Source: Minisyncoccota bacterium
Lineage (GTDB): Bacteria > Patescibacteriota > Minisyncoccia > UBA6257 > GWB1-50-10
Reading direction: 5' to 3'
Assembly (NCBI GenBank): GCA_020059915.1
Contig: JAGVBB010000002.1
Coordinates: 62,129 to 126,128 of the forward strand
Length of the DNA stretch: 64,000 bases
Positions within the stretch are counted from its first letter, which is position 1; every line of letters starts with the position of its first letter. Positions 1 to 64,000 of the stretch are shown in pieces. The position numbers and the translations under genes are program-made. Below the pieces are notes generated by a model. The model had not been told where the DNA came from. It made no database searches and was given only the letters and a program-made list of their open reading frames with translations.

Positions 1-74
1 TTTTTGTATATTGATTTATTTATAAAGTTGTGTTACAATATACTTATCATTAACTAACAAAATCGGAGCGACAA

Positions 75-347
75 ATGAAAGTATTAAAACTTTTTTTGTT
101 TATTATTATTTTTGTGTTTTTCTCTTTTGGATGCACAGAACAGGAAAGAATAAGAAATTTTGGCGGAACCGGAACATATGAACTTCCCGCCGGAAAAAAA
201 CTTGTTAATGCAACATGGAAGGATGATAATCTCTGGATTCTCACAAGAGATATGACCCCAAAAGACACACTACAAACTTACACATTTTCAGAAAGCTCAA
301 GTTTCGGTGTCTGGGAAGGCACTATAATATTGAAAGAACATAGATAA
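75..347 (+). CDS. small putative lipoprotein (hypothetical)
   Basis: N-terminal hydrophobic signal peptide ending in lipobox-like FSFGC; followed by an intrinsic terminator hairpin at 355..378. Confidence 0.45.
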   Translation: MKVLKLFLFIIIFVFFSFGCTEQERIRNFGGTGTYELPAGKKLVNATWKDDNLWILTRDMTPKDTLQTYTFSESSSFGVWEGTIILKEHR

Positions 348-354
348 TTCACTT

Positions 355-378
355 GACCCCAACTGGGGTCTTTTTTTA
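355..378 (+). terminator. intrinsic terminator
   Basis: gaccccaactggggtc hairpin followed by a T-run. Confidence 0.6.
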
Positions 379-419
379 TTAGTTGTCAGTTATGGGTAGT
401 TTGTTGTAAGTTTATATAT

Positions 420-1397
420 ATGAAACCTGTTTTAGTGTCGGGTATTCAGCCGACAGGAAAGTTACATCTTGGAAACTACCTTGGGGCACTCAAGAATTTT
501 GTAGAACTCCAAAATTCGGGAGAATATGATTGCCTCTTTTTTATCGCAGACCTTCATTCTCTTACTGAAACCTACACACCAAAAGAAAAAAAAGAACAGA
601 TTTCTGATTTGTTTCTTACATATCTCGCTGTAGGACTCGATCAAAAAAAATCAGTATTGTTCCAACAGTCTGCAATCGCAGAACACACAGAACTCTCGTG
701 GATTTTAAATACTATTACTCCATTTGGCGAACTTCGCCGAATGACACAGTTTAAAGATAAATCAGAAAATGAATCAGAAAATACCAATGTTGGACTTTTT
801 GATTATCCTGTTTTAATGGCTGCAGACATTCTTCTCTATAACGCTTCTGTGGTGCCCGTGGGAGACGATCAATTACAACATTTAGAACTTACGAGAACAC
901 TTGCAAGAAAATTTAATTCAAAATTTGGAAAAATATTTTTTGAACCAAAACCACTACTTACTTCAGTTCCCAGACTTATGAGTTTGGATGATCCAGAAAA
1001 AAAGATGTCAAAATCTCGTCCCGAAGGGTGTCTCTTTATTGACGACGAACCAAATATTATTAGAAAAAAGATTCAACGAGCAGTCACCGACTCAGAATCA
1101 ACTATTGAATATAATCCAAAAAAACGTCCAGGAATCTCAAACCTCGTTCTTATATATTCTGCAATTACGGACATGACACCAAAAGAAATAGTATTGATGT
1201 ATAACGGAAAAGGATATGCTGATTTTAAAAAGGACCTTGGAAACAAACTTGTTGAACTATTTACCCCATTTCAAGAAAAGAAAAAGGAATTGAAAAAATT
1301 AGATATCAAAAAAATATTAGATGAGGGAAATATGCAGGCAAAAAATAGAGCACAAAAAACATACGAAATTATAAAAAAGAAAGTTGGACTTATATAA
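420..1397 (+). CDS. trpS: tryptophanyl-tRNA synthetase
   Basis: Class I aaRS motifs (GKLHLGNYLGA HIGH-like, KMSKS); ~325 aa, typical TrpRS size. Confidence 0.9.
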   Translation: MKPVLVSGIQPTGKLHLGNYLGALKNFVELQNSGEYDCLFFIADLHSLTETYTPKEKKEQISDLFLTYLAVGLDQKKSVLFQQSAIAEHTELSWILNTITPFGELRRMTQFKDKSENESENTNVGLFDYPVLMAADILLYNASVVPVGDDQLQHLELTRTLARKFNSKFGKIFFEPKPLLTSVPRLMSLDDPEKKMSKSRPEGCLFIDDEPNIIRKKIQRAVTDSESTIEYNPKKRPGISNLVLIYSAITDMTPKEIVLMYNGKGYADFKKDLGNKLVELFTPFQEKKKELKKLDIKKILDEGNMQAKNRAQKTYEIIKKKVGLI

Positions 1398-1400
1398 ACA

Positions 1401-1436
1401 AAACCCCGCCAGTTCATGAACTGGCGGGGTTTTTAT
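1401..1436. terminator. bidirectional intrinsic terminator between convergent trpS and ileS
   Basis: ccccgccagttcatgaactggcgggg hairpin flanked by an A-run and a T-run. Confidence 0.7.
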
Positions 1437-4400
1437 TACTTCTTTTTCCTTACTGCTATCCAAATGGGGACTCCATCAATTTTTGTTTCAATCTCTACAT
1501 CAAAATGATTGCATTTACCCCAGACCAACTCTCTTGCATTCACGTCCTTCATACATTGATTTCTTTTCGATTCAATTATGCGTTGCAATTCATCCCCCAC
1601 CTCAATATGAATCACCACCTCGTCTTTTGGAGAAAGTTTTGCATCCTGGCGTAGGTCTTGAATGGTGCGTTGTAATTCACGAAGATATCCTTCTTCTTTA
1701 AGTTCCTGAGTGACATGAGTATCAAGAACAACCTCATCTTCCATGCTGGCATTAAATAAAACATCTTTGATATTTACCTCGTCCATAAGTATAGAGAGTA
1801 ACTCTGAATTTCCTTCCAAAAGCTTTGATTTCACAGTAATTGAGGCGAGTGGCTGTCTTACCTTAATTCCCGCCTCTGCGCGCTTTGCAAGGGCAATTGA
1901 CGCAATCCTGCGCACCTCTACCATGCCATCAACAAGTCCCTTATCACTTACATGGACAACTTTCGGCCATGCCTCAATATGGACCGATTCAAGCATTGAG
2001 GGAAACGATTTATATATTGCCTCTGAGAAAAATGGTGCAAACGGCGCCGTCAGCTTAGCGAGTGAAATCAGCATAGTGCCCAAAACATATGAAACAGCAT
2101 GGTAGTCATCTTTTGATTCTGGTTTTTGTAATCTCCTTCGAGAGCGTCTGATATACCACCTAGAAAGATCGTCCGCAAATGATTCAATAACGCGGGTGGC
2201 CTCCCCAACCTCATATGCATCCATATATGTTGTTGAGTCAATAATAACTTGATTAAGACGCTCTATAATCCATTTATCTAAAATATTATTTATTTTCGGC
2301 GCACTTTTCTTTTGAAGAACTTCCTTGTTTGCATATAGGTCAAAAAAAACAAATGAATTATATACGAGAGAGAAGAACTGTCGTGATACTTTCTGTAAAT
2401 CAAGTTCATCAAATTTCTTTGGTTCCCCAGGCGGATTTACTGTATAGAAGTACCACCTGATAACATCAGAACCATATTTTTGCATTACATCCCAAGGACT
2501 TACCACATTTCCTTTTGACTTTGACATTTTCTGTCCATTTTTATCAAGTACTAACCCCAATGAAATAACATTCTTAAATGGCGCCTCCTTCCCCAAAAGC
2601 GTAGAAACAGCCAACAGCGTGTAAAACCATCCCCTTGTCTGGTCGATGCCCTCAGAAATATAGTCCGCAGGAAATGGTAGTGTTTTTTTGTTTCCCTCAA
2701 ATGGATAGTGATATTGTGCAAAAGGCATCGCGCCGGAATCAAACCAAACATCGGCAACTTCAGGAATTCGTTTCATGGTATGCCCACAGGAATCACAAGA
2801 AAATTCAAATGAATCAATATATGGTCGATGGAGATCTAATGTTCCATTAATATCACGAGGGATCATTCTGTATTTTGTGATTTTCATCTTCCCCATGTTA
2901 ATAAACTCGCCATCCTCCTTATCGTGTTTCTCGGCCATTGCTTCCTCGTCACTCCATCCATTCATCACCCCATCAAGCGCCCAAAGCACATCTTCATGGC
3001 TTACTATAGCAATGGTTTTCCCAGAATATTTTTCATCTATTTCTTTTATTGCTGTATACACCCTCTTCCTCACATCAGAAATACTTTCTCCATTTGGTGT
3101 TTGTTTGGTAAATCGTTCTCTAAAGGAACCATAATAATTTGTGTACGATAACAAAGGGGAACCATTAAAATCACCAAAATCAATCTCCCGTAATCGCTCA
3201 TCGAAAATAATAGGCGCACCAGTATGTTCTTTTATAATTGCAGATGTTTCCTTGGTGCGAACCATATCGGAAGAAAAAATAAGATCAATTTTTTCTTTTT
3301 TTATTTTTTTACCAAGTTGCTCTATTTGTTTTTTCCCCTTCTCAGTAAGATGATACTTTGTCTTTTCCGGCCATGACGAAAGTGTGTTCGCTAAATTACT
3401 TTCCGATTCGCCATGACGAATAAGTATATACTTGTTATTTTTTGAAGGAACTTTCTTTTCTAATTCCTCAACACTACCAATAACGATTTTTTCTTTACAA
3501 TCACTACACTCCCATATAGGAAGTGGGGTCCCCCAATATCGCTCACGAGAAATTGCCCAATCTTTAACCTCTTTTATCCATTCCCCAAATCTCCCTGTTT
3601 GTAGATGATCTGGAATCCAATGTATGGTGTTATTTTCTTTTTTAAGGACATCTCTCAATGAACTCATTTCTATAAACCAAGAGTGCCTTCCATAATATAA
3701 AAGTGGAGTATTACAGCGCCAACAAAACGGATATTCATGTTTATATTGTTCCGTTCTTAAGAGAAGGTTTTTTTCCTCAAGTTTCTGTATTATTGCAGTT
3801 TCGGTTGTTTTTGTTTTTGCGTACATTCCAGCGAAATATGGAACATCATCAGAAAAAACTCCGGTCTCTTTTACTGTGTGTACTTCTGGAAGTCCTAATG
3901 ACCTTCCTAGTTGATAGTCATCTTCTCCGTACATCACCGCAGTATGCACAACACCAGTTCCATCTTCAGTGGTAACAAATCCTGCTGGATATACTTTGTA
4001 TGTAAGTGATTTTACAGAACCAGAAACAAACGCGGGAATTTCAAACAATGGTTCATAGGAAATAGTAACAAGATCCTTTCCAGTAACAGTTTTTAAGACA
4101 GTGTATTCTGTTCCATCAAGCACCGACAATCGTGATTCCGCAAGAATATAAATCTCTTTTTTCTTTGTATCTCCCACATCAACAATTACATATGGTATGT
4201 GCTCACCAACAGCAAGCGCAATGTTACCAGGGAGCGTCCACGGCGTGGTTGTCCAAGATAGAATAAATGTTTTTGTGTCTGCAACAAAATCTCCAATTTT
4301 TTCTCCCTTTTTTACTTTAAATTTTATATATACAGAAGTATCTTCAACTTCCTTATATCCCTGAGCAAGCTCATGAGAAGAGAGGGCGGTGCCACAACGA

Positions 4401-4945
4401 GTACACCACGGAACGATCTTGTGTCCCTTATAAAGAAGTTTCTTTTTGTGTATCTCTTTAAAAATCCACCATAGGGACTCCATATACTTATTTTCATAGG
4501 TAACATATGGGTCATCCATATCAAGCCAATAACCCATCCGCTCAGTAAGTTTTTCCCACTCATCTTTATATTTCCATACCGACTCCTTACACTTAGCATT
4601 AAATTCCATAACTCCGTACTCCTCAATTTCTTTTTTCGATTTAATTCCAAGTTGTTTTTCTACTTCTAATTCAACAGGGAGCCCATGTGTATCCCATCCT
4701 CCTTTTCTAGGAACTGAATATCCACGCATTGTCTTATACCGCAAAACAACATCCTTAAAAGAACGTGCAAGAACATGGTGAATTCCTGGTCTTCCATTTG
4801 CAGTTGGTGGACCCTCATAAAATATGAATTCTTTTTTTGTTCCTTTCTTTTTTAGCGTTTTTTCGAAAATGTGCTGATGTTTCCAAAACTCAAGTACTTT
4901 TTCTTCTATCTCTGGTAATGAGAATTGCTCTCCTTGTTTTAACAT
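1436..4945 (-). CDS. ileS: isoleucyl-tRNA synthetase (archaeal/eukaryotic-type) with an inserted histidine-phosphatase (PGM-like) domain
   Basis: PPTANGRPGIHH (HIGH), GWDTHGLP, KMSKSKGN, Zn-finger region ...DVWFDSG; aa ~505-700 carry RHGESESN...SSDMVRTKET...IVSHEDV, the histidine phosphatase superfamily signature. Confidence 0.85.
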   Translation of the reverse strand: MLKQGEQFSLPEIEEKVLEFWKHQHIFEKTLKKKGTKKEFIFYEGPPTANGRPGIHHVLARSFKDVVLRYKTMRGYSVPRKGGWDTHGLPVELEVEKQLGIKSKKEIEEYGVMEFNAKCKESVWKYKDEWEKLTERMGYWLDMDDPYVTYENKYMESLWWIFKEIHKKKLLYKGHKIVPWCTRCGTALSSHELAQGYKEVEDTSVYIKFKVKKGEKIGDFVADTKTFILSWTTTPWTLPGNIALAVGEHIPYVIVDVGDTKKKEIYILAESRLSVLDGTEYTVLKTVTGKDLVTISYEPLFEIPAFVSGSVKSLTYKVYPAGFVTTEDGTGVVHTAVMYGEDDYQLGRSLGLPEVHTVKETGVFSDDVPYFAGMYAKTKTTETAIIQKLEEKNLLLRTEQYKHEYPFCWRCNTPLLYYGRHSWFIEMSSLRDVLKKENNTIHWIPDHLQTGRFGEWIKEVKDWAISRERYWGTPLPIWECSDCKEKIVIGSVEELEKKVPSKNNKYILIRHGESESNLANTLSSWPEKTKYHLTEKGKKQIEQLGKKIKKEKIDLIFSSDMVRTKETSAIIKEHTGAPIIFDERLREIDFGDFNGSPLLSYTNYYGSFRERFTKQTPNGESISDVRKRVYTAIKEIDEKYSGKTIAIVSHEDVLWALDGVMNGWSDEEAMAEKHDKEDGEFINMGKMKITKYRMIPRDINGTLDLHRPYIDSFEFSCDSCGHTMKRIPEVADVWFDSGAMPFAQYHYPFEGNKKTLPFPADYISEGIDQTRGWFYTLLAVSTLLGKEAPFKNVISLGLVLDKNGQKMSKSKGNVVSPWDVMQKYGSDVIRWYFYTVNPPGEPKKFDELDLQKVSRQFFSLVYNSFVFFDLYANKEVLQKKSAPKINNILDKWIIERLNQVIIDSTTYMDAYEVGEATRVIESFADDLSRWYIRRSRRRLQKPESKDDYHAVSYVLGTMLISLAKLTAPFAPFFSEAIYKSFPSMLESVHIEAWPKVVHVSDKGLVDGMVEVRRIASIALAKRAEAGIKVRQPLASITVKSKLLEGNSELLSILMDEVNIKDVLFNASMEDEVVLDTHVTQELKEEGYLRELQRTIQDLRQDAKLSPKDEVVIHIEVGDELQRIIESKRNQCMKDVNARELVWGKCNHFDVEIETKIDGVPIWIAVRKKK

Positions 4946-5050
4946 ATGCTCCGTTATTCTAATAAAAAATTTGTATTTTTTCCATCTCGAGGGAAATCCA
5001 AGACAAAACTACTCTAGAACGAAATAACAGGATATAATACATTAATCAGT

Positions 5051-5980
5051 ATGATAAATTTCTTAATTCTCGTCGCTATTGGTATATTATTTTATTTACT
5101 TTCAAAATCCGCTGATCTTGTTGTTGATTCTATAAAAAAAATTGGTTATACGTTTCATATACCCATACTATTCTTGGGATTTATATTAGGATTTTTTGCC
5201 TCCCTCCCAGAATTATCTATTGCAGTAAATACCTCTGTCCGTGATATAGGAGATCTGTCTCTTGGAAATCTTCTTGGGGGCATGTCGGTTCTGTTTGGTC
5301 TCATATTGGGAGTTTCTATTTTTTTATCTCGTCCAATATCAACAGACGGAAAATATACAACAATATTACCAATACTTGGTTATTCATTCCTCCCTTTTCT
5401 GTTTGGACTAAATGGAGAAATATCATTTTTCGAAGGAACATTTCTTATTGTCTCCTATGTCATTCTTATAATTTTTTTATTTAAAGAAACAAAACATATA
5501 GAACAAAAAGAAGTATACATACAACATAGCGCTCCGAAAAAACAAGTGGTATTTATTGTTGTTGGAATTGTTTCACTTCTTGTTGTTTCGAATATTATTA
5601 TCCGCCTTACCGAAACAATATTAGAATCTTATAACGTTCCCGCATTTTTTATTGGATTTTTATTATTTTCCATTGGCACAAATCTACCAGAAATTGCCAT
5701 ATCATTTCGTTCAATACGGAAACATGTTGCAGAACTTTCTCTTGCGAGCATCTTTGGATCTGTAATAGCAAATTCACTCATTGCAGGAATTTTATCCATT
5801 ATCAGACCCGTCCCTATAGAACATATAAGTTCTTATATTGTATTAACAGTATCAACAGGTATACTTCTGTTTTTTGTTCTTCGTTTTTATAAAACAGAAA
5901 AAAAGTTTTCAAAAAAAGAGGGCGTAATACTCGCCCTCTTATATGGAGGTATAGTTCTCTTACAAATTATATTTGTATAA
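5051..5980 (+). CDS. Ca2+/cation antiporter (CaCA family) membrane protein
   Basis: Multi-TM protein with two alpha-repeat motifs (GNLLGG...; GTNLPEIAISF) typical of Na+/Ca2+ exchanger YrbG-like proteins. Confidence 0.65.
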   Translation: MINFLILVAIGILFYLLSKSADLVVDSIKKIGYTFHIPILFLGFILGFFASLPELSIAVNTSVRDIGDLSLGNLLGGMSVLFGLILGVSIFLSRPISTDGKYTTILPILGYSFLPFLFGLNGEISFFEGTFLIVSYVILIIFLFKETKHIEQKEVYIQHSAPKKQVVFIVVGIVSLLVVSNIIIRLTETILESYNVPAFFIGFLLFSIGTNLPEIAISFRSIRKHVAELSLASIFGSVIANSLIAGILSIIRPVPIEHISSYIVLTVSTGILLFFVLRFYKTEKKFSKKEGVILALLYGGIVLLQIIFV

Positions 5981-7555
5981 CTACATTTTTTCTGGTGTGC
6001 TACAACCAAGTATACGAAGTGTATTTCCCAAAACATGCTGTGATGCTTCAACAAGCGCTCTTCGCGCTCTCATTGTTTTTTCTTCAACGCCATCAACATG
6101 CTCTTTTTCATAAAAGTTATGGAATGCACGAGATAGCTCCCCCGCATACTGTGTTATTCTATGGACAGAAAATGTGGCACCCACCTCTTCCAAGATGTCC
6201 GGAAACTCAGAAAGCTTTCTCATGAGGAGAGTGTCCTCTGGTGTGGCAAGAGGTGCATAATCGGAACACGCACCACATTCTGTTTTTTGTAAAATACTTG
6301 ATGCACGAACAAATGCATATTGAAGATAAAACACTGGATTCTTGTTTGAATGTTCGCGAGCGAGATCAATATCAAAATCCATGTGACTATCGGGGGAGAT
6401 CATAAGGAAAAAGAATCGAGCGACATCAACACCAACCTCATCAATGAGTTCGCTAAATGTGACAAATGCCCCTTTTCTTTTTGACATTTTCATCTCCTCC
6501 CCCCCTTTTAGAAGACGCACCGCCTGTGTAATAATCACGCGCGAATCTTCAAGTCCTAATATCTTTGCTACCGCCTGAATACGAGCAACATACCCATAGT
6601 GATCAGGACCAAGAATGAGCACCTTGCCATAAAATCCTCGCTCTTTTGTTTCAAGATAATGCCCCGCATCTGCAAGTAAATATGTTGGCGTCTTCTTACT
6701 TGTTATGAGTACGCGATCCTTATCGTCATCAAATTCTGTTGTCTTAAACCAAGTAGCTCCATCTGCTTCATACACAACATTTTTTGTTTTTAGAACATCA
6801 AGCACTTTCTCCACATACTTTTTATCATGTATATCTTTTTGCTCTGAAGTATATCGATCAAAATGAATTTTTGCCTTCTTCTCAAGCGCTTCTTGGATAA
6901 GAGAAAGAAAATAATCAGCAGCAGCGCGCCCAACATGTTCTGGGTCATCCTTATGTTTTTCTATAAACTCCTTATGTTCCTGCGCCCATTCAGCGACATA
7001 TTCACCCTTATAAAAAGTTTCTTCAAATGGAATGTGTCCACAATTCGCTACAAGCGATTTCCCAAGTGTGACAACCTGATTTCCTGTATCATTCACATAA
7101 TATTCCCGTTCCACAGCAAATCCTTGCGAATCCAGTACATTTGAAAGTGCATCCCCCAAAAATCCACCCCTCCCATTTGCTAATGTTAGTGGCCCTGTTG
7201 GATTTGCAGAAACATATTCAATCTGAATTTTTTTATTTTTCTTTCCTATTTTTTTTCCATACGTTTCTTTTTCCAAAAGGATTTTATCTAGTTCCTTGTA
7301 ATATTCTATATCCTGAATCCAAACATTTATGAATCCTGGAGCTTTTAGTTCAACCCGAGAAAATAATGGATTCGTAGATATTTTTTTAATAATGTCCTCA
7401 GCAATAGTAATAGGACTGGTTCCTCTCGTTTTCGCGAGCTTAAAAGCAACATTGGTGCTGTAATGCCCAAATGCTTCTTGGTCAGGAATAGTAACTTCAA
7501 TAGTAACTTCTTCTGGAATAAGGGGTCTGAGTGCCCCCACCACTTTCTCTTTCAT
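5981..7555 (-). CDS. argS: arginyl-tRNA synthetase
   Basis: SANPTGPLTLANGRGG motif, class I core, C-terminal anticodon-binding domain ending in Met as is typical for ArgRS. Confidence 0.9.
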   Translation of the reverse strand: MKEKVVGALRPLIPEEVTIEVTIPDQEAFGHYSTNVAFKLAKTRGTSPITIAEDIIKKISTNPLFSRVELKAPGFINVWIQDIEYYKELDKILLEKETYGKKIGKKNKKIQIEYVSANPTGPLTLANGRGGFLGDALSNVLDSQGFAVEREYYVNDTGNQVVTLGKSLVANCGHIPFEETFYKGEYVAEWAQEHKEFIEKHKDDPEHVGRAAADYFLSLIQEALEKKAKIHFDRYTSEQKDIHDKKYVEKVLDVLKTKNVVYEADGATWFKTTEFDDDKDRVLITSKKTPTYLLADAGHYLETKERGFYGKVLILGPDHYGYVARIQAVAKILGLEDSRVIITQAVRLLKGGEEMKMSKRKGAFVTFSELIDEVGVDVARFFFLMISPDSHMDFDIDLAREHSNKNPVFYLQYAFVRASSILQKTECGACSDYAPLATPEDTLLMRKLSEFPDILEEVGATFSVHRITQYAGELSRAFHNFYEKEHVDGVEEKTMRARRALVEASQHVLGNTLRILGCSTPEKM

Positions 7556-7664
7556 ATCTCAATTAAAACAGAGAAAGAAAAAATTAAAAAGGGCTGCTAA
7601 AAACAAGGTTATACATCCTTGTAAAAATAAGAAAAAAGAGGTATAATATAATTGTTCATTTATA

Positions 7665-8006
7665 TGGGGATGTTGGGCTTCGACAGAATACCAACCAATA
7701 TATGTGCAGGCGGAGCTTGTTACCTCCTAAATCTGACAACCAAATAATAACTGACAACCAAAGAGTTGCAGTCCCTGCATTTGCTTTCGCAGCATAACAG
7801 GGCACTCACCTAATTTATTGGTGGGCATCAGCACCTAATGTCTCATAGGGATCTGCTGGTGTTATATATGAGGCGCGCGCATGTTCGTTTTGAATCTTTC
7901 AAATATGTTGCGCTAATAAAAGATTCACCATTGTGTTTTTTACACTAAGCTTGTAGATCATATATAGGAAATATTTTGGACACCGGTTCAACTCCGGTCA
8001 TCTCCA
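7665..8006 (+). ncRNA. ssrA: tmRNA (SsrA)
   Basis: 5' GGGGAUGUUGGGCUUCGACAG and 3' GGACACCGGUUCAACUCCGGUCAUCUCCA form a tRNA-like acceptor and T-arm; internal tag ORF ...VAVPAFAFAA then UAA; TATAAT at 7641; the smpB partner is the next gene. Confidence 0.8.
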
Positions 8007-8102
8007 CAAAAACAAAGAGCGTCTGCACGACCCCAGTAGGTCATTTTGCTAAATGATATGTTTTTGTAGGATGCCGTATATAATTACGGCGCCACAAATA
8101 AA

Positions 8103-8135
8103 CAAAACCTATCTCGATGATAGGTTTTGTTTTAC
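8103..8135. terminator. bidirectional terminator between ssrA and smpB
   Basis: aaaacctatctcgatgataggtttt hairpin with T-runs on both strands. Confidence 0.6.
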
Positions 8136-8188
8136 ATAATTAGGAGTTGAACAGCCAAGAAACCTCAATTATGGATTTTGTTTTGAAA

Positions 8189-8629
8189 TTATTTTCTCAC
8201 TCCTCTTTGTATCTCTCTTTCTGTTTCTCTTTTCTTTATTGTCTCTCGTTTATCTGATTTTTTCTTTCCTCGAGCAAGTGCAAGTTCAATTTTTACAAAC
8301 CCATGAGAAATGAATGCTTTGAGCGGCACCAAAGAAAACCCCGACTGAAGTTTTCCGGTAATTTCCCGTATTTCTTTTTTTGAAAGCAATAATTTTCTTG
8401 TTCGCAATTCTTCAAAATCTTTTGGGGCATTCCCTTTTTGAAATGAGTGAATTGAAGAATTTAATAAATGTATTTCCCCACCCCGAAGAATTGCATGACT
8501 TCCCGATAAATCCATTCTTCCCATCTTTGCCGACTTTGCTTCATGTCCTGTTAACACAATTCCGCCGACAAACGTTTCAAGAATCTCGTAATCAAATCGT
8601 GCTTTTTTGTTTTCTGCAATCATAGACAT
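8189..8629 (-). CDS. smpB: SsrA-binding protein
   Basis: N-terminal NKKARFDYEILETFVGGIVLTGHEAKS is the SmpB signature; 146 aa. Confidence 0.9.
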   Translation of the reverse strand: MSMIAENKKARFDYEILETFVGGIVLTGHEAKSAKMGRMDLSGSHAILRGGEIHLLNSSIHSFQKGNAPKDFEELRTRKLLLSKKEIREITGKLQSGFSLVPLKAFISHGFVKIELALARGKKKSDKRETIKKRETEREIQRGVRK

Positions 8630-8672
8630 TACCCATTTACGCTACCACACTATTAACAAGAAAAAAATCCAC

Positions 8673-9239
8673 TCATACGAGTGGATGTAACTTTTGATTT
8701 TCCTTTCTACAATAGTCAACGAGATTTATGTACTGCTTGAAACATTCAGCAACCCCTGGAAGTAATTCCAAATAACTCCTCCCCATAAACTCATTAACCA
8801 GTTTGTTAAAATGCCTTTTCCCCAGCTCTACCTTCTCATTTGCCATCAAAACCATGCCAGGGCTGATAGGTATAAGAAAATCAACACATTTTGACTGTGT
8901 TACATCAGTAACACACACTGGATTCTCTAAATCTCCTTTTTTTTCAGTTATTTTGAAATAACCAATAAGATACGGATTATTTCTCCACAAAGTCCTGAAA
9001 AATAGCAAATCCCCCACGCGTAACGTCTTTCGTAACGCTCGGTGACATCGAGAATATGTTCCCTTTATGAAATCCGGATCCTGTTTTCTATACCAATCTA
9101 CACCCTCAATCTCCTCGCTATCTATTTGCCTGCGAATTGGATAGTCAGTTCTCTTCCCGTTGATTATTCTCATTGGTCCAAGAACAAACAAGTCCTGGGT
9201 CCAATCACTAAAACAAGGGGTTATAAATGACCTCGACAT
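8673..9239 (-). CDS. hypothetical protein
   Basis: 188-aa ORF with no recognisable motif; Cys/His- and aromatic-rich. Confidence 0.35.
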   Translation of the reverse strand: MSRSFITPCFSDWTQDLFVLGPMRIINGKRTDYPIRRQIDSEEIEGVDWYRKQDPDFIKGTYSRCHRALRKTLRVGDLLFFRTLWRNNPYLIGYFKITEKKGDLENPVCVTDVTQSKCVDFLIPISPGMVLMANEKVELGKRHFNKLVNEFMGRSYLELLPGVAECFKQYINLVDYCRKENQKLHPLV

Positions 9240-9321
9240 ATCTCCTCCTTATTTATTTGTTAATAATGATTTTGTTATATTCCTTTTTTCTCTTCTATAC
9301 AATCCCCCACATATAAAACAT

Positions 9322-9466
9322 GTTTAGAGACTAAGACTTGGCCAAGCGCCTGCCTGCTGGTAGGCAGGGCCCGGAGCGGGCTCTAAACAATTACGTTCTT
9401 TGCGAGTGAACAATAATACTTTTCAGGAGACTAAATCGGTAAAGTCTCCTGAAAAGTATTATTGTT
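9322..9466 (+). ncRNA. candidate structured RNA or regulatory element (unknown class)
   Basis: Nested helices: gtttagag...ctctaaac encloses cctgcc/ggcagg and gcccg/cgggc hairpins (9322..9390); then a perfect 24-bp hairpin aacaataatacttttcaggagact/agtctcctgaaaagtattattgtt (9409..9466); no ORF. Confidence 0.3.
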
Positions 9467-9479
9467 TGTGAGTAAAAAG

Positions 9480-9488
9480 TTATCCACA
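9480..9488 (+). promoter_or_regulatory. isolated perfect DnaA-box consensus (TTATCCACA)
   Basis: Exact 9-mer match ~27 kb from dnaA. Confidence 0.3.
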
Positions 9489-9623
9489 ATTATGAGCTTG
9501 TATACATTCCCCAATGTTGTATTATATATAAGTACTTTAACTTATTAATAGTTTCCCCAACAAGTTTAGTACTTGAAATTAAGCAATCATTTTTTTATTG
9601 CAAAAAACAGTTTCCTTTATTCC

Positions 9624-9660
9624 AAACCCCGCACCATTCTCGCGGGGTTTATTTTTTATT
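9624..9660 (+). terminator. plus-strand intrinsic terminator with no annotated upstream CDS
   Basis: aaccccgcaccattctcgcggggtt hairpin plus a T-run. Confidence 0.6.
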
Positions 9661-9681
9661 AAGCATCTTATTATAAAAATA

Positions 9682-9708
9682 CCCCGCGTTGAGCGGGGCG
9701 TCTTTATA
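9682..9708 (-). terminator. minus-strand intrinsic terminator
   Basis: cgccccgctcaacgcggggt hairpin plus a T-run on the minus strand, directly after the 9704..10303 stop. Confidence 0.6.
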
Positions 9709-10303
9709 CAATTATTTTTCCTCTTGAAGGGAAATTTGATTTGGTCCATGATTTGGAAAATTCTGACCATCCGAAATATGTCATACGTTGGTCAACCCAT
9801 GGAACCTGCAATATGTTTTCTGAAAAATATCTCACACCAAGAGCTTCAATTTGTTTTCCAAATATTTGTTTATCAATAAACAAACACAGCGCAATCATTT
9901 CTATATCAGAAAGTGGAAACCTTTTTTTTCTAAGAATATCTTTCTGTGCTGTAAATTGGGAAGCTCCAACATACTCATTGCCAGCAAACACACTAGTTAT
10001 AAAATATGGTTCAACAGATTCTCCAAATTCATAATGAATAGAATCGGGTATCCCTTTTTGTTCATCTATTCCAATCCAACCAAGTTGTTTTTCAATTGGG
10101 ACAAGCCCCAACGGAATAACCGGTATAAATGAATAGTATTCTTCCCGAATTTCTGGAATGTTTATCTTTCGGACCTCCTCCCACAACTTACTACACTTCT
10201 CCGCAAGTACCAATAACACCTCTTTGGGGCACCCAAGTTTGTCCAACTTTTGCATTTGCATTCCAAAGGTTGAAACAAAGGAATCATGTTTTATGTGACT
10301 CAT
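9704..10303 (-). CDS. hypothetical protein
   Basis: 199-aa ORF with its own terminator; no recognised family. Confidence 0.4.
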   Translation of the reverse strand: MSHIKHDSFVSTFGMQMQKLDKLGCPKEVLLVLAEKCSKLWEEVRKINIPEIREEYYSFIPVIPLGLVPIEKQLGWIGIDEQKGIPDSIHYEFGESVEPYFITSVFAGNEYVGASQFTAQKDILRKKRFPLSDIEMIALCLFIDKQIFGKQIEALGVRYFSENILQVPWVDQRMTYFGWSEFSKSWTKSNFPSRGKIIV

Positions 10304-10413
10304 TACAAATCTCCTTATAATGTTATTTTTTATGTTCTAATATTGTTAAAGCTCTTTTTCATTACATTGTCAAACGGAATTGCGTTTTTAAAAATATATG
10401 GTACGATACTACT

Positions 10414-10914
10414 ATTCAGTATAGAATCAACAATCAAATAATAGCCAAGGAACTTCGCGTCATAACTGAGACGGGTGATAACCTCGGGGTTATGTCTAAA
10501 GAACAGGCGCTCCAGGAGGCAAAAATGAGAGGTCTCGACCTCATAGAAATTGCATCCCAAGCGACCCCACCCGTTGCGAAAATTATCGGATTTGATAAAT
10601 TCCGTTATCAGCAAGACAAAGAAGAAAAGAAAAAGAGAATCACCCAAAAAACGAAAGATCTCAAACAAGTACGAATCACTCCTCGTGCAGGAAAAAATGA
10701 TCTTTTGGTGAAGGTAAAGAAGGTAGAAGAGTTCTTATCTGATGGTCACAAGGTTGAAATCAATCTATTCCTCAGGGGTCGCGAAAAAGGCAATAAAGAT
10801 TGGGGGTTAAAAAAATTACAAGAATTTCTGGAACTCATAACTATTCCACACCAAATCACACTAGCCCCAAAACCAGGTGGAAGAGGATTTGTAACCCAGG
10901 TTGCTAAGAAATAA
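10414..10914 (+). CDS. infC: translation initiation factor IF-3, probable AUU start
   Basis: RINNQIIAKELRVITETGDNLGVMSKEQAL... matches the IF-3 N and C domains; the frame is open upstream of the first AUG and an in-frame ATT sits at 10414, the classic infC non-AUG start. Confidence 0.8.
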   Translation: MQYRINNQIIAKELRVITETGDNLGVMSKEQALQEAKMRGLDLIEIASQATPPVAKIIGFDKFRYQQDKEEKKKRITQKTKDLKQVRITPRAGKNDLLVKVKKVEEFLSDGHKVEINLFLRGREKGNKDWGLKKLQEFLELITIPHQITLAPKPGGRGFVTQVAKK

Positions 10915-10919
10915 GAAAT

Positions 10920-11099
10920 ATGAAAAAAACAAAGAAAAGCGTAACAAAGAGAATCCGAGTAACCAAAAATGGGAAAGTTGCACGACGCCCAATGGCACTT
11001 GGACACTCACGAAGTAATAAGTCGGGAACACAGATGGGAAGAAAAAAAGGAGATCGCGGTCTTTCTCTTCCTATGTCAACAATAAAGAAATACATATAA
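10920..11099 (+). CDS. rpmI: 50S ribosomal protein L35
   Basis: MKKTKKSVTKRIRVTKNGKVARRP...; 59 aa, below the ORF-track cutoff; canonical infC-rpmI-rplT order. Confidence 0.8.
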   Translation: MKKTKKSVTKRIRVTKNGKVARRPMALGHSRSNKSGTQMGRKKGDRGLSLPMSTIKKYI

Positions 11100-11106
11100 A
11101 TAATTT

Positions 11107-11451
11107 ATGACACGAGTAAAAAGAGGAACTACTGCACACAAAAAACGTGAAAGGCTCCTAAAACTTACCAAGGGATATCGTTGGGGAAGAAAGTCAAAGG
11201 AACGATTAGCAAAAGAGGCACTTCTCCATGGACTTTCCAGGATGTTTCGAGGAAGAAAAGAAAAAAAGAGAAATTTCCGTTCACTGTGGCAAACTAAAAT
11301 AAATGCTGCAGCAAGAACAGAAGGAACAAAATACAGTACATTTATTGCAGCACTCAAGAAAAAGAATGTTGCACTAGATAGAAAAATATTAGCGATGCTT
11401 GCAGAAGAACAACCATCAGTATTCAAAAAGATAGTAGAATTTGTAAAATAA
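11107..11451 (+). CDS. rplT: 50S ribosomal protein L20
   Basis: MTRVKRGTTAHKKRERLLKLTKGYRWGRKS... L20 signature. Confidence 0.9.
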   Translation: MTRVKRGTTAHKKRERLLKLTKGYRWGRKSKERLAKEALLHGLSRMFRGRKEKKRNFRSLWQTKINAAARTEGTKYSTFIAALKKKNVALDRKILAMLAEEQPSVFKKIVEFVK

Positions 11452-11457
11452 GCACTT

Positions 11458-11488
11458 TAAACCCCACATACGTGGGGTTTAAATTTTC
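11458..11488 (+). terminator. intrinsic terminator after rplT
   Basis: aaaccccacatacgtggggttt plus a T-run. Confidence 0.65.
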
Positions 11489-11781
11489 CAACCAAACTTT
11501 TTTAAATCTATCTTTTCTTTTTTTATTATAATACCCTCACTCGTGAGTATTTTTTTCTTTTTTCTTACTCCCCCACCATATCCACCAATATATCCATTAG
11601 AACAAACTACGCGGTGGCATGGAATGACGATTGGATATTTATTCTGGTGAAGTGCGTTCCCGGCCGCCCGATATGCGCGCTCGTTCCCTGCTATACGGGC
11701 GATTCCTTGGTAAGTCGTTACTTTGCCCTTCGGCACCAGTTTTACTATCTCTAATATTTTTTTTGCGAACAATTGTTCCAT
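11479..11781 (-). CDS. methylated-DNA-protein-cysteine methyltransferase family (MGMT/Ogt DNA-binding domain with PCHRV active site)
   Basis: ...TTYQGIARIAG...IPCHRVV motif; 100 aa single-domain form. Confidence 0.7.
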   Translation of the reverse strand: MEQLFAKKILEIVKLVPKGKVTTYQGIARIAGNERAYRAAGNALHQNKYPIVIPCHRVVCSNGYIGGYGGGVRKKKKILTSEGIIIKKEKIDLKKFGWKI

Positions 11782-12202
11782 ATGCCTTTTTTAGGTTTTG
11801 TTTTAATGTTGGAGAAATAAGAAATCGTGATGCATCTCGGTATAAAAACCACCCATATCCCTCATGTTTTTCTCCTTCATGCGACTCGGGGACTATTTTA
11901 ATGCGAACCTCCTGCTTCTTTGTTTCTGCAAGATAGTAGGTTACTGTTTTGTATATCTTTTCTTTATTTCTTGAATAAGAAAATTTATCTTGAACACGAA
12001 ACCATTCTCGAAAACGCAAATCACGTTCTAATATTCCTGTTTCTTCTTTTACTTCCCTCAATGCCGCCTTGAAATTTGATTCACCATCTAATTTTCCTTT
12101 TGGAAAATTCCAATATGGACCTCCATGATACAATAGCAAAAATTTTGGACCTTCCTTAGTCCTTCGATAAATTATTATACCCGCAGAATACTCTGTTTTC
12201 AT
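11639..12202 (-). CDS. Nudix hydrolase
   Basis: Nudix box GKLDGESNFKAALREVKEETGI; its 3' ~140 nt overlap the MGMT gene out of frame, see findings. Confidence 0.7.
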   Translation of the reverse strand: MKTEYSAGIIIYRRTKEGPKFLLLYHGGPYWNFPKGKLDGESNFKAALREVKEETGILERDLRFREWFRVQDKFSYSRNKEKIYKTVTYYLAETKKQEVRIKIVPESHEGEKHEGYGWFLYRDASRFLISPTLKQNLKKAYGTIVRKKNIRDSKTGAEGQSNDLPRNRPYSRERARISGGRERTSPE

Positions 12203-12218
12203 AAAAATATATTATCTA

Positions 12219-14723
12219 TTACCCCTCATTACTCCAAACAAAAGAATTATCAACAAACGAAACAGTTGTTACGTGTCCGCGCACTATTTCTCTTCTTAAT
12301 ATCTTTTCAGCAAGAACACTTCTAATGTTTTCTGATATAGTCTGACGCAATGGACGAGCACCAAATGCCGGACTATAACCAATACGAGCAATCTCAGAAA
12401 GCGCAGAATCGTCAACAACAAGGTCAACGCCCTGTGATTCACGCAACGTATTGATAACCTCCCCCATAAGAAGTTTTGTGACCTGTTTTGTCTCGTCTGG
12501 GGTTAGCGATCTAAAGACAATAATATCAGAAAAACGATTTATAAGCTCGGGCTTAAAATAGTCGGTAAGTTTTCTTTTTACATCTTCCGCAATCTCTTCA
12601 CTCTTCCGTCCTTTTTCAATTTCATTTTTTATAAATTCAGAGTGTGCATTTGATGTTGCAATAATTATTGTGTTCTCAAAATTTACAACCCTCCCCAAAT
12701 TATCAGTAAGTCGTCCATCATCAAAAACTTGGAGAAACAAATTTAAAATATCCGGATGAGCTTTTTCAAATTCGTCTAATAACACAAGGCTGTATGGTGT
12801 TTTTAGCACCGCATCAGTAAGAGCACCCGAACGCTCTCCATCTGAACTTCCAATAAAACGAGAAATACTTTGTTTGTCTTGATATTCAGACATATCAAAT
12901 CTGATCATGGTACTCCCAGAACCAAATTGAATTTTATTAAGAATTTTTGCAAGTTCTGTTTTTCCAACACCAGTCGGTCCAACGAAGAGAAATGTTGCAA
13001 TCGGACCACCCTTCCTTGAAAGCCCACTTCTATATTCGCGGAGCGATCGAGATACTGAAGATACTGCAGGATTCTGGTTTATCAACTTCTTATGAATCAA
13101 TTCTTCAAGATTTAACAACTTCTCTGCTTCAAGGGCGCCAGCTGTTTCTATAGGAATTCTGGTTTGCATCTCTGCAATTCTAATAATATCCTCTTCTTCT
13201 AGAACCTTTTTTCTCTCTTCTTTTGCAGTCATGAGCGCCTGTTTTAATAAATCAGACGCACTTCCCGGAAGAAGTTTTTCGTGAAAATATCGATGTGCAA
13301 TTTTTACAGAACGCTCGATTGCTCGAAATGTTATAAAAATTCTGAATTGCTTCTCTAACAATAAAGATTGATACACAAGAAAACGAATTGCTTCTTTTTC
13401 TGATATTTCACTAATACTTACCACATCAAATTGATCAAGAAAATCAGTTCTTGGTTCTATATATGTCTTAAATTCCCTAGGAAAACTTTCTCCGATTACG
13501 GGAATTGTCTCGCTCTTTATTATCGGAAGAAGAATATCAACTGCATTTATACCCCCTCTCTCAGTACTTGTTCTAAATAGATTGTGTAGCTCTGGAATGT
13601 GCAAAACAATATTCCCCGCTAATATAACTTCATCAGTAATTTCCCGCAATCTTCCTATTAATACCTCTGTGTTTGTATTTGCAACAAGTGCTGGAATATC
13701 TAAAGAAACAAGGCGTTTGTCATAGAGTCCAGACGGGACATCATCTTTTACCATTCTATACGCAAGATGTGCAACCATTGATGATTTTCCGGCACCAGGA
13801 TCACCAACAAGAACAACGTTTTGCTTTCCTGGACGAGAAAGTGTGTGTAATAGCACATTCATTTCCTCATTGTGACCAATGAGAAACCCTATTTTCTCCT
13901 GAAGAGCGAACTCAGTAAGATCAGTACTAAATTGATCAAGCATCGGTGTTGGGCGCGCCGTCCATGATCGATTAATAACCCTTTTTCTTAGGCGCATTGG
14001 ACGATGGATAAAGCCACCTAAAACAGCGGGGATTCTTCGTATACCAAAAAACATTCTTCCCCACTTCCCAAAGATAATTGCCTCCTGCACGGTATCCTCT
14101 TCAAGGTTAAAAAGATCAAACACCTTTGCGACCGATGAATCTCCAGAAATAGATAGGGCAACAAAAAGATTTCTCGGATGCGTATATTGTTCCCCTGTAT
14201 CAATAGCATTCTGAAATGCAACAATAACAAGTGACTCAATATTTTTTAAAAAATATTCTTTATTTGCCTCCTGTATAATATCTTTTGTTTCAAGTAGTGC
14301 CTCTGTTTTTTTCTGCATATCAACAGATTTAACACCAAGCCTTCGAAGCGCTTCCTTTATATCTCTCCTCCCCAAAAGTTCTAACAAGAGAATAAGGTTG
14401 AAGCTCTTTTTTAAAACAATCGCCTTTCGTAAGGAATAATTAAGTATGTGATAACTCTGCGGAGAGCAAGAAAGCGCAACATTTTTATTTCCTTTTTTTA
14501 ATTCGTATATGGTGCGCTCCCCATGTCGAATATGAAACAATCGATCAATAATAAAAAGGGAAAGAAGTATGCCCAAACTTCTTTCTGATGCATTTTCAGA
14601 AAGAATAAGGAAAAAAGCAGAGATACCAACTCCAGCATAAACAGAATAGGAAACCAAACGAACAAAAAATTCTCCAGTTGCAGAAAGTAATAGACGTGGT
14701 TCTTTATAAAATAGTTCTTTCAT
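12219..14723 (-). CDS. Clp/Hsp100 family AAA+ ATPase (ClpC-like, two nucleotide-binding domains)
   Basis: D1 Walker A GDPGAGKSS; D2 GPTGVGKTELAK, Walker B LLDEFEKAHPD, sensor ATSN; short middle region; D1 Walker B reads IPE instead of IDE; the first ~70 aa are hydrophobic. Confidence 0.8.
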   Translation of the reverse strand: MKELFYKEPRLLLSATGEFFVRLVSYSVYAGVGISAFFLILSENASERSLGILLSLFIIDRLFHIRHGERTIYELKKGNKNVALSCSPQSYHILNYSLRKAIVLKKSFNLILLLELLGRRDIKEALRRLGVKSVDMQKKTEALLETKDIIQEANKEYFLKNIESLVIVAFQNAIDTGEQYTHPRNLFVALSISGDSSVAKVFDLFNLEEDTVQEAIIFGKWGRMFFGIRRIPAVLGGFIHRPMRLRKRVINRSWTARPTPMLDQFSTDLTEFALQEKIGFLIGHNEEMNVLLHTLSRPGKQNVVLVGDPGAGKSSMVAHLAYRMVKDDVPSGLYDKRLVSLDIPALVANTNTEVLIGRLREITDEVILAGNIVLHIPELHNLFRTSTERGGINAVDILLPIIKSETIPVIGESFPREFKTYIEPRTDFLDQFDVVSISEISEKEAIRFLVYQSLLLEKQFRIFITFRAIERSVKIAHRYFHEKLLPGSASDLLKQALMTAKEERKKVLEEEDIIRIAEMQTRIPIETAGALEAEKLLNLEELIHKKLINQNPAVSSVSRSLREYRSGLSRKGGPIATFLFVGPTGVGKTELAKILNKIQFGSGSTMIRFDMSEYQDKQSISRFIGSSDGERSGALTDAVLKTPYSLVLLDEFEKAHPDILNLFLQVFDDGRLTDNLGRVVNFENTIIIATSNAHSEFIKNEIEKGRKSEEIAEDVKRKLTDYFKPELINRFSDIIVFRSLTPDETKQVTKLLMGEVINTLRESQGVDLVVDDSALSEIARIGYSPAFGARPLRQTISENIRSVLAEKILRREIVRGHVTTVSFVDNSFVWSNEG

Positions 14724-14732
14724 ACATAAAAA

Positions 14733-15077
14733 TTACCAACGTATCGCAGATAATAATAATATTGGTGGAATTGCCAGCCAGACGACATATACCATTGCGG
14801 CAATAAAGAAGAATATTACATATATAATACTCGCAACCAACAAACGTATTGAGCGAAAAACAAAACCAATAACATATCCAATAATTGTATAGTCCTTATA
14901 AAGTGGCTGAAATATGTTCTTCAGTGTCACCATCCAAGCAAACCGTCTATCAAGACGCTCAAATTTTGTAATAACAAAATCAGAATAAATACGCGCACTA
15001 CGCACGTACCAGTGTCTTAAAAACTCAAAAATCCTAAACACAAGCCTCTTACCAAGAAAGACTACCGAAAGATTCAT
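14733..15077 (-). CDS. small hypothetical membrane protein
   Basis: 114 aa with a C-terminal hydrophobic segment; 9 nt upstream of the clpC-like gene. Confidence 0.3.
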   Translation of the reverse strand: MNLSVVFLGKRLVFRIFEFLRHWYVRSARIYSDFVITKFERLDRRFAWMVTLKNIFQPLYKDYTIIGYVIGFVFRSIRLLVASIIYVIFFFIAAMVYVVWLAIPPILLLSAIRW

Positions 15078-15093
15078 TAATATTAATTATATC

Positions 15094-15666
15094 TTATTTT
15101 ACAGAAATTAACTTCTCTACTTTCTCTATTGCTTTTGGTAGTTTTTTTATACTCTCTTTAAATACTGCCATCATGGTGTTCCCTCGAAGCGCCGCAGCAG
15201 GATGAAGTATTGGATATACAAAATATCTATCTGTATGAAAAAGTTTTCCCTGGTCTCTTGTTATTTTTGCTAAAGGAAGGAAATAGTTCATTGAGAATCT
15301 TCCAAGTGGAACAATTAGTGTTGGGTTTATTATTTCAATTTGCCTTGTTAGATACGGCTTATATAAACTAATCTCCTCAGGAAGTGGGTCTCTATTATCT
15401 GGTGGCCTCCTCTTAACAATATTTGTTATATAAACGTCCTCACGTCTCCACCCAATCTCCTCAAGAGATTTGGTTAATAACTGTCCAGCACGCCCAACAA
15501 ACGGACGACCAAGTGTGTCCTCTCGCTCCCCTGGGGCCTCTCCAATAAACAAAACTTTACAATTAATATCCCCCTCCCCAAAAACAAGATTTGTAGAAAG
15601 TGGTAACCGCTTATCTTTCTCCATTTCTTTTCTCAACTCTATGAGTCCTATCTCTTTCTTGTTCAT
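15094..15666 (-). CDS. uracil-DNA glycosylase, family 4
   Basis: GEAPGEREDTLGRPFVGRAGQLL motif. Confidence 0.8.
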   Translation of the reverse strand: MNKKEIGLIELRKEMEKDKRLPLSTNLVFGEGDINCKVLFIGEAPGEREDTLGRPFVGRAGQLLTKSLEEIGWRREDVYITNIVKRRPPDNRDPLPEEISLYKPYLTRQIEIINPTLIVPLGRFSMNYFLPLAKITRDQGKLFHTDRYFVYPILHPAAALRGNTMMAVFKESIKKLPKAIEKVEKLISVK

Positions 15667-15673
15667 ATTTTAT

Positions 15674-16579
15674 TTATAAATATCTAATCTCTTCTTCCAA
15701 AGAAATATCAAAATGTTTTAAAACCTTTTTCTTTAAAAGTTTTGCGATTGATTTTGCATCTTTTGCCGTACCATTTTTCATATTTATAATACAATTTGCG
15801 TGAAAATCAGCGACGCACATCCCTCCACACGAAATGCCCTTTGCACCAACTGACTCCAAAATATAACCAACAGGAATCTTCCCATCAATGATTTTCGACA
15901 CATCAACTTTTTTTAATACACTTGGTGAAACCTTAGAAATTTGTACGTTTTTGAAATAACTTCCAGGACATTTAATTTTTGGAGAATATTTTTTATTCCG
16001 TGTATTAATAATTTTTTTAGAGATTATATTTAACTCCTTGGAATCACCTTTTTTAAAACGAAATTCTGCATAAAGCAAAACACAAGGGCTGTGTTTTAGC
16101 GCACTCTCTCTATATCCAAACTTACAGTCCTTTTTGGAGACCCATTTTACTTTCCCATCACACAACACACGAACACGGACAATGTAGTCACTAATTGAAC
16201 CACCATAGGCGCCGGCATTACCAATAATAGCACCACCAAGTGTTCCAGGAATTCCAGAAAGCATTTCTATCCCCTTATATCCATTTTTTATTACAAACCT
16301 AATAAATTGATCAAGTGGTATGCCAGCGTCTGCAATAACTTTTCCATTTATTATTTTTATTTTTCCACCACCAACTTTTATAACAAGTCCCTTTATTTTT
16401 TCGGGACAAACAATATTACTTCCCCCACCGATTACATTCCATTGCTTTTTGTTTTTTTCTGCCCATTGTATTACCTCTAAAAACTCATTTTCTTTTTTTG
16501 GTTCACAAAAATATTCTGCAACACTTTTAATACCAAACGTATTTAACTTCGTTAGATTTTTATTTTTTATGATCTTCAC
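15674..16579 (-). CDS. murB: UDP-N-acetylenolpyruvoylglucosamine reductase
   Basis: FAD-binding N-terminal region (NTFGIKSVAEYF...GGGSNI) and MurB C-terminal domain; 301 aa. Confidence 0.8.
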   Translation of the reverse strand: MKIIKNKNLTKLNTFGIKSVAEYFCEPKKENEFLEVIQWAEKNKKQWNVIGGGSNIVCPEKIKGLVIKVGGGKIKIINGKVIADAGIPLDQFIRFVIKNGYKGIEMLSGIPGTLGGAIIGNAGAYGGSISDYIVRVRVLCDGKVKWVSKKDCKFGYRESALKHSPCVLLYAEFRFKKGDSKELNIISKKIINTRNKKYSPKIKCPGSYFKNVQISKVSPSVLKKVDVSKIIDGKIPVGYILESVGAKGISCGGMCVADFHANCIINMKNGTAKDAKSIAKLLKKKVLKHFDISLEEEIRYL

Positions 16580-16670
16580 AATATTATTGTATATCCAAAA
16601 AAGATGTCAGAATATTTGACAGAATATGAAAAAATATTTATTATATATACAACATTAAAAAGGAGGTTTT

Positions 16671-17198
16671 GTGGAAAAGATAAAATTTGATGCAAAACGA
16701 TCAGTGTCTCTATTTGGAAGTATCACAAATCAATCCATAGGAGATTTGTCGGCAGGAATGATGAAACTGTATGAAGAAGATAAAGAAAAACCAATATTTC
16801 TCTTTATTAACACATCAGGAGGAATTGCCTCACTTGCCTACGGATTTTACGATACTATAAAGGCTTTTAACGTTCCTCTTGTAACAATTCTTTTTGGGAA
16901 AGTTTCATCGTCCGGTCTTATTATCTTCCTCTCTGCAAAAAGTGAAAATCGATTTATTACTGAGCACTCACTCATTTCCCCACAAAAAACAAAAGCAGAT
17001 TACAATGAAAATGTTGCTGAAGTAAATATAGAAGAATCAAGAATGGTGGAGAAATTTCTAAAACAAATTCTCGCTGACGAAACGATGATAAAAACAGAAA
17101 CAAAATTTAGAGAATTTATTGGAAAGAATTTCATTTCCCCAGAAGAATGTGTTGAGTTGTGTATAGCAAACTATATTGAACAACTGCTAAAAACCTAA
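16671..17198 (+). CDS. ClpP-family protein, probably non-catalytic
   Basis: Aligns to the ClpP core (IFLFINTSGGIASLAYGFYDTIKAF..., Ser retained in GKVSSSG) but the catalytic His of MIHQP reads ISPQ and the protein is short (175 aa). Confidence 0.5.
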   Translation: MEKIKFDAKRSVSLFGSITNQSIGDLSAGMMKLYEEDKEKPIFLFINTSGGIASLAYGFYDTIKAFNVPLVTILFGKVSSSGLIIFLSAKSENRFITEHSLISPQKTKADYNENVAEVNIEESRMVEKFLKQILADETMIKTETKFREFIGKNFISPEECVELCIANYIEQLLKT

Positions 17199-17222
17199 TC
17201 CCGCTTATGCGGGATTTTTATT
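17197..17222 (+). terminator. intrinsic terminator
   Basis: aatcccgcttatgcgggatt plus a T-run. Confidence 0.6.
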
Positions 17223-17223
17223 G

Positions 17224-17295
17224 TGCCCTTGGGTGGAATCGAACCACCACCACCTCCTTCGGAGGGAGATATTGTATCCATTCAACTACAAGGGC
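17224..17295 (-). tRNA. tRNA-Arg (anticodon CCG)
   Basis: Manual cloverleaf from the reverse complement: acceptor GCCCUUG/CAAGGGC, D-arm GUUG-AAUGGAUA-CAAU, anticodon stem UCUCC/GGAGG with loop CU-CCG-AA, T-arm GGUGG-UUCGAUU-CCACC, discriminator A; CCA not encoded. Confidence 0.75.
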
Positions 17296-17304
17296 GCCTC
17301 TTAA

Positions 17305-18636
17305 TTAATATATATCGTGTTTCTTAATATATTCTCGTGGAAGCCCAATCATTATTCCTAAAACACCAAAAAACATCAATCTACCAACATTGTTTGTTAT
17401 CGCGTAGTGATCAAAGAATCCCGTAAGAATAAATATTGTTATCAACAATAGTGGGAAAAAATAATCTAACAAAAATAAATTTTTTCTTCGTTCTACAATA
17501 ATTTTTATTATAGAAAAACAAAAAACTATAAACCCAAGTATTCCCAACTCCTCGGCTACAAGTAAATAAATATTATGCACGGGTTGGTGTGTCGCAAGAT
17601 TGGTGAGCTTGTAGGTATTATACAACCCTTCGCGTTCCGCACTCATGATTCCATTTCCAACACCCACACCAAATGGATATTGATTAATAAGAGAACGGGC
17701 GATATGTGAATAAATGACTCGTTCTTGTATAGCAGAATCTGTTTTTTCTACTGTACCTCGGGAAACTATTGCCCAGCCAAATATTCCAAAAACAGTGGTT
17801 CCAACAACGAGCCCAGCAATAAGCAGTTCCCTTGCAGTATGTTTGAACTGTTTTTTAAAAAATAAAAATAAAATACAAATAATGTATAAAAAGAGTGAAA
17901 CAAACCATGCGGACCGAGAAAATGAAACAATTAGACCAAGGGCGAGGAAAAAAAGTCCTATAAGCGCAACCGATCTATGTGCCACTCCGTGTCTTTTTGA
18001 TGGAGCCACAAATAAATATATCCAAGCAATAAACCCAACAACAAAGACTGCGCCCAAAATATTAGGATGAGAAAGTGTTCCATATGGACGCAAAAAAAGA
18101 GCCTCAAACACATTAAACTTTGCAATATTCCGCGTAAATTCATTAAATACTTCCTCACCCAAAAAGCGCAAACCAATACTTCCCTGATTTAAAAATTGTA
18201 ATAATGCAATTTCTACCTGAACGAGCGCGCTAACCGCAAATGCCTTCATTATATCCCGTACCGAAATGATGTGATTACGCACCAACACACCAATACAACA
18301 CATGAACAACACCGCAATAAGTATGTGAAAAGAAAAAACTACACCGAGTAATATATTATCTGCAACACTTACAGAGATAAAAGAGAGGAGAGAAAAAACT
18401 AAAAAGGGCCAATTTTCTCTACAAATCAAAGATAGTTCTTTCTTTTTATAGAAAAAAACAATGAAAATAAAGGCGATCACCAATAATTCAATCACAAATA
18501 AAAATATACTAGAAAATTCCAAAGAATAATTTTGGGCGTGGGGAACTAATGGTCCAATATATTTTTTTATATTAAACGGCAACAAAAAGAAAACTATAAT
18601 AGCAAACCATCTCAAAAAATTATTTTCTTTTGTCAT
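17305..18636 (-). CDS. polytopic membrane protein, O-antigen ligase/polymerase-like (Wzy_C-type)
   Basis: ~10-12 hydrophobic segments with a central larger loop; family assignment is by architecture only. Confidence 0.45.
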   Translation of the reverse strand: MTKENNFLRWFAIIVFFLLPFNIKKYIGPLVPHAQNYSLEFSSIFLFVIELLVIAFIFIVFFYKKKELSLICRENWPFLVFSLLSFISVSVADNILLGVVFSFHILIAVLFMCCIGVLVRNHIISVRDIMKAFAVSALVQVEIALLQFLNQGSIGLRFLGEEVFNEFTRNIAKFNVFEALFLRPYGTLSHPNILGAVFVVGFIAWIYLFVAPSKRHGVAHRSVALIGLFFLALGLIVSFSRSAWFVSLFLYIICILFLFFKKQFKHTARELLIAGLVVGTTVFGIFGWAIVSRGTVEKTDSAIQERVIYSHIARSLINQYPFGVGVGNGIMSAEREGLYNTYKLTNLATHQPVHNIYLLVAEELGILGFIVFCFSIIKIIVERRKNLFLLDYFFPLLLITIFILTGFFDHYAITNNVGRLMFFGVLGIMIGLPREYIKKHDIY

Positions 18637-18689
18637 ATATAAGGGGTGGTGTCTCTTGAATTATAACAACAAAATATACACAAAAGAAA

Positions 18690-18730
18690 AGTGCCCGCGT
18701 CTATAACAACATTCGCGAGCACTTCAATGA
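18690..18730 (-). terminator. probable minus-strand terminator
   Basis: agtgctcgcg...cgcgggcact imperfect hairpin followed by a T-rich run on the minus strand. Confidence 0.35.
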
Positions 18731-18749
18731 GTTTATTTCTTTTTTTGTT

Positions 18750-19403
18750 TTATCCAATAAATTTTCCCCGAATTCCATTTTTCTCTTCTTCTTCGTGAAT
18801 AAGAACAAGAAGTTTTTCAACAAGTTCCGCTGGATCACTTGAAAAAACAACATTCCCAAATCCTCGATGTGACTTTTCAAGAAGTTCTCTGATATAGTCC
18901 GCCGTCCCCCCAGACCCTTCAAGAACACCCATTGGTTTGTGGTCCTCAAATCCAATAGTAAACTCATTAAGTGTCCCTATCCGTCCACAAATAGTGATAA
19001 TCGCATCTGCAGAACGAGTGAGAAGTAGATTTCTTCCAGAATAATCAAATCCTGTATATACAATTAAATCGTGGTAATCAATTGGAAGATGGTAGCTTTT
19101 TATATGTGCAAGCTTTGATGCTGCTGGCGAAAGGCCTATAACAATACCACCTTCTGCTTTCGCTCCTTTTGCTGAAAAGTACGGCATTCCTGTGGTTGCC
19201 CCCGTGACAAGGACAAGGCCCCTCTTTGCTATTTCCCTTCCAATATCCTCTGCTTTTTTAAATGAGTCTTTTGCGCAATGTCCTGTTTCTGCCGCTCCAG
19301 ATACACAAAATTTATATTTTAATGTATGGGTAAGATGATCTAAAGGATTTTTTGTTTTTGTCACCTTTTTGACTTTTGTTGTTGTTTTTTTTGTTGTTGG
19401 CAT
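18750..19403 (-). CDS. LOG/TIGR00725-family Rossmann-fold nucleotide-binding protein
   Basis: VSGAAETG...LVLVTGATTG...GRIGTLNEF motifs; N-terminal Lys/Thr-rich tail. Confidence 0.5.
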   Translation of the reverse strand: MPTTKKTTTKVKKVTKTKNPLDHLTHTLKYKFCVSGAAETGHCAKDSFKKAEDIGREIAKRGLVLVTGATTGMPYFSAKGAKAEGGIVIGLSPAASKLAHIKSYHLPIDYHDLIVYTGFDYSGRNLLLTRSADAIITICGRIGTLNEFTIGFEDHKPMGVLEGSGGTADYIRELLEKSHRGFGNVVFSSDPAELVEKLLVLIHEEEEKNGIRGKFIG

Positions 19404-19409
19404 GTGTAT

Positions 19410-20765
19410 TTATAATATCACGGTTTCATTGTGTTGTGGGACTCTTGCGTGTATATCCAAGTCGGAATGTATCTTTTCTGCAAGGGCCTCAGCGCTCTCA
19501 AGTTCCCCTTGTACAACAAACACTTGTTGTATTGGTTTTTTAATTTCTGAAACCCAACGAACAAGTTGGGGCTGATCGGCGTGTGCTGAATATCCACTAA
19601 TCGCATGGACCTTACATTTTACAAAGATATCTTCTTTTGCAATTTTTATAATTTTTTCACCATTAAGAATTCTTCTCCCCAACGATTCATTGCTTTGATA
19701 TCCAACAAATAAAATTGAACTTCTACTATCCCCCAAATATCTTTTTTCGTGATGTATAATTCTCCCCCCTTGCGACATTCCCGAACCAGCGATAATAACT
19801 TTTGGAGGAGGCACATCGTTTATCGCTTTTGATTCCTCTGTGGTAAGCGAAAGAGATAATCCAGGAAAATTAAATATTGCATCACCTTTTTTAATTAACC
19901 CAATCGCTTCTTTATTAAAATACATGTTATTCGCAGAATATTTGCGATATACCTCAGTAAGTTTTATAGCAAGCGGACTATCAATAAACACAGGAATTCT
20001 TGGTATTTTTCTGTTTTCAACAAGCTCATTTAACTCATACACCATTTCCTGTGTCCGTTCGAGTGCAAACGCAGGAATCATCACTACCCCCCTTGTTTTA
20101 ATTGCTTGTTTTATAACCGTTTGTAATTCTTCTTTTCTTCTATCAACATTTTCGTGGATTCTCCCTCCATATGCAGACTCGATAAGAACATAGTCCGCAC
20201 CACCTTCAATATATTCTGTCGGATTGATAAACGGAGCAGGAATATTACCAAGGTCACCAGAAAATATAATTTTCTTTCCCTCAACCTCAACAAGAATTGA
20301 TGACGATCCAAGAATATGACCAGCATCATAAAAAGATATTTTAAATGGACCAACAACCTTATGCGTGTGATATGGAACCCCCTCCCATAGATGCATTACT
20401 CGTTCCACGTCTTCAGTTTCATATAATGGTGGTTTGTTTCCCGCCTCGACGGATAAAATATGTTCCGTGTCCAACAACAATGCTTCTGCCATATCTTTTG
20501 TTGGTTCTGTAGAAATTATTTTTCCGCGAAATCCGTCTTTATATAATTTGGGAACGCGTCCTATGTGATCAATGTGTCCATGTGTTATAAATACTGCATC
20601 TATTTCCTCTGGATTATAAGTAAACGCATCATAGTTCATTTCTTCGCAAAAATGCGATCCCTGAAACAACCCACAATCAATGAGAATTTTTGTGTTTTCT
20701 GACTCAAGAAGATAATTCGCCCCAGTAACAGACGCGGCCCCCCCACAAAATGTAAGTTTCACCAT
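19410..20765 (-). CDS. metallo-beta-lactamase/beta-CASP ribonuclease (RNase J-like)
   Basis: HGHIDHIG (HxHxDH) in an MBL fold followed by a beta-CASP region; 451 aa. Confidence 0.7.
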   Translation of the reverse strand: MVKLTFCGGAASVTGANYLLESENTKILIDCGLFQGSHFCEEMNYDAFTYNPEEIDAVFITHGHIDHIGRVPKLYKDGFRGKIISTEPTKDMAEALLLDTEHILSVEAGNKPPLYETEDVERVMHLWEGVPYHTHKVVGPFKISFYDAGHILGSSSILVEVEGKKIIFSGDLGNIPAPFINPTEYIEGGADYVLIESAYGGRIHENVDRRKEELQTVIKQAIKTRGVVMIPAFALERTQEMVYELNELVENRKIPRIPVFIDSPLAIKLTEVYRKYSANNMYFNKEAIGLIKKGDAIFNFPGLSLSLTTEESKAINDVPPPKVIIAGSGMSQGGRIIHHEKRYLGDSRSSILFVGYQSNESLGRRILNGEKIIKIAKEDIFVKCKVHAISGYSAHADQPQLVRWVSEIKKPIQQVFVVQGELESAEALAEKIHSDLDIHARVPQHNETVIL

Positions 20766-20870
20766 ATGTATGTATTATAGCTGATTACTTGACAAAATGG
20801 TTCTACTATTGATTTTTCTATAATTATGTGTTATAATTAAAACATTAAAAATTAAATATGTGGAGACACA

Positions 20871-21167
20871 ATGTTTACAAAAAACAGGGCAAAGAAACGC
20901 GTTCGCACAGAACAGTTTCGTTGCACAGTATTTGTATCAACAAACAATAAAGTTTGTCATACCGTAGATGTTTTTTCCCGGTACGCTCACAATTTGCACG
21001 ACTTCCTATTTCTTATCCATTACAACATGGAGAAAGAACTCGGAAGAAAAATTCTTTGGACCGATATTAGTGTTAAAAAAATTGAACTCCTTGAACTCGG
21101 TTCTTGGAAAACTGTTATTCCAAATGAAGACAATATTGCAAATATTAAAATGAAAAACCCCCGCTAG
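20871..21167 (+). CDS. hypothetical small protein
   Basis: 98-aa ORF immediately followed by a strong terminator. Confidence 0.3.
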   Translation: MFTKNRAKKRVRTEQFRCTVFVSTNNKVCHTVDVFSRYAHNLHDFLFLIHYNMEKELGRKILWTDISVKKIELLELGSWKTVIPNEDNIANIKMKNPR

Positions 21168-21186
21168 GGGGTTTATATTTTTTCTA
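21153..21186. terminator. bidirectional intrinsic terminator
   Basis: aacccccgctagggggtt flanked by an A-run and a T-run. Confidence 0.65.
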
Positions 21187-22426
21187 ATTCTTCTTCAAAA
21201 ACGCGTCGTTCGTTCCATGACTCCTTTCTTCCTTTTTCCCAACGAATCCACTCCTCGCTTCCCTTTCCTGTTCCAATAACCACATCTCCTTTTTGTGCTC
21301 TTGTAAGTGCATAGTGAATCGCTTCACGTCTATCAAGGATTATTTTTATATTCTGATCAGGAAACCTTGTTTTCAAAATACCCTTTTTAATTTCATCAAT
21401 AATTTCGTTTTGATCCTCATCAAACGGGTCCTCATTGGTGAGCACTATCTCGCTACAATACGATCCTGCAATCTTACCGAATTCTTCTCGCTTCCATTTA
21501 TCTCTTCCCCCACCAGCAGCCCCCAAGACACAGATAAGAGAGTTTGTTGGTAACTCACAGTATTCTTTTTTTGCAACACTATACGCTTTTTCTAGAGAAT
21601 CCGGCGTGTGTGCATAATCAACAACAACAGTAAATGGTTTTTGTTGAACAACTTCAAACCTCCCTGATACACCCTTAAATTTCGAGAGCGCTTTGATTAT
21701 AACCTCTGATGAAACACCTTGATTAATTGCAAATGTTTGTGCAAGCGCGCTGTTTTCTAAATTAAAATCGGCGAATATCCATTTATTAAATTTTTCACGG
21801 GCTCGGTCACTTGTTATATCAACAAAATCGGCAATCCACCGCAAAAAATCTGTTTTTGAAGAAAATAAAACAGAACTCCCCAAATTATGTTGTACAGTCT
21901 CTCTAAATGTGTCTGCTTCCTTATCTTCTTTATTAATAAGAAATGTGTGTTTATGTTTGTTTGATTTTGAAACATAAGAAAAAAACGAAAGCTTTGCTTG
22001 TTTGTATGCCTCATACGATCCATGTGATTCAATATGCTCTGGTGATAAATTGGTAAATACCGCACAATCCCAATCTATACATTTGTGCCTGTGTTGCACT
22101 ATACCCTGCGAGGTTACCTCAATAAATGCATATGTGCATTTCGCACGCACTGCCTCACGAAGGAATTTTTGTATTACCATTCTTCCTGGCATTGAATTTC
22201 CTGTCTTATTTTTTTCCATCTTTTCTCCAATTTTTTTTGTAACGGAAGAAAGAACAGCATTTTTTTCTCCTGTCTCGTCCATAATCGCGCTCATAATCTC
22301 TAGCGTCGTTGATTTTCCTTTTGTCCCAGTGACTCCAACAACAAAAATTTTTCTACTAGGAAATAAAAAAAACACATTTCCAAGAAACGCCCATATGTAG
22401 TGATACAGAGAAAATAGAAAACTCAT
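21173..22426 (-). CDS. Mur ligase family, MurE-like (UDP-MurNAc-tripeptide synthetase)
   Basis: Walker-type VGVTGTKGKSTT, DYAHTPDSL and GGGRDKWKR motifs resembling MurE; short N-terminal domain. Confidence 0.6.
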   Translation of the reverse strand: MSFLFSLYHYIWAFLGNVFFLFPSRKIFVVGVTGTKGKSTTLEIMSAIMDETGEKNAVLSSVTKKIGEKMEKNKTGNSMPGRMVIQKFLREAVRAKCTYAFIEVTSQGIVQHRHKCIDWDCAVFTNLSPEHIESHGSYEAYKQAKLSFFSYVSKSNKHKHTFLINKEDKEADTFRETVQHNLGSSVLFSSKTDFLRWIADFVDITSDRAREKFNKWIFADFNLENSALAQTFAINQGVSSEVIIKALSKFKGVSGRFEVVQQKPFTVVVDYAHTPDSLEKAYSVAKKEYCELPTNSLICVLGAAGGGRDKWKREEFGKIAGSYCSEIVLTNEDPFDEDQNEIIDEIKKGILKTRFPDQNIKIILDRREAIHYALTRAQKGDVVIGTGKGSEEWIRWEKGRKESWNERRVFEEELEKI

Positions 22427-22432
22427 AAATAA

Positions 22433-22999
22433 TTATTTTTTTCTTCCAATCATTCTTAACGCACTTCTCAATCGATCCTCTGTGGTCTCTCCTTCCGCAT
22501 CAGATGCCATACTCCGAGCAATGGACCGTGGATACCCAAGATTAACAAGAACTTCCTCAACCTCCTTTCGTAGATCATACGTTGCTGTCGATGCTCCAAC
22601 AGAAAATCCTTTCATTTTTGTGTGTAATTCTAAAATAATCCTTTCTGCTGTTTTTCCCCCTATTCCGGATGCTCGAGAAAGAATATCTGCTCTCTTTTCG
22701 AGGATGGCTGCGGTTGTGTTGGGAATAGTATCAAGGTCTAATATACCAAGAGCTGTTTTTGGGCCAACACCAGAAACAGAAATAAGCATCTCAAATAGTA
22801 ATAATGACTCCTCACTGAGAAAGCCAAATATATCAAACGCATCTTCCCGCACATGTGCGTGTACGTATATAGTGACTGTTCCACTAATAACTTTCAGTGT
22901 GTTTGAATTGCTAAACACTTTATATCCCACATCGCCAACGTGGAGCACAAAAAAATCTTTTTTTACCACCCCAACCGTGCCATTCATTGAGTACCACAT
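22433..22999 (-). CDS. ruvA: Holliday junction DNA helicase subunit RuvA
   Basis: N-terminal OB domain, HhH pairs (SVSGVGPKTALGILD), C-terminal domain III. Confidence 0.8.
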   Translation of the reverse strand: MWYSMNGTVGVVKKDFFVLHVGDVGYKVFSNSNTLKVISGTVTIYVHAHVREDAFDIFGFLSEESLLLFEMLISVSGVGPKTALGILDLDTIPNTTAAILEKRADILSRASGIGGKTAERIILELHTKMKGFSVGASTATYDLRKEVEEVLVNLGYPRSIARSMASDAEGETTEDRLRSALRMIGRKK

Positions 23000-23114
23000 A
23001 CAGTAAGTATAACCTACAAAATATTGACTACAATATACTACTTATTTGTCAGTGTTTACTTTTTGGCTCGTTTGACTTTTTGGTAAAAATACGCTTTACT
23101 GTGTCTATAGAAAT

Positions 23115-23366
23115 ATGCCAAAGACAAGTTCAGCAAAAAAGGCTCTACGACAGACAAAAACAAGAAATGCTCGCAACCTTGGAAGAAAAACAAAACTCAA
23201 GATTGCAGTGAAAGATTTTGCTCGTGCAATAGCAACAGACAAAGAAACAGCAAAAACGAAACTTGCAGAGACCTACAAAACAATAGACAAGATGGCAAAG
23301 GTAAAACTTATTAAAAAGGGTAAGGCAAACCGAATGAAATCACGTCTTGCAAAAAGAATAAAATAA
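23115..23366 (+). CDS. rpsT: 30S ribosomal protein S20
   Basis: MPKTSSAKKALRQTKTRNARN... S20 signature. Confidence 0.85.
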   Translation: MPKTSSAKKALRQTKTRNARNLGRKTKLKIAVKDFARAIATDKETAKTKLAETYKTIDKMAKVKLIKKGKANRMKSRLAKRIK

Positions 23367-23393
23367 TACCGCCACTGGCGGTATTATTTTTTT
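23365..23393. terminator. intrinsic terminator
   Basis: aataccgccactggcggtatt plus a T-run. Confidence 0.65.
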
Positions 23394-24202
23394 AAAACAA
23401 ACTCCAAAAGAACATCTTCATATTCCGCCTTCCCACTTTTTATTTTTACATCAAGGTTGGCTAATTGTTCTATTTCCTTTCCTCGTGCAAGGAATGCAAT
23501 GGTATTAAAAAGATGTGCAGGATCAACGTTGTTTAAAAAAGCACGTTCAAGTATTGCTATGCGTTTTTTTATATCTTTTTCGAATATAATCTTTTTTGCC
23601 GCAAAAAAAGCATCTTCTTTTTGTGTTGTTTGTATAATTAGGTGAAGTTTTTCTTTGGTAATTTCCTTCTCTCCAAAAAACAACTCAAACTTTTTTAACT
23701 CTTGAACACCTGCGGCACTTTTTAATTGAAATGTCTCTATGTGTTCCACAAAGTCCTCCCAAGCATCTCGTGAAAAAGAAAGGCTTCGCATCTCTGCTTC
23801 TTTTTTTAAGAAGACACTCAACGATCTCCTGTCGAGCTCTGCATATTCTGTTGATTTCACAGAAGGATCAAGTAAAAAAGAAAAATTCTTTTTTGGTGCA
23901 TTGGTATCAGAAATAATAAGTATGTGTTCTTTTGAATCAATTTCTTTTTTGAGCAACCCCCTCCACTCTTTATTGTCGGCAACTCCACTTTCATAGATCA
24001 CTGCGGTTTTTGTCTCTGAAAACATTGATGGTTGTGATAAAAAATCTTTTACCTCCTTCCATGTTTCTTTTTCTTCTTCCAAATCAAAAATACCAATATC
24101 CGCGTCTTTTCTTTTTTCGCGGTTTACCTTGAGAAGCTCCCGAACCTTCACTTCTCTCCTATATATATCTGGTCCATATAGGAAAATGATCATTATCATC
24201 AA
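23384..24202 (-). CDS. probable DNA polymerase III delta subunit (HolA-like)
   Basis: N-terminal IIFLYGPDIYRREVKVRELL and overall length are consistent with HolA; weak. Confidence 0.4.
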   Translation of the reverse strand: MMIMIIFLYGPDIYRREVKVRELLKVNREKRKDADIGIFDLEEEKETWKEVKDFLSQPSMFSETKTAVIYESGVADNKEWRGLLKKEIDSKEHILIISDTNAPKKNFSFLLDPSVKSTEYAELDRRSLSVFLKKEAEMRSLSFSRDAWEDFVEHIETFQLKSAAGVQELKKFELFFGEKEITKEKLHLIIQTTQKEDAFFAAKKIIFEKDIKKRIAILERAFLNNVDPAHLFNTIAFLARGKEIEQLANLDVKIKSGKAEYEDVLLEFVLKK

Positions 24203-24247
24203 TGTAGCAAAAAAAATCGCCCACGCATATAATGCGCGGGCAAATTA

Positions 24248-24727
24248 CTAATAAAAGAGTCCATATCCTTCTGTAAACCTAATATCTCGTTCAGTTATGT
24301 TCCAAATTTTTATATTAGATTTAAAGGAGTCAGTATTAGAAAAATTTACAACAGTACTAACTCTTCCGATCAGTTGATTCTTTGTATTGTATACAAAACC
24401 AATAAGTGCGGCGTCAATATTTCCAAATGTACCACCCGCATATACAGTTGCCCGTATTCCTGGTTTTATATAAAACCTTTTCAAATATGTTGGTCTACTA
24501 TCTCCAACAACCACCACATTTGCAAACTGAGAATTGATTTCGAAATCAATTTTTCCAATGACTTCCTTAAAAAGTTTCTGCGGACAAGTGATTACCACCA
24601 TATTTGAATGTACTGGCAAATTTGTCCTTACTCCGATTTCTACATATTGTCTGAGCACTCCACATCCTTCAAAAAGGAATAAGGAAAGCAAAATAAATAT
24701 GGGAAATAAAAATCTTAAACGTTTCAT
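24248..24727 (-). CDS. putative lipoprotein (hypothetical)
   Basis: Signal peptide with lipobox LFEGC. Confidence 0.4.
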   Translation of the reverse strand: MKRLRFLFPIFILLSLFLFEGCGVLRQYVEIGVRTNLPVHSNMVVITCPQKLFKEVIGKIDFEINSQFANVVVVGDSRPTYLKRFYIKPGIRATVYAGGTFGNIDAALIGFVYNTKNQLIGRVSTVVNFSNTDSFKSNIKIWNITERDIRFTEGYGLFY

Positions 24728-24867
24728 TTCAATCTCCTATTGAATTATTAATGATGGATATATTATACCACCAAATATATTAAAAATCAAGTATTCCCCA
24801 TATTTGTCAAGGTTTTGAAATACACGTCTTTTGAGCTTGTGTTTTGTAGAGTATACTTAGTATATAC

Positions 24868-26541
24868 ATGTTCAATAGCAAGCTACTTCAAGAACAACTT
24901 CAGAAAGCACGTCGTTTTGCGGAGGAAAATGATGCAAAACGCCGCGCGGTGCAGATTGGTGCTCCCTACCTTGATATCATTACTACACGCGTTCCTACAG
25001 AACTAAAAGCGATGAAACAGGTACAAGAAAATGAGGCAAGAAAAGCTCTTCTTGTTCCACTACACACCACAAAATCAAAAATTGTCATTGCAGCTTTTGA
25101 CCCACGTCTTCCAGAAACACACACTATTATTGAGAGATTAAAATCTGAAGGACTTCAGGTTGAAATTCGTATTGTGTCAAAACCAAGCTTGGAACATGGG
25201 TGGGGGTATTATAAATATGTTCCGGAGGACACAAAAGAAATTTCAGGAAAGGTTGATGTTAATGAAGAAAACCTTGGCATTATACTTGGTGCAGTAAAGA
25301 CACTCGGCGACCTTGAGGAACATCTCAAAAATTTTTCAAGCCCATTTGTGTCTCAGATGCTTGAAATTATTCTTGCGGGAGCAATGGCACTCAAGGCATC
25401 TGATATTCACTTGGAGCCAATTGATGAGGCGGGAGTTCTTCGTCTCCGTATTGATGGCATTCTTCATACGGTGTTTGATAAGTTTTCTCCTCATATTTAT
25501 AAATCAGTCATTACGCGTATAAAATTATTATCAAACCTCAAATTAAATATTGTTAACGAACCACAGGATGGGAGGTTTACTATTGGATTAAAAAATAGAG
25601 ACATAGAGGTTCGTACATCAATTATCCCTTCTGAATATGGGGAAACGGTTGTTATGCGTATATTGGATCCATCAGCACTTAAGGTAAATCTTGAAGACCT
25701 TGGCTGGAGAAAAGATGATCTTGCAATAATCAAGGAGGTTATCAACCAACCAAATGGGCTTATTTTAAATACTGGGCCAACAGGATCAGGAAAAACCACA
25801 ACACTATATGCGTTTCTTAAAAGTGTGCGGTCTTCGGAAATAAAAATAATAACCGTAGAAGATCCTATTGAATATCACCTTGAAGGCGTATCACAAACAC
25901 AAGTAAATTCAAATGCAAATTATACATTTGCATCTGGACTTCGTTCCATTCTCCGACAAGATCCTGATGTTATTCTTATTGGAGAAATTCGTGATCAAGA
26001 AACAGCAGAAATTGCACTAGAGTCATCACTCACTGGACACCTTGTATTTTCAACACTCCACACGAACGACGCTATTGGAGCAATTCCCCGATTTCTTGAC
26101 TTGGGGGCAAAACCGAATATTTTAGGGCCGGCACTCACATTAGTAATAGCCCAACGACTTGTTCGTGTTTTATGCAAAGAATGTAGAGAAAAAATTGAAC
26201 CTACAAAGGAATTAACATCCACCATTTCTCAATTTATAAACAAACTTCCTAATAGGATTGATAAGTCTGCATATACAAACATTGAAATGTATTCTGCAAA
26301 AGGGTGCCCCTCCTGTGCAGGATTGGGATATCACGGACGCGTTTCAATATTTGAATTATTTCTTGTTAATAATGATATAAAAGAATTAATTTATAAAAAT
26401 CCAACAGAAATGCAATTATTTACATCAGCAAGGTCTCAAGGAATGGTCACCATGCAAGAGGACGGTCTCTTGAAAGTTCTTCAAGGTATTACAACTACAG
26501 ACGAAGTTGAACGAGCAACAGGAACAATAAAGTGGGAGTAG
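24868..26541 (+). CDS. type IV pilus assembly / type II secretion ATPase (PilB/GspE family)
   Basis: Walker A GPTGSGKTTT, Asp box, His box, C-terminal tetra-Cys motif (CKEC...GCPSCAG). Confidence 0.85.
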   Translation: MFNSKLLQEQLQKARRFAEENDAKRRAVQIGAPYLDIITTRVPTELKAMKQVQENEARKALLVPLHTTKSKIVIAAFDPRLPETHTIIERLKSEGLQVEIRIVSKPSLEHGWGYYKYVPEDTKEISGKVDVNEENLGIILGAVKTLGDLEEHLKNFSSPFVSQMLEIILAGAMALKASDIHLEPIDEAGVLRLRIDGILHTVFDKFSPHIYKSVITRIKLLSNLKLNIVNEPQDGRFTIGLKNRDIEVRTSIIPSEYGETVVMRILDPSALKVNLEDLGWRKDDLAIIKEVINQPNGLILNTGPTGSGKTTTLYAFLKSVRSSEIKIITVEDPIEYHLEGVSQTQVNSNANYTFASGLRSILRQDPDVILIGEIRDQETAEIALESSLTGHLVFSTLHTNDAIGAIPRFLDLGAKPNILGPALTLVIAQRLVRVLCKECREKIEPTKELTSTISQFINKLPNRIDKSAYTNIEMYSAKGCPSCAGLGYHGRVSIFELFLVNNDIKELIYKNPTEMQLFTSARSQGMVTMQEDGLLKVLQGITTTDEVERATGTIKWE

Positions 26542-26582
26542 TTCTTAAAAAATAACCACCCCTCTTTGATATATAAAATAAA

Positions 26583-26610
26583 CCCCGCCAGTCTTCTATA
26601 GACTGGCGGG
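26583..26610 (-). terminator. intrinsic terminator, oriented for the minus strand
   Basis: ccccgccagtcttctatagactggcggg; the U-tract is only on the minus-strand side. Confidence 0.55.
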
Positions 26611-26611
26611 A

Positions 26612-26790
26612 TTCGTTCACTAGGGTCTGTGGGCAGCACGCCGTTAGGCTTGTTTTAAAAACCTCCCTCAATGAGCTTGAGAAAGGACCGAATGTTTCCG
26701 AGGAGTTCTCCAGCCGAAACCAAAGAGTCCTTTAAAATAGTTTAAGAAATGCATCCGTTTGCCCACAGACCTTAATGAACGATGTTAAAA
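26612..26790 (-). ncRNA. candidate small RNA (unknown class)
   Basis: ~180-nt ORF-free segment; 12-bp long-range helix ggtctgtgggca(26624..26635)/tgcccacagacc(26760..26771) enclosing internal helices (aaaggac/gtccttt); on the minus strand preceded by TTGACA-17nt-TGcTAGTAT promoter-like elements (~26795..26830) and followed by the terminator above. Confidence 0.3.
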
Positions 26791-26956
26791 TACTAGCACA
26801 CAAATATAAATTTGTCAATACCAGGAAACGTGCCTACTATGTATATAGCACTCTTTTACATGTGTCAATGCCTATAAAATATAGAAAAAATCAACACTTT
26901 TCCCCCACCTCGTATTCCCAATAATTCTTATTTATCATATAGTTATAGTAGACTAC

Positions 26957-27961
26957 ATGGAAAAAGATATAGAAAAAAAGGATGGAATTGATGGAAATTT
27001 TGATGCGGCACTCCGTCCTTCACGCTGGGATGAATATATTGGGCAAGATACAACAAAAAAAAATTTGCGTTTAATTCTTGATGCCGCAAAAGAACGAGGT
27101 GAAGCACCAGACCATATATTATTTTATGGACAACCGGGACTTGGAAAAACAACGCTCGCATACCTCATTGCAAAAGAATTAAATACACAAATAAAATCCA
27201 CATCTGGTCCCGCATTAGAAAAAGCAGGAGATGTTGCTGCACTCCTTACAAATCTTGAACCACACGATATTCTTTTTATTGATGAGGCACACAGGGTAAA
27301 TACTGCGATAGAAGAAATATTATATCCCGCAATGGAATCAAGAAAAATACACATTATTCTTGGTAAGGGCCCATCTGCAAGAACATTTTCCCTAGACCTT
27401 CCCCCCTTTACTATTGTTGCCGCGACAACACGAGCAAACCTCCTTTCCGCTCCATTGCGATCTCGATTTGGCGCAACATTTCGTTTGGATTATTACAACG
27501 CACAAGATATACAAAAAATTATTAATCGTTCTGCAAAAATACTTAACATATCAATTGAGTCATCGGCCGCCGAAAAACTCTCACATGCAGCGCGTTTTAC
27601 TCCAAGAACCGCAAACCGTCTTTTGAAGCGCGCACGGGATTATGCGCAAATGTATAGTAATAACAATATTAATATTGATGCGGTATATAAAACATTAGAA
27701 CTTTTGGAGATTGATGAGTTGGGCCTCGATAAAACAGACAGAGAAATATTATCTGTTATTATCCAAAAATTTAATGGCGGTCCCGTTGGACTTAAATCAC
27801 TTGGTGCCGCAATAAACGAAGAACCAGGAACTATAGAGGATGTATATGAGCCATATCTAATAAAAATTGGTTTGTTACACCGAACGCCCTCTGGAAGAGT
27901 TGTGACAAAACTTGCACACCAACATCTTGGTATCTCTGATAGTGGGCTAGATTTATTATAA
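26957..27961 (+). CDS. ruvB: Holliday junction DNA helicase RuvB
   Basis: AAA+ Walker A GQPGLGKTTLA, Walker B, sensor motifs and winged-helix C-terminus. Confidence 0.9.
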   Translation: MEKDIEKKDGIDGNFDAALRPSRWDEYIGQDTTKKNLRLILDAAKERGEAPDHILFYGQPGLGKTTLAYLIAKELNTQIKSTSGPALEKAGDVAALLTNLEPHDILFIDEAHRVNTAIEEILYPAMESRKIHIILGKGPSARTFSLDLPPFTIVAATTRANLLSAPLRSRFGATFRLDYYNAQDIQKIINRSAKILNISIESSAAEKLSHAARFTPRTANRLLKRARDYAQMYSNNNINIDAVYKTLELLEIDELGLDKTDREILSVIIQKFNGGPVGLKSLGAAINEEPGTIEDVYEPYLIKIGLLHRTPSGRVVTKLAHQHLGISDSGLDLL

Positions 27962-27963
27962 AT

Positions 27964-28437
27964 ATGAAAAAAGAACACACACTATCTTTCTCAACGATTT
28001 CAACATCACCAAGAGAAACGGGTGTTTTGGGTGAAAAATTTGGAGAACTCCTTGTTTCTCTCCCACAACTTACTTATGCGCGTGTTATTGGATTACACGG
28101 AGATCTTGGCGCAGGAAAAACCACATTTATAAAAGGGGTAGCAAAAGGTTTTTCAATAAAAAAACATATTACCAGCCCAACATTTGTTCTTATACATCGT
28201 TTTCCTTTAAAAAAAGGGGGATATAAAAATTTTTTTCATATAGATGCATATCGCCTCTCTTCATTTTCAGAAATAAAAGTTTTAGACATTGAGGATATAA
28301 TTGATGATCCAAAAAACATATTATTTATTGAGTGGCAAAAAAATATTACATCTTCTCGAATAAAAAAATGTGGAGATATCATGTTTAAACACGTGGATGA
28401 GCACAAGAGAAAAATAGTAATTACACTAAAAACATGA
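27964..28437 (+). CDS. tsaE: tRNA t6A biosynthesis ATPase TsaE (YjeE)
   Basis: P-loop GDLGAGKTTFIKG and SPTF motif; 157 aa. Confidence 0.75.
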   Translation: MKKEHTLSFSTISTSPRETGVLGEKFGELLVSLPQLTYARVIGLHGDLGAGKTTFIKGVAKGFSIKKHITSPTFVLIHRFPLKKGGYKNFFHIDAYRLSSFSEIKVLDIEDIIDDPKNILFIEWQKNITSSRIKKCGDIMFKHVDEHKRKIVITLKT

Positions 28438-30845
28438 GGAAAGAACTTTTATTAATAGATTCTCACGCATTAATACACCGGGCATATCACGCCCTCCCCC
28501 CACTCACCACACCAGACGGTCGCCCAATCGGGGCAGTATATGGTCTTGCGCGCGCACTTATAAAAACACTAAAAGAGCACCACCCAGATTATGTTGTTGC
28601 TGCCTTTGATAGACCAGAGGAAACATTTAGAAAGTCTGAATACAAAGAATACAAGGCAAATAGAGAAAAAGCACCAGATGACCTTATCTCACAATTTAAT
28701 ATTGCACGGGAGCTTTTTATAAAAATGAATATTGCCATTGTGGATTATCCGGGTTTTGAAGCGGATGATATAATAGGAACCCTCTCACAATTATCAAACA
28801 CAGAAAACGTTCATATAACCATACTCACAGGGGACCTCGACTCTCTTCAGTTGGTAAAAGACGGACAGGTTTCTGTTCAAACACCACAAAAAGGCGTCGG
28901 CGAGATGAAAATATATGACGAACAAGCTGTCTTTGAAAAACTTGGCGTGTTTCCAAACCGCGTTGTTGATTATAAAGGACTTGTTGGAGATCCTTCCGAT
29001 AATATTCCTGGTATACCAGGAGTTGGACCAAAGACAGCATTAAAACTCCTTAACGAGTTTTTATCGGTTGAAGATATTTTTGAAAAAATAAGGGAAGACA
29101 ACCCACTTGCAAAAAAGGTGGTTCCCCACAAAGAGAGCGCAATTCTATCAAAACACTTGGCGACAATTAATATTAATGTTCCCATAGATAAAGTGTTGTC
29201 TGATTTTGTATATCACCCAATAGAGAAAAATAAAGGAATAAAAGAATTTTTTTCTGAGCTTGGGTTTAAAAACATGCTCCCTGATACCGAAATAAAAAAA
29301 GAGTATGAAACAGAAAAAATAGACATTATCCCAATATGCTCAATTGAAGACTTAGAAGCTATATCAAAGGATAACAAGGTCTCTTGGTTTGCCGTGTTTA
29401 ATGGAAAGGATCTAATAAAAGAATGTTTTAAAAAAAATATTTCCATTCCAACAAATATGCTGGATATATCAATACTTTTTTGGTTGCTTCATCCAGATAT
29501 CCCAACTCCATCATATTCTGAAATGACAAAAAAAATTATTGGGACTGAAATCTTATTCCCAGAAAAAGAGTCGCTTCTTACACTTGCACAAAAAATATTT
29601 TCACTAATAAATCAGGAGAATCTTTTTGATCTCTATAAAAAGTATGAAATGCCACTTATTCCTATTCTCTCATTAATGGAGCTGCGTGGTATATTATTAG
29701 ACGAACGCTCACTTATTTCTCTCAAACAAGAGGTTGGAGAAAAGGTAATTGATCTGCAAAATGATATTTTTTTACTAACAAAAAAAGAATTTAATATATC
29801 CTCACCAAAGCAGGTTGGAGAGGTATTAGACGAACTCGGTGTTTTTGAAAAAATAAAAAGAACAAAAACAGGACAGATAAAAACAAACAAGGAAACATTG
29901 GAGTTGGTCCTAGATACGCATCCAGTAATAGAAAAGATACTTACTTATAGGGAATACACAAAAATGCTCTCTGGTTTTATTGATCCACTTCTCACACTAA
30001 AAGATGCAAAAAATACCATACACACAACCTACCTCCAAACAGCCACGGGGACCGGACGTCTTTCTTCAGAAAAACCAAATCTGCAAAATATCCCCCAAGA
30101 ATCAATTTGGTCAACAAAAATAAGAAAATCATTTATTTCAAGAAAACATTTTCTGTTTGCTTCTTTTGATTATTCACAACTTGAACTCCGTCTTCTTGCA
30201 CACGAATCAAAAGATGAAACACTTATTGGTGCATTTAATGAGGGAAAGGATATACACACTATAACCGCGTCAAAAATATTCCACAAAATGGAAGGGTTAA
30301 TAACTAAACAAGAACGGAGGGTGGGAAAAACACTTAATTTTGGTGTTATTTATGGAATGGGCCCACGCGCATTTTCAAAAACAAGTGGAATAGGAATTGA
30401 AGAAGCAAAATCATTTATGGATGAGTATTTTTCTACTTTCTCTAGTGTTAAAAATTGGCAGGAACAAATAAAAGATTTTGCTCAAAAAGATGGTTTTGTA
30501 AAAAATATACACGGAAGAAGGCGCTGGTTTTTACCAGAGCGCTTTAAGGAGCTCGAACGTGCCATTATAAACATGCCACTACAAAGCCACGGCGCGGATA
30601 TTATGAAAGCATCAATGATAGCAGTATTTGATTTTATAAAAAAAGAAAGAATGGAGGAAAACATCATTCCAATACTTACTATTCACGACGAACTGCTCAT
30701 AGAAATAAAACATGATATGATAAGTACAATAATTCCCCAGATCAAAAAGATCATGGAAGAGATTGAGAGCCTCTCAGTTCCATTATCAGTAGAAACAAAA
30801 ATTGGTTCATCTTGGGGATCTATGAATACTTATATCAATGAATAA
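28434..30845 (+). CDS. polA: DNA polymerase I (5'-3' exonuclease plus polymerase; 3'-5' exo motifs not evident)
   Basis: N-terminal FEN-like region (LLLIDSHALIHRAYHA), polymerase motifs A (DYSQLELRLLAH), B (RRVGKTLNFGVIYG) and C (HDELLIE). Confidence 0.9.
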   Translation: MRKELLLIDSHALIHRAYHALPPLTTPDGRPIGAVYGLARALIKTLKEHHPDYVVAAFDRPEETFRKSEYKEYKANREKAPDDLISQFNIARELFIKMNIAIVDYPGFEADDIIGTLSQLSNTENVHITILTGDLDSLQLVKDGQVSVQTPQKGVGEMKIYDEQAVFEKLGVFPNRVVDYKGLVGDPSDNIPGIPGVGPKTALKLLNEFLSVEDIFEKIREDNPLAKKVVPHKESAILSKHLATININVPIDKVLSDFVYHPIEKNKGIKEFFSELGFKNMLPDTEIKKEYETEKIDIIPICSIEDLEAISKDNKVSWFAVFNGKDLIKECFKKNISIPTNMLDISILFWLLHPDIPTPSYSEMTKKIIGTEILFPEKESLLTLAQKIFSLINQENLFDLYKKYEMPLIPILSLMELRGILLDERSLISLKQEVGEKVIDLQNDIFLLTKKEFNISSPKQVGEVLDELGVFEKIKRTKTGQIKTNKETLELVLDTHPVIEKILTYREYTKMLSGFIDPLLTLKDAKNTIHTTYLQTATGTGRLSSEKPNLQNIPQESIWSTKIRKSFISRKHFLFASFDYSQLELRLLAHESKDETLIGAFNEGKDIHTITASKIFHKMEGLITKQERRVGKTLNFGVIYGMGPRAFSKTSGIGIEEAKSFMDEYFSTFSSVKNWQEQIKDFAQKDGFVKNIHGRRRWFLPERFKELERAIINMPLQSHGADIMKASMIAVFDFIKKERMEENIIPILTIHDELLIEIKHDMISTIIPQIKKIMEEIESLSVPLSVETKIGSSWGSMNTYINE

Positions 30846-32148
30846 ATCTATATTTAAATCTAAAGAAATAAGTTGGTTTGCCACACTTGTTGCTTGTCTC
30901 GCTTTTTTTCTTTGTATTACTTTTTTGAATAACACCATGATAACTGTGTTTGGGGGAATTTTTTTATTCTCCGTGGTGACGTGGTTGGCTTTTAAGGCAT
31001 TTATAAAAATAACAAGACTTACGTTTGATACAAAGTTTAAAGATCATGAAAAAGAAGCTCTTGTTGAATACCTCCACGATGGAGTCATTGTATATGATAC
31101 TAATTTCGTTATAAGAACATTTAATAATGCAGCAGAAACATTGTTTGGGGTATCTAAGGAAATTGTTTTAGAAAAACAAATGGATCCAGGATTGGTAAAA
31201 AATCATGAATTAAAATCTTTAATACAAGTTCTTTTTCCGTCTCTAGCCCCAGCAGCAGAACAAAAATCAGAACCATCTGCGTGGCCACAAATTGTTAATA
31301 TTTCACTTGATGCTCCACGACTTGAAGTTCAGACTGTTTTACATCAAGTAATTACAGAAGATGGCGATGTTATTGGTTTTTTGAAAGTGATAAAGGACTT
31401 AACGAGGGAAAAAAGTGTATTGGAGGCAAAAACAGATTTTATTAACGTTGCTGCACACCAACTAAGAGCGCCAATAACAGCACTTCATTGGGCGCTTGAG
31501 AATATTGTTCAATATAGTAAGGACAATGAAACAATATACCCAATTGCAAAAGAAGCATTAGCAGTTGCTATTCGTGCAGCAAAAATAACAAACGACCTTT
31601 TAGATGTTTCAAAAATAGAGGATGGACGCTTTGGATATTCATTTAAAGACACTGATCTCGTTTCGTTTTTACAAAAAATTGTTTCTGATATGAAACCACT
31701 TGCAGACTCATACTCAGTTTCTTTGTCTTTTAATTCACCCAATCAATCAATTCCTGTATATATAGACGAAAATCGGCTCAGTGCAGTATTTTTGAATCTT
31801 ATTGATAATGCAATTCGCTATAACACGAAACAAGGAAAGGTTTTGGTGTCTCTCCAACCAGTGGAATCAAAACCATTTATAAAAGTTTTGGTGTCTGATA
31901 CTGGTGTTGGTATACCAGGAACAGACTTAAAAAAACTTTTCCAAAAGTTACACCGCGGATCAAACGTCATTCAAATGGAACCAAATGGAAGTGGTTTAGG
32001 ATTATATATTGCAAAAAACATCATTGAACAACACGGGGGTGTAGTAGAAGTTTCTTCTGAAATAAATCGTGGAACAACATTTTCTGTTTCTATTCCATTA
32101 GATAAATCTCTTGTTCCACAAAGAGAAGTTCAAAAAGTTTCTTTTTAA
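30838..32148 (+). CDS. two-component sensor histidine kinase
   Basis: Two N-terminal TM segments, PAS-like region, H-box AAHQLRAPITAL, N/G boxes (LIDNAIRYN, GSGLGLYIAK). Confidence 0.75.
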   Translation: MNKSIFKSKEISWFATLVACLAFFLCITFLNNTMITVFGGIFLFSVVTWLAFKAFIKITRLTFDTKFKDHEKEALVEYLHDGVIVYDTNFVIRTFNNAAETLFGVSKEIVLEKQMDPGLVKNHELKSLIQVLFPSLAPAAEQKSEPSAWPQIVNISLDAPRLEVQTVLHQVITEDGDVIGFLKVIKDLTREKSVLEAKTDFINVAAHQLRAPITALHWALENIVQYSKDNETIYPIAKEALAVAIRAAKITNDLLDVSKIEDGRFGYSFKDTDLVSFLQKIVSDMKPLADSYSVSLSFNSPNQSIPVYIDENRLSAVFLNLIDNAIRYNTKQGKVLVSLQPVESKPFIKVLVSDTGVGIPGTDLKKLFQKLHRGSNVIQMEPNGSGLGLYIAKNIIEQHGGVVEVSSEINRGTTFSVSIPLDKSLVPQREVQKVSF

Positions 32149-32149
32149 T

Positions 32150-32629
32150 ATGACAATTCTTGGTATAGACCCAGGAACAACTCGAGCTGGGTATGGAATA
32201 TTAAAAAAAGAGGGAAATAATATAACTTTCTTGGAGTGTGGGCTTTTGTCTACAAACATAAAAACCCACAACTTACGCCTATTCAATATAAGAAAAAAAC
32301 TGGTTTCTCTCTTAGAGTCTCAAAAAATTGATAGGGCGGTTGTTGAATCTCTCTTTTTTACAAAAAATAAAAAAACTGGGCTTTTGGTTGCAGAGGCTCG
32401 TGGAGTAATAATGGAAACCCTCACCGAATATAATATAAACATCATTGAGTTAACGCCAAATCAAATAAAAACAACCGTAACAGGAAATGGAAACGCAACA
32501 AAAAATGAAATTAAAAAAATGCTTTCATTGTTTTTAAAAACCGACTTTTCTAAAGTTCTTGATGATAAGACTGATGCAGTTGCTGCCGCACTTTCTGGTT
32601 CTTTAAATTATTATCCTGATAAAAAATAA
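32150..32629 (+). CDS. ruvC: Holliday junction resolvase RuvC
   Basis: MTILGIDPGTTRAGYGIL... RNase H-like fold with catalytic acidic residues; the start was chosen 1 nt after the histidine-kinase stop rather than the upstream ORF-track start. Confidence 0.85.
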   Translation: MTILGIDPGTTRAGYGILKKEGNNITFLECGLLSTNIKTHNLRLFNIRKKLVSLLESQKIDRAVVESLFFTKNKKTGLLVAEARGVIMETLTEYNINIIELTPNQIKTTVTGNGNATKNEIKKMLSLFLKTDFSKVLDDKTDAVAAALSGSLNYYPDKK

Positions 32630-32658
32630 CATGGTTTTACCTCGTTTATTTTTGGAGT

Positions 32659-32687
32659 TGACACACTTTGTTTTTTCACTATACTAA
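32659..32687 (+). promoter_or_regulatory. near-consensus sigma70-type promoter
   Basis: TTGACA - 16 nt - TATACT. Confidence 0.45.
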
Positions 32688-32753
32688 TCTCCGTTGTGTA
32701 TGTACCCCATATGGGGGCAATAAGTCGAAAATAATGCACAATAATTTTAAAAA

Positions 32754-32897
32754 ATGCGAAAATTAAAACAAGATGGTATTTATACCACCGATGAAGCAGG
32801 TCTTCTTGAAGAGGACGGACTTGATCTCCCTGATACGATAGGAGATGATTCACTCGGGAAGTTAGATTTTTCAGACGAGGAAGAGGAAGAATATTAA
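32754..32897 (+). CDS. small acidic hypothetical protein (47 aa)
   Basis: MRKLKQDGIYTTDEAGLLEEDGLDLPDTIGDDSLGKLDFSDEEEEEY; has its own promoter and terminator; below the ORF-track cutoff. Confidence 0.4.
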   Translation: MRKLKQDGIYTTDEAGLLEEDGLDLPDTIGDDSLGKLDFSDEEEEEY

Positions 32898-32938
32898 AAA
32901 ATAGACTCCCTGCTTTAGCGGGGGTCTATTTTTTTGTC
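32898..32938 (+). terminator. intrinsic terminator
   Basis: tagactccctgc...gcgggggtcta hairpin plus a T7 run. Confidence 0.55.
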
Positions 32939-32969
32939 TATAATAGTAATTATGTACAAAAGAGAAGGT

Positions 32970-35411
32970 ATGATTAATAAAACAAAAAGAAAGAGAAAAG
33001 AATATCCCCTCTTATTTACCGCATTTTTTTTTGGTATAGTTGCTTGTTTTATAATTATTTTTGTTTTTGTTGTATTAACAATAAAACGCCTCCCCTCTCC
33101 AGAGAATTTTGGAAACAGGGAAATTCAACAATCAACAAAGCTTTTTGATAGAACAGGAAAAACTCTTATCTATGAAATTCATGGAGAGGAAAAAAGAACA
33201 ATAATTCCTTTTAATGAGATACCTGCTGTAGTAAAACAAACTACCTTAGCGGCTGAAGATGATGATTTTTATAACCAACCGGCATTTGATTGGAAAAGTA
33301 TTATACGAGCATTTTGGAGCAATCTTAAATCTGGAGAAATAACACAAGGTGGTTCAACAATAACTCAACAACTCGTTAAAAAAACCCTACTTTCGGATGA
33401 GCGTACATATACGCGAAAAATAAAAGAATTAATTCTTGCAATAGAATTGGAATCAAAATATTCAAAAGACGATATATTTTATTACTATTTAAATCAAATT
33501 CCTTATGGTTCCACAGCATATGGAATAGAATCAGCATCACAACTTTATTTTAATAAACCAGCAAAAAATCTTAGTTTGGGCGAAGCAGCAATACTCGCGA
33601 GTATGATAAAAGCACCTTCATATTATTCTCCTTGGGGAAGCCATAAAGAGGAGTTGTTCTCTCGTAGAGATTATATATTAGGAAGAATGGTTTCACTTGG
33701 GTATATCAAACAAGAAGATGTTGATAGGGTAAAAAAAGAAAAAGTGACTTTTGCGCCTCCAACGCTTGGAAAAATAACCGCTCCACACTTTGCTCTTGCG
33801 GTACGAGAATATCTTGTACAAAAATACGGGGAATCTGTAGTAACGGGGGGTGGGTTGCGAGTTATAACAACACTTGATACAAAACTCCAAGAAATTGCAG
33901 AAAAAACCGTGAAAGAGGGTGCCCAGAGAAATTCTGAATTATATGGCGGAACAAATGCGTCATTAATTGCTGAGGATCCAAAAACAGGCCAAATTCTTGC
34001 ACTTGTTGGATCAAAAGATTATTTTGCTGATGCGGAACCAAAAGGGTGTACACCAGGAGTAAATTGTACATTTGATGGTAATTTTAATGTCGCGCTTCAG
34101 GGATTACGGCAACCTGGTTCTGCTTTAAAACCATTTGTGTATCTCACTGCTTTTTCTCATGGTTTTTCTCCTAAAACCGTTTTATTTGATGTTCAAACAG
34201 AGTTTGATACTCGAGGAATACCAGAATATAGCTATAGACCAGAAAATTTTGATGGAAAATTTCGTGGCCCAGTTTTTATGGAACAATCATTAGCACAATC
34301 GTTGAATGTTCCAGCAGTTAAAACACTGTATCTTGTTGGTATTGATTCTATTATTAAAAATTTGAATTTATTTGGAGTTACAACACTAAAAGATAAATCC
34401 CGCTATGGATTAACACTTACTCTTGGTGGTGGTGAGGTTCGTCCTATTGAACTTCTTAAAGCATATTCAATGCTTTCTCAAAATGGGGTACTCCATAATC
34501 AAAGTTTTGTTTTAAAAGTTGAAACAAGTAATGGGGATATTTTAGAAGAATATAAAGATAAAAGTGAGCGTGTTTTTGATGAACAATATGTTAAACAAAT
34601 AAATACTATACTCTCAAGTCCTGATCTCCGTTCTCCTATATTTCAATCTAGTCTCGGTCTAACCACATTTGATGGATATGATGTTGCATTAAAAACGGGA
34701 ACCACTCAAGACTACAGAGATGCTTGGGCATTTGGATATACTCCGAATTTAGTGGTTGGAATCTGGGCTGGAAATAATAACAACACACCAATGCACAGCC
34801 AAGGAAGTAGTTTGCTTGCAGCAATCCCTATGTGGAATTCTTTTCTTAGTGAGGCATTAAAACAATTTGAACCTTCTTTTTTTGAAAAACCAGAAATTGT
34901 TTCACTTCCAGAAAAACCAATGCTTAATGGAGAATGGAGAACTTCATTTGGGGTTCATTCAATTCTCCATTTTGTGGATAAAAAAAATCCACAAGGACCA
35001 ATTCCAACAAACCCATGGAATGATTCTCAATATCAAAATTGGGAAGATGCTATCTTTGCGTGGACAAAAGGATCTGGTATTTCTACAACACCTACACAAC
35101 AATCTGGTTCAATATATACTTTTTCTGGACCGATTGGAATTACTTATTTAGAACCAAAATCTGGAACCTTCACAAAAAGTCCCCTTACTATAAAAGCACG
35201 AATTGTTTCTCCTCAATCTGAATTAGAAAAAGTTGAATTATATGCAAATAAAAAATTAATAGTATCATTTCCTATAGCAGGAAATGCATATGTATTCTCT
35301 TATAATTTTTCTGGACCACTAGAAGCACAGAATGCATTTGAAATAAAAGCAAAAAATGTTTCAGGAAATGAAACTGCAGCTTCAACTATTATTTATAAAT
35401 CTGGAAACTAA
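32970..35411 (+). CDS. class A penicillin-binding protein (transglycosylase plus transpeptidase, PBP1A-like)
   Basis: N-terminal TM segment; GT51 motifs (EDDDFYNQPAFDW, GGSTITQQL); TPase SALK, SLN and KTGTT; start moved to the ATG with a GAAGG Shine-Dalgarno sequence because the ORF-track TTG lies inside the terminator. Confidence 0.85.
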   Translation: MINKTKRKRKEYPLLFTAFFFGIVACFIIIFVFVVLTIKRLPSPENFGNREIQQSTKLFDRTGKTLIYEIHGEEKRTIIPFNEIPAVVKQTTLAAEDDDFYNQPAFDWKSIIRAFWSNLKSGEITQGGSTITQQLVKKTLLSDERTYTRKIKELILAIELESKYSKDDIFYYYLNQIPYGSTAYGIESASQLYFNKPAKNLSLGEAAILASMIKAPSYYSPWGSHKEELFSRRDYILGRMVSLGYIKQEDVDRVKKEKVTFAPPTLGKITAPHFALAVREYLVQKYGESVVTGGGLRVITTLDTKLQEIAEKTVKEGAQRNSELYGGTNASLIAEDPKTGQILALVGSKDYFADAEPKGCTPGVNCTFDGNFNVALQGLRQPGSALKPFVYLTAFSHGFSPKTVLFDVQTEFDTRGIPEYSYRPENFDGKFRGPVFMEQSLAQSLNVPAVKTLYLVGIDSIIKNLNLFGVTTLKDKSRYGLTLTLGGGEVRPIELLKAYSMLSQNGVLHNQSFVLKVETSNGDILEEYKDKSERVFDEQYVKQINTILSSPDLRSPIFQSSLGLTTFDGYDVALKTGTTQDYRDAWAFGYTPNLVVGIWAGNNNNTPMHSQGSSLLAAIPMWNSFLSEALKQFEPSFFEKPEIVSLPEKPMLNGEWRTSFGVHSILHFVDKKNPQGPIPTNPWNDSQYQNWEDAIFAWTKGSGISTTPTQQSGSIYTFSGPIGITYLEPKSGTFTKSPLTIKARIVSPQSELEKVELYANKKLIVSFPIAGNAYVFSYNFSGPLEAQNAFEIKAKNVSGNETAASTIIYKSGN

Positions 35412-36517
35412 TTTCTGATTGGCATCACAACATACACAAGCTCTTGTTCGTTTTGTGATTTTATAACAGCGGGTCTATCTGGAGAATTAATTCCCACTAC
35501 TATTTCTTTTGATGAATATATTTTTAATCCATCAAGAAGAAACTTCCAATTAAAAACTATAGAAAGTGGTTCCCCTTTTAATTTAATAGGGATTTTATAA
35601 CAATTCTTTCCTAATGACGCATCAGACGAAATTAACTCCAAATATTTTTTATTTTCTCCAATAACAACGGTGATATCATTTGTTTTTCCAGAAAAACTAC
35701 TTGCAAGTTTTAATGCTTGTATAAATTCCATTCTATCTACAGTAACCTCACATTCAGTTGTTTTTGGTATAAGTGCTTTATATTCAGGAAAAACTCCATC
35801 AACAATACGTGAGATCATGTTTGTTTTTTCCATAATAAATTCCACCTGTCCCTCATCATGTTTTATTATTAAATTCCCTTTTTGTCCTTTTGTAAGTCTT
35901 AATAATTCTTCCGCTGTTTTAAAAGGTATTATCAGAGAGGTCTCTTCAAACGAAGAAGTGGCTTGATTTGAGCTTATAACGCGTTCTGCGAGGCGAAAAC
36001 TGTCCGTTGCGGCGACTATTAGGTGGTCTTGTGAATACTTCAAAAAGACGCCACTTATTTGAGGTCTTATTTCTGAATATTGTGTAGCAATAAAAACTCT
36101 TTCAAAAATATCAGAGAATATTTTAATATCAATCGTTGTAAAAAAATCTTTTGTTGTAAGAGATGGAATAATAGGAAATTCTTTAGCATCGTGTCCTTGA
36201 ATAACCGCCTCATAGTTATCGGTAATTATCGAAAGATTACCACCTGATTCTTCGAGAGTAACTCTATCAGTTGTTAAATTTTTTGAAACAGAAAAAAAGA
36301 TAGATAAAGGCACAGTAACAACACCCTCTTCTATTACTTTTCCGGGTATTGTTTCTGTTACCGCTATTTCTAAATTTGTTGCAACAAAGAAAATTTTTCC
36401 TTGAAACGTCTTTATTAAAACATTTTTTAATATGGGTAGATTGGTTGAAAAACCGATTGCTCGTTCAACAGCACTTAGTCCTTCTATTAAGTTATTCTTT
36501 AATATAATACATTTCAT
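35408..36517 (-). CDS. dnaN: DNA polymerase III beta sliding clamp
   Basis: Three-domain clamp, ~369 aa, N-terminal MKCIILKNNLIEGLSAVERAIG. Confidence 0.85.
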   Translation of the reverse strand: MKCIILKNNLIEGLSAVERAIGFSTNLPILKNVLIKTFQGKIFFVATNLEIAVTETIPGKVIEEGVVTVPLSIFFSVSKNLTTDRVTLEESGGNLSIITDNYEAVIQGHDAKEFPIIPSLTTKDFFTTIDIKIFSDIFERVFIATQYSEIRPQISGVFLKYSQDHLIVAATDSFRLAERVISSNQATSSFEETSLIIPFKTAEELLRLTKGQKGNLIIKHDEGQVEFIMEKTNMISRIVDGVFPEYKALIPKTTECEVTVDRMEFIQALKLASSFSGKTNDITVVIGENKKYLELISSDASLGKNCYKIPIKLKGEPLSIVFNWKFLLDGLKIYSSKEIVVGINSPDRPAVIKSQNEQELVYVVMPIRN

Positions 36518-36689
36518 AGTAATAGTAGTAAGGGGTGTGTATATGTGTATAAGTAGTTATTTTGTTTCTATATAACGCTTTTTGTTTTGTTATTCTGTGG
36601 ATAAAAATATGTGCTTGTGGATTATTATTTATTATTTATTATAAAAACTTTATTTATACATATATTATCTCTTTAATTCTATCCTGATA
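36518..36689. promoter_or_regulatory. candidate oriC / DnaA-box cluster in the dnaA-dnaN spacer
   Basis: AT-rich; perfect DnaA box tgtggataa (36596..36604) and a 1-mismatch box tgtggatta (36616..36624). Confidence 0.45.
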
Positions 36690-38150
36690 TCAACAAGTTT
36701 TAAACAGTTTTTCTTTTATTAACATCAATTTTTGATTTAAATTTTGATTATGTGTGAGCTCCTTTCCGATTTTTTCACAAGCATGAATAACAGTTGTGTG
36801 GTCACGTTTTCCTAATTTTTCTCCTATATGTGGATATGAAAGTTTTAATATGTCACGGAGAAGAAACATTGCAACTTGTCTTGGTTCTACAACCTCTTGT
36901 TTTCTTCCTCTATCAGTAAGATCTGTTTGAGATATTTCATAAAATTCAGCGACAGTTTTGAGTATATCTTGAGGATTTACATTTTTGGGGGTTATTTGTG
37001 CTGTCTCATTGATAATTTCGTCTAGTTTTTTCTGTGTTATCTTTTGATGTTTGTATTCTTCAAAAAAGACAACCTTATTTAATACTCCTTCAACTTCTCT
37101 GATATTTCTTTGTATTTTTGTTGCTATATATTCCAAAACCCAATCCTCTATTGAAACGTTTTGGTTTTGAACCTTTGTTTTTAATATAGCAAGACGCATC
37201 TCATAATCTGGATAAGAAACATCAGCAATCATACCTCCCTCAAAACGAGATCTAAGACGTTCCTCAAGTGTTGGAATTGCTGCGGGAGATCTATCAGAAG
37301 ATATGATTATTTGCTTATTATTTTCATATAAAGCATTAAATGTATAAAAGAACTCAAGTTCTGTTGCTGGTTTTCCACCGATAAATTGAATGTCGTCGAT
37401 AATAAGCATATCAATGTCCCTATATTTTTTTTTCATATCCTCCATACGTTTATTTCTTACAGACCAAACAACATCATTTATAAATTTTTCTGATGTTGTA
37501 TATAACACACGAACCTTATTTTCATATTTTTGTATAACAGCGTTTCCCGCTGCTTGTAATAGATGAGTTTTTCCAAGTCCAACCCCCCCATAAATAAATA
37601 ATGGATTATATTTTTTTCCTACATCATTAATAATTGCTTGAATTGCAGCAAATGCCAATTCATTTGATGATCCAACAACATATGTATCAAATGAATATTT
37701 TGAATTTAAATTTGTTTTTGGGTTTATTGCTAATTCAGAAATCGTATTTAATTTTTCATCAGTAAGCTCCAAACCTCTTGGCACTTCTTTCTTTTTTACT
37801 ATTTGTGGAGCTGTACTAGTGACGGTGTAGTTTACCTGTTTGATAGAACTATCAACATTTCTTAATGAGCCAAGAATAATTTTATGGTACCTATTTTTTA
37901 CCCATTCTTTTGCAAAATTATTAGGCAAACCAACAAGAGCAATTCCTTCTTTTTCATCTTTATTAACTAATTCACTATTTTTTAACCACGTGAGGAAGTT
38001 TGGCCGTGATATTTGGACTTCAATTTCTCCTAATACCGTTTTCCAAAGTTCGTTGTGATTCATAATATAGTTTTTTTGTTTAATTAATTTCCCCTCTCTG
38101 TTTTCTACTAACGTATCACTCAATGATACGTGTATTATAGAATCTTTCAA
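36690..38150 (-). CDS. dnaA: chromosomal replication initiator DnaA
   Basis: AAA+ Walker A GGVGLGKTHLLQA, box VII, C-terminal HTH DNA-binding domain. Confidence 0.9.
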   Translation of the reverse strand: MKDSIIHVSLSDTLVENREGKLIKQKNYIMNHNELWKTVLGEIEVQISRPNFLTWLKNSELVNKDEKEGIALVGLPNNFAKEWVKNRYHKIILGSLRNVDSSIKQVNYTVTSTAPQIVKKKEVPRGLELTDEKLNTISELAINPKTNLNSKYSFDTYVVGSSNELAFAAIQAIINDVGKKYNPLFIYGGVGLGKTHLLQAAGNAVIQKYENKVRVLYTTSEKFINDVVWSVRNKRMEDMKKKYRDIDMLIIDDIQFIGGKPATELEFFYTFNALYENNKQIIISSDRSPAAIPTLEERLRSRFEGGMIADVSYPDYEMRLAILKTKVQNQNVSIEDWVLEYIATKIQRNIREVEGVLNKVVFFEEYKHQKITQKKLDEIINETAQITPKNVNPQDILKTVAEFYEISQTDLTDRGRKQEVVEPRQVAMFLLRDILKLSYPHIGEKLGKRDHTTVIHACEKIGKELTHNQNLNQKLMLIKEKLFKTC

Positions 38151-38268
38151 TATTGATGAAAGTACCTATTTATGCTCTAACTGTGCACTTCTTGTTGATA
38201 ACTCGTTTTTTCTATAAAATTTGCACAAGAAAAAAGAATGTGTTATGGTAGTACCCATATAGAGTATA

Positions 38269-38404
38269 TATGAAGAGAACATATCAGCCGAAGAAGAAAA
38301 AAAGAGCAACAACCCACGGTTTTCTTACTCGATCAGCCACCCCCGGCGGGAAGAAAGTTTTAAAAAGGAGAAGGGCTCGAGGGAGAAAAAAACTTACTGT
38401 ATAG
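38269..38404 (+). CDS. rpmH: 50S ribosomal protein L34, apparent +1 frameshift after codon 4
   Basis: ATG AAG AGA ACA (MKRT) in one frame, then [40 protein letters not shown]-stop in the +1 frame; a single extra A at ~38280 separates them. Confidence 0.6.
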
Positions 38405-38661
38405 TGGTTATGATAGAGGGAAGGTATTTTATTGTAAAAAAAGCAACGCACAGCGAACAAAAAACGCCGTGCGTTTTTTCTGTGTCTAAAAAGATATTTA
38501 AAACAGCAGTAGAAAGGAACAAAATTAAGAGACAAATGAGAAGCATTTTAAAAAAACATAAAAGAAAAAATGAATATAACTTTATTGTTCTTAAAAAAGA
38601 AATAATTGGTAAATCTTTCAAGGATATAGAGAGTGATTTGGTGATTTTACTCGAAAAATAG
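38404..38661 (+). CDS. rnpA: RNase P protein component
   Basis: ...KKIFKTAVERNKIKRQMRSIL... RnpA motif; canonical rpmH-rnpA-yidC-jag order. Confidence 0.8.
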   Translation: MVMIEGRYFIVKKATHSEQKTPCVFSVSKKIFKTAVERNKIKRQMRSILKKHKRKNEYNFIVLKKEIIGKSFKDIESDLVILLEK

Positions 38662-38713
38662 CATGGTAAAAAACACTATCTTATAACCATAATCTATAGT
38701 ACAATTCATTGAT

Positions 38714-39385
38714 ATGACAGCATTATTTAATTCATATATATATGAACCAATTCTTTCCGTTTTGTTGTTTATATATAACTCAATCGCGTTTACTGATCTT
38801 GGAATTGCAATAATACTTTTAACAATTTTTATACGAGTTGTGCTGTTCCCATTGTTTTATAAAGGAGCAAAAGATCAGGCAATAATGCAGAAGCTCCAGC
38901 CACATATAAAAAAAATTCAATTAGATCACAAAGACAACAAAGAAGAGCAGGCAAAGTTATTACTAGATCTATATAAAAAATATAGTTTCAATCCGTTTTT
39001 TGGGATTTTTTCTGTAGTAATACAACTTCCTATTTTTTTCGCCCTTTTTAAAATGTTTGGACAAGAATTGGGAAATCTAGGAATTGCAAACACAATGATG
39101 TTTGGTTTTCTTGATTTAGGAACAAAAGGTTTTGTCCTTCCTGTTATCGCTGCTGGATTGCAATATATACAAGGAAAATTATCACTCCCAAATATAAAAT
39201 CACAAGCAGGAGACAATCCGATGGCTTCCATGGGTAAGATGATGATTTATATTGGTCCAATTTTAACTCTTCTCATATTCTCCAACCTTCCATCGGCGCT
39301 CAGTGTGTATTGGATTGTTTCATCTTTATTTGCTGTTGTTCAGCAAATATATATAAATAAAAAATTGCCAAAACTCGAAGATTAG
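38714..39385 (+). CDS. yidC: membrane protein insertase YidC (short form)
   Basis: Five-TM 60 kDa_IMP core, ~223 aa, synteny. Confidence 0.85.
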   Translation: MTALFNSYIYEPILSVLLFIYNSIAFTDLGIAIILLTIFIRVVLFPLFYKGAKDQAIMQKLQPHIKKIQLDHKDNKEEQAKLLLDLYKKYSFNPFFGIFSVVIQLPIFFALFKMFGQELGNLGIANTMMFGFLDLGTKGFVLPVIAAGLQYIQGKLSLPNIKSQAGDNPMASMGKMMIYIGPILTLLIFSNLPSALSVYWIVSSLFAVVQQIYINKKLPKLED

Positions 39386-39402
39386 TTGTATACTAGAAAG
39401 CG

Positions 39403-39834
39403 ATGAAAGAGATGATTATTGAGACAGTAAAAGAGTTTATTTCTAATCTCGGGTTTCCAAACGCAGAAGTTTCACTCGACGAAGATAAGAGAAAGGTGAT
39501 TATTCTTATTGAAAATCGGTTTGTTGAGGATAATATAATAAATATTCTTCCAGCATTTGATCATGTAATTAATACCATTCTCAAAAAGAAGGGACTTATT
39601 CCTCATGTCATTGATATAAACTATTACAGAAAAGAAAGAGAAAGGATTATTGTTGAATTAGCAAAAGCGGGCGCAAAGAAGGCGATGATCACTAAACAGG
39701 AAGTTGAACTCCCTCCTATGAATGGATATGAACGAAGAATTGTACACATGGAAATTACCACACACCCAGAACTAACAACAGAGAGTGTTGGTATAGGAAA
39801 AGAAAGACACGTAATGATAAAATTTGTTCAATAA
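39403..39834 (+). CDS. Jag/KhpB RNA-binding protein (KH plus R3H)
   Basis: C-terminal R3H motif ERRIVHMEIT...; synteny after yidC. Confidence 0.75.
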   Translation: MKEMIIETVKEFISNLGFPNAEVSLDEDKRKVIILIENRFVEDNIINILPAFDHVINTILKKKGLIPHVIDINYYRKERERIIVELAKAGAKKAMITKQEVELPPMNGYERRIVHMEITTHPELTTESVGIGKERHVMIKFVQ

Positions 39835-39868
39835 AAAATCTCGCTAGTCACTAGCGGGATTTTTTATG
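39833..39868. terminator. bidirectional terminator between jag and the minus-strand cluster
   Basis: cgctagtcactagcg palindrome flanked by an A-run and a T-run. Confidence 0.55.
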
Positions 39869-41336
39869 GATAGTCGACATGTATGTGAAGCCCTGTGTAA
39901 TTTATACTTCCATCCGCGCCATAACCAGAACAATCAGCGCTTTGAGATCGATAAAAGCTTCCATTTTTATAATATTCACACCACGCACTAACCCCCTTGT
40001 CTTTTATGTAGGTTAATAATAATTCTGTATCTGTTTTTGATTTAGACTCAGCGACAACGTCTGCTGATATTCCCTTATAGTGGTTTGAGTTATTACTTGT
40101 ATGATCCCCACCAGTCAGGCTTGTTATTGCAAATTTTGGAAGTAATTTTCCGGGCCTAAACTCGTTTCCATTTTCATAATCAAACTGAATTGCATCAAGT
40201 AGGGCTATAAGGTTGCTACTCAACACCTTTCCAGAAGTATTGTCACACTGTGTTCCATCTGTTTTACACCCATCGTGACACACATATGGAAATAAACCCT
40301 TTTTAGTATCATCCATAATCCCATGCGCGCTTGTTTTTGATTTTGGTTCGCAATCAGCGTTTGTACTATAGTAGTTTAATTTTATTCCTTGTGCTGCATA
40401 TAGTGTGTTTGTTGTTGAAGCAAGCGCTGATGCCAACCCGCCACGTGCTTCATCCCAACCAGAATATTGGGAAACTGGCGGTGTTGATGATGGTATCTTA
40501 GGAAGAATACACGGAGCTAGATCACTTTTTAATGAGGTCATTATTGTCTTTTCAGCAATATCCCCAACCTCTTGGTTAAGTGCTTTTTGCCACGGCGTCC
40601 TATATGCATATACCAAGCACTGTGCAGAAGATGGCCCAACAGATTTAATAAAATAAGGATATACCCAGATAATAGAGTTTGCTGGAATTGATTCCCCTCC
40701 GGCATAATATTCGTTTGTTGTTATTGTCATGCCGTCTTTATCAAATAAATGACGATATGTACAAACATTATTAACTGGTGGCGTCGTGTTATATAGTTGT
40801 CCGCCAGAATTCCCTGATATGTTTGTTGCTATGTCGCAGGTTGATGATGCGACAGTTGCGCTTAAGCTTGCTTCTGTATTAACCCTATTTTTTTGTATGA
40901 GAGTACCTGTTGATGGTTCTTTTAGTTTTACTAATTCCGGATTTATTGTTTTTAAGAGTAGAAACGAAGCAAAAAGGAGGAGCACTCCCCACAAAGCATC
41001 TTGAATTATTTGTTTTCCCTCACTTTTTGCAGTGACATTCTCTGATTTAACAATAATTATAATTGCTCCATACACAATCATTCCAACCGCAACAATTCCT
41101 GAGATTCCAACAGCAAATTGATACAGGCGGACTATATAGGTTTGTATATCTTGTGGCTCGGAACAAGAAGAAAGTTGGAATCCTGCAATAGGAAGATCTA
41201 TACATGGCGGAGGAAATACAAGTCGCATCGTATCTTGTGCTTGAACAAAAAGAGGTAGGAATGATGTTCCTAAAACAAACAACAAACAGAGGATTAAAAA
41301 TATTTTTTTACTTAAGCGCATATATAAAGTTGTCAT
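39864..41336 (-). CDS. membrane-anchored protein with a C-terminal Peptidase_M15A/M15_3-type (Zn D,D/L,D-peptidase) cell-wall hydrolase domain; last gene of the T4SS-like cluster
   Basis: Signal peptide plus two hydrophobic helices, Cys-rich extracellular region, C-terminal SNHYKGISADVV ... GSINYTGLHIHVDYP matching the SxHxxGxAxD / GxY...HVD zinc-ligand pattern of M15A (MepK/phage endolysin-type) peptidases. Confidence 0.55.
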   Translation of the reverse strand: MTTLYMRLSKKIFLILCLLFVLGTSFLPLFVQAQDTMRLVFPPPCIDLPIAGFQLSSCSEPQDIQTYIVRLYQFAVGISGIVAVGMIVYGAIIIIVKSENVTAKSEGKQIIQDALWGVLLLFASFLLLKTINPELVKLKEPSTGTLIQKNRVNTEASLSATVASSTCDIATNISGNSGGQLYNTTPPVNNVCTYRHLFDKDGMTITTNEYYAGGESIPANSIIWVYPYFIKSVGPSSAQCLVYAYRTPWQKALNQEVGDIAEKTIMTSLKSDLAPCILPKIPSSTPPVSQYSGWDEARGGLASALASTTNTLYAAQGIKLNYYSTNADCEPKSKTSAHGIMDDTKKGLFPYVCHDGCKTDGTQCDNTSGKVLSSNLIALLDAIQFDYENGNEFRPGKLLPKFAITSLTGGDHTSNNSNHYKGISADVVAESKSKTDTELLLTYIKDKGVSAWCEYYKNGSFYRSQSADCSGYGADGSINYTGLHIHVDYP

Positions 41337-42492
41337 ATTTGTTTATAAAGTATAATGATGGTTGTGTTACTATGATATTTTTTGCATCAATGGGTATATT
41401 TTTTATATCAGAGATTTGGACCTGATCTTCTGTTTGTGAATATGTGTCATAGACATATAATAGATCGTCGGTAAATGAAAGATTAGTGATCCAATTAAAT
41501 AAAGAAATATCCGTTTTAGGAACAAAACAAAACGCGGTAGTAACAAGAGAAGAACATTTTTCGGGGAGCGTTTTCTTTGTTGTTGGCACAATGTTTTCAA
41601 AAGAGTTATTTCCAATTACGAATCCATCGTTTTTTGAATAAAAGAAATAAACAGAGAGTTCTGGATTAAGTGAAAAATCTAATAAACCAGATCTAATTGT
41701 TGAAAATAATTTTGTTTTCAAATTATATTGCCAAATGGATGTTGCATATTCATTTCCAAATTTCTCAACAAACAATAATTCATCTCTTGATTTTTTAAAT
41801 ATATCAACATCAAACAGTTTTAGTTTTGGAATAATAACAGTTTTATCGGAATATGATTTTAATGACGAAAGAGATACGACACTTGTTGTTCCCCCTTGAT
41901 CCCAAAGCGCAACAATATCTTGATTGTTAAAATCCCACACAGCGTCAGTTATTGACGAATTTAATGGTGTTATTTTTTCATCCATTGAAGAAAAAATTCC
42001 CCATATTGTTCCTGAATTTGTTGCAAATTTTATTAAAACAGAAGATCCGCCGCGATTTGGTTTTATCATACTAACGTTATTCAGTGGGTTTAGGGCTATT
42101 TTTTCACTCTTTCCGTCTATTACTTTTTTTATTTCTCCATTCTCTGTTATATAAAAAATTCTATTATTTTCCTCATAATACCAATATGATTGCGCGGGTA
42201 CGTCCGAGACTTTTTGAAGTTCTGTGAATGAGGTTTTTATTACTGCTGATTCGCTATAATTTCCACCGTCCCCTGTTTCATTGTTTTCTATTTCCACTAC
42301 ATCTGTCGGTGTCTGCTCATTGTTATCCAACTCCTCTATGAGGGTGTTGGTAGTTGATGTGGATATAGTCGTGTTGCCTTGCTCTTCTGTTGGTGTTGTT
42401 TTAGATACAACAAAATAAATTATCCACGCAATTGTGCCGAGTATAAGAAAAATGATTAGATATTTATATATTGGTCTCATGTTAGTTTCCAA
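41308..42492 (-). CDS. hypothetical bitopic membrane protein with a large extracellular beta-rich domain (cluster gene)
   Basis: N-terminal TM anchor; repeated aromatic/Asn-rich segments; no family recognised. Confidence 0.4.
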   Translation of the reverse strand: METNMRPIYKYLIIFLILGTIAWIIYFVVSKTTPTEEQGNTTISTSTTNTLIEELDNNEQTPTDVVEIENNETGDGGNYSESAVIKTSFTELQKVSDVPAQSYWYYEENNRIFYITENGEIKKVIDGKSEKIALNPLNNVSMIKPNRGGSSVLIKFATNSGTIWGIFSSMDEKITPLNSSITDAVWDFNNQDIVALWDQGGTTSVVSLSSLKSYSDKTVIIPKLKLFDVDIFKKSRDELLFVEKFGNEYATSIWQYNLKTKLFSTIRSGLLDFSLNPELSVYFFYSKNDGFVIGNNSFENIVPTTKKTLPEKCSSLVTTAFCFVPKTDISLFNWITNLSFTDDLLYVYDTYSQTEDQVQISDIKNIPIDAKNIIVTQPSLYFINKYDNFIYALK

Positions 42493-43177
42493 TAAATATT
42501 TTTGTTTGAGTTTTTATTATTTCAAGCAAAGATTTTTTGTTTTGGACATATCCAGTTATAGAAACTGAATTGTTTGAAGTGGTGCTCGGGTTCCCTGTAT
42601 TTATTGTTATTTTATTGTTTGATCCCGTTCCTTTTTTAAGTAATCCAATTTGCCAAGAGAATGAGAGGTCTTCAAATGACTTGGTATTAAAAAAATATGG
42701 AACAGCGGTTATTGAGATATCAGAGTTTTTGGGAACTACATTGTTTATATAAGGTATTTCTAATATAAGTTTTGGTTCTGTTGTTGGTATAGTAATACTT
42801 TTTTGAATCAATACCCCATTCCAATCCACTGAAACCGAAACGAAATTTGTTCTATCAGTTTCAGAGAATACCACCATTGCTTCTTTTTCTCCTGTCCCTT
42901 TTCTTATTCTTTCCCCATTTTTTCTCCACTCAATGGTAGAATTTGACACATCCAACAATGTCCCATTTTGAACCGCCTCAACAGCGAGATACACTTTTGT
43001 TCCATATGAGGGAACCGCCTTTCCAATATATGAAGTTGGGAAAAAATTATCTGCCTTCCAAGTTACTATAAGTTCCGGATTTGCTGCATTTGTAGATAAG
43101 AAAAACCCGAAAAACAAACAAACAAATGTTAATAAAAAGAGATTATGCCGCATGTTTAATTTTTTCTTGTTCTTCAT
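42482..43177 (-). CDS. hypothetical secreted protein (cluster gene)
   Basis: Probable start at the internal Met giving the signal peptide MKNKKKLNMRHNLFLLTFVCLFFGFFLSTNA; the ORF-track start 43330 would overlap the upstream gene by 188 nt. Confidence 0.4.
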   Translation of the reverse strand: MKNKKKLNMRHNLFLLTFVCLFFGFFLSTNAANPELIVTWKADNFFPTSYIGKAVPSYGTKVYLAVEAVQNGTLLDVSNSTIEWRKNGERIRKGTGEKEAMVVFSETDRTNFVSVSVDWNGVLIQKSITIPTTEPKLILEIPYINNVVPKNSDISITAVPYFFNTKSFEDLSFSWQIGLLKKGTGSNNKITINTGNPSTTSNNSVSITGYVQNKKSLLEIIKTQTKIFIGN

Positions 43178-43712
43178 TATGTTCTTGAATAATTGGATTG
43201 TTTTGTGTCCGTAGTGGGGATGACGGCATTGATAAAATCCTCGGTTTATTTGTATTGGATAGAGGCGCTCCCTTATTAACTTTGTTAATTGTTCCAACAA
43301 TTTTACTTCCCCTCGATGCAGATGTTGCAACTTTCATTGCAACAGATCCCGTCCCTCCAGTTGCTGCCCCAACGGCTATTTGTGCTCCTTTCTCTATTAT
43401 ACCTAATTTCTCCGGATGATTCTCTAGATACATAACAACAACAATAGTTGCACACATTGTTGGAAGAAATGGTATGCCCTGAACCATAATTGGAATGAGA
43501 TATCCTTTTAATGGATCATTTAGGACGCTTGATCCACCCTTTTTAAGCCAGTAGTTTTTTACAAATGGCCACAAGACGCTTTGTGCTATCCAACCAAGAA
43601 AACCAAAAGAAAATAAATCACCAAGGAAAGCAATTCCATCGATAATTAACCCAACAACAAAACCGAGAAACATCTCTCCAAGCTCAAATTTGTTTTTTGT
43701 TTTCTGACTCAT
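43143..43712 (-). CDS. hypothetical integral membrane protein (cluster gene)
   Basis: ~4 hydrophobic helices, Gly-rich loop. Confidence 0.4.
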   Translation of the reverse strand: MSQKTKNKFELGEMFLGFVVGLIIDGIAFLGDLFSFGFLGWIAQSVLWPFVKNYWLKKGGSSVLNDPLKGYLIPIMVQGIPFLPTMCATIVVVMYLENHPEKLGIIEKGAQIAVGAATGGTGSVAMKVATSASRGSKIVGTINKVNKGAPLSNTNKPRILSMPSSPLRTQNNPIIQEHNEEQEKIKHAA

Positions 43713-43715
43713 TCT

Positions 43716-45470
43716 TTATGCCAATCCCTTTGATTCTAATACCTGCTCTGGGTTTGTAGTAACTATTTGATCCTCAGTATATGAGGCAATAACTTTCATT
43801 GCTACATGTTTTGCTCCAGCAAAGAAAAGCCCTTCTCCGACGCCCGCCTCTAATAAAAATGCTCGCTCCCCTTCGGTGAGATTGAATGCTGTTGCTACGG
43901 AGTCAATTGAGCCAGGAGACTGCTTCATAAGAATTTGCATTGAAGAGTTTGTGACGATTGGTTTTCCATATTCTGATTTCAAAAAATCTTCCACGTCCTG
44001 TGTTATAGTTGTTATTCCAAGATAATATTTTCTTGCGCGTTTTACTAAACCAAACAAAAATGAAGCAGAGTCTTTATATTTCATCATTAACCACGCCTCA
44101 TCAATAATAAGTGCGCGTTGTTGTAATTTTGACCGCACAAGATTCCAAACAAAGTTTAAAACAATATACATTGCTATCGGGCGGAGCTCTTCTTCTAAAT
44201 CCCTAATTGAAAAAACAATAAGGCGATTTTTTATGTCCACGTTTGTGGGGGCGTTGGTAAATCCAGCATAGGAACCATGAACAAATTTATCAAGTCGAGC
44301 AGCGAGTGTTTGCCCCCCAGATGTATTTGAAAGTATTACTTGTAGATCTTCTAAGAGTGGGGGGTTAATTTCTCCTAGTGTTCCAAAATTATCTGCTGTT
44401 ATATCTCGTGATGCATATGTTTCTGTTACCACTCTATCAAGAAGTGAATCCTCTTCTGGGGTTATAACGCCCAGCATAAGTTTTAATAATCCAGTGAGAT
44501 TTAAAATGTGTGATTTAAATACGTCCGATGGTTCCTCTCCTTCTGGAATAATAGGAATATCAAAAGGATTGACGTGGTTTTGTGACGTGAGTGAGATTTT
44601 AAAGTAACTACCACCTATTGCATTGGAGAGATTCTGATATTCGTTTTCTGGATCAATAATAATAACATTCACCCCAAGCATTAATGATCGCAAGACCTGG
44701 AGTTTTGTGGTGTATGATTTTCCCGCACCAGATGTTGCAAATATTACTTGGTTTGCATTTTGAAGTGAAAATCTATCAAAGATTATCAAGCTATTGTTGT
44801 GCATATTGACCCCATATAATATCCCCTTTTCAGAAGATAAGTCAGGAGAAACAAAAGGAAAGAGAGATGATGCTGGGCTTGAATTCAATGGTGTTGTTAT
44901 TTCAAGTTTATCCCTATTTATCGGAAGTGCTGTGGAGTTAAATCCCTCAAGTTGTTTGAATAGTGCGGGTTTTATATACACAAGCTTACTCTCGAGTGCT
45001 GATTGAATTTTTTCCTCAAGCTTTCTTAGTCCATCCAGTGTTTGTGCATAGATGGTTATATATACTCCAACGCGGAACAGTTTTTCTCTCGCTTGCAACA
45101 AAGAGTCACGAAGTTGTTCGACGTCCTCATATGCTGTTTCTAGCATTGGGTCTCTCACAAGCCCCTTTTCTTGTTTATCCCAAAGTTCTGCCTCTATGTT
45201 TGCAACCTTCTTTTTTAAATCTTTTAATGCAAATGCAGTATCCATTGGGTGAACAAACACAGATATATCCATCATTTCTGCCATGTTGATAATTGGGGAA
45301 AACCACCCACTAGATACATAGCGAGGATAAGTAAAAACAAACAAAGTTTTCACGAAATAATCACCAAGCTTTAAGTAGCTTGAACTAACCTCAAGTCCGG
45401 ATGGGGCAATAATATTTGGTAGATCCTTATTTGATGGCGTATATGCTTGTGGAACTGATATTTTTATCAT
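43716..45470 (-). CDS. VirB4/TraE-type T4SS ATPase, C-terminal ATPase portion
   Basis: Walker A FATSGAGKSYTT, IIDPENEY, Walker B IIDEAWLMM, ...GWFSPII region typical of VirB4 family. Confidence 0.7.
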   Translation of the reverse strand: MIKISVPQAYTPSNKDLPNIIAPSGLEVSSSYLKLGDYFVKTLFVFTYPRYVSSGWFSPIINMAEMMDISVFVHPMDTAFALKDLKKKVANIEAELWDKQEKGLVRDPMLETAYEDVEQLRDSLLQAREKLFRVGVYITIYAQTLDGLRKLEEKIQSALESKLVYIKPALFKQLEGFNSTALPINRDKLEITTPLNSSPASSLFPFVSPDLSSEKGILYGVNMHNNSLIIFDRFSLQNANQVIFATSGAGKSYTTKLQVLRSLMLGVNVIIIDPENEYQNLSNAIGGSYFKISLTSQNHVNPFDIPIIPEGEEPSDVFKSHILNLTGLLKLMLGVITPEEDSLLDRVVTETYASRDITADNFGTLGEINPPLLEDLQVILSNTSGGQTLAARLDKFVHGSYAGFTNAPTNVDIKNRLIVFSIRDLEEELRPIAMYIVLNFVWNLVRSKLQQRALIIDEAWLMMKYKDSASFLFGLVKRARKYYLGITTITQDVEDFLKSEYGKPIVTNSSMQILMKQSPGSIDSVATAFNLTEGERAFLLEAGVGEGLFFAGAKHVAMKVIASYTEDQIVTTNPEQVLESKGLA

Positions 45471-45472
45471 AA

Positions 45473-46114
45473 TTATTTTTTTGCAATTTGCAGATCCTTT
45501 TTTTCTATTAACTGTGGATTATAGAGATTATAGAAAAGTTCAGTGAGCTCCTCGTCATTTAATTCAGAAACATGCAATCCGATTTGTTCCAGTCCTTCTT
45601 TTACTTCAATAACCCGGTGTTCTAATTGTTCCAATTTTGACTGGAGTGTTGCTTGTGCCTCTGCATCCCGTGATTTTTGAGAACCAAACAAAGAAGAAAG
45701 AACCCCAAATGATGGCGTATTTACAATGCCTTCATAAGGAATCACCACGAAGAATGTTTTTGAAATTATTGCATTTTGATCAACTAGTGTTTTTATAAAA
45801 TTTATATATTCGTCAATTTGGATCTTTAATAATTCATTTTCTTCCTGCTCTCTCCGTTCCCTCATTTTATCGAGATAGGAATCAACATTAACCTTTCTTG
45901 AGTGTATAAAGAGTTGTGTTGGATAATCGATGGTATTTAAAAAATTTTGAAAACTACCCAAAATAAGATTTTGTTCAGCGTCTGATTTTAAATCAAAATT
46001 TATTCCACTAACGATAAGTATTCGACGGATCCCGCCATCTTTTAAATAGACGATTCCATCTTTTATTTCACTTATTTCTACAAATTTTTGTGTTGGTGTA
46101 TTTACCTCTGCCAT
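45473..46114 (-). CDS. VirB4-family N-terminal domain encoded as a separate ORF
   Basis: EISEIKDGIVYLKDGGIRRILIVSGINFDLKSDAEQNLILGSFQNFLNTIDYPTQLFIHSRKV resembles the CagE_TrbE_VirB N-terminal domain of Gram-positive VirB4 (PrgJ/TraE/TcpF); ends 2 nt before the ATPase ORF in a different frame. Confidence 0.6.
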   Translation of the reverse strand: MAEVNTPTQKFVEISEIKDGIVYLKDGGIRRILIVSGINFDLKSDAEQNLILGSFQNFLNTIDYPTQLFIHSRKVNVDSYLDKMRERREQEENELLKIQIDEYINFIKTLVDQNAIISKTFFVVIPYEGIVNTPSFGVLSSLFGSQKSRDAEAQATLQSKLEQLEHRVIEVKEGLEQIGLHVSELNDEELTELFYNLYNPQLIEKKDLQIAKK

Positions 46115-46134
46115 ATGCTAATTGTACATGATTA

Positions 46135-46635
46135 TTAATAATCAATGCGTTTTGCCGTCCTTTTTTCTCCAGTAAGATAGGTTACTACCTCATATTTCCC
46201 CTTTTTGTTTTCCCTCACTGTTTCGTGCTCCTGTTTGAATAACTTGCCCGTTGTTATAGACTCAGCAACGTTTTTGATCTTTTCTTGTATACTCATAGCT
46301 CGACGTATTGATGAAAGTTTTTCAATAGAGCTGGTGTCTATTGAAGTTTCTTCCATTGCGCGCTCCCATACATATATGCGGGGATTCCAAAAATAACGAA
46401 ATGCTGATTGTGCTACCTTGTGGAGATCTTGTCCATTTACTTTTACAAAAGCAAAGGAAATTGCTATTCCAACAACAATCATAGAAAGTATAATCCATAA
46501 AAAAATGGAGAAGATATAGTAAAGAACAATTGAAACAACAGCAGCACCACCAATAAGTAAAAATTGTTGGAGTGTAAAAAATGATATTATCTTTGGTTTT
46601 TCCTCTATAAATTGAGGTACCTGAAAGGTAGACAT
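46135..46635 (-). CDS. PrgI/VirB3-like small two-TM protein
   Basis: FQVPQFIEEKPKIISFFTLQQFLLIGGAAVV then two hydrophobic helices; the pattern and its position directly upstream of VirB4 match PrgI/TcpE-family proteins. Confidence 0.5.
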   Translation of the reverse strand: MSTFQVPQFIEEKPKIISFFTLQQFLLIGGAAVVSIVLYYIFSIFLWIILSMIVVGIAISFAFVKVNGQDLHKVAQSAFRYFWNPRIYVWERAMEETSIDTSSIEKLSSIRRAMSIQEKIKNVAESITTGKLFKQEHETVRENKKGKYEVVTYLTGEKRTAKRIDY

Positions 46636-46698
46636 TTCATTTATTATACCCTAGAAATAAAAACAAGTGGAATACTATAAACACCCAAAAATGGGTGT

Positions 46699-47778
46699 TT
46701 ATTTTAGATTTATAATATTTCCTTTGATTACCGATTGAGTGCTGTCTGGTTTTTCCTCTTGGATTTTAATCTCTGGTAACGGCGATTTGATATTTTCCTG
46801 TCCATTTTTGAAAATATTTGATATCCACGATGATTTTTTTTCTTGTTTTTCCTCTGGAACTACTGCTGAGTCCATTATTTTTTTATCTGTTTCTTGCGCT
46901 GTTTTTGGTGTTAGTGTTATAACTTCTGGCGTTTGGACCGTGTTTATTTGTTGGGTCATTGGTGAGCTCTTCGTCTCTGATGGTTTGATAATATCTTCTT
47001 CTCTACTCATTCGCTCAAGTGCCCCAACACTTATTACCTCTTCCTCTGCCCCAACCGCAGGTTTCAGCCCAGTTCGTATCTCATTATAATGAATTGTTGT
47101 TTTTTGTTCTGGTTTTAAAAAGGAGAAAGGATTTGGTCCAGATTCAATTTTTGCTTTTGGAATTTTTTTCTCACTCGATTCGGATGATGAAGGTATAAAT
47201 TTATTGAATGGGGTTTCTGGTCTTTTTTCTTCATGTGCATCTCTTCTAAAAAATGTTGGCTCTTCCTGAAGAATTAGTGGAGCATCTTCTGATGTTTCAA
47301 TTTTTATTGGTGAAGACTCTTCATTTTTAGTAAAGAAATCTGGTTTAATAACCTCTTCTTTTTTTTCAAGCTCTTCTGTGTCTTTGCCACCTTCTATTTT
47401 TTTCTCAATTACATCCCTAATTTGCTCCTTTTCTGCAAGGACCTCTTCTATTGGTTTATAAATATCATTTATTTCCTCTTCATAGGGCGCAAGAAGACGG
47501 TTATATATTTCATCAGTAAGAACCCTTGCGTGTTCAAAATTGAGAAATAACTGCTCCCCGACCTCTCTGGAAAGATTTCTGAGGGATATAAAACCCATAA
47601 GGGTCAATCCAACAAGTTGTTCAAGAATTACTGATTTTTCTGGACTTAGATAGTGTTCTCGTTCAATTCCTGAAAGCACACGTTTTGTTTGTTCCGACTC
47701 AAAAACTGCCCGCAGAGATGCTGGTATCGCTTCGTATCGTTCATCAAATATGTCTGATGTAAATAGTGAATAGTCCAT
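46699..47778 (-). CDS. hypothetical acidic, Glu/Lys/Pro-rich and probably disordered cytoplasmic protein (cluster gene)
   Basis: No TM segments; structured N-terminal ~110 aa, then low-complexity sequence. Confidence 0.4.
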   Translation of the reverse strand: MDYSLFTSDIFDERYEAIPASLRAVFESEQTKRVLSGIEREHYLSPEKSVILEQLVGLTLMGFISLRNLSREVGEQLFLNFEHARVLTDEIYNRLLAPYEEEINDIYKPIEEVLAEKEQIRDVIEKKIEGGKDTEELEKKEEVIKPDFFTKNEESSPIKIETSEDAPLILQEEPTFFRRDAHEEKRPETPFNKFIPSSSESSEKKIPKAKIESGPNPFSFLKPEQKTTIHYNEIRTGLKPAVGAEEEVISVGALERMSREEDIIKPSETKSSPMTQQINTVQTPEVITLTPKTAQETDKKIMDSAVVPEEKQEKKSSWISNIFKNGQENIKSPLPEIKIQEEKPDSTQSVIKGNIINLK

Positions 47779-50216
47779 TATCTTTTTTTACCCCCCTTTT
47801 TTTGTTTATTTCTCATTTCAACAAGATCATTGCTAAATCTGTCCCGTTCTTTTTCAAGTCCCTTGCGTGCTGAGTTAAGATATTCTTTTTGATTATCGGT
47901 AGCGCCACTAATTACCTCATCAAGTTTTGGTAATATCTCCTGATTAATTGCTTCTATGCGGTTTGTGATATTTTTCTCATTATATTTCCCTTTTGTGAGA
48001 GTCGTTTTCCAATTTGAAACCTGCTCTTTAGTTCTGTTTATTGTTTCGTCAATTGCAACAATTGTTGGATCTGTTGTATTTTTTAATTCGCCAAGTTTTT
48101 CAACGCGCTTCTTTTCTAGATCACTTACATGTTCTTCTAGTGCGTCAAAAACTCTCTTTGTCTCTGGTGAATTTCCCAGAAGACCGTTGAGTTTATATTG
48201 AAGTGACGACGCACGATCTTGGTAGAATTTTGGATCAAGTCCATCAATTGCGTTTTTGTCTGCAAGATCCCTTGTTTTCTTAATTTCACTTTCAAACTCT
48301 TGGATTGTTTCTGGTGTTTCAAAATTCTTTTTAATAACGTTTTCCATTGTTTCTCGTTTCTTTTCAACAAACTTCTTTTCACTCTCAGTTTTTACTTCTT
48401 TTTGTTGTTTGAGAAGCTTTGAGTATTCATTGCTGAGGTCACCCTCATTCATGTCGCCCCACTTACCACGCAACGCAGAAATGGTTTTTTGTTGTGATTC
48501 TTCAAATTTCTTGTTAAATTCTTTAAGATTTGAAATCTTGAACCCTTTTGTTTTAAGTTCCTCAAGAGTCTTAAGGAGTTTTTCGTGATCTTTTTCACGA
48601 TCTTCTGGTGTTTTGTCTTTCTCGTCTTTTTTCTCTTTCTCTTTTATAATCCCAGCACCCTGAAATGCACCCTTGAGTAAACCATCAGCCCAACCACCCC
48701 TCTTAATTTCCTTACTTGCCTGTCCAGCGAGTGCGGATTCAATTGGTTTACCAACTTTTTGTCCCAAACTACCAACTTTGCGCGCAAATAGTCCACCTGT
48801 CATATTTTTAAGTGACATCATTGTGCGTGACTTTCCAGCAATATCTTTATTTGCATCATTTAATGATTTTTCCAACTCCTTCTTTTCTTCTGGAGAAAGT
48901 TTTTTATCATTTCTTATTTCTTTAAGGTCTTTATGGTAGGTATCAAATTTTTTCCTCTTTTGTTCCATATCTTCCCCAGTTCCCTTAAGATTCTTACCCA
49001 TTAATCCCATTTTTGTAGCAAATTTTCCACCCCATTCGGATCGTGAAAGGCGCGTACCTATGTTTGCCGCTTTGTTCTTACCATATGTCTTTGCCCCCTT
49101 CATAAGGCCATCTTTTGCTTTATTTGCAAGAGACGCTCCTTCAATTCCCATTTTTTGAGCAACAGTAATTGCACCAATCATAAGTCCAGCAACTACAATC
49201 ATTTGAGTTCCATTTTGTACAATCTGTGCTAATGGTCCTGGCAGTGTTTCAGCAATACCAGCAAGCTTTCCCCTGTTTGATGGATCTGCAAGATTTTCTG
49301 CCGCAACGAGCGAGAGATAAACAAAGAAAGATGCCGCAGGAGCAAAGAAGGTGTATTTCCAAAAATTTGACCACCACTGTGCATTATATGATTTGAGTCC
49401 AGGGAATACCCAAAACAACCAGGCAAGTGGCGCAAGCACGAGAAGAAATGTAAGGGCAACATACCGCACCAAAAACATACCAGCGAGCATCAAAAGTACA
49501 ATTGTTGCAAGAAGTGTAAAGAATACTATAAAGAATAACCCAGCAATTGAGGAAAGAACCTGAACACCAAAGGTAAAAAAACCACCTCCTTCTTGTGCGG
49601 GGTCTGGTGGAAGTGGGTCATCAGACTCTTCTAATAAGAATTTTTGTGGCCCAAATGCATTTGCAAGTACCTCGGTAAGCCCACTTCCTGGTACCAAGCT
49701 ACTACCACCACTTGGGTCAATTCTTCCTACAAAAAACCACGTGAGTGTATTGGAAAAATCTATAAGTGTTCCCGCAATAACAAAACTGAAATTTACCACT
49801 ACTGCCGCGATAATAAGGTTGAGTAACAATTTTTTTGCCCCATATGATTGGACGCGAATTATAGTCATGAACGCCATAATGACGGTCAGAAGAACAAAGC
49901 CAAGATTTGCTATATCTCTTGATACTCTCCAACCAATGTCAGCAATTGGATTTGCAGCAGGGTCCGCAACATACATATTGAGATCAACGAGGGTAAATTT
50001 AACAAGCCATGCGCCTATAGCAAAAAATATTCCCGCAATAAAGTTAAATATGTAGGCGATTAATTTAAAAACACCAGTTACAACACCGGAGAGGGAAATA
50101 CCAAAAAGTGCATGTGAGACGTTCGGTGTAAGTACTCCTGCAGCAAAAACAAAACCCAAAACAATCCCCAGGATTATATGTTTTCTATGTTGTTTTAGGA
50201 TTGTTGTTATGGGCAT
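47778..50216 (-). CDS. VirB6/TrbL-like polytopic membrane protein with a ~400-aa Lys/Glu-rich coiled-coil C-terminal tail
   Basis: Signal/TM1 plus ~7 more hydrophobic helices in the first ~400 aa with Trp/Phe-rich loops; C-terminal half is highly charged and predicted alpha-helical. Confidence 0.45.
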   Translation of the reverse strand: MPITTILKQHRKHIILGIVLGFVFAAGVLTPNVSHALFGISLSGVVTGVFKLIAYIFNFIAGIFFAIGAWLVKFTLVDLNMYVADPAANPIADIGWRVSRDIANLGFVLLTVIMAFMTIIRVQSYGAKKLLLNLIIAAVVVNFSFVIAGTLIDFSNTLTWFFVGRIDPSGGSSLVPGSGLTEVLANAFGPQKFLLEESDDPLPPDPAQEGGGFFTFGVQVLSSIAGLFFIVFFTLLATIVLLMLAGMFLVRYVALTFLLVLAPLAWLFWVFPGLKSYNAQWWSNFWKYTFFAPAASFFVYLSLVAAENLADPSNRGKLAGIAETLPGPLAQIVQNGTQMIVVAGLMIGAITVAQKMGIEGASLANKAKDGLMKGAKTYGKNKAANIGTRLSRSEWGGKFATKMGLMGKNLKGTGEDMEQKRKKFDTYHKDLKEIRNDKKLSPEEKKELEKSLNDANKDIAGKSRTMMSLKNMTGGLFARKVGSLGQKVGKPIESALAGQASKEIKRGGWADGLLKGAFQGAGIIKEKEKKDEKDKTPEDREKDHEKLLKTLEELKTKGFKISNLKEFNKKFEESQQKTISALRGKWGDMNEGDLSNEYSKLLKQQKEVKTESEKKFVEKKRETMENVIKKNFETPETIQEFESEIKKTRDLADKNAIDGLDPKFYQDRASSLQYKLNGLLGNSPETKRVFDALEEHVSDLEKKRVEKLGELKNTTDPTIVAIDETINRTKEQVSNWKTTLTKGKYNEKNITNRIEAINQEILPKLDEVISGATDNQKEYLNSARKGLEKERDRFSNDLVEMRNKQKKGGKKR

Positions 50217-50218
50217 GA

Positions 50219-52186
50219 TTATTCTTCAAAAAAACTTGGACATGTATAGATTGTTGCGTTTATACATGAGTTATATAGTGCGTTTATTTCTATAATCTTT
50301 GTCGCAGAAAACACCTTTGCGTTATATATATTTTGTGATATTTCAGATATATTTTCTTCAATTGAATTGAGTGCCGTGCTTATTGTTGATATCCCTCCTT
50401 GTGATGTTGTGGTAGTTGGTTTATTTATCTGTCCAAATGCATCTGTTGTTGTGCTTAAAAGTAAATAAGACCCATTAATTGATGTAGTGTGGCTGTTAAT
50501 TAGATTTTGATCCCTTTTTGTTGATAGACAAAGTTCTCCATTAATTGATGATTTTACCCTCTCACAATTTGCAAGTAGTGTTATCTTATTATTTAGTTGG
50601 ATTAGTGATGTTTTTACAACTCCCAGTGAAGAACTCACATTTTGAAGTGATGTTTCTACATCATTATACTGAGTTTGCAGATTTATTAGTTGTTGGTTTT
50701 GTATTCCTGTTTGTGTTTGGTTTTGTATTCCTGTTTCTGATTGTCCTAATACATCATTTGTGTTTTTATTTTGTTCATAGCTGTCTTTTATTCCTTGATC
50801 TTGTGGAGATCCAGAGCGACCCGTTCCAGAATTACTTTTTATTCCATCACCAGCAAGTAACCCTTTTCCGACATTCACAATTCCTTGCACTCCTTTGTTA
50901 ATAAGACGATTGACGGCGGCATCAAAAACGACATCAATATAATCCTCGAGGTTTTCTGCGTTCGCAATGTAGTGTTGATCTTGATTAAATGTTGACTGAA
51001 GAGCTGTCTTTGTTGTGTCTCCGGGAGTATTTATATAGGTATGAGTACATTTCCACCCACTATAGTGTGGGGTATATAGATTTAAAAGAGAGAGGTTTGT
51101 TGAGTTCTGTTTTGCAAGTTGTGTTAATCCCGTGTCATAAGATATTCCAGCAGCATTTGTTGTTGGTTTTTGTGGGTCTGGAAATTCTTCACTAAATCCG
51201 GTAGTAACTACCTGAGAAACAACCTTCCCATTCTCATTAAGTAGGTTGAGAGTCCATTCACTACAAACTTTTTCTCCTTTAAATCCTGACGCCGTCAGTG
51301 ATTCTTGTGTCGCCTCTTGTTTCTTCTCATCAATGACTTTGTATGCCTCATCCAGTGCGAGAATCTCCAATCCAAAGCGATTATTATTAGGAGAAAGTGT
51401 TTCATTATAAGCGATCCATCCACCATTTCTGAAATCGTTTCCAAAGTCACTTATGTTTTGTACAATTTTATCTAGTGTACATTGTGTTTCTTGTGTAAAC
51501 TTTTTCTGTGTAGGAGCGCGCAAATTCAATTGTAATTTTAGAGACAATTTTTCATCACATAAGTTTCCTAGTCCGACATCTCTTGCAACGTCTCCAATCG
51601 CCGATTGATAAGAATCCTCGAACACATCACCAAAGTTTGTGATGAATCTTGGGGTTCCCTTAAAGTCATTATTTATCCATTCTATTGTCTGATCTGCGAT
51701 ACGATCAAGGAGTTGTTTTTTAAGTCTTGCAAGTGCAATATTTAGTGCAAAATCAGTGATTGCGGTGAGGCAGTCTTGTGCTTGTCCCTCTGCTAATTTT
51801 GCTTGAATCTCATCTGATTTATTCTCTTGTGTTTCTCGTATCTTGCTTTGCGCTTTTGATATTGCTTCCAATGTTTGCAGATCAAACACAGGCACAGACA
51901 TAACACTTCCCGTTATTGCATTTTGTACGAGATCTCGAAGTTCTTGTTCTGCAAGTTCTCTTGCCTCAGTTTTTGCAAGATCTATTGCTTTCTGTCTCAT
52001 TTCTTCTTTAATCCTCGCTGCTTCTGCGCCGATACCAAAACATTGGGAAGCTATATCAGCGAGACCACCGGCATTTACATGTTTTACAAAATAAACATTC
52101 ACAGAAAATATTGATGCTACAAGTAATAATGATATTATTTTTAAAACAGATTTTTTCATTGTAGAGAAGAAATTGCTACATTCCAC
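50219..52186 (-). CDS. large secreted hypothetical protein (cluster gene) with an internal tandem repeat
   Basis: Signal peptide MKKSVLKIISLLLVASIFSVNVYFVKHVNA; Gln/Asn/Thr-rich; direct 24-nt DNA repeat at ~50690..50745 encoding TGIQNQTQ x2. Confidence 0.45.
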   Translation of the reverse strand: MECSNFFSTMKKSVLKIISLLLVASIFSVNVYFVKHVNAGGLADIASQCFGIGAEAARIKEEMRQKAIDLAKTEARELAEQELRDLVQNAITGSVMSVPVFDLQTLEAISKAQSKIRETQENKSDEIQAKLAEGQAQDCLTAITDFALNIALARLKKQLLDRIADQTIEWINNDFKGTPRFITNFGDVFEDSYQSAIGDVARDVGLGNLCDEKLSLKLQLNLRAPTQKKFTQETQCTLDKIVQNISDFGNDFRNGGWIAYNETLSPNNNRFGLEILALDEAYKVIDEKKQEATQESLTASGFKGEKVCSEWTLNLLNENGKVVSQVVTTGFSEEFPDPQKPTTNAAGISYDTGLTQLAKQNSTNLSLLNLYTPHYSGWKCTHTYINTPGDTTKTALQSTFNQDQHYIANAENLEDYIDVVFDAAVNRLINKGVQGIVNVGKGLLAGDGIKSNSGTGRSGSPQDQGIKDSYEQNKNTNDVLGQSETGIQNQTQTGIQNQQLINLQTQYNDVETSLQNVSSSLGVVKTSLIQLNNKITLLANCERVKSSINGELCLSTKRDQNLINSHTTSINGSYLLLSTTTDAFGQINKPTTTTSQGGISTISTALNSIEENISEISQNIYNAKVFSATKIIEINALYNSCINATIYTCPSFFEE

Positions 52187-52902
52187 ACAATATCATCATT
52201 TTTAATGAGTGTAGAAAGGTTTTCAACAACGGCTATTACTTTTACTGGGTCGTCTGGGTTTTCAATAATAATTTTTGCGAGTGTTCTTCTTTTTTCAGCG
52301 TTGTTTAATATTGCTAGATGGAAGTCCTCCCAACCGGAAAATGCTGGAGTTTCCAATAAGAAATCAATATACTCAGATTCTGCATTTATATGTTTCTGCA
52401 AATCATCTGATTTTTTTTCCAAAACAAAAATACCAACCGCAGAAACAATATTTGTTTCTCTCTTTCTTTCTATTTCAACATCTTTTTTCTCTATTTTTTC
52501 TATGTATGATATAAGATCTGTTAGTGTTGATTTTTTCTCTATAGTAATGTCTTTTTTTGTATAAATTTGGGAAAGTATTGGTTGGGTTGTATATTTTTGG
52601 ATAATATTCTGTATATCAACCTCATTTGGGAGAAGTATTTCATCGCCACCTTTTTTGTTTTTATTATATTCAAAAATAGCAAGTTCATAATCTTTTATTG
52701 TCTGTTCGGTTGCGTTAAAGTTTGGCTCGTTTAGAGAATATATAGATTTTCTATCGTTTTTTAAAAATTGTGAGTCATTTTTTTCAGAACCAGTTATTTG
52801 TGCTGATGACAGGTTTTTATCGGTTGTGTAGAACAAAAGATATGCGGAATAAGCAATTCCGATCATGACAATACCAACTGAGAGGATCTTTTTATTCCTC
52901 AT
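52156..52902 (-). CDS. hypothetical bitopic membrane protein (possible VirB8-like position; first gene of the cluster)
   Basis: Single N-terminal TM anchor plus a ~215-aa extracytoplasmic domain. Confidence 0.35.
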   Translation of the reverse strand: MRNKKILSVGIVMIGIAYSAYLLFYTTDKNLSSAQITGSEKNDSQFLKNDRKSIYSLNEPNFNATEQTIKDYELAIFEYNKNKKGGDEILLPNEVDIQNIIQKYTTQPILSQIYTKKDITIEKKSTLTDLISYIEKIEKKDVEIERKRETNIVSAVGIFVLEKKSDDLQKHINAESEYIDFLLETPAFSGWEDFHLAILNNAEKRRTLAKIIIENPDDPVKVIAVVENLSTLIKNDDIVWNVAISSLQ

Positions 52903-53708
52903 TACTTTTCATTATACAACATTTTTGCAAGCTCCATTATAGTTTCAGAGCTCAGGACCTGTGCCCTCGTGTTTTCTGGAATATTTAACCTAGTTAATAT
53001 ATTTTGAATGTCATTTTTTTTGAACGTTTTCTCAATGTCTGCTTCCCTGAGGTTGTTCAATATTGTTTTTCTTGGGTGTTTGAATAGTGCTTTCGTAACA
53101 ACTATATATCTTTCGATTTCCTCTTTTTTATATTGGTTGTGTGTAATTAGTTGAATAACCGCAGAATCAACCTTTGGTGGTGGCGAAAATTGATTTCGTG
53201 GTACTTGTTTGATAATCATCGCGTCTGCAAAGGAAGAAATAATCGCCGAAAGAAGATTTTGGTGTGGCGGTTTTTGAGTTGCTCGTAATGCTACCTCTTT
53301 TTGTATAAGGAGTGTTGTGGTGTGAGGTTTGATGGAGAGATTGCTAATAATACGAAACAAAAATGAGGTTATATAGTATGGTATATTCCCCACTATCACA
53401 TAATTCTTTAATTTTTGGGCATCAGGGAGTATTGGTAAAATTTCCCTTACATCTCCGCGGAACAACCTGTTTTTTGTTGAACTACTAGTAAGAAGGGTAT
53501 CAATTTTTTCAAAGAATCCCTGATCTTTTTCTATACAAAAAAGTGATCCATTTAGTTTATTAATTTCTGGAAGCAAAAAATTGGTTAACTCTCCATGTCC
53601 TGGGCCTATTTCAATGAGTGTTTCTCCCTCTTTTAACTTAGTGTTTTTTGCTATAAATGAGAGTGTTTCTTTTTCCTTTAAAAAGTGCTGTCCAAGTTTC
53701 TGTCGCAT
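52902..53708 (-). CDS. rsmA: 16S rRNA (adenine1518/1519-N6)-dimethyltransferase
   Basis: MRQKLGQHFL...LIEIGPGHGELT motif; start set at the internal Met, because the 135-aa N-terminal extension in the ORF track is the out-of-frame shadow of the neighbouring gene. Confidence 0.8.
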   Translation of the reverse strand: MRQKLGQHFLKEKETLSFIAKNTKLKEGETLIEIGPGHGELTNFLLPEINKLNGSLFCIEKDQGFFEKIDTLLTSSSTKNRLFRGDVREILPILPDAQKLKNYVIVGNIPYYITSFLFRIISNLSIKPHTTTLLIQKEVALRATQKPPHQNLLSAIISSFADAMIIKQVPRNQFSPPPKVDSAVIQLITHNQYKKEEIERYIVVTKALFKHPRKTILNNLREADIEKTFKKNDIQNILTRLNIPENTRAQVLSSETIMELAKMLYNEK

Positions 53709-53710
53709 AT

Positions 53711-54082
53711 TTATGGAGTTGATGGGATGGATGACCCATAAAGCATTATTGGAAACGCATAAACGGGTGTTGGTACGCCAGGTGGTGGAATGGGTATCCA
53801 ACAAATGGGCGCAAGTGCCGGCGTGTACAACCCGAGCACGTAGCCACCAGGTGTTATTGCATAATTCATAAAGCGTCCGGTAGCTGGTTGTGTTCCATAA
53901 ATTGCTGCGGGGGCGATTCCAGAAGGAATGATGGTAATTGGGCCCAATCCACCAGAACAGACAATTGGTGGGGCCATTGATGTGACCACTTTTCCACCGA
54001 ATCCACGGAGAATATTTTGTGCAAATATTTTGTTTGGCGAAAATAGCAAGAGTAAGAATATAACAAAGAAGATTTTTTTCAT
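53711..54082 (-). CDS. small secreted Pro/Gly-rich hypothetical protein
   Basis: Classic signal peptide MKKIFFVIFLLLLFSPNKIFA; ends 2 nt before the rsmA start. Confidence 0.4.
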   Translation of the reverse strand: MKKIFFVIFLLLLFSPNKIFAQNILRGFGGKVVTSMAPPIVCSGGLGPITIIPSGIAPAAIYGTQPATGRFMNYAITPGGYVLGLYTPALAPICWIPIPPPGVPTPVYAFPIMLYGSSIPSTP

Positions 54083-54193
54083 CGTATATATGAAGTATAC
54101 AAAAGAATTGAATAATTACCAAAAAATTGGTATAGTACCTGCATTATAGATATTAAGGGGAATTTCCGCGCTTTGCGCGGTTTTATAGGAGAA

Positions 54194-55183
54194 ATGGATA
54201 CAAAACGGTTTGCCAACCTATTTTGTTTGTTTTTGTTACTTCTCCTTTCGTACGGAGTTGTTTTTGCCCAAAAAAACATTTTGTTTAAAGAAGACTTCAG
54301 TGCTCAGAAATTCTCAAAAGGGGGTCCGATAAGTGAAATTATTGACCCAACATATTCTGGTATTGTGGTGTGGAATTTTAACACACAACAAAAAGAAGAC
54401 GATATTGAAAAGAGTTTTTTGACTGATGCCCCATCTCCAAACACAAATATTGGCACTGCTCGTGATGGGGTTAGACAATACAAAGTTCAAAAAGGTGAAA
54501 CATTGAAGGGAATTGCTTCAAAGTTCTCCCTTTCTATAGAAACAATTAAGAGCGCAAATCCACAGATTAAAAATGAGGTAAAAAGAGGAGATAATATAAC
54601 TATACTCCCTCTCAATGGAATTCTTTATGATATTCAAGATGGTGACACCATACATGCTATAGCAAATCGATATGAAATATCTGAAAATCTCATCAAGCAA
54701 TTTAATCCTTCATTTATAACAATGTTTGCAGAATCAAGTGGAAAAATATTTTTACCATATGCAAAACAAAAAGGAGATGAAATAAGAGCAAAGGACCTAA
54801 AAGATGTTTCGCAGCTACTTTCTCTGCCTGCTATTGGATGGAATTGGGGAGAATTACACAAGGAGAATGCTGTTGATATAGCAAATAAATGTGGAACCAA
54901 TGTTGTCGCCGCCGCCGATGGGGTGGTAATCAAGGATGTTGAATTAGGAGATGGATCATCTGGTTGGAATAACGGTTATGGCATATTCATACTTTTGGAG
55001 CATGCAAATGGCATAAAAACAAGATATGCGCATCTTGAAGATATTGTTGTAGATATTGGTGATGTTGTCTCGAGGGGACAAAAAATTGGGACAATGGGAT
55101 CAACGGGAAATACCGAGACAGTGAACGGATGTCACGTACACTTTGAGGTGTTGGGAGGGAAAAATCCGTTTACCACAAAGTAG
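54194..55183 (+). CDS. LysM-domain M23 family peptidase
   Basis: Signal peptide, two LysM repeats (YKVQKGETLKGIA...; YDIQDGDTIHAIA...), M23 motifs (GYGIFILLEH..., HVHFEV); AGGAG Shine-Dalgarno sequence before the ATG at 54194. Confidence 0.8.
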   Translation: MDTKRFANLFCLFLLLLLSYGVVFAQKNILFKEDFSAQKFSKGGPISEIIDPTYSGIVVWNFNTQQKEDDIEKSFLTDAPSPNTNIGTARDGVRQYKVQKGETLKGIASKFSLSIETIKSANPQIKNEVKRGDNITILPLNGILYDIQDGDTIHAIANRYEISENLIKQFNPSFITMFAESSGKIFLPYAKQKGDEIRAKDLKDVSQLLSLPAIGWNWGELHKENAVDIANKCGTNVVAAADGVVIKDVELGDGSSGWNNGYGIFILLEHANGIKTRYAHLEDIVVDIGDVVSRGQKIGTMGSTGNTETVNGCHVHFEVLGGKNPFTTK

Positions 55184-55187
55184 TTTT

Positions 55188-56714
55188 TTAATTGTTTTGT
55201 ATTCGATATTGGAATGCCTCTGCGAGGTGTTCTTTTTTTGTTTCTTTTGAATTTTCTATATCTGCAATAGTCCTTGCAACCTTAAGCATTCGATAGTATC
55301 CGCGTGTTGATAAGATATTTCTTTCGAGCACCTTCTTTAAAAAATTTTCTGCTTCAGGTGAAAGAAATGAAATTGTTTCAACATCTTTAGATCTCATTTC
55401 TGAATTTGTGTGTATCGGGATTTTCATTTCCTCAAATCTTTTTTGTTGAGTTTTTCTTGCAGTTGCTACAGTTTCTCTAAATTCTATATCACTACTTTCC
55501 TCTCGTTGTTTCCTCAACTCCTCTATAGGAACTCGTGGAACAATAATATGAATATCGAATCTGTCTAGAAGTGGACCAGATATTTTTTTCTTATATCTCA
55601 AGACATCATGTGCGGTGCACATACACTCTTTTTCGTCGGACTCAAAATATCCACATGGACAGGGATTCATTGCTCCAACAAGAATAAATCGAGCCGGAAA
55701 AGAAAGTGTTTTTTTTGCTCGCGCAACACAAACCCTCCCTTCTTCAAGTGGCTGTCTCAATCCTTCAAGAACATCCCTGCGAAACTCTGGGAGTTCATCA
55801 AGAAATAAGACACCTCTATGTGCCAGGCTTATTTCCCCTGCTTTTGGATTTGTTCCACCGCCAAGGATTGCAGAGAGGGATGCGGAGTGGTGTGGCGCAC
55901 GGAATGGACGATTTTGTACATATGAGGACCTCCCGGTAAGCCCAGCAGAACTCCAAATACTTGTTACTTCGATTTGTTCTTTCAGTGTTGGTAGTGGGAG
56001 AATACTACGAAGTGCGTTTGCAAGCATTGTTTTCCCCGTTCCTGGCGTTCCTGTCATTAATATATTATGTCCTCCTGCGGCTGCAATCATGAGTGCTCGT
56101 TTTGCGCTCTCTTGTCCACGAACCTCACTCATGGTAGTTTCTCCCGGATATTGAGGTGTTATATGGATGTGTTTTAGAGGTGCTATTTCCCCTCTTTGTT
56201 CTATGTGTTCAATAAGACCTTTTAATGACTCCACTGGATACACAGATATTCCATCAACGATTGCGGCCTCTTGAGCGCACTCTGGTGGGAGAAAAAGCGA
56301 TGTAATACCAAGGCGCTTACAAAGAAGTGCAACATTAAGTGCCCCAGAAATTGGACGAAGTGTTCCATCGAGAGAAAGTTCTCCAATGAATAGTGATTTT
56401 TTTGTATTAAATGTTTTAACTTGTCCACTTGCAAGTAAGTATGCAAGAGCGATTGCTAGATCAAAGCGGGAGCCAACCTTTTTTATGTCTGCTGGTGCAA
56501 GATTAATGGTAATTTTTCTATTTTCTTTGGATGGTGGTTTTATTCCAGAATTTTTTAATGCAGAGTTTACTCGTTCTTTTGCCTCTGATACCGCTTTATC
56601 AGCAAGTCCGACGATATTAAAAGAATGGAGACCGACATGTAAGTCGGCCTCCACCTCAACGAGCTCGGCGTCTATTCCTTCTAGTTCTGCAGAAAGAATT
56701 TTTGAAACGCTCAT
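55188..56714 (-). CDS. YifB/ComM family Mg-chelatase-like AAA+ ATPase
   Basis: N-terminal Lon-like domain, Walker A GTPGTGKTMLA, C-terminal Mg_chelatase_C. Confidence 0.85.
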   Translation of the reverse strand: MSVSKILSAELEGIDAELVEVEADLHVGLHSFNIVGLADKAVSEAKERVNSALKNSGIKPPSKENRKITINLAPADIKKVGSRFDLAIALAYLLASGQVKTFNTKKSLFIGELSLDGTLRPISGALNVALLCKRLGITSLFLPPECAQEAAIVDGISVYPVESLKGLIEHIEQRGEIAPLKHIHITPQYPGETTMSEVRGQESAKRALMIAAAGGHNILMTGTPGTGKTMLANALRSILPLPTLKEQIEVTSIWSSAGLTGRSSYVQNRPFRAPHHSASLSAILGGGTNPKAGEISLAHRGVLFLDELPEFRRDVLEGLRQPLEEGRVCVARAKKTLSFPARFILVGAMNPCPCGYFESDEKECMCTAHDVLRYKKKISGPLLDRFDIHIIVPRVPIEELRKQREESSDIEFRETVATARKTQQKRFEEMKIPIHTNSEMRSKDVETISFLSPEAENFLKKVLERNILSTRGYYRMLKVARTIADIENSKETKKEHLAEAFQYRIQNN

Positions 56715-57058
56715 ATACTGTGCTCTGCAAGTTTACACTCTTTACACAACTTTGATTCGGGTCGTATAGAGAGAAGTTCATATGATATTTCTTTCCCACA
56801 CTGCTCACATATTCCATATGCTCCAGTAATTATCTTATCAAGCGCAATATCAATATCATGGATGGCGTCTTCCTCGATTTGTTCTACACCAAGGTAATTT
56901 GCGAACTCTTCTGTTTCGTCCCCCTCTTCTTCCAGGTCCTCAGATCCTCCCCCAAAGGTAGACTCCTTTTTTGCGTCTTTAAGGTGTGAAAGAATTTTTT
57001 TCTTCTCCTCTAGAAGTCTTATCTTTAATTCTTCCGTTTGTTCATTTGAAAAACTCAT
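56711..57058 (-). CDS. DksA/TraR family C4 zinc-finger protein
   Basis: CEQCGKEI...CKECK four-Cys finger and coiled-coil N-terminus. Confidence 0.65.
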   Translation of the reverse strand: MSFSNEQTEELKIRLLEEKKKILSHLKDAKKESTFGGGSEDLEEEGDETEEFANYLGVEQIEEDAIHDIDIALDKIITGAYGICEQCGKEISYELLSIRPESKLCKECKLAEHSI

Positions 57059-57095
57059 ATACTAAAAATACTTCGTCTTGTATTTGAATGCAAGT

Positions 57096-57830
57096 CTATT
57101 TGTTGATAATTCCCTCGATTATTAAAAACATCGGCGTATGGTGGAGTGTTCTATAAAATCCATTTTCATTAAATGTTTCAGGAAGCACACATTCTTCAAT
57201 ATTAGAAATAAATATATTGTGTGAAGAAAAAAGGTTTATGTAGTACTCAATAGGTCGATGGAAAACCGTGGTAGTGTGTGTTGTATCCAATATATTCCAC
57301 CCTATTTTCTTTTTACTCTTGTATTTTTTTAACAAAAACGAGGGATCTTGAAGGCATATTTTATCTTTTATTGATTTGTATATAGATCCACTGGTAAATA
57401 TTGGGTGTAATATCGAAACAATGAACAATCCATTTTTCTTTAATACACGAATAACCTCTTTTATTGCACGTTCTGGGTTTTCTAAATCCATAAAAACCAT
57501 ATTCGATACAACAATATCAAATGAATTATCTTCAAAGGGAAGTGCATCTTCTATATCACCAATAAAAAAATTAATATTCTTATTTTTTTTTGCAATAGCA
57601 ATGAGATTTTCCGATATATCTATTCCCGTTACATGTGCTCCTAATGTTGATAAAATCTCTGAAAAATATCCCTGCCCACAACCCAAATCAAGCACGGAAC
57701 GGTTTTTTATATTTTTAAAATATTTTAATAGTGCACTATCAAGAATATTTTTTCTAAAAAAATCACCGCGTACGATTTTTAAATCGTATTCCGCGGCGAT
57801 TCTATTCCACTCCCCACGCTTATCGCGCAT
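57096..57830 (-). CDS. class I SAM-dependent methyltransferase
   Basis: Motif I VLDLGCGQGYFS, motif II DIVVSNMVF. Confidence 0.7.
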   Translation of the reverse strand: MRDKRGEWNRIAAEYDLKIVRGDFFRKNILDSALLKYFKNIKNRSVLDLGCGQGYFSEILSTLGAHVTGIDISENLIAIAKKNKNINFFIGDIEDALPFEDNSFDIVVSNMVFMDLENPERAIKEVIRVLKKNGLFIVSILHPIFTSGSIYKSIKDKICLQDPSFLLKKYKSKKKIGWNILDTTHTTTVFHRPIEYYINLFSSHNIFISNIEECVLPETFNENGFYRTLHHTPMFLIIEGIINK

Positions 57831-57836
57831 AATTTC

Positions 57837-58931
57837 TTAAAAACCGAGTTTTTTTGCTGCGTCCTGTGCCCCTTGGTAGTTTGTGCTTATAAGTAATATA
57901 TTATCAAACCATGTATAACTAAGAGCATTTCCTTGTGTTGAAAATGGAATATACCGAGCACTCATGGTGCCAACTTTGCCATCTTTCCATGTTTGTTCTT
58001 TTCCTGGGTCAACCATGAACAACGAAAGCCATTCTGTGTTAGATTCAATTTTTTTCACCTCCTCTTTTGCTAGGGTTAAGGATTCATTTTTTGCTTTCAA
58101 TATCATTCCTGGCCACACTCCTTTTTGGTCTGTGTAGGTAAATAAGGTGAAATCTTCATCAAATAATTTTGAAGAGGATGAATTTATAACCGATGGAATG
58201 AATAACGTAGCGAGTTTTGAAATACCAAATATCATTCCATCAACATTTTTGAATATGGTCTCGCGGAACACTGGAACTTCCACGGTATTTCCCTTCCATG
58301 TTTCTTTTATTGCTTCAATTGTTTCTGTGTTCAGGGTTGCCTCTGAAGAAAAATCAGCGGGAACTTTAAATAATGATGTGTGTGTGCTTAGTCCAGTTGT
58401 TGGAGGAACTTCTATTGGTGAGGTATTTTCTGTCGTTGTTGCTCCTTCTGTATTATTCTGATTGTTGGTGTCTATGTTTTCATTAGTTACTACAGGAGCT
58501 GTTTCCTCTGTGATTGTTTCTGGTGTTGGTGTTCCCAAAATGAATTTTGGATACACATAAAAATATCCTATTGCTATGAGTCCCAACAATATTATGACAA
58601 CAGCGAGAATAACAAACATATTTCCACCCTTTTTTTGAGGAAGAGGAATAACGACGTCACCACTCGCCTGTGGCGGGGTTACCACGGCGTCTTTTGTGGT
58701 ATTCATTGGTGATGTGGATGCTTTGTTTTCTTGCTCGCCTACTTGTTGTGTTGGCGTATATGGATGTGGATCTCCGCCACCCATTTCTTTTATTGATGCT
58801 GTGTCGGAAGCCATAGTTCGCATTACAACATCATTTTGTGGTGCTGGAATAATCGGAGACTCACCCTCACCAGTTCCGATTACTGGTTTCTCCGACCACT
58901 GATTTTGATTCGGAAATTGATTATCTGCCAT
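57837..58931 (-). CDS. hypothetical membrane protein with a disordered N-terminal region and a C-terminal extracytoplasmic domain
   Basis: Pro/Thr/Gln-rich N-terminus, single TM helix (FVILAVVIILLGLIAIGYFYV), then a ~230-aa domain. Confidence 0.4.
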   Translation of the reverse strand: MADNQFPNQNQWSEKPVIGTGEGESPIIPAPQNDVVMRTMASDTASIKEMGGGDPHPYTPTQQVGEQENKASTSPMNTTKDAVVTPPQASGDVVIPLPQKKGGNMFVILAVVIILLGLIAIGYFYVYPKFILGTPTPETITEETAPVVTNENIDTNNQNNTEGATTTENTSPIEVPPTTGLSTHTSLFKVPADFSSEATLNTETIEAIKETWKGNTVEVPVFRETIFKNVDGMIFGISKLATLFIPSVINSSSSKLFDEDFTLFTYTDQKGVWPGMILKAKNESLTLAKEEVKKIESNTEWLSLFMVDPGKEQTWKDGKVGTMSARYIPFSTQGNALSYTWFDNILLISTNYQGAQDAAKKLGF

Positions 58932-58980
58932 TACCTAAAGTATAACAAATAACACACAACCCACAACCAAAGATAACACA

Positions 58981-59012
58981 AAACCCCGTCTACCTTTGGT
59001 ATGACGGGGTTT
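58981..59012 (-). terminator. intrinsic terminator downstream of pnp
   Basis: ccccgtctacctttggtatgacgggg hairpin with a U-tract on the minus strand. Confidence 0.6.
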
Positions 59013-59025
59013 GGAGAATAAAAAA

Positions 59026-61083
59026 TTATTTTATTTGTAATCCTTTCATCGCTTTTATTGAAAGGCCAATTTTTCCCTCATCTGCGCGTATAACCTTTGC
59101 GGTTATTCGATCGCCGAGCTTAACCACGTCTTCCACTTTTTTTACAAATCCTTCTTTTAATTCAGAAACATGTATCATGCCATCTTGTCCCCCACCAAGA
59201 TCAACAATTGCTCCAAATTCTAATATGCGAACAATTGGACCTTCAATAATATCGCCAATTTTATACTCTTTTGTAAGTGAGGTTACCTCTTCCAGCCCCT
59301 TAAGGACGCCCGCGTGATCGGTTCCTGAAACATATACTGTTCCATCTTCATCAATATCAATTGATATTTTTCCGCCACATTTTTCAATAATTCCGTTTAT
59401 TGTTTTCCCACCTGGACCAATTACCATGCCGATTTTTTCTGGATTTATTTTATGTATCTTTATAAGCGGTGCATATGGAGATAACTCTTTTCTTGGCTCA
59501 CTTATAGAGGATTTAATAACTTCCAAGATTTGAAGCCTTGCCTTCTCTGCTGCATGTAATGCATTAATAAATATCTCTGGGTTGATTCCTCCTATTTTTA
59601 CGTCCATTTGTACAGCGGTAATCCCTTCGTCTGTTCCTGTTACTTTAAAGTCCATGTCTCCATAATGATCTTCTGGTCCTTGAATATCTGTGAGAATTTT
59701 ATATGCACCTTCGGTGCCCGTCATGAGACCGATTGCGATACCCGCAACTGGTTTTTTTATTGGTACACCCGCGTCCATAAGTGCTAACGTTGCCGCACAT
59801 GTTGATGCCATTGAGGATGATCCATTTGATGAAAGTGTTTCTGCAACTATACGAATGGTATATGGAAATTCCTCTTTTGGTGGTATCACTTGCTCTACTG
59901 CTTTTGCAGCAAGTGCGCCATGCCCAATTTCTCTTCGCCCCAAACTTCTTGCCCTTCCTACTTCCCCTGTTGAGAATTTAGGGAAATTATAATGGAGCAT
60001 AAAGCGTTTTTTGGTTGTTGCTTCCATTGTTTCAATAAGTTGTTCTTGTGCGGGTGATGCAAGCGTTGCAACAGCAAGCACTTGTGTTTCGCCACGAATA
60101 AAAAGCCCCGTTCCATGCATACGTGGAAGTATTCCTGTTCCCGCATATAAATCACGAATCTGATCAAATGCGCGACCATCAACACGCTTTCCTTCCTTTA
60201 ACGCAAGATCATGCACAAATGCATCTACTTCTGCTTCAAAAAGAAATTCTCCATATCTCAATACTTCGTCATTATGTTCAAGTGTTCTGAGATGTTCAAA
60301 CATTTCATATTTGAGTTGTTCAACGTTATGTGTGCTCAGCGCATCTTCTATTTTTCCACGAAGGAACGTACGAACTATATTTTTTGCTTCATTGCTTGGT
60401 TCTGGGATCATTACATCCGCTTTTTCTTTTCCAATTTCTTTTGCAATACCTTCTTGAAAGAGAACGAGTTTTTTAATTTCGTCGTGTGATTTCTCAAATA
60501 TGGATTGTAATGTTTCTTTTCCTACCTCTTTTCCAGAAAATTCTATCATGTTAATAAAATCTTTTGTTCCAGAAAAGAATGACATAAATGTTTTTTCATC
60601 CTGTCCCTCTTTTGATTCAACGCGTACACCAGCTACTGGACCCCCCCATGGAATATCTGAAATCATGAGCGCCACAGATGTTGTAAGAAGTCCTATTTCT
60701 TCTGGGTCATGAATTTCATCATATGTAAGTATAGTAATCGTTATTTGTACTTCTCTGCGAAGACGCTGATCAAACAATGGACGGATAGTTCTATCAATAA
60801 TACGTCCTGAGAGAATTGCGTCATCGGATGGCTTTCCCTCCCTTCTCATGAACCTACTTCCGAGTATTTTTCCGGAAGCATAAAAACGCTCTTCATAATC
60901 TACGGAAAGAGGAAAATAGTCGAGTTGGGTATCATTCTTTCCCATTACTGCTGTTACTAATACGGTTGTATCTCCCAAGCGACCGATTACTGCTGCATTT
61001 GCTTGTCCTGCGAGCCGAGACACCTCAATCGTCACGGGTGCACCACTAAGCGTTGTGGTAAATTGTTTTTTCTCTAAATTCAT
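59026..61083 (-). CDS. pnp: polyribonucleotide nucleotidyltransferase (PNPase)
   Basis: Two RNase PH domains, KH and S1 C-terminal domains; 685 aa. Confidence 0.9.
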   Translation of the reverse strand: MNLEKKQFTTTLSGAPVTIEVSRLAGQANAAVIGRLGDTTVLVTAVMGKNDTQLDYFPLSVDYEERFYASGKILGSRFMRREGKPSDDAILSGRIIDRTIRPLFDQRLRREVQITITILTYDEIHDPEEIGLLTTSVALMISDIPWGGPVAGVRVESKEGQDEKTFMSFFSGTKDFINMIEFSGKEVGKETLQSIFEKSHDEIKKLVLFQEGIAKEIGKEKADVMIPEPSNEAKNIVRTFLRGKIEDALSTHNVEQLKYEMFEHLRTLEHNDEVLRYGEFLFEAEVDAFVHDLALKEGKRVDGRAFDQIRDLYAGTGILPRMHGTGLFIRGETQVLAVATLASPAQEQLIETMEATTKKRFMLHYNFPKFSTGEVGRARSLGRREIGHGALAAKAVEQVIPPKEEFPYTIRIVAETLSSNGSSSMASTCAATLALMDAGVPIKKPVAGIAIGLMTGTEGAYKILTDIQGPEDHYGDMDFKVTGTDEGITAVQMDVKIGGINPEIFINALHAAEKARLQILEVIKSSISEPRKELSPYAPLIKIHKINPEKIGMVIGPGGKTINGIIEKCGGKISIDIDEDGTVYVSGTDHAGVLKGLEEVTSLTKEYKIGDIIEGPIVRILEFGAIVDLGGGQDGMIHVSELKEGFVKKVEDVVKLGDRITAKVIRADEGKIGLSIKAMKGLQIK

Positions 61084-61108
61084 ATGTTAGTTAGAATACC
61101 TTGTTTTT

Positions 61109-61705
61109 TTATTTTTGTCTTCTTTTGGTTCTTTTTTGCTGATGTATAGGAAGGAGTATTTTTGGTATGTCCTCAAGTTCAATAATACGGTCGACAACCT
61201 CTTTTAGGTGCCCGGAGGTTGTTTTGGAAAATCCAGCTACCTCAACACGTTTTCCTAGACCAACTTGCAGATATTCAACAAGAGGAATGAAATCCCCATC
61301 ACCAGTAACTAGTATGATCACATCAAGGGAATGCGCGGTACGTATCGCATCAACTGCAATACCAACATCCCAATCCGCTTTTTTTGATCCATCAGAAAAT
61401 ATTTGTAAATCTTTTATTCGTAACTCAAAACCAGATTTTCTGAGAGCATCAAAAAATGAATCCTCTCCTGTTATAGGATCGCTCTTTGCAACGTATGCGA
61501 CAGCGCGTGCAAGTGTACGATTTCCTGTGAGGAATTTAATAAGTTCAGAAAAATTTACCCGAGAGCGGTATAAATGTTTTGCTGAATGATAAATATTCTG
61601 AGCATCAATAAAAATCCCGATTCTCTGGTGTGGGAATACGGGATGATTATTGGTATTACGCTTCAAGTTCGAGTTTTTTTGCGAGTTTGTCATACTCTTT
61701 TTCAT
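61109..61705 (-). CDS. NYN/LabA-like PIN-fold domain protein
   Basis: GIFIDAQNIY...ILVTGDGDF motifs; the ORF-track start overlaps the rpsO 3' end by 50 nt, so the start is uncertain. Confidence 0.55.
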   Translation of the reverse strand: MKKSMTNSQKNSNLKRNTNNHPVFPHQRIGIFIDAQNIYHSAKHLYRSRVNFSELIKFLTGNRTLARAVAYVAKSDPITGEDSFFDALRKSGFELRIKDLQIFSDGSKKADWDVGIAVDAIRTAHSLDVIILVTGDGDFIPLVEYLQVGLGKRVEVAGFSKTTSGHLKEVVDRIIELEDIPKILLPIHQQKRTKRRQK

Positions 61706-61922
61706 CTGTTCGCTTCAAATACTGGAGAAATCGGCGTCGTTTTCCGACCATCATAAGAAGACCACGGCGAGAGTGATTATCTTTTGGGTTTTTCTTTAGG
61801 TGATCTGCAAGTGCCTTAATTTGTTTAGTAAGGAGACCAACTTGCACCTTTGCGGAGCCAGTGTCGGTATCGTGTACTTGAAAATCTTTTATTGCTGATT
61901 GCTTTTTCCGCTTCGTAAGCAT
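61656..61922 (-). CDS. rpsO: 30S ribosomal protein S15
   Basis: ...DTGSAKVQVGLLTKQIKALADHLKKNPKDNHSRRGLLMMVGKRRRFLQYLKR... S15 signature. Confidence 0.85.
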   Translation of the reverse strand: MLTKRKKQSAIKDFQVHDTDTGSAKVQVGLLTKQIKALADHLKKNPKDNHSRRGLLMMVGKRRRFLQYLKRTDEKEYDKLAKKLELEA

Positions 61923-62036
61923 ATATGCGTGTATCTTACTATGAAAGGTGCTTTATGTCAATTTATCCATATATAGCTATCATTTGTGTCTTTTGTCGCA
62001 CAATATTTTGGGGTAGAATGATACTAATGAACGAAG

Positions 62037-62914
62037 CAGAGCGAGTAGTTGGAGAATATCTTGATTATTTAGAGATTGAAAAAAATCGATCTCCAAAAAC
62101 ACGGGAAAACTATGGGCGATATCTTTTTCGATTTTTAAAAGATCAACAAATAAAAAAGATATTGGATATTACTGATACATCAGTGCGAAGTTTTCGTGTC
62201 CACTTATCGAGAGAAAATACTAAAAAAGTTACTCAAAGCTATTATGTAATTGCAATCAGGAATTTTTTAAAATATTGCATAAAACGAGGAATGAAAGTGC
62301 TTTCCCCAGAAACGATAGAGCTTCCAAAAATAGCACGCAGGGATATTGAGGTATTGGACTATAGTGAGTTAGAACGATTATTGAAGGCGCCAGAAGGAAA
62401 CTCCTTGCGCGCATTGAGAGATAGGGCAATTCTCGAGATGTTGTTTTCAACGGGATTGCGCGTTTCAGAGCTTTGTTCTTTGAATAGATATATTGATATT
62501 AACCGCGGAGAATTTTCTGTTAGAGGAAAAGGAGAAAAGTTGCGTGTAGTGTTTATCTCTGATTCTGCAAAAAAAAATTTAAAAGAATATCTTGATAAGC
62601 GTCCCGATGCAGAAGAAGCACTATTTATTTCTCTCTCAAAATCGGGAAATGTAACAGGGCGCATTATTCCTCGTGGGGTTCAACGATTAGTTGATTTTTA
62701 TGCACGAAAAGCAGGTATATCAAAAAAAGTACATCCACATCAATTACGGCATTCTTTTGCCACAGATTTACTTATTAATGGAGCAGATCTTCGATCGGTG
62801 CAGGAAATGTTGGGTCATGCAAATATTGCCACTACACAGGTATATACTCATCTTACCAATAAAGAACTTCATGAAGTTCATGAGGCATTTCATGGAAGAC
62901 GGAGAAAAAAATAA
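62037..62914 (+). CDS. tyrosine recombinase XerC/XerD family
   Basis: C-terminal catalytic motifs RHSFAT...LGH...TTQVYTHL (R-H-R-Y); start set at the internal Met (MNEAERVVGEYLDYLE...). Confidence 0.8.
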
Positions 62915-63847
62915 TTATTTTAGCCCAAATGTTACTGGCGCAATAGCAATGAATCCGATGCATATAATAGTAAAAAGAATAGCATAGGAAACAAATTGAT
63001 ATTTCTTTTCCAATCCACTGGTAAGTTTTACTATCCAGTATGCAGACAAACAAAAAGAGAAAATGAGAGCAGGAAAATAATGATATATAAACATATATCG
63101 TGGAATGAGAGCAAAGGGAAGTAATAATGCTATATAGCCCCCATATAGGTACATGATATTTTTATCAACCATTTTTTTGCGCATTCTCGTGATAGTAACA
63201 TAGAAAAGAGTTGTTATAACACTTAAAAATCCAATACCCCACAATGTTGGGTTTCCTATCATACACAGTGGTATGTTTTCTTTGTAACAAAACGAACCAA
63301 TCATAAATGGCCACTCAATCCATCTACTTTGTGCTGGATGGGTTGCCTGGATACTTGAATATCCTTGTGCAGACCATATAACCTCATGAAACAATAAATA
63401 TGTTTTTAGAGATATATTTTGTCCCAGAGAAAGATGTTCTGGTATTTTTGGTAGTTCTTGAGACACGTTGGCATTTACTGAATTCGTAAATGAATGCCAC
63501 TCTTTTGTTGGAAATGAAAACCACTGAATTCCTATCCAGAGAATTCCGAGTGTGAGCAATCCAATAGTAATAAATTTATAATTTTTCCAAAATCCAAATT
63601 TTTTGAAAAAGATAAATGGAAGAAAAATAATTCCCACGAGTTTTGTTGCGAGTGCACAACCCCACATGATTCCAGAAATAATCCCAGTGTCTTTGTATTT
63701 TAAAAATTGCCAGAGAGCAAGAAATGAAAAAGAAAGAAACACGCCATCAAGCAATATAAAACGCGTTTCTATAAGTAGTGAATTTTCAAGTGTTACAAAA
63801 AATGCAGAAAGAAGTGCAATTGTGTCATTCTTTGTGAGCTCGCGCAT
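62915..63847 (-). CDS. polytopic membrane protein, GT39/ArnT-like glycosyltransferase (C-terminal part; may extend or be frameshifted upstream)
   Basis: Multiple TM helices with Trp/Phe-rich loops; N-terminus not resolved within the window. Confidence 0.4.
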   Translation of the reverse strand: MRELTKNDTIALLSAFFVTLENSLLIETRFILLDGVFLSFSFLALWQFLKYKDTGIISGIMWGCALATKLVGIIFLPFIFFKKFGFWKNYKFITIGLLTLGILWIGIQWFSFPTKEWHSFTNSVNANVSQELPKIPEHLSLGQNISLKTYLLFHEVIWSAQGYSSIQATHPAQSRWIEWPFMIGSFCYKENIPLCMIGNPTLWGIGFLSVITTLFYVTITRMRKKMVDKNIMYLYGGYIALLLPFALIPRYMFIYHYFPALIFSFCLSAYWIVKLTSGLEKKYQFVSYAILFTIICIGFIAIAPVTFGLK

Positions 63848-64000
63848 AAAAAGAAATACTGCGAGAACAAGAAGGACGCCAAAAAATGAACTAATAGCAC
63901 GAAGTGGTATGTATGGAAATGTAGTAAACGTCCTATTAATAAGTTCGTATTTTACTATGCCGTCTCTGGTGAGTTTTACAAATGGGGCATCTACTAATGA

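What the first reader, a model, noticed from the sequence alone, without database searches (positions are those of the whole stretch)
39864..40200. Peptidase_M15A (MepK/phage L-Ala-D-Glu peptidase-type) domain at the C-terminus of a two-helix membrane protein that terminates the cluster
SNHYKGISADVV...GSINYTGLHIHVDYP reproduces the His-Asp...His zinc-ligand arrangement (SxHxxGxAxD ... HVD) of M15A peptidases. T4SS and other trans-envelope machines commonly bring their own peptidoglycan hydrolase. Here it is fused to an N-terminal part with a signal peptide plus two hydrophobic helices, reminiscent of VirB2/TrbC-type pilins, and a Cys-rich extracellular region.
Basis: partly seen in the sequence, partly recalled or inferred. 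Interest (0 to 1): 0.5.

Follow-up and report, generated by a model that had tools for sequence, protein, structure and literature searches.

The report
Pilin-anchored cell-wall peptidase of a T4SS
The last gene of a type IV secretion cluster in a Parcubacteria genome encodes a VirB2-like pilin module fused to an extracellular zinc peptidase domain of the Hedgehog/D-Ala-D-Ala-peptidase fold, most likely the machine's own cell-wall cutter, and this fusion proves to be a widespread family that no curated model covers.

Summary
The ORF at 39864-41336 (- strand, 490 aa) has a signal peptide, two membrane helices, a Cys-rich outer region, and a C-terminal domain carrying H419-x6-D426 and H484-x-H486.

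Relatives give only sub-threshold M15 and HH_signal hits. It is therefore a LAS/Hedgehog-DD-peptidase superfamily domain, not a demonstrable M15A member.

The N-terminus is a VirB2-type pilin module (PF18895 in 28/29 homologues). The gene holds a fixed slot in the origin-proximal Patescibacteria T4SS operon in 18 related loci. Some orthologues or tandem paralogues carry a lysozyme-like domain instead.

An exhaustive search finds 581 family representatives; 115 of the top 139 are pilin fusions. Best reading: a pilin-anchored, VirB1-like peptidoglycan peptidase. This is a new variant of a known kind.

The parts
39864..41336 (-). Whole gene, 490 aa: signal peptide, short Cys-containing segment, VirB2-like two-helix pilin module, linker, conserved beta-rich middle domain, linker, Hedgehog/DD-peptidase-fold zinc peptidase domain. 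Identical to NCBI 'hypothetical protein C4565_00975 [Candidatus Parcubacteria bacterium]'.
41235..41336 (-). Signal peptide, aa 1-34. Homologues suggest the true start may be M6 at 41321. Likely cleavage after VQA.
   Evidence: hydropathy and AF2 helix 2-25; alignment A1; sequence
40938..41147 (-). VirB2/T4SS_pilin-like module: helix 64-96, short basic loop (KSENVTAKSEGK), helix 101-130, ending in the invariant '...TINPEL' motif.
   Evidence: PF18895 E 3e-4 for the query, 28/29 homologues with best 3.5e-8, 91/110 family representatives; AF2 helices
40458..40850 (-). Middle beta-rich domain, aa ~163-293, function unknown. Invariant C192, Y211, W224, P227, Y228, C240, Y243, A244, L269, C276 ('WxYPYFIK...CLxYAYR'). 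Present only in a sub-branch of the family.
   Evidence: only a weak PltB-like match
39867..40391 (-). C-terminal Hedgehog/DD-peptidase (LAS) fold domain, aa 316-490.
40059..40115 (-). Motif 1: T408-G-G-D-H412 ... H419-Y-K-G-I-S-A-D426. H419 and D426 are the predicted Zn ligands. H412 is the equivalent of Shh H135.
   Evidence: invariant T, G, G, H and D in A2; hhalign mapping to Shh GHH...H141-x6-D148 (residue roles from PMC6027127 and PMC8052667)
39975..39977 (-). E454 in the conserved 'C-E-Y' strand, the candidate general base. It lies on the strand corresponding to Shh '...WVYYE177S'. It is replaced in a distant subgroup that instead has Glu at the H412 position (TGGTE).
   Evidence: alignment A2; the role is inferred
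39879..39887 (-). Motif 2: H484-I-H486 on the last beta-strand. H486 is the predicted third Zn ligand. H484 is the equivalent of Shh H181.
   Evidence: invariant in A2, at least 90% conserved in A6; strand 480-488 in the model; the assignment of H486 rather than H484 as ligand is by analogy with LAS enzymes (PMC6027127)
39842..39856 (-). Terminator-like hairpin (CGCTAGTGACTAGCG) followed by a T-run, directly after the stop codon. It lies between the convergent jag gene and this gene.
   Evidence: sequence
41308..52186 (-). Upstream T4SS operon, in transcription order: 655-aa secreted protein (50219-52186); VirB6/TrbL_3-like polytopic protein (47778-50216); 359-aa protein (46699-47778); PrgI/VirB3-like (46135-46635); TraC-like 213 aa (45473-46114); VirB4 ATPase (43716-45470); 189-aa membrane protein (43143-43712); 282-aa (42482-43330) and 394-aa (41308-42492) membrane-anchored proteins.
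   Evidence: Pfam; Pfam marks on orthologues; phmmer synteny in related loci L001-L017 and L022

Best explanation
The gene encodes a T4SS component made of a VirB2-type pilin module and an extracellular peptidoglycan peptidase.

Proposed mechanism, step by step:
- The Sec system exports the protein and the signal peptide is removed.
- The two helices sit in the membrane as a hairpin. The short basic loop faces the cytoplasm and both ends face outwards, as in VirB2.
- The ~360-aa C-terminal part (12 Cys, probably disulfide-bonded) therefore lies in the wall zone.
- Its last 175 residues fold as a Hedgehog/DD-peptidase (LAS) domain. Zn2+ is held by H419, D426 and H486. H412, H484 and E454 assist catalysis.
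- This domain cuts a peptide bond in peptidoglycan stems or cross-links. Which bond cannot be told.
- The pilin module brings the enzyme to the VirB4/VirB6/PrgI machine. It may let the enzyme enter, or sit at, the pilus or stalk.
- Wall opening is thereby confined to the site where the T4SS crosses the cell's own wall, the host's wall, or both.

Functionally this is the counterpart of VirB1, PrgK, TraG and CwlT.

Shown: gene architecture, fold, conserved metal-site residues, operon position, and family-wide fusion to pilins. Inferred: zinc binding, peptidoglycan as substrate, topology, and the targeting role of the pilin module.
For: Fold and site:
- AF2 pLDDT 93.6.
- The Foldseek top 36 are all Hh-N, the VldE LD-endopeptidase domain, or 1lbu.
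- The A2 profile against PDB sequences hits only hedgehog N-domains, E 1.4e-3, across the GHH...HYxGxAxD motif.
- hhalign gives probability 90.7%, E 1.2e-6.
- H419, D426, H484 and H486 are invariant.

Peptidoglycan link:
- Three orthologues and one tandem paralogue replace this domain by PF18896 SLT_3 lysozyme-like (best E 2.7e-5) on the same pilin+middle scaffold.
- 2 of 110 relatives add a Pfam SLT domain (E 1.3e-11).
- Pilin-less relatives P0031 and P0033 carry PG_binding_1 (E 1e-15 to 1e-17) in front of the same domain.

T4SS link:
- PF18895 matches 28/29 and 91/110, and TrbC/VirB2 matches 11/110.
- The same operon slot after VirB4 and two or three small genes is seen in L001-L017, L022, L025 and L027.
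- 115 of the 139 best family representatives are pilin fusions.

Literature:
- Most Patescibacteria genomes with VirB2 homologues lack a recognisable VirB1 (PMC12102498).
Against: - No curated model reaches its threshold on the peptidase domain.
- Foldseek E-values are modest (0.03-0.9) and identity to any solved structure is 18% or less.
- I could not get model coordinates, so the convergence of the three ligands in space is inferred from alignment and strand positions, not measured.
- Hedgehog N-domains, the top matches, are not proven peptidases.
- The candidate base E454 is not invariant across the family.
- There is no biochemical or expression evidence.
- A 40-kDa cargo on a VirB2-type pilin has no characterised precedent, so how or whether it polymerises is unknown.
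Confidence: 0.62

Rival explanations
1. Host-directed weapon or drill. The protein is the structural pilin itself, and every subunit displays the peptidase on the outside of a pilus or stalk. The target is the peptidoglycan of the host cell on which the Parcubacterium lives, not its own wall.
For: - No other pilin module exists in the 64-kb window.
- No other pilin module exists in the ~20-kb T4SS loci of relatives; only fused genes match.
- Patescibacteria T4SSs lack relaxases and coupling proteins and are thought to serve host interaction (PMC12102498, PMC10633639).
- Peptidase and lysozyme-like versions occur in tandem in L001, as expected for full wall degradation.
Against: - No evidence of polymerisation exists.
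- A ~360-aa cargo per subunit is sterically unprecedented for VirB2-type pili.
- Small pilins may lie elsewhere in the genome.
- The data do not separate own wall from host wall as target.
Confidence: 0.22
2. Non-catalytic binding module. As proposed for hedgehog ligands, the zinc site is structural or ligand-binding, and the domain anchors the pilin or T4SS to peptidoglycan or to a host surface glycan without cutting it.
For: - The closest solved structures are hedgehog signalling domains.
- The middle domain has a faint resemblance to a glycan-binding toxin B subunit.
- The candidate base E454 varies in a distant subgroup.
Against: - The complete H-x6-D/H-x-H triad and both 'stacking' histidines are conserved over 110 representatives at 50% identity or less.
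- The subgroup that loses E454 gains Glu at the H412 position, which looks like compensation to keep catalysis.
- Exchange with lysozyme-like domains argues for a hydrolytic role.
Confidence: 0.1
3. Housekeeping wall-remodelling carboxypeptidase or endopeptidase that merely lies beside the T4SS genes near the replication origin.
For: The neighbourhood holds other wall genes: a class A PBP beside dnaN in relatives, and LysM-M23 at 54173-55183.
Against: - The domain is physically fused to a T4SS pilin module in 115/139 representatives.
- It keeps the same slot inside the T4SS operon in every sizeable locus examined.
Confidence: 0.04
4. Chance motif in a non-enzymatic Cys-rich surface protein.
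For: No Pfam, NCBIfam or PHROG hit on the domain; no phmmer hit in the PDB.
Confidence: 0.02

Closest known systems
Hedgehog N-terminal signalling domain (ShhN) and 'bacterial hedgehog' M15A-type peptidases (Roelink 2018, PMC6027127; Jagers & Roelink 2021, PMC8052667)
   Same: - The only significant sequence-profile match in the PDB.
- Same G-x-H...H-Y-x-G-x-A-x-D and H-x-H motifs, with H412, H419, D426, H484 and H486 corresponding to Shh H135, H141, D148, H181 and H183 (for the first three; the last two by motif and strand position).
   Different: - Only ~17% identity.
- No Pfam HH_signal hit for the query, and only sub-threshold hits in 8/110 relatives.
- The acidic 'WDEDG' calcium-site segment of Shh/BacHh is replaced by 'SLTGG'.
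- A ~30-residue Cys-containing insertion sits before the HxH strand.
- An extra N-terminal Cys-rich helical subdomain is present.
- The domain is fused to a pilin.
M15 zinc peptidases of peptidoglycan: S. albus DD-carboxypeptidase (M15A, 1lbu), MepK-type PF08291, phage L-Ala-D-Glu peptidases Ply500/T5/LysB4 (M15C), VanX, VanY, LdcB, and MepA (M74)
   Different: - No Pfam M15 model matches the query.
- Relatives give only E 0.005-0.08.
- 'TGGDH' replaces the usual 'SGYR' segment.
- Bond specificity is unknown.
VirB1-like wall hydrolases of T4SSs, especially the membrane-anchored multidomain enzymes of Gram-positive systems (PrgK of pCF10, TraG of pIP501, CwlT of ICEBs1)
   Same: Encoded inside the T4SS operon, membrane-anchored with the catalytic part outside, and modular with interchangeable or combined peptidase and glycosidase domains. 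PrgK has LytM, SLT and CHAP (literature cited in PMC12102498). Here LAS and SLT_3 versions are swapped or sit in tandem.
   Different: The anchor is a VirB2-type pilin hairpin rather than a single N-terminal helix. The peptidase is Hedgehog/DD-peptidase type rather than CHAP, NlpC/P60 or M23. The query itself has no glycosidase domain.
VirB2/TrbC-type T4SS pilins of Patescibacteria (Pfam PF18895; Wang 2023 PMC10633639; Quinonero-Coronel 2025 PMC12102498)
   Same: Signal peptide plus a two-helix hairpin with the PF18895 signature, encoded near virB4 in the origin-proximal T4SS cluster.
   Different: Described pilins are small and often occur in arrays. This one carries a ~360-aa extracellular cargo and is the only pilin-module gene in the cluster. 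The published survey counted PF18895 hits without noting extra domains.

Membership tests
LAS / Hedgehog-DD-peptidase superfamily | H-x6-D plus H-x-H zinc-site motifs, conserved across homologues | tested here: met
   H419-x6-D426 and H484-x-H486 are invariant in 20 homologues. They are invariant or at least 90% conserved in 110 representatives.
LAS / Hedgehog-DD-peptidase superfamily | The fold: structural similarity to several independent members | tested here: met
   [not shown]
LAS / Hedgehog-DD-peptidase superfamily | Motif residues occupy the positions of the zinc ligands | tested here: inconclusive
   hhalign and HMMER align H419 and D426 (and H412) with Shh H141, D148 and H135.
LAS / Hedgehog-DD-peptidase superfamily | Binds Zn2+ and hydrolyses a peptide bond | not testable with these tools
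   Needs metal analysis and muropeptide assays.
Pfam Peptidase_M15_3 (PF08291; M15A/MepK type) | hmmscan score above the gathering cut-off (23.2 bits) | tested here: not met
   No hit for the full protein or the C-terminal parts at E<=10. Best in relatives: E 0.0066-0.077.
Pfam Peptidase_M15_4 (PF13539; VanY / phage L-Ala-D-Glu peptidase type) | hmmscan score above the gathering cut-off (25 bits) | tested here: not met
   No hit for the query. 3/29 homologues at best 0.0082. P0031 scores 16 bits over the full model length.
Hedgehog N-domain / bacterial hedgehog (PF01085 HH_signal) | hmmscan score above the cut-off | tested here: not met
   No hit for the query. 2/29 and 8/110 relatives hit, best E 3.9e-4.
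Hedgehog N-domain / bacterial hedgehog (PF01085 HH_signal) | Hh/BacHh calcium site (E90, E91, D96, E127, D130, D132 in mouse Shh; PMC8052667) | tested here: not met
   The segment aligned just before GHH is 'ITSLTG' in the query against 'TEGWDED' in Shh, so there is no acidic cluster (sequence). The three N-terminal ligands could not be mapped.
VirB2/T4SS_pilin (PF18895, TrbC clan) | Match to the pilin model | tested here: inconclusive
   Query E 3e-4, 21.2 bits, below the cut-off of 26.6. However 28/29 homologues (best 3.5e-8), 91/110 representatives (best 1e-12) and TrbC PF04956 in 11/110 match.
VirB2/T4SS_pilin (PF18895, TrbC clan) | Signal peptide plus a two-helix hairpin; gene within a virB4 cluster | tested here: met
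   helices; cluster
VirB2/T4SS_pilin (PF18895, TrbC clan) | Polymerises into a pilus | not testable with these tools
   Needs microscopy or structure determination.
VirB1-like T4SS peptidoglycan hydrolase (functional class) | Wall-hydrolase domain encoded inside the T4SS operon | tested here: met
   Operon position is conserved in 18 related loci. LAS fold.
VirB1-like T4SS peptidoglycan hydrolase (functional class) | Lytic transglycosylase / lysozyme-like (SLT) domain, as in canonical VirB1 | tested here: not met
   There is no SLT-like sequence in the query or anywhere in the window. It is present instead of the peptidase in P0006, P0015 and P0017 and in a tandem paralogue in L001.

The most novel reading that the evidence does not exclude
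In this branch of Patescibacteria the only VirB2-type pilin of the T4SS carries a wall hydrolase on every subunit: a peptidase, a lysozyme-like domain, or tandem copies. The machine would then build an enzyme-studded stalk or pilus that digests its way through peptidoglycan, probably that of the host cell. This would be a mode of envelope penetration not known for any secretion system. It would also explain why these T4SSs appear to lack VirB1. A side issue is that this large, pilin-linked, hedgehog-like LAS family may bear on the bacterial ancestry of the Hedgehog N-domain.
Probability: 0.2. Interest if true: 0.8.

Novelty: new variant of a known kind. Interest (0 to 1): 0.55.

Why it matters
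Patescibacteria T4SSs are essential for epibiotic growth in the one species tested, and their function is unknown (PMC10633639, PMC11665869). [quoted passage not shown]

The present result offers a concrete alternative. In a large set of these systems the wall hydrolase is hidden inside the 'pilin' gene itself, as a domain that no curated model recognises. An exhaustive search found 581 cluster representatives of this domain.

This yields three things:
- a testable candidate for how the machine crosses peptidoglycan;
- a new domain family worth a Pfam/InterPro entry;
- a warning that PF18895 hits are not all simple pilins.

Tried and rejected
- phmmer of the C-terminal 178 aa against PDB sequences: nothing.
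- Pfam on the full protein and two C-terminal fragments at E<=10: no peptidase family.
- NCBIfam and PHROGs: nothing useful.
- Word-indexed homologue search with the C-terminal profile: only 6 hits, although these included the informative PG_binding_1 fusions.
- Pfam on the divergent 'VTEAFPPT...H...D...HLHL' and 'SCHYGG' C-terminal variants from other loci: no hits. Their relationship rests on motifs only.
- The AFDB50 fold library was not available.
- Model coordinates are not exposed, so I could not measure ligand geometry or superpose on 1LBU or 1VHH.
- Lysozyme-like profile A3 against the PDB: nothing. Support for SLT_3 comes from Pfam at 25 bits against a cut-off of 27.
- Middle domain: only a weak, short match to pertussis-like toxin B subunits (domain E 0.22). 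I do not build on it.
- Two contig look-ups for short family members gave contigs too short for context.
- Literature searches for a described VirB2-hydrolase fusion found none. The library is incomplete, so this is absence of evidence only.
- Rejected: membership of PF08291 or PF13539 as such; membership of the calcium-binding BacHh subgroup; a chance motif; a housekeeping enzyme unrelated to the T4SS.
Full report
**1. The observation**

The region lies in one ORF, 39864-41336 on the - strand (490 aa). The quoted strings are there: NSNHYKGISADVV and GSINYTGLHIHVDYP.

- The protein is identical to an NCBI 'hypothetical protein C4565_00975 [Candidatus Parcubacteria bacterium]'.
- Key residues are H412, H419, D426, E454, H484 and H486. 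There are 12 Cys after the signal peptide.
- Hydropathy and the AF2 model give a signal peptide (aa ~6-34) and two long helices (64-96, 101-130).
- A terminator-like hairpin (39842-39856) follows the stop codon. The next gene, jag (R3H), is convergent.

**2. Is the motif more than chance?**

Twenty-nine homologues were found. I aligned the C-terminal parts of 20 of them, which are 16-81% identical to the query.

- Only 10 columns are invariant: T408, G409, G410, H419, D426, three Cys, H484 and H486.
- An exhaustive HMMER search of 1.84 billion cluster representatives with this profile finds 581 proteins at E<=1e-3 and 195 at E<=1e-10.
- In 110 of those, H, Y, G and D of HYxGxxxD are invariant. 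The HxH histidines and the upstream 'GxH' histidine are at least 90% conserved.

This is strong purifying selection on exactly the predicted metal site.

**3. What the C-terminal domain is**

There is no peptidase family at E<=10 for the whole protein or for two C-terminal fragments. NCBIfam and PHROGs give nothing, and phmmer against PDB sequences gives nothing.

More sensitive methods agree with each other:
- The domain profile against PDB sequences hits only hedgehog N-terminal domains (23 sequences, best E 1.4e-3). The alignment runs over [16 protein letters not shown].
- hhalign of the profile against that Shh segment gives 90.7% probability, E 1.2e-6. It maps H412, H419 and D426 to Shh H135, H141 and D148 (residue roles from PMC6027127 and PMC8052667).
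- The isolated domain, modelled with the 20-sequence alignment, has pLDDT 93.6 and pTM 0.88.
- Foldseek gives the same picture with both models. Its top hits are all Hh-N, the VldE LD-endopeptidase domain, or 1lbu.
- Per-member Pfam scans show only sub-threshold, concordant hits in relatives: Peptidase_M15_4, M15_3 and HH_signal.

The domain therefore belongs to the LAS/Hedgehog-DD-peptidase superfamily. It forms a distinct family that no Pfam model covers. It is nearest in sequence and structure to hedgehog N-domains, and it lacks the Shh/BacHh calcium-site segment ('SLTGG' instead of 'WDEDG').

I could not obtain coordinates. The spatial convergence of the ligands is therefore inferred, not measured.

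**4. The N-terminal part**

- PF18895 T4SS_pilin matches the query at aa 64-128 with E 3e-4, below the cut-off.
- It matches 28/29 homologues (best 3.5e-8) and 91/110 family representatives (best 1e-12). TrbC/VirB2 PF04956 matches 11/110.
- The signal peptide, two helices and short basic loop give the VirB2 topology, so the C-terminal cargo is outside the membrane. This topology is inferred.
- A home-made HMM of the pilin module finds no second copy in the 64-kb window.

**5. Context**

Upstream on the same strand lie these genes (and 40-43 for Pfam marks on orthologues):
- VirB4 (TraG P-loop, AAA_10);
- a TraC-like 213-aa protein;
- PrgI (VirB3-like);
- a TrbL_3/VirB6-like polytopic protein;
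- several unassigned secreted or membrane proteins.

Downstream are jag, yidC, rnpA, rpmH and dnaA. This is the origin-proximal Patescibacteria T4SS described by Quinonero-Coronel et al. 2025 (PMC12102498).

- In L001-L004 and in 18 loci from a scan of GTDB species genomes, the orthologous gene keeps its place after VirB4 and two or three small genes. Those genomes are Paceibacterota, Parcubacteria, Jorgensenbacteria and Brennerbacteria MAGs.
- In some loci the 394-aa gene follows it, so it is not always the terminal gene.
- Shorter family members keep the same slot: pilin directly fused to the peptidase (313 aa) and a tandem-peptidase version (629 aa).

**6. Evidence that the cargo acts on peptidoglycan**

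- Three close homologues (P0006, P0015, P0017) keep the pilin and middle domains. They replace the peptidase by a domain with the 'AESGG...WGLFQIN' signature, which matches PF18896 SLT_3 lysozyme-like in all three (best E 2.7e-5, 25 bits against a cut-off of 27).
- In locus L001/L005 a peptidase version and a lysozyme-like version lie 0.9 kb apart.
- Two of 110 relatives carry a clear Pfam SLT domain as well.
- Pilin-less relatives P0031 and P0033 have PG_binding_1 (E 1e-15 to 1e-17) in front of the same peptidase domain.

Exchange or combination of a peptidase with a muramidase-type domain is the pattern of T4SS wall hydrolases in Gram-positive bacteria, such as PrgK, TraG and CwlT (as summarised in PMC12102498).

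**7. How general the fusion is**

Of the 139 best representatives of the peptidase family:
- 97 are pilin-peptidase;
- 10 are pilin-peptidase-peptidase;
- 8 are pilin-middle-peptidase, like the query;
- 24 show no pilin module. Some of these are fragments.

The domain is thus predominantly a pilin cargo.

**8. Mechanism proposed**

The protein is a pilin-anchored, extracellular, zinc-dependent peptidoglycan peptidase that serves the T4SS in the way VirB1 does. The pilin module delivers it to the machine. Details are in Best explanation.

The evidence does not decide three points: whether it cuts the cell's own wall or the host's, which bond it cuts, and whether it polymerises. The rivals are a host-directed enzyme-studded pilus, a non-catalytic binding module, a housekeeping enzyme and a chance motif. 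They are weighed in the Rival explanations section.

**9. Novelty**

T4SS-borne wall hydrolases, the LAS fold and Patescibacteria VirB2-like pilins are all known. The physical fusion of the two is not described in the papers I could search. The same holds for the existence of a large hedgehog-like peptidase family that lives almost only on pilins.

The 2025 survey counts such genes simply as VirB2, and it infers that pilus biogenesis there needs no VirB1. I rate this a new variant of a known kind, of moderate interest.

Noticed in passing
L001 12448-13860 (same as L005 10454-11866): A second pilin+middle-domain paralogue with a lysozyme-like (SLT_3-type) C-terminus lies 0.9 kb downstream of the pilin-peptidase gene in a Paceibacterota MAG. 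One genome therefore carries both enzyme versions in tandem.
   Followed up: partly
window 40458-40850 (aa ~163-293): The conserved middle beta domain ('WxYPYFIK...CLxYAYR', 4 invariant Cys) has no family assignment. Its only hint is a weak, short match to pertussis-like toxin B subunits (PltB; E 0.02, domain E 0.22). It is absent from most family members.
   Followed up: partly
window 54173-55183 (+): A secreted protein with LysM repeats and Peptidase_M23 (E 2.4e-24), another LAS-type wall peptidase. It lies just beyond the ksgA end of the T4SS cluster on the opposite strand.
   Followed up: no
L016 1082-2242, L017 7863-8975, L022 3442-4515; also P0020, P0028: Other pilin fusions end in 'W.VTEAFPPT..H....H..G.A.D ... 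HLHL'. This motif is even closer to Shh '[24 protein letters not shown]'. Pfam sees nothing in them.
   Followed up: partly
L018, L019, L020 (GC-rich MAGs labelled Gammaproteobacteria): The pilin module is embedded between long Cys-rich N- and C-terminal regions (530-700 aa). L020 has two such genes in tandem. No T4SS genes matching the window's were found within 8 kb.
   Followed up: no
P0035-P0037, P0039, P0040, P0046 and others; L027 8330-10219: Ten of the 139 representatives carry two peptidase domains in tandem behind one pilin module. The example examined sits in the same T4SS operon slot.
   Followed up: partly
P0031, P0033: High-GC proteins with PG_binding_1 followed by the same peptidase domain ('INAVTGGTHSFNSNHYQGRAIDLSV...DHIHLDF') and no pilin module. 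The domain therefore also exists outside the pilin context.
   Followed up: partly
L001 5897-6157; L027 2294-2635, 3249-3635, 6265-6612: Small selfish-element-type genes (GIY-YIG; 23S_rRNA_IVP; DUF559) are inserted between T4SS genes in related loci but not in this window.
   Followed up: no
window 52902-54122 (-): The listed 406-aa ORF for KsgA (RrnaAD) starts at a TTG far upstream. The Pfam match begins at aa 138, so the real start is probably the internal ATG (MRQKLGQHFL...).
   Followed up: no
window 7666-8007 (+) and 17223-17295 (-): A tmRNA gene (tag DNQRVAVPAFAFAA) and a tRNA-Arg(CCG).
   Followed up: no
window 43143-43712 (-): A small membrane protein directly after virB4 is conserved in nearly all related loci (65-189 aa) and has no family assignment. 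It might be the PrgF/VirB2-like component reported for Gram-positive systems; this was not tested.
   Followed up: no

Follow-up and report, generated by a model that had tools for sequence, protein, structure and literature searches.

Is a VirB4 gene that is read as two separate open reading frames (ORFs) a protein naturally made of two polypeptides, or is it an ATPase gene broken by a frameshift? The question is raised by a locus on the minus strand of the window (the whole stretch of 64,000 nucleotides that was analyzed), where the original prediction placed an ORF of 213 amino acids and another of 584, in different frames and 2 nucleotides apart. Re-reading of the coordinates and of the junction confirmed this layout:

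45473..46114, minus strand: TrsD-like or 'TraC-like' ORF (N-ORF), 213 aa, from MAEVNTPTQKF to DLQIAKK and stop
43716..45470, minus strand: short-form VirB4 P-loop ATPase ORF (middle region and P-loop domain), 584 aa, beginning MIKISVPQ
45468..45482, minus strand: gene junction, with an A7 run at 45476-45482, TAA at 45473-45475, a spacer at 45471-45472 and ATG at 45468-45470

Read along the minus strand, the junction is GCA AAA AAA TAA tt ATG ATA AAA, with the 2-nt spacer in lower case. With the N-ORF taken as frame 0, the ATPase ORF lies in the -1 frame, which stays open for 16 codons ahead of the ATPase ATG. The A7 run, which the original prediction left unmentioned, directly precedes the N-ORF stop. 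One added A would join the frames as ...LQIAKK-IIMIKISVPQ..., and a sequencing or frameshift artefact therefore had to be excluded. The evidence given below makes it very likely that the locus encodes a conserved and functional two-gene VirB4 (a TrsD-like protein plus an ATPase) and not a broken gene. A two-gene VirB4 is already known from published work as the normal arrangement in these ultra-small bacteria.

The larger ORF carries the predicted ATPase motifs, with Walker A (GAGKS) at amino acids 248-252 (44715-44729) and Walker B/DEAW (IIDEAW) at amino acids 455-460 (44091-44108). It is matched by Pfam P-loop_TraG (E 2.3e-26, 92.8 bits, cut-off 25.8), AAA_10 and DUF87, aligns with the VirB4 C-terminal domain of PDB 4AG5 (E 7e-44), and shares 64-94% identity with its full-length orthologues. 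The CD1110-like VirB4 model NF045971 scores 367.9 bits, above its 325-bit cut-off, with only profile positions 182-733 of 752 covered, while the TIGR00929 and TraC-F models score below their cut-offs. These matches identify the 584-aa product as a putative VirB4/TraC-family ATPase of a type IV secretion system (T4SS), in a short, CD1110-like form.

The small ORF had been taken for the VirB4 N-terminal domain, and it does match the N-terminal part of profiles for full-length VirB4 (NF045975 positions 103-233 of 894, NF045971 positions 4-110 of 752, and TIGR00929 positions 18-175 of 792). Because both ORFs are collinear on full-length VirB4 profiles, the suggestion that their combined ~797 aa amount to an intact VirB4 also holds. 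The NCBIfam TrsD/TraD model NF041427 matches the N-ORF over positions 27-200 of 201 with E 1.8e-9, although its 37.7 bits fall below the 200-bit cut-off, and a protein identical to the N-ORF carries the precomputed annotation PF26593 'TraC-like'. A local Pfam scan of the small ORF returned no significant family, even at E = 10, and sequence searches against PDB chains gave chance matches with the single sequence and none with a 58-sequence profile. When an AF2 model of the N-ORF (pLDDT 77.7) was searched against the PDB with Foldseek, the top 13 matches were all TrwK/VirB4 chains with probability 1.00, at moderate TM-scores of 0.39-0.47. Comparison of the family profile with the single TrsD sequence of plasmid pSK41 by hhalign was weak (probability 5%). 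Given this result and the sub-cut-off NCBIfam score, the tie to plasmid TrsD rests on HMM E-values, synteny and identity of the cut point. The N-ORF has 1072 homologues, the best 120 of which (58-100% identity) are all 209-225 aa long. The C-termini of the best homologues stop at one shared aligned position, and the alignment contains 44 invariant columns. Judged from its profile matches and predicted fold, the small ORF behaves as a TrsD/'TraC-like' protein, a family that the original prediction did not recognize, and corresponds to the detached N-terminal subdomain of VirB4.

Comparison with orthologous loci, which had been proposed as a check on the split, was made with 80 GTDB species-representative loci, or 81 loci including the window. 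The split is kept in 80/80 relatives. In all 81 loci the N-ORF stands by itself and the ATPase ORF after it begins at homologous residue 1-15, whereas the gap between the two varies from -29 to +277 nt, with an ATGA overlap or 1-12 nt in most relatives. The ATPase ORF is in relative frame 0, +1 or -1 in 19, 36 and 26 loci, respectively, and in the 19 in-frame loci a stop codon still parts the two ORFs. The observation that the frames differ is thus correct for the window, but it is without meaning. Relatives at 99%, 92%, 86% and 83% identity are all split, which rules out a disruption private to the window lineage. The first of these, an independent Logan assembly (SRR22387846), has a junction identical to that of the window with SNPs nearby, and in the 92% and 86% relatives the two ORFs overlap by ATGA and lie 2 nt apart, respectively. 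In addition, the identical 213-aa protein is on record from both NCBI and JGI sources, on 2 contigs. The same homologous cut in 81/81 loci, whatever the spacing or frame, together with the independent assembly, bears out a genuine two-polypeptide VirB4.

No fused ancestor was found among close relatives of the window locus. Among the best 150 family representatives only two are fusions, of 797 and 898 aa (P0123 and P0267). The 797-aa natural fusion occurs in the same setting as the split loci, from PrgI through to jag-yidC-dnaA, and is a Rosetta-stone link that joins the N-terminal and ATPase halves.

A start-codon-targeting GIY-YIG/MITE element is present in relatives and not in the window. 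Eight loci bearing this element gave no match to Rfam at gathering thresholds, and no description of it was found in the literature searched.

The genes surrounding the pair in the window are the following:

46135..46635, minus strand: PrgI/VirB3-like membrane protein directly upstream of the TrsD-like gene (matched by Pfam PrgI at 30.7 bits against a cut-off of 27)
46699..47778, minus strand: 359-aa protein, a conserved cluster member, with the TrbL-like gene on one side and the PrgI-like gene on the other (its orthologues at the same position have 354 and 357 aa)
47778..50216, minus strand: 812-aa polytopic membrane protein, TrbL/VirB6-like by orthology (PF19590 TrbL_3 in orthologues from loci L083 and L084)
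43143..43712, minus strand: 189-aa hydrophobic protein directly downstream of the ATPase gene (a 189-aa orthologue is likewise placed in L083)
39864..41336, minus strand: 490-aa protein at the distal cluster end, with a weak T4SS-pilin-like segment
36690..38150, minus strand: dnaA, ~1.7 kb from the cluster end
35408-36517: dnaN
38714-39385: yidC
39403-39834: jag/R3H

The window cluster is intact and syntenic with the L083 and L084 loci, and orthologues of the PrgI-like gene sit at the same position in relatives. The 812-aa protein of the window itself gave no match in a local Pfam scan, profile scans returned no family match for the 359-aa and 189-aa proteins, and the match of PF18895 T4SS_pilin to the 490-aa protein (E 3e-4, 21.2 bits) lies below its 26.6-bit cut-off. 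Since dnaA, dnaN, yidC and jag flank the cluster, it is ori-proximal and chromosomal. With VirB4, TrsD, PrgI and a VirB6-like protein encoded near dnaA and no adjacent relaxase, the cluster fits a T4SS of the Patescibacteria type, as judged from gene content. No relaxase or coupling-protein (T4CP) family was matched among the scanned cluster ORFs, and for this reason the role of the cluster in the cell is probably not conjugation.

Most of this arrangement has been described, a point that the original prediction did not note. Quinonero-Coronel et al. (2025) reported that, of the T4SS components in Patescibacteria, TrsD is the most abundant, that it is distantly homologous to the N-terminus of VirB4 and that 1,664 TrsD homologues are encoded near virB4, and noted the dnaA-proximal location of these systems (PMC12102498). 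In a cultivated saccharibacterium, TrsD, PrgI and VirB6 were reported to be essential for epibiotic growth (PMC12102498, PMC10633639); the T4SS of Ca. Southlakia epibionticum comprises SEML1_0006-0019 (Wang et al. 2023, PMC10633639). The window shares with Patescibacteria T4SSs chromosomal, dnaA-proximal genes for TrsD, VirB4, PrgI/VirB3, a VirB6/TrbL-like protein and a pilin-like protein, with TrsD beside virB4. It shows no essential difference from them and is one further example of the Paceibacteria type. TrsD is handled in PMC12102498 as a separate component without an assigned function, and it is not stated explicitly there that TrsD and VirB4 are the two parts of a single protein divided at a constant point. 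Guglielmini et al. 2014 do not name TrsD in their main text, so that its resemblance to the VirB4 N-terminus is cited here from PMC12102498 only, and the phrase 'split VirB4' was not found in the literature searched.

The same order of genes is found in the staphylococcal plasmids pGO1 and pSK41 (MPF_FATA subclass), where, as in the window, a small membrane protein is followed by TrsD and then by a VirB4-like ATPase. In pSK41, trsD is immediately upstream of the gene for a 672-aa VirB4-like ATPase (TraE), and residue 31 of the window ATPase aligns with TraE residue 48 (E 3e-37), indicating the same homologous start point, although the two ATPases share only 22% identity. Unlike the window cluster, the pSK41 system is plasmid-borne and conjugative and has both a relaxase and a VirD4-like coupling protein. 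Full-length VirB4 proteins, such as TrwK of R388 (PDB 7O41/8RTB) and the CD1110 family of clostridial ICEs, have the same domains in the same order, but are single polypeptides of 750-830 aa, whereas in the window the first ~200 residues form a separate protein.

Taken together, VirB4 in the Patescibacteria T4SS and in Gram-positive conjugation systems of the pGO1/pSK41 subclass is the product of two adjacent genes, in the order PrgI/VirB3, TrsD, VirB4. The TrsD-like protein of ~210 aa accounts for the initial ~200 residues of a full-length VirB4, and the ATPase of ~585 aa contains the remaining N-terminal domain and the P-loop motor. Because the TrsD and VirB4 genes are close or overlapping, they are most likely transcribed together and coupled in translation. 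It is also most likely that the TrsD-like protein and the ATPase associate physically, joining non-covalently with the VirB3-like protein at the membrane and rebuilding the complete VirB4 architecture.

Among other explanations, the one that survives best, although improbable, is that the small protein descends from the VirB4 N-terminus but is now an independent accessory factor outside the ATPase complex. TrsD has been given no function, additional C-terminal sequence brings 36 of the 150 best family representatives to 260-499 aa, and TrsD homologues in Gracilibacteria are not adjacent to virB4 (PMC12102498), so that the pairing of the two genes is not universally obligatory. However, what is missing from the ATPase ORF is precisely the part provided by the small protein, the two genes are neighbors in an unvarying order at all 81 loci, and the rare fusions rejoin the halves in their original order. 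Moreover, TrsD, along with the T4SS, is reported to be essential in Ca. Southlakia. These observations favor the two-gene VirB4.

Programmed -1 frameshifting or transcriptional slippage at A_AAA_AAA_UAA, which would yield some fused VirB4 beside the separate proteins, is very unlikely. The junction contains a formal X_XXY_YYZ heptamer in register, the -1 ATPase frame is open upstream of its ATG as described above, and a fused protein is viable, as the natural fusions demonstrate. As in dnaX-type -1 frameshift sites, the A_AAA_AAA heptamer lies just before the 0-frame stop. In contrast to such sites, the heptamer is not conserved, no downstream stimulatory structure is present (MFE -7.8 kcal/mol, z = -0.07 versus shuffles), and the downstream gene has its own conserved ATG. 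The -1 frame, open overlap and heptamer occur together in only 5/81 loci, and in close relatives that keep the A7 run the ATPase is read in different frames (gaps of 4 in L002, 1 in L017 and 3 in L064). The A-run is explained by a conserved Lys-Lys C-terminus in a genome of 36% GC. There is likewise only a slim chance that occasional slippage in this genome yields a minor fused VirB4 isoform of 799 aa, which would set the ratio of tethered to free N-terminal module.

The second possibility of the original prediction, an inactivating frameshift in a decaying locus, is refuted by the comparative data, and it is extremely unlikely that an intact virB4 was broken by a 1-nt homopolymer deletion. 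Such a deletion would be consistent with the A7 run directly before the stop, where one extra A would fuse the frames, but not with 81/81 loci cut at the same position with unrelated junction geometries. Nor does a relic agree with the absence of fused relatives, the high conservation of both halves (including the invariant N-ORF columns), the intact, syntenic and ori-proximal cluster typical of Patescibacteria, or an arrangement common to pSK41. Homopolymers are error-prone and the split falls exactly at the A7 run, yet a sequencing or assembly indel that artificially divides one ORF is hardly credible when the same 213-aa protein comes from two sources, SRR22387846 repeats the junction amid neighboring SNPs, and all relatives are split.

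What the two-gene VirB4 described here adds to the literature is that the division falls at a constant point, which staphylococcal plasmids share, and that two rare natural fusions (797 and 898 aa) exist; these additions leave the understanding of the system unchanged. Because TrsD behaves like the first ~200 residues of VirB4 set apart as a protein of their own, it is predicted to dock onto the ATPase and the VirB3-like protein. For annotation, pairs of a TrsD-like gene and a short VirB4 gene in Patescibacteria and in pGO1-type systems should be neither flagged as frameshifted pseudogenes nor merged.

The window carries two minus-strand ORFs that lie 2 nt apart in different frames, as the original prediction had them, and both the coordinates and the junction sequence show this layout to be accurate:

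45473-46114, minus strand: small, TrsD-like ORF (213 aa)
45473-45475, minus strand: stop codon of the small ORF
45476-45482: A7 run abutting that stop codon
45468-45470, minus strand: ATG of the ATPase ORF, 2 nt past the small-ORF stop
43716-45470, minus strand: VirB4-type ATPase ORF (584 aa)

Read along the coding strand, the junction is ...CTG CAA ATT GCA AAA AAA TAA tt ATG ATA AAA.... The ATPase ORF lies in frame -1 with respect to the small ORF, and no stop interrupts that frame over the 16 codons ahead of the ATG. The two frames would be fused by a single additional A or by a -1 slip on A_AAA_AAA, and the suspicion of an indel at this site was reasonable and needed testing.

Judged by its sequence, the 584-aa ORF encodes an ATPase of the VirB4 type: it matches the Pfam families P-loop_TraG, AAA_10 and DUF87 as well as the solved VirB4 C-terminal domain (PDB 4AG5, E 7e-44), and it carries GAGKS (Walker A) at residues 248-252 and IIDEAW at residues 455-460. 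It also passes the curated cut-off of the NCBIfam CD1110-family VirB4-like ATPase (367.9 bits; cut-off 325), covering only positions 182-733 of the 752 in that profile. By the profile matches, the missing part of VirB4 is supplied by the 213-aa ORF, which covers positions 4-110 of the same profile and also matches a mycoplasma VirB4 profile (103-233) and TIGR00929 (18-175). Among profiles, TrsD/TraD, a family found on Gram-positive conjugative plasmids, matches it best (E 1.8e-9, positions 27-200 of 201), at a score of 37.7 bits that is well under the 200-bit cut-off of that model; for an identical 213-aa protein, public collections record PF26593 (Pfam 'TraC-like'). When an AlphaFold2 model of the small ORF (58 homologues as input, mean pLDDT 77.7) was compared with the PDB by Foldseek, the 13 top matches were all R388 TrwK/VirB4 chains (probability 1.00, E 7e-4 to 6e-3, query TM-score 0.39-0.47).

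Searching with the small ORF gave 1072 homologues, of which the best 120 (at least 58% identity) are all 209-225 aa long, and the best homologues share an aligned C-terminal end, ...LEIAKK/Q. Both genes were located in 80 loci of species-representative genomes from Paceibacterota, Jorgensen-, Wolfe- and Brennerbacteria and other Patescibacteria. Together with the window, 81 of 81 loci have a separate ATPase ORF after the small ORF, and in every one its start aligns with residues 1-15 of the window ATPase. The junction itself varies: in 12 loci the two ORFs share the 4 nt ATGA, 11 loci have a gap of a single nucleotide, and the others range between an overlap of 29 nt and a spacer of 277 nt. 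Relative to the small ORF, frame 0 is used by the ATPase ORF of 19 loci, frame +1 by that of 36 and frame -1 by that of 26, and in the 19 in-frame loci a stop codon still parts the two ORFs. An independent assembly, made from another sequencing run and with a protein 99% identical, reproduces the window junction exactly, with SNPs nearby. A 92% relative has GCA AAA AAA ACA TGA overlapping the ATPase ATG, and in an 86% relative the ORFs stand 2 nt apart, with bases that differ from those of the window. Within the same genomes (L001-L080, the relatives' loci), conservation is consistently higher in the ATPase half than in the TrsD-like half (for example, 92-94% versus 83% identity in the nearest species, and 75-80% versus about 60% in most others).

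Programmed frameshifting, by which -1 slippage at the A_AAA_AAA heptamer would join the two frames, has a low probability. In the window the heptamer is perfect in form, but only 5 of the 81 loci have any X_XXY_YYZ motif together with an open overlap and an ATPase ORF in frame -1, and RNA folding of the 85 nt downstream of the junction is no better than that of shuffles (z = -0.07). The A-run is a trivial consequence of the conserved Lys-Lys C-terminus in a genome of 36% GC. A lineage-specific frameshift and a sequencing error are both ruled out, because all 81 loci are split whatever their spacing or frame, the independent assembly has the identical junction, and the 92% and 86% relatives are split as well. 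The comparison of orthologous loci called for by the original prediction thus finds the split conserved, and of the two outcomes then envisaged, the genuine two-polypeptide split is the right one, with two ORFs and a common cut point throughout.

This genuine split is already known, and the window pair is a typical member of a published arrangement. In a survey of Patescibacteria T4SS genes (Quinonero-Coronel et al. 2025, PMC12102498), TrsD is the commonest component, with 2,272 homologues, 1,664 of them encoded near virB4; in monoderm systems it is otherwise confined to the pGO1 subclass, and it is essential in Ca. Southlakia epibionticum. Plasmid pSK41 likewise has trsD (25886-26569) followed after 14 nt by a separate, 672-aa VirB4-like ATPase. 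From its residue 48 onward this ATPase aligns with the window ATPase from residue 31 (E 3e-37), and therefore the cut point is the same in both.

The surrounding genes are arranged as follows:

35408-36517, minus strand: dnaN
36690-38150, minus strand: dnaA
38714-39385, plus strand: yidC
39403-39834, plus strand: jag/R3H
39864 to about 52186, minus strand: T4SS genes

With dnaN-dnaA-yidC-jag beside the T4SS, the window spans the chromosomal replication-origin region. The T4SS cluster begins 30 nt past jag/R3H and about 1.7 kb from dnaA, a placement like that of many Patescibacteria T4SS loci, which often adjoin dnaA (PMC12102498). In coordinate order its products include a protein in which one segment weakly resembles a pilin, then the ATPase and the TrsD-like protein, and beyond them a PrgI/VirB3-like protein and a membrane protein of 812 aa, the orthologues of which have TrbL_3. 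Among the cluster ORFs scanned, none matched a relaxase or coupling-protein family. The cluster is a chromosomal system and not a decaying mobile element; given this position and the split in 81 of 81 loci, the idea that an inactivating frameshift had left a decaying relic was wrong. A mechanically listed 282-aa ORF with a TTG start (42482-43330, minus strand) overlaps a 189-aa ORF (43143-43712, minus strand) by 188 nt, and its true start is probably further downstream; neither ORF matched a family profile.

An exhaustive small-ORF search of 1.84 billion cluster representatives gave 2300 relatives at E ≤ 0.001. Among the best 150 of these, 95 are 200-259 aa long, 36 are 260-499 aa and 17 are shorter than 200 aa, and only 2 are of fusion length. 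The fusion P0123 (797 aa; L085 544-2937, from the MAG GCA_964615945.1) shares 48% identity with the small ORF in its residues 7-217 and 59% with the ATPase in its residues 230-789, and lies in the same PrgI ... jag-yidC-rnpA-dnaA context. The fusion P0267 (898 aa) has a Pro/Ala-rich linker between its halves. Residue 451 of P0123 aligns with residue 445 of TrwK, which makes the fused protein collinear with classical VirB4 and equates the small ORF with about the first 200 residues of the N-terminal domain of VirB4. By a Rosetta-stone argument, such rare fusions suggest that the two polypeptides may act jointly, which falls short of proof because each fusion is known from a single MAG contig or cluster, where secondary fusion and assembly error cannot be distinguished. 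The 36 relatives of 260-499 aa, P0132, P0136, P0154, P0162, P0211, P0232 and P0240 included, have a TrsD-like domain with extra C- or N-terminal sequence that is not the ATPase.

Most likely, the TrsD-like and ATPase genes would be co-transcribed and translationally coupled, and their products would then assemble at the membrane, in trans and together with the VirB3-like protein, rebuilding a complete VirB4.

In several orthologous loci, long TrsD-VirB4 spacers contain a palindrome-bounded insert, ATGAA-T-CCCGTTAGAGA ... TCTCTAACGGG-ATGAA, of which the 64-kb window has no copy. Copies lie at these positions of the relatives' loci:

L001: 4648-4919
L015: 4642-4759
L024: 4644-4764
L027: 3385-3502, 4645-4762
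L032: 1738-1837, 8386-8485
L039: 4074-4189
L048: 3302-3407, 4660-4765, 6528-6633
L049: 4660-4775, 6538-6643
L059: 2136-2410, 2417-2534

The long copies of 272-275 nt (L001, L059) encode an 86-94-aa GIY-YIG nuclease, and the remaining ones are MITE-like derivatives of 100-121 nt with the same ends. Each of the 16 copies in these loci lies at the junction of two genes, with the ATG of the downstream gene directly after the 3' arm and the upstream stop in the left ATGA, within the 5' arm or just ahead of it. In operons of Paceibacteria-like genomes the element is placed exactly at start codons, the TrsD-VirB4 junction being among its sites, and a metagenome scan found it in at least 120 further stretches (80 listed as L086-L165).

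An ATG is abutted by 74 of 124 copies. The variable fourth position of ATGNN holds the same base in the left and the right copy in 48 of 52 cases (30 expected), which indicates a 5-bp target-site duplication, usually ATGAA or ATGGA; copies not abutting an ATG have flanking duplications such as GTAAA or GTTTA. The frame from the left ATG begins MNPVRD...; 24 of 67 copies keep it open to a stop no more than 7 nt from the host ATG, and 1 more keeps it open beyond that ATG. The other two frames are equally open in only 3 of 134 cases. In the full-length L059 copy the nuclease is encoded in this frame and starts at the duplicated host ATG; the nuclease TGA overlaps the regenerated host ATG in L059 and L001 alike. 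At gathering thresholds no Rfam family matched in eight loci that bear the element, and we found no description in the literature of a start-codon-targeting palindrome-bounded element. These sequence features suggest a mobile element that targets start codons for insertion, uses the host start codon to begin its own ORF and hands ribosomes back to the host gene, and it is worth a separate follow-up.
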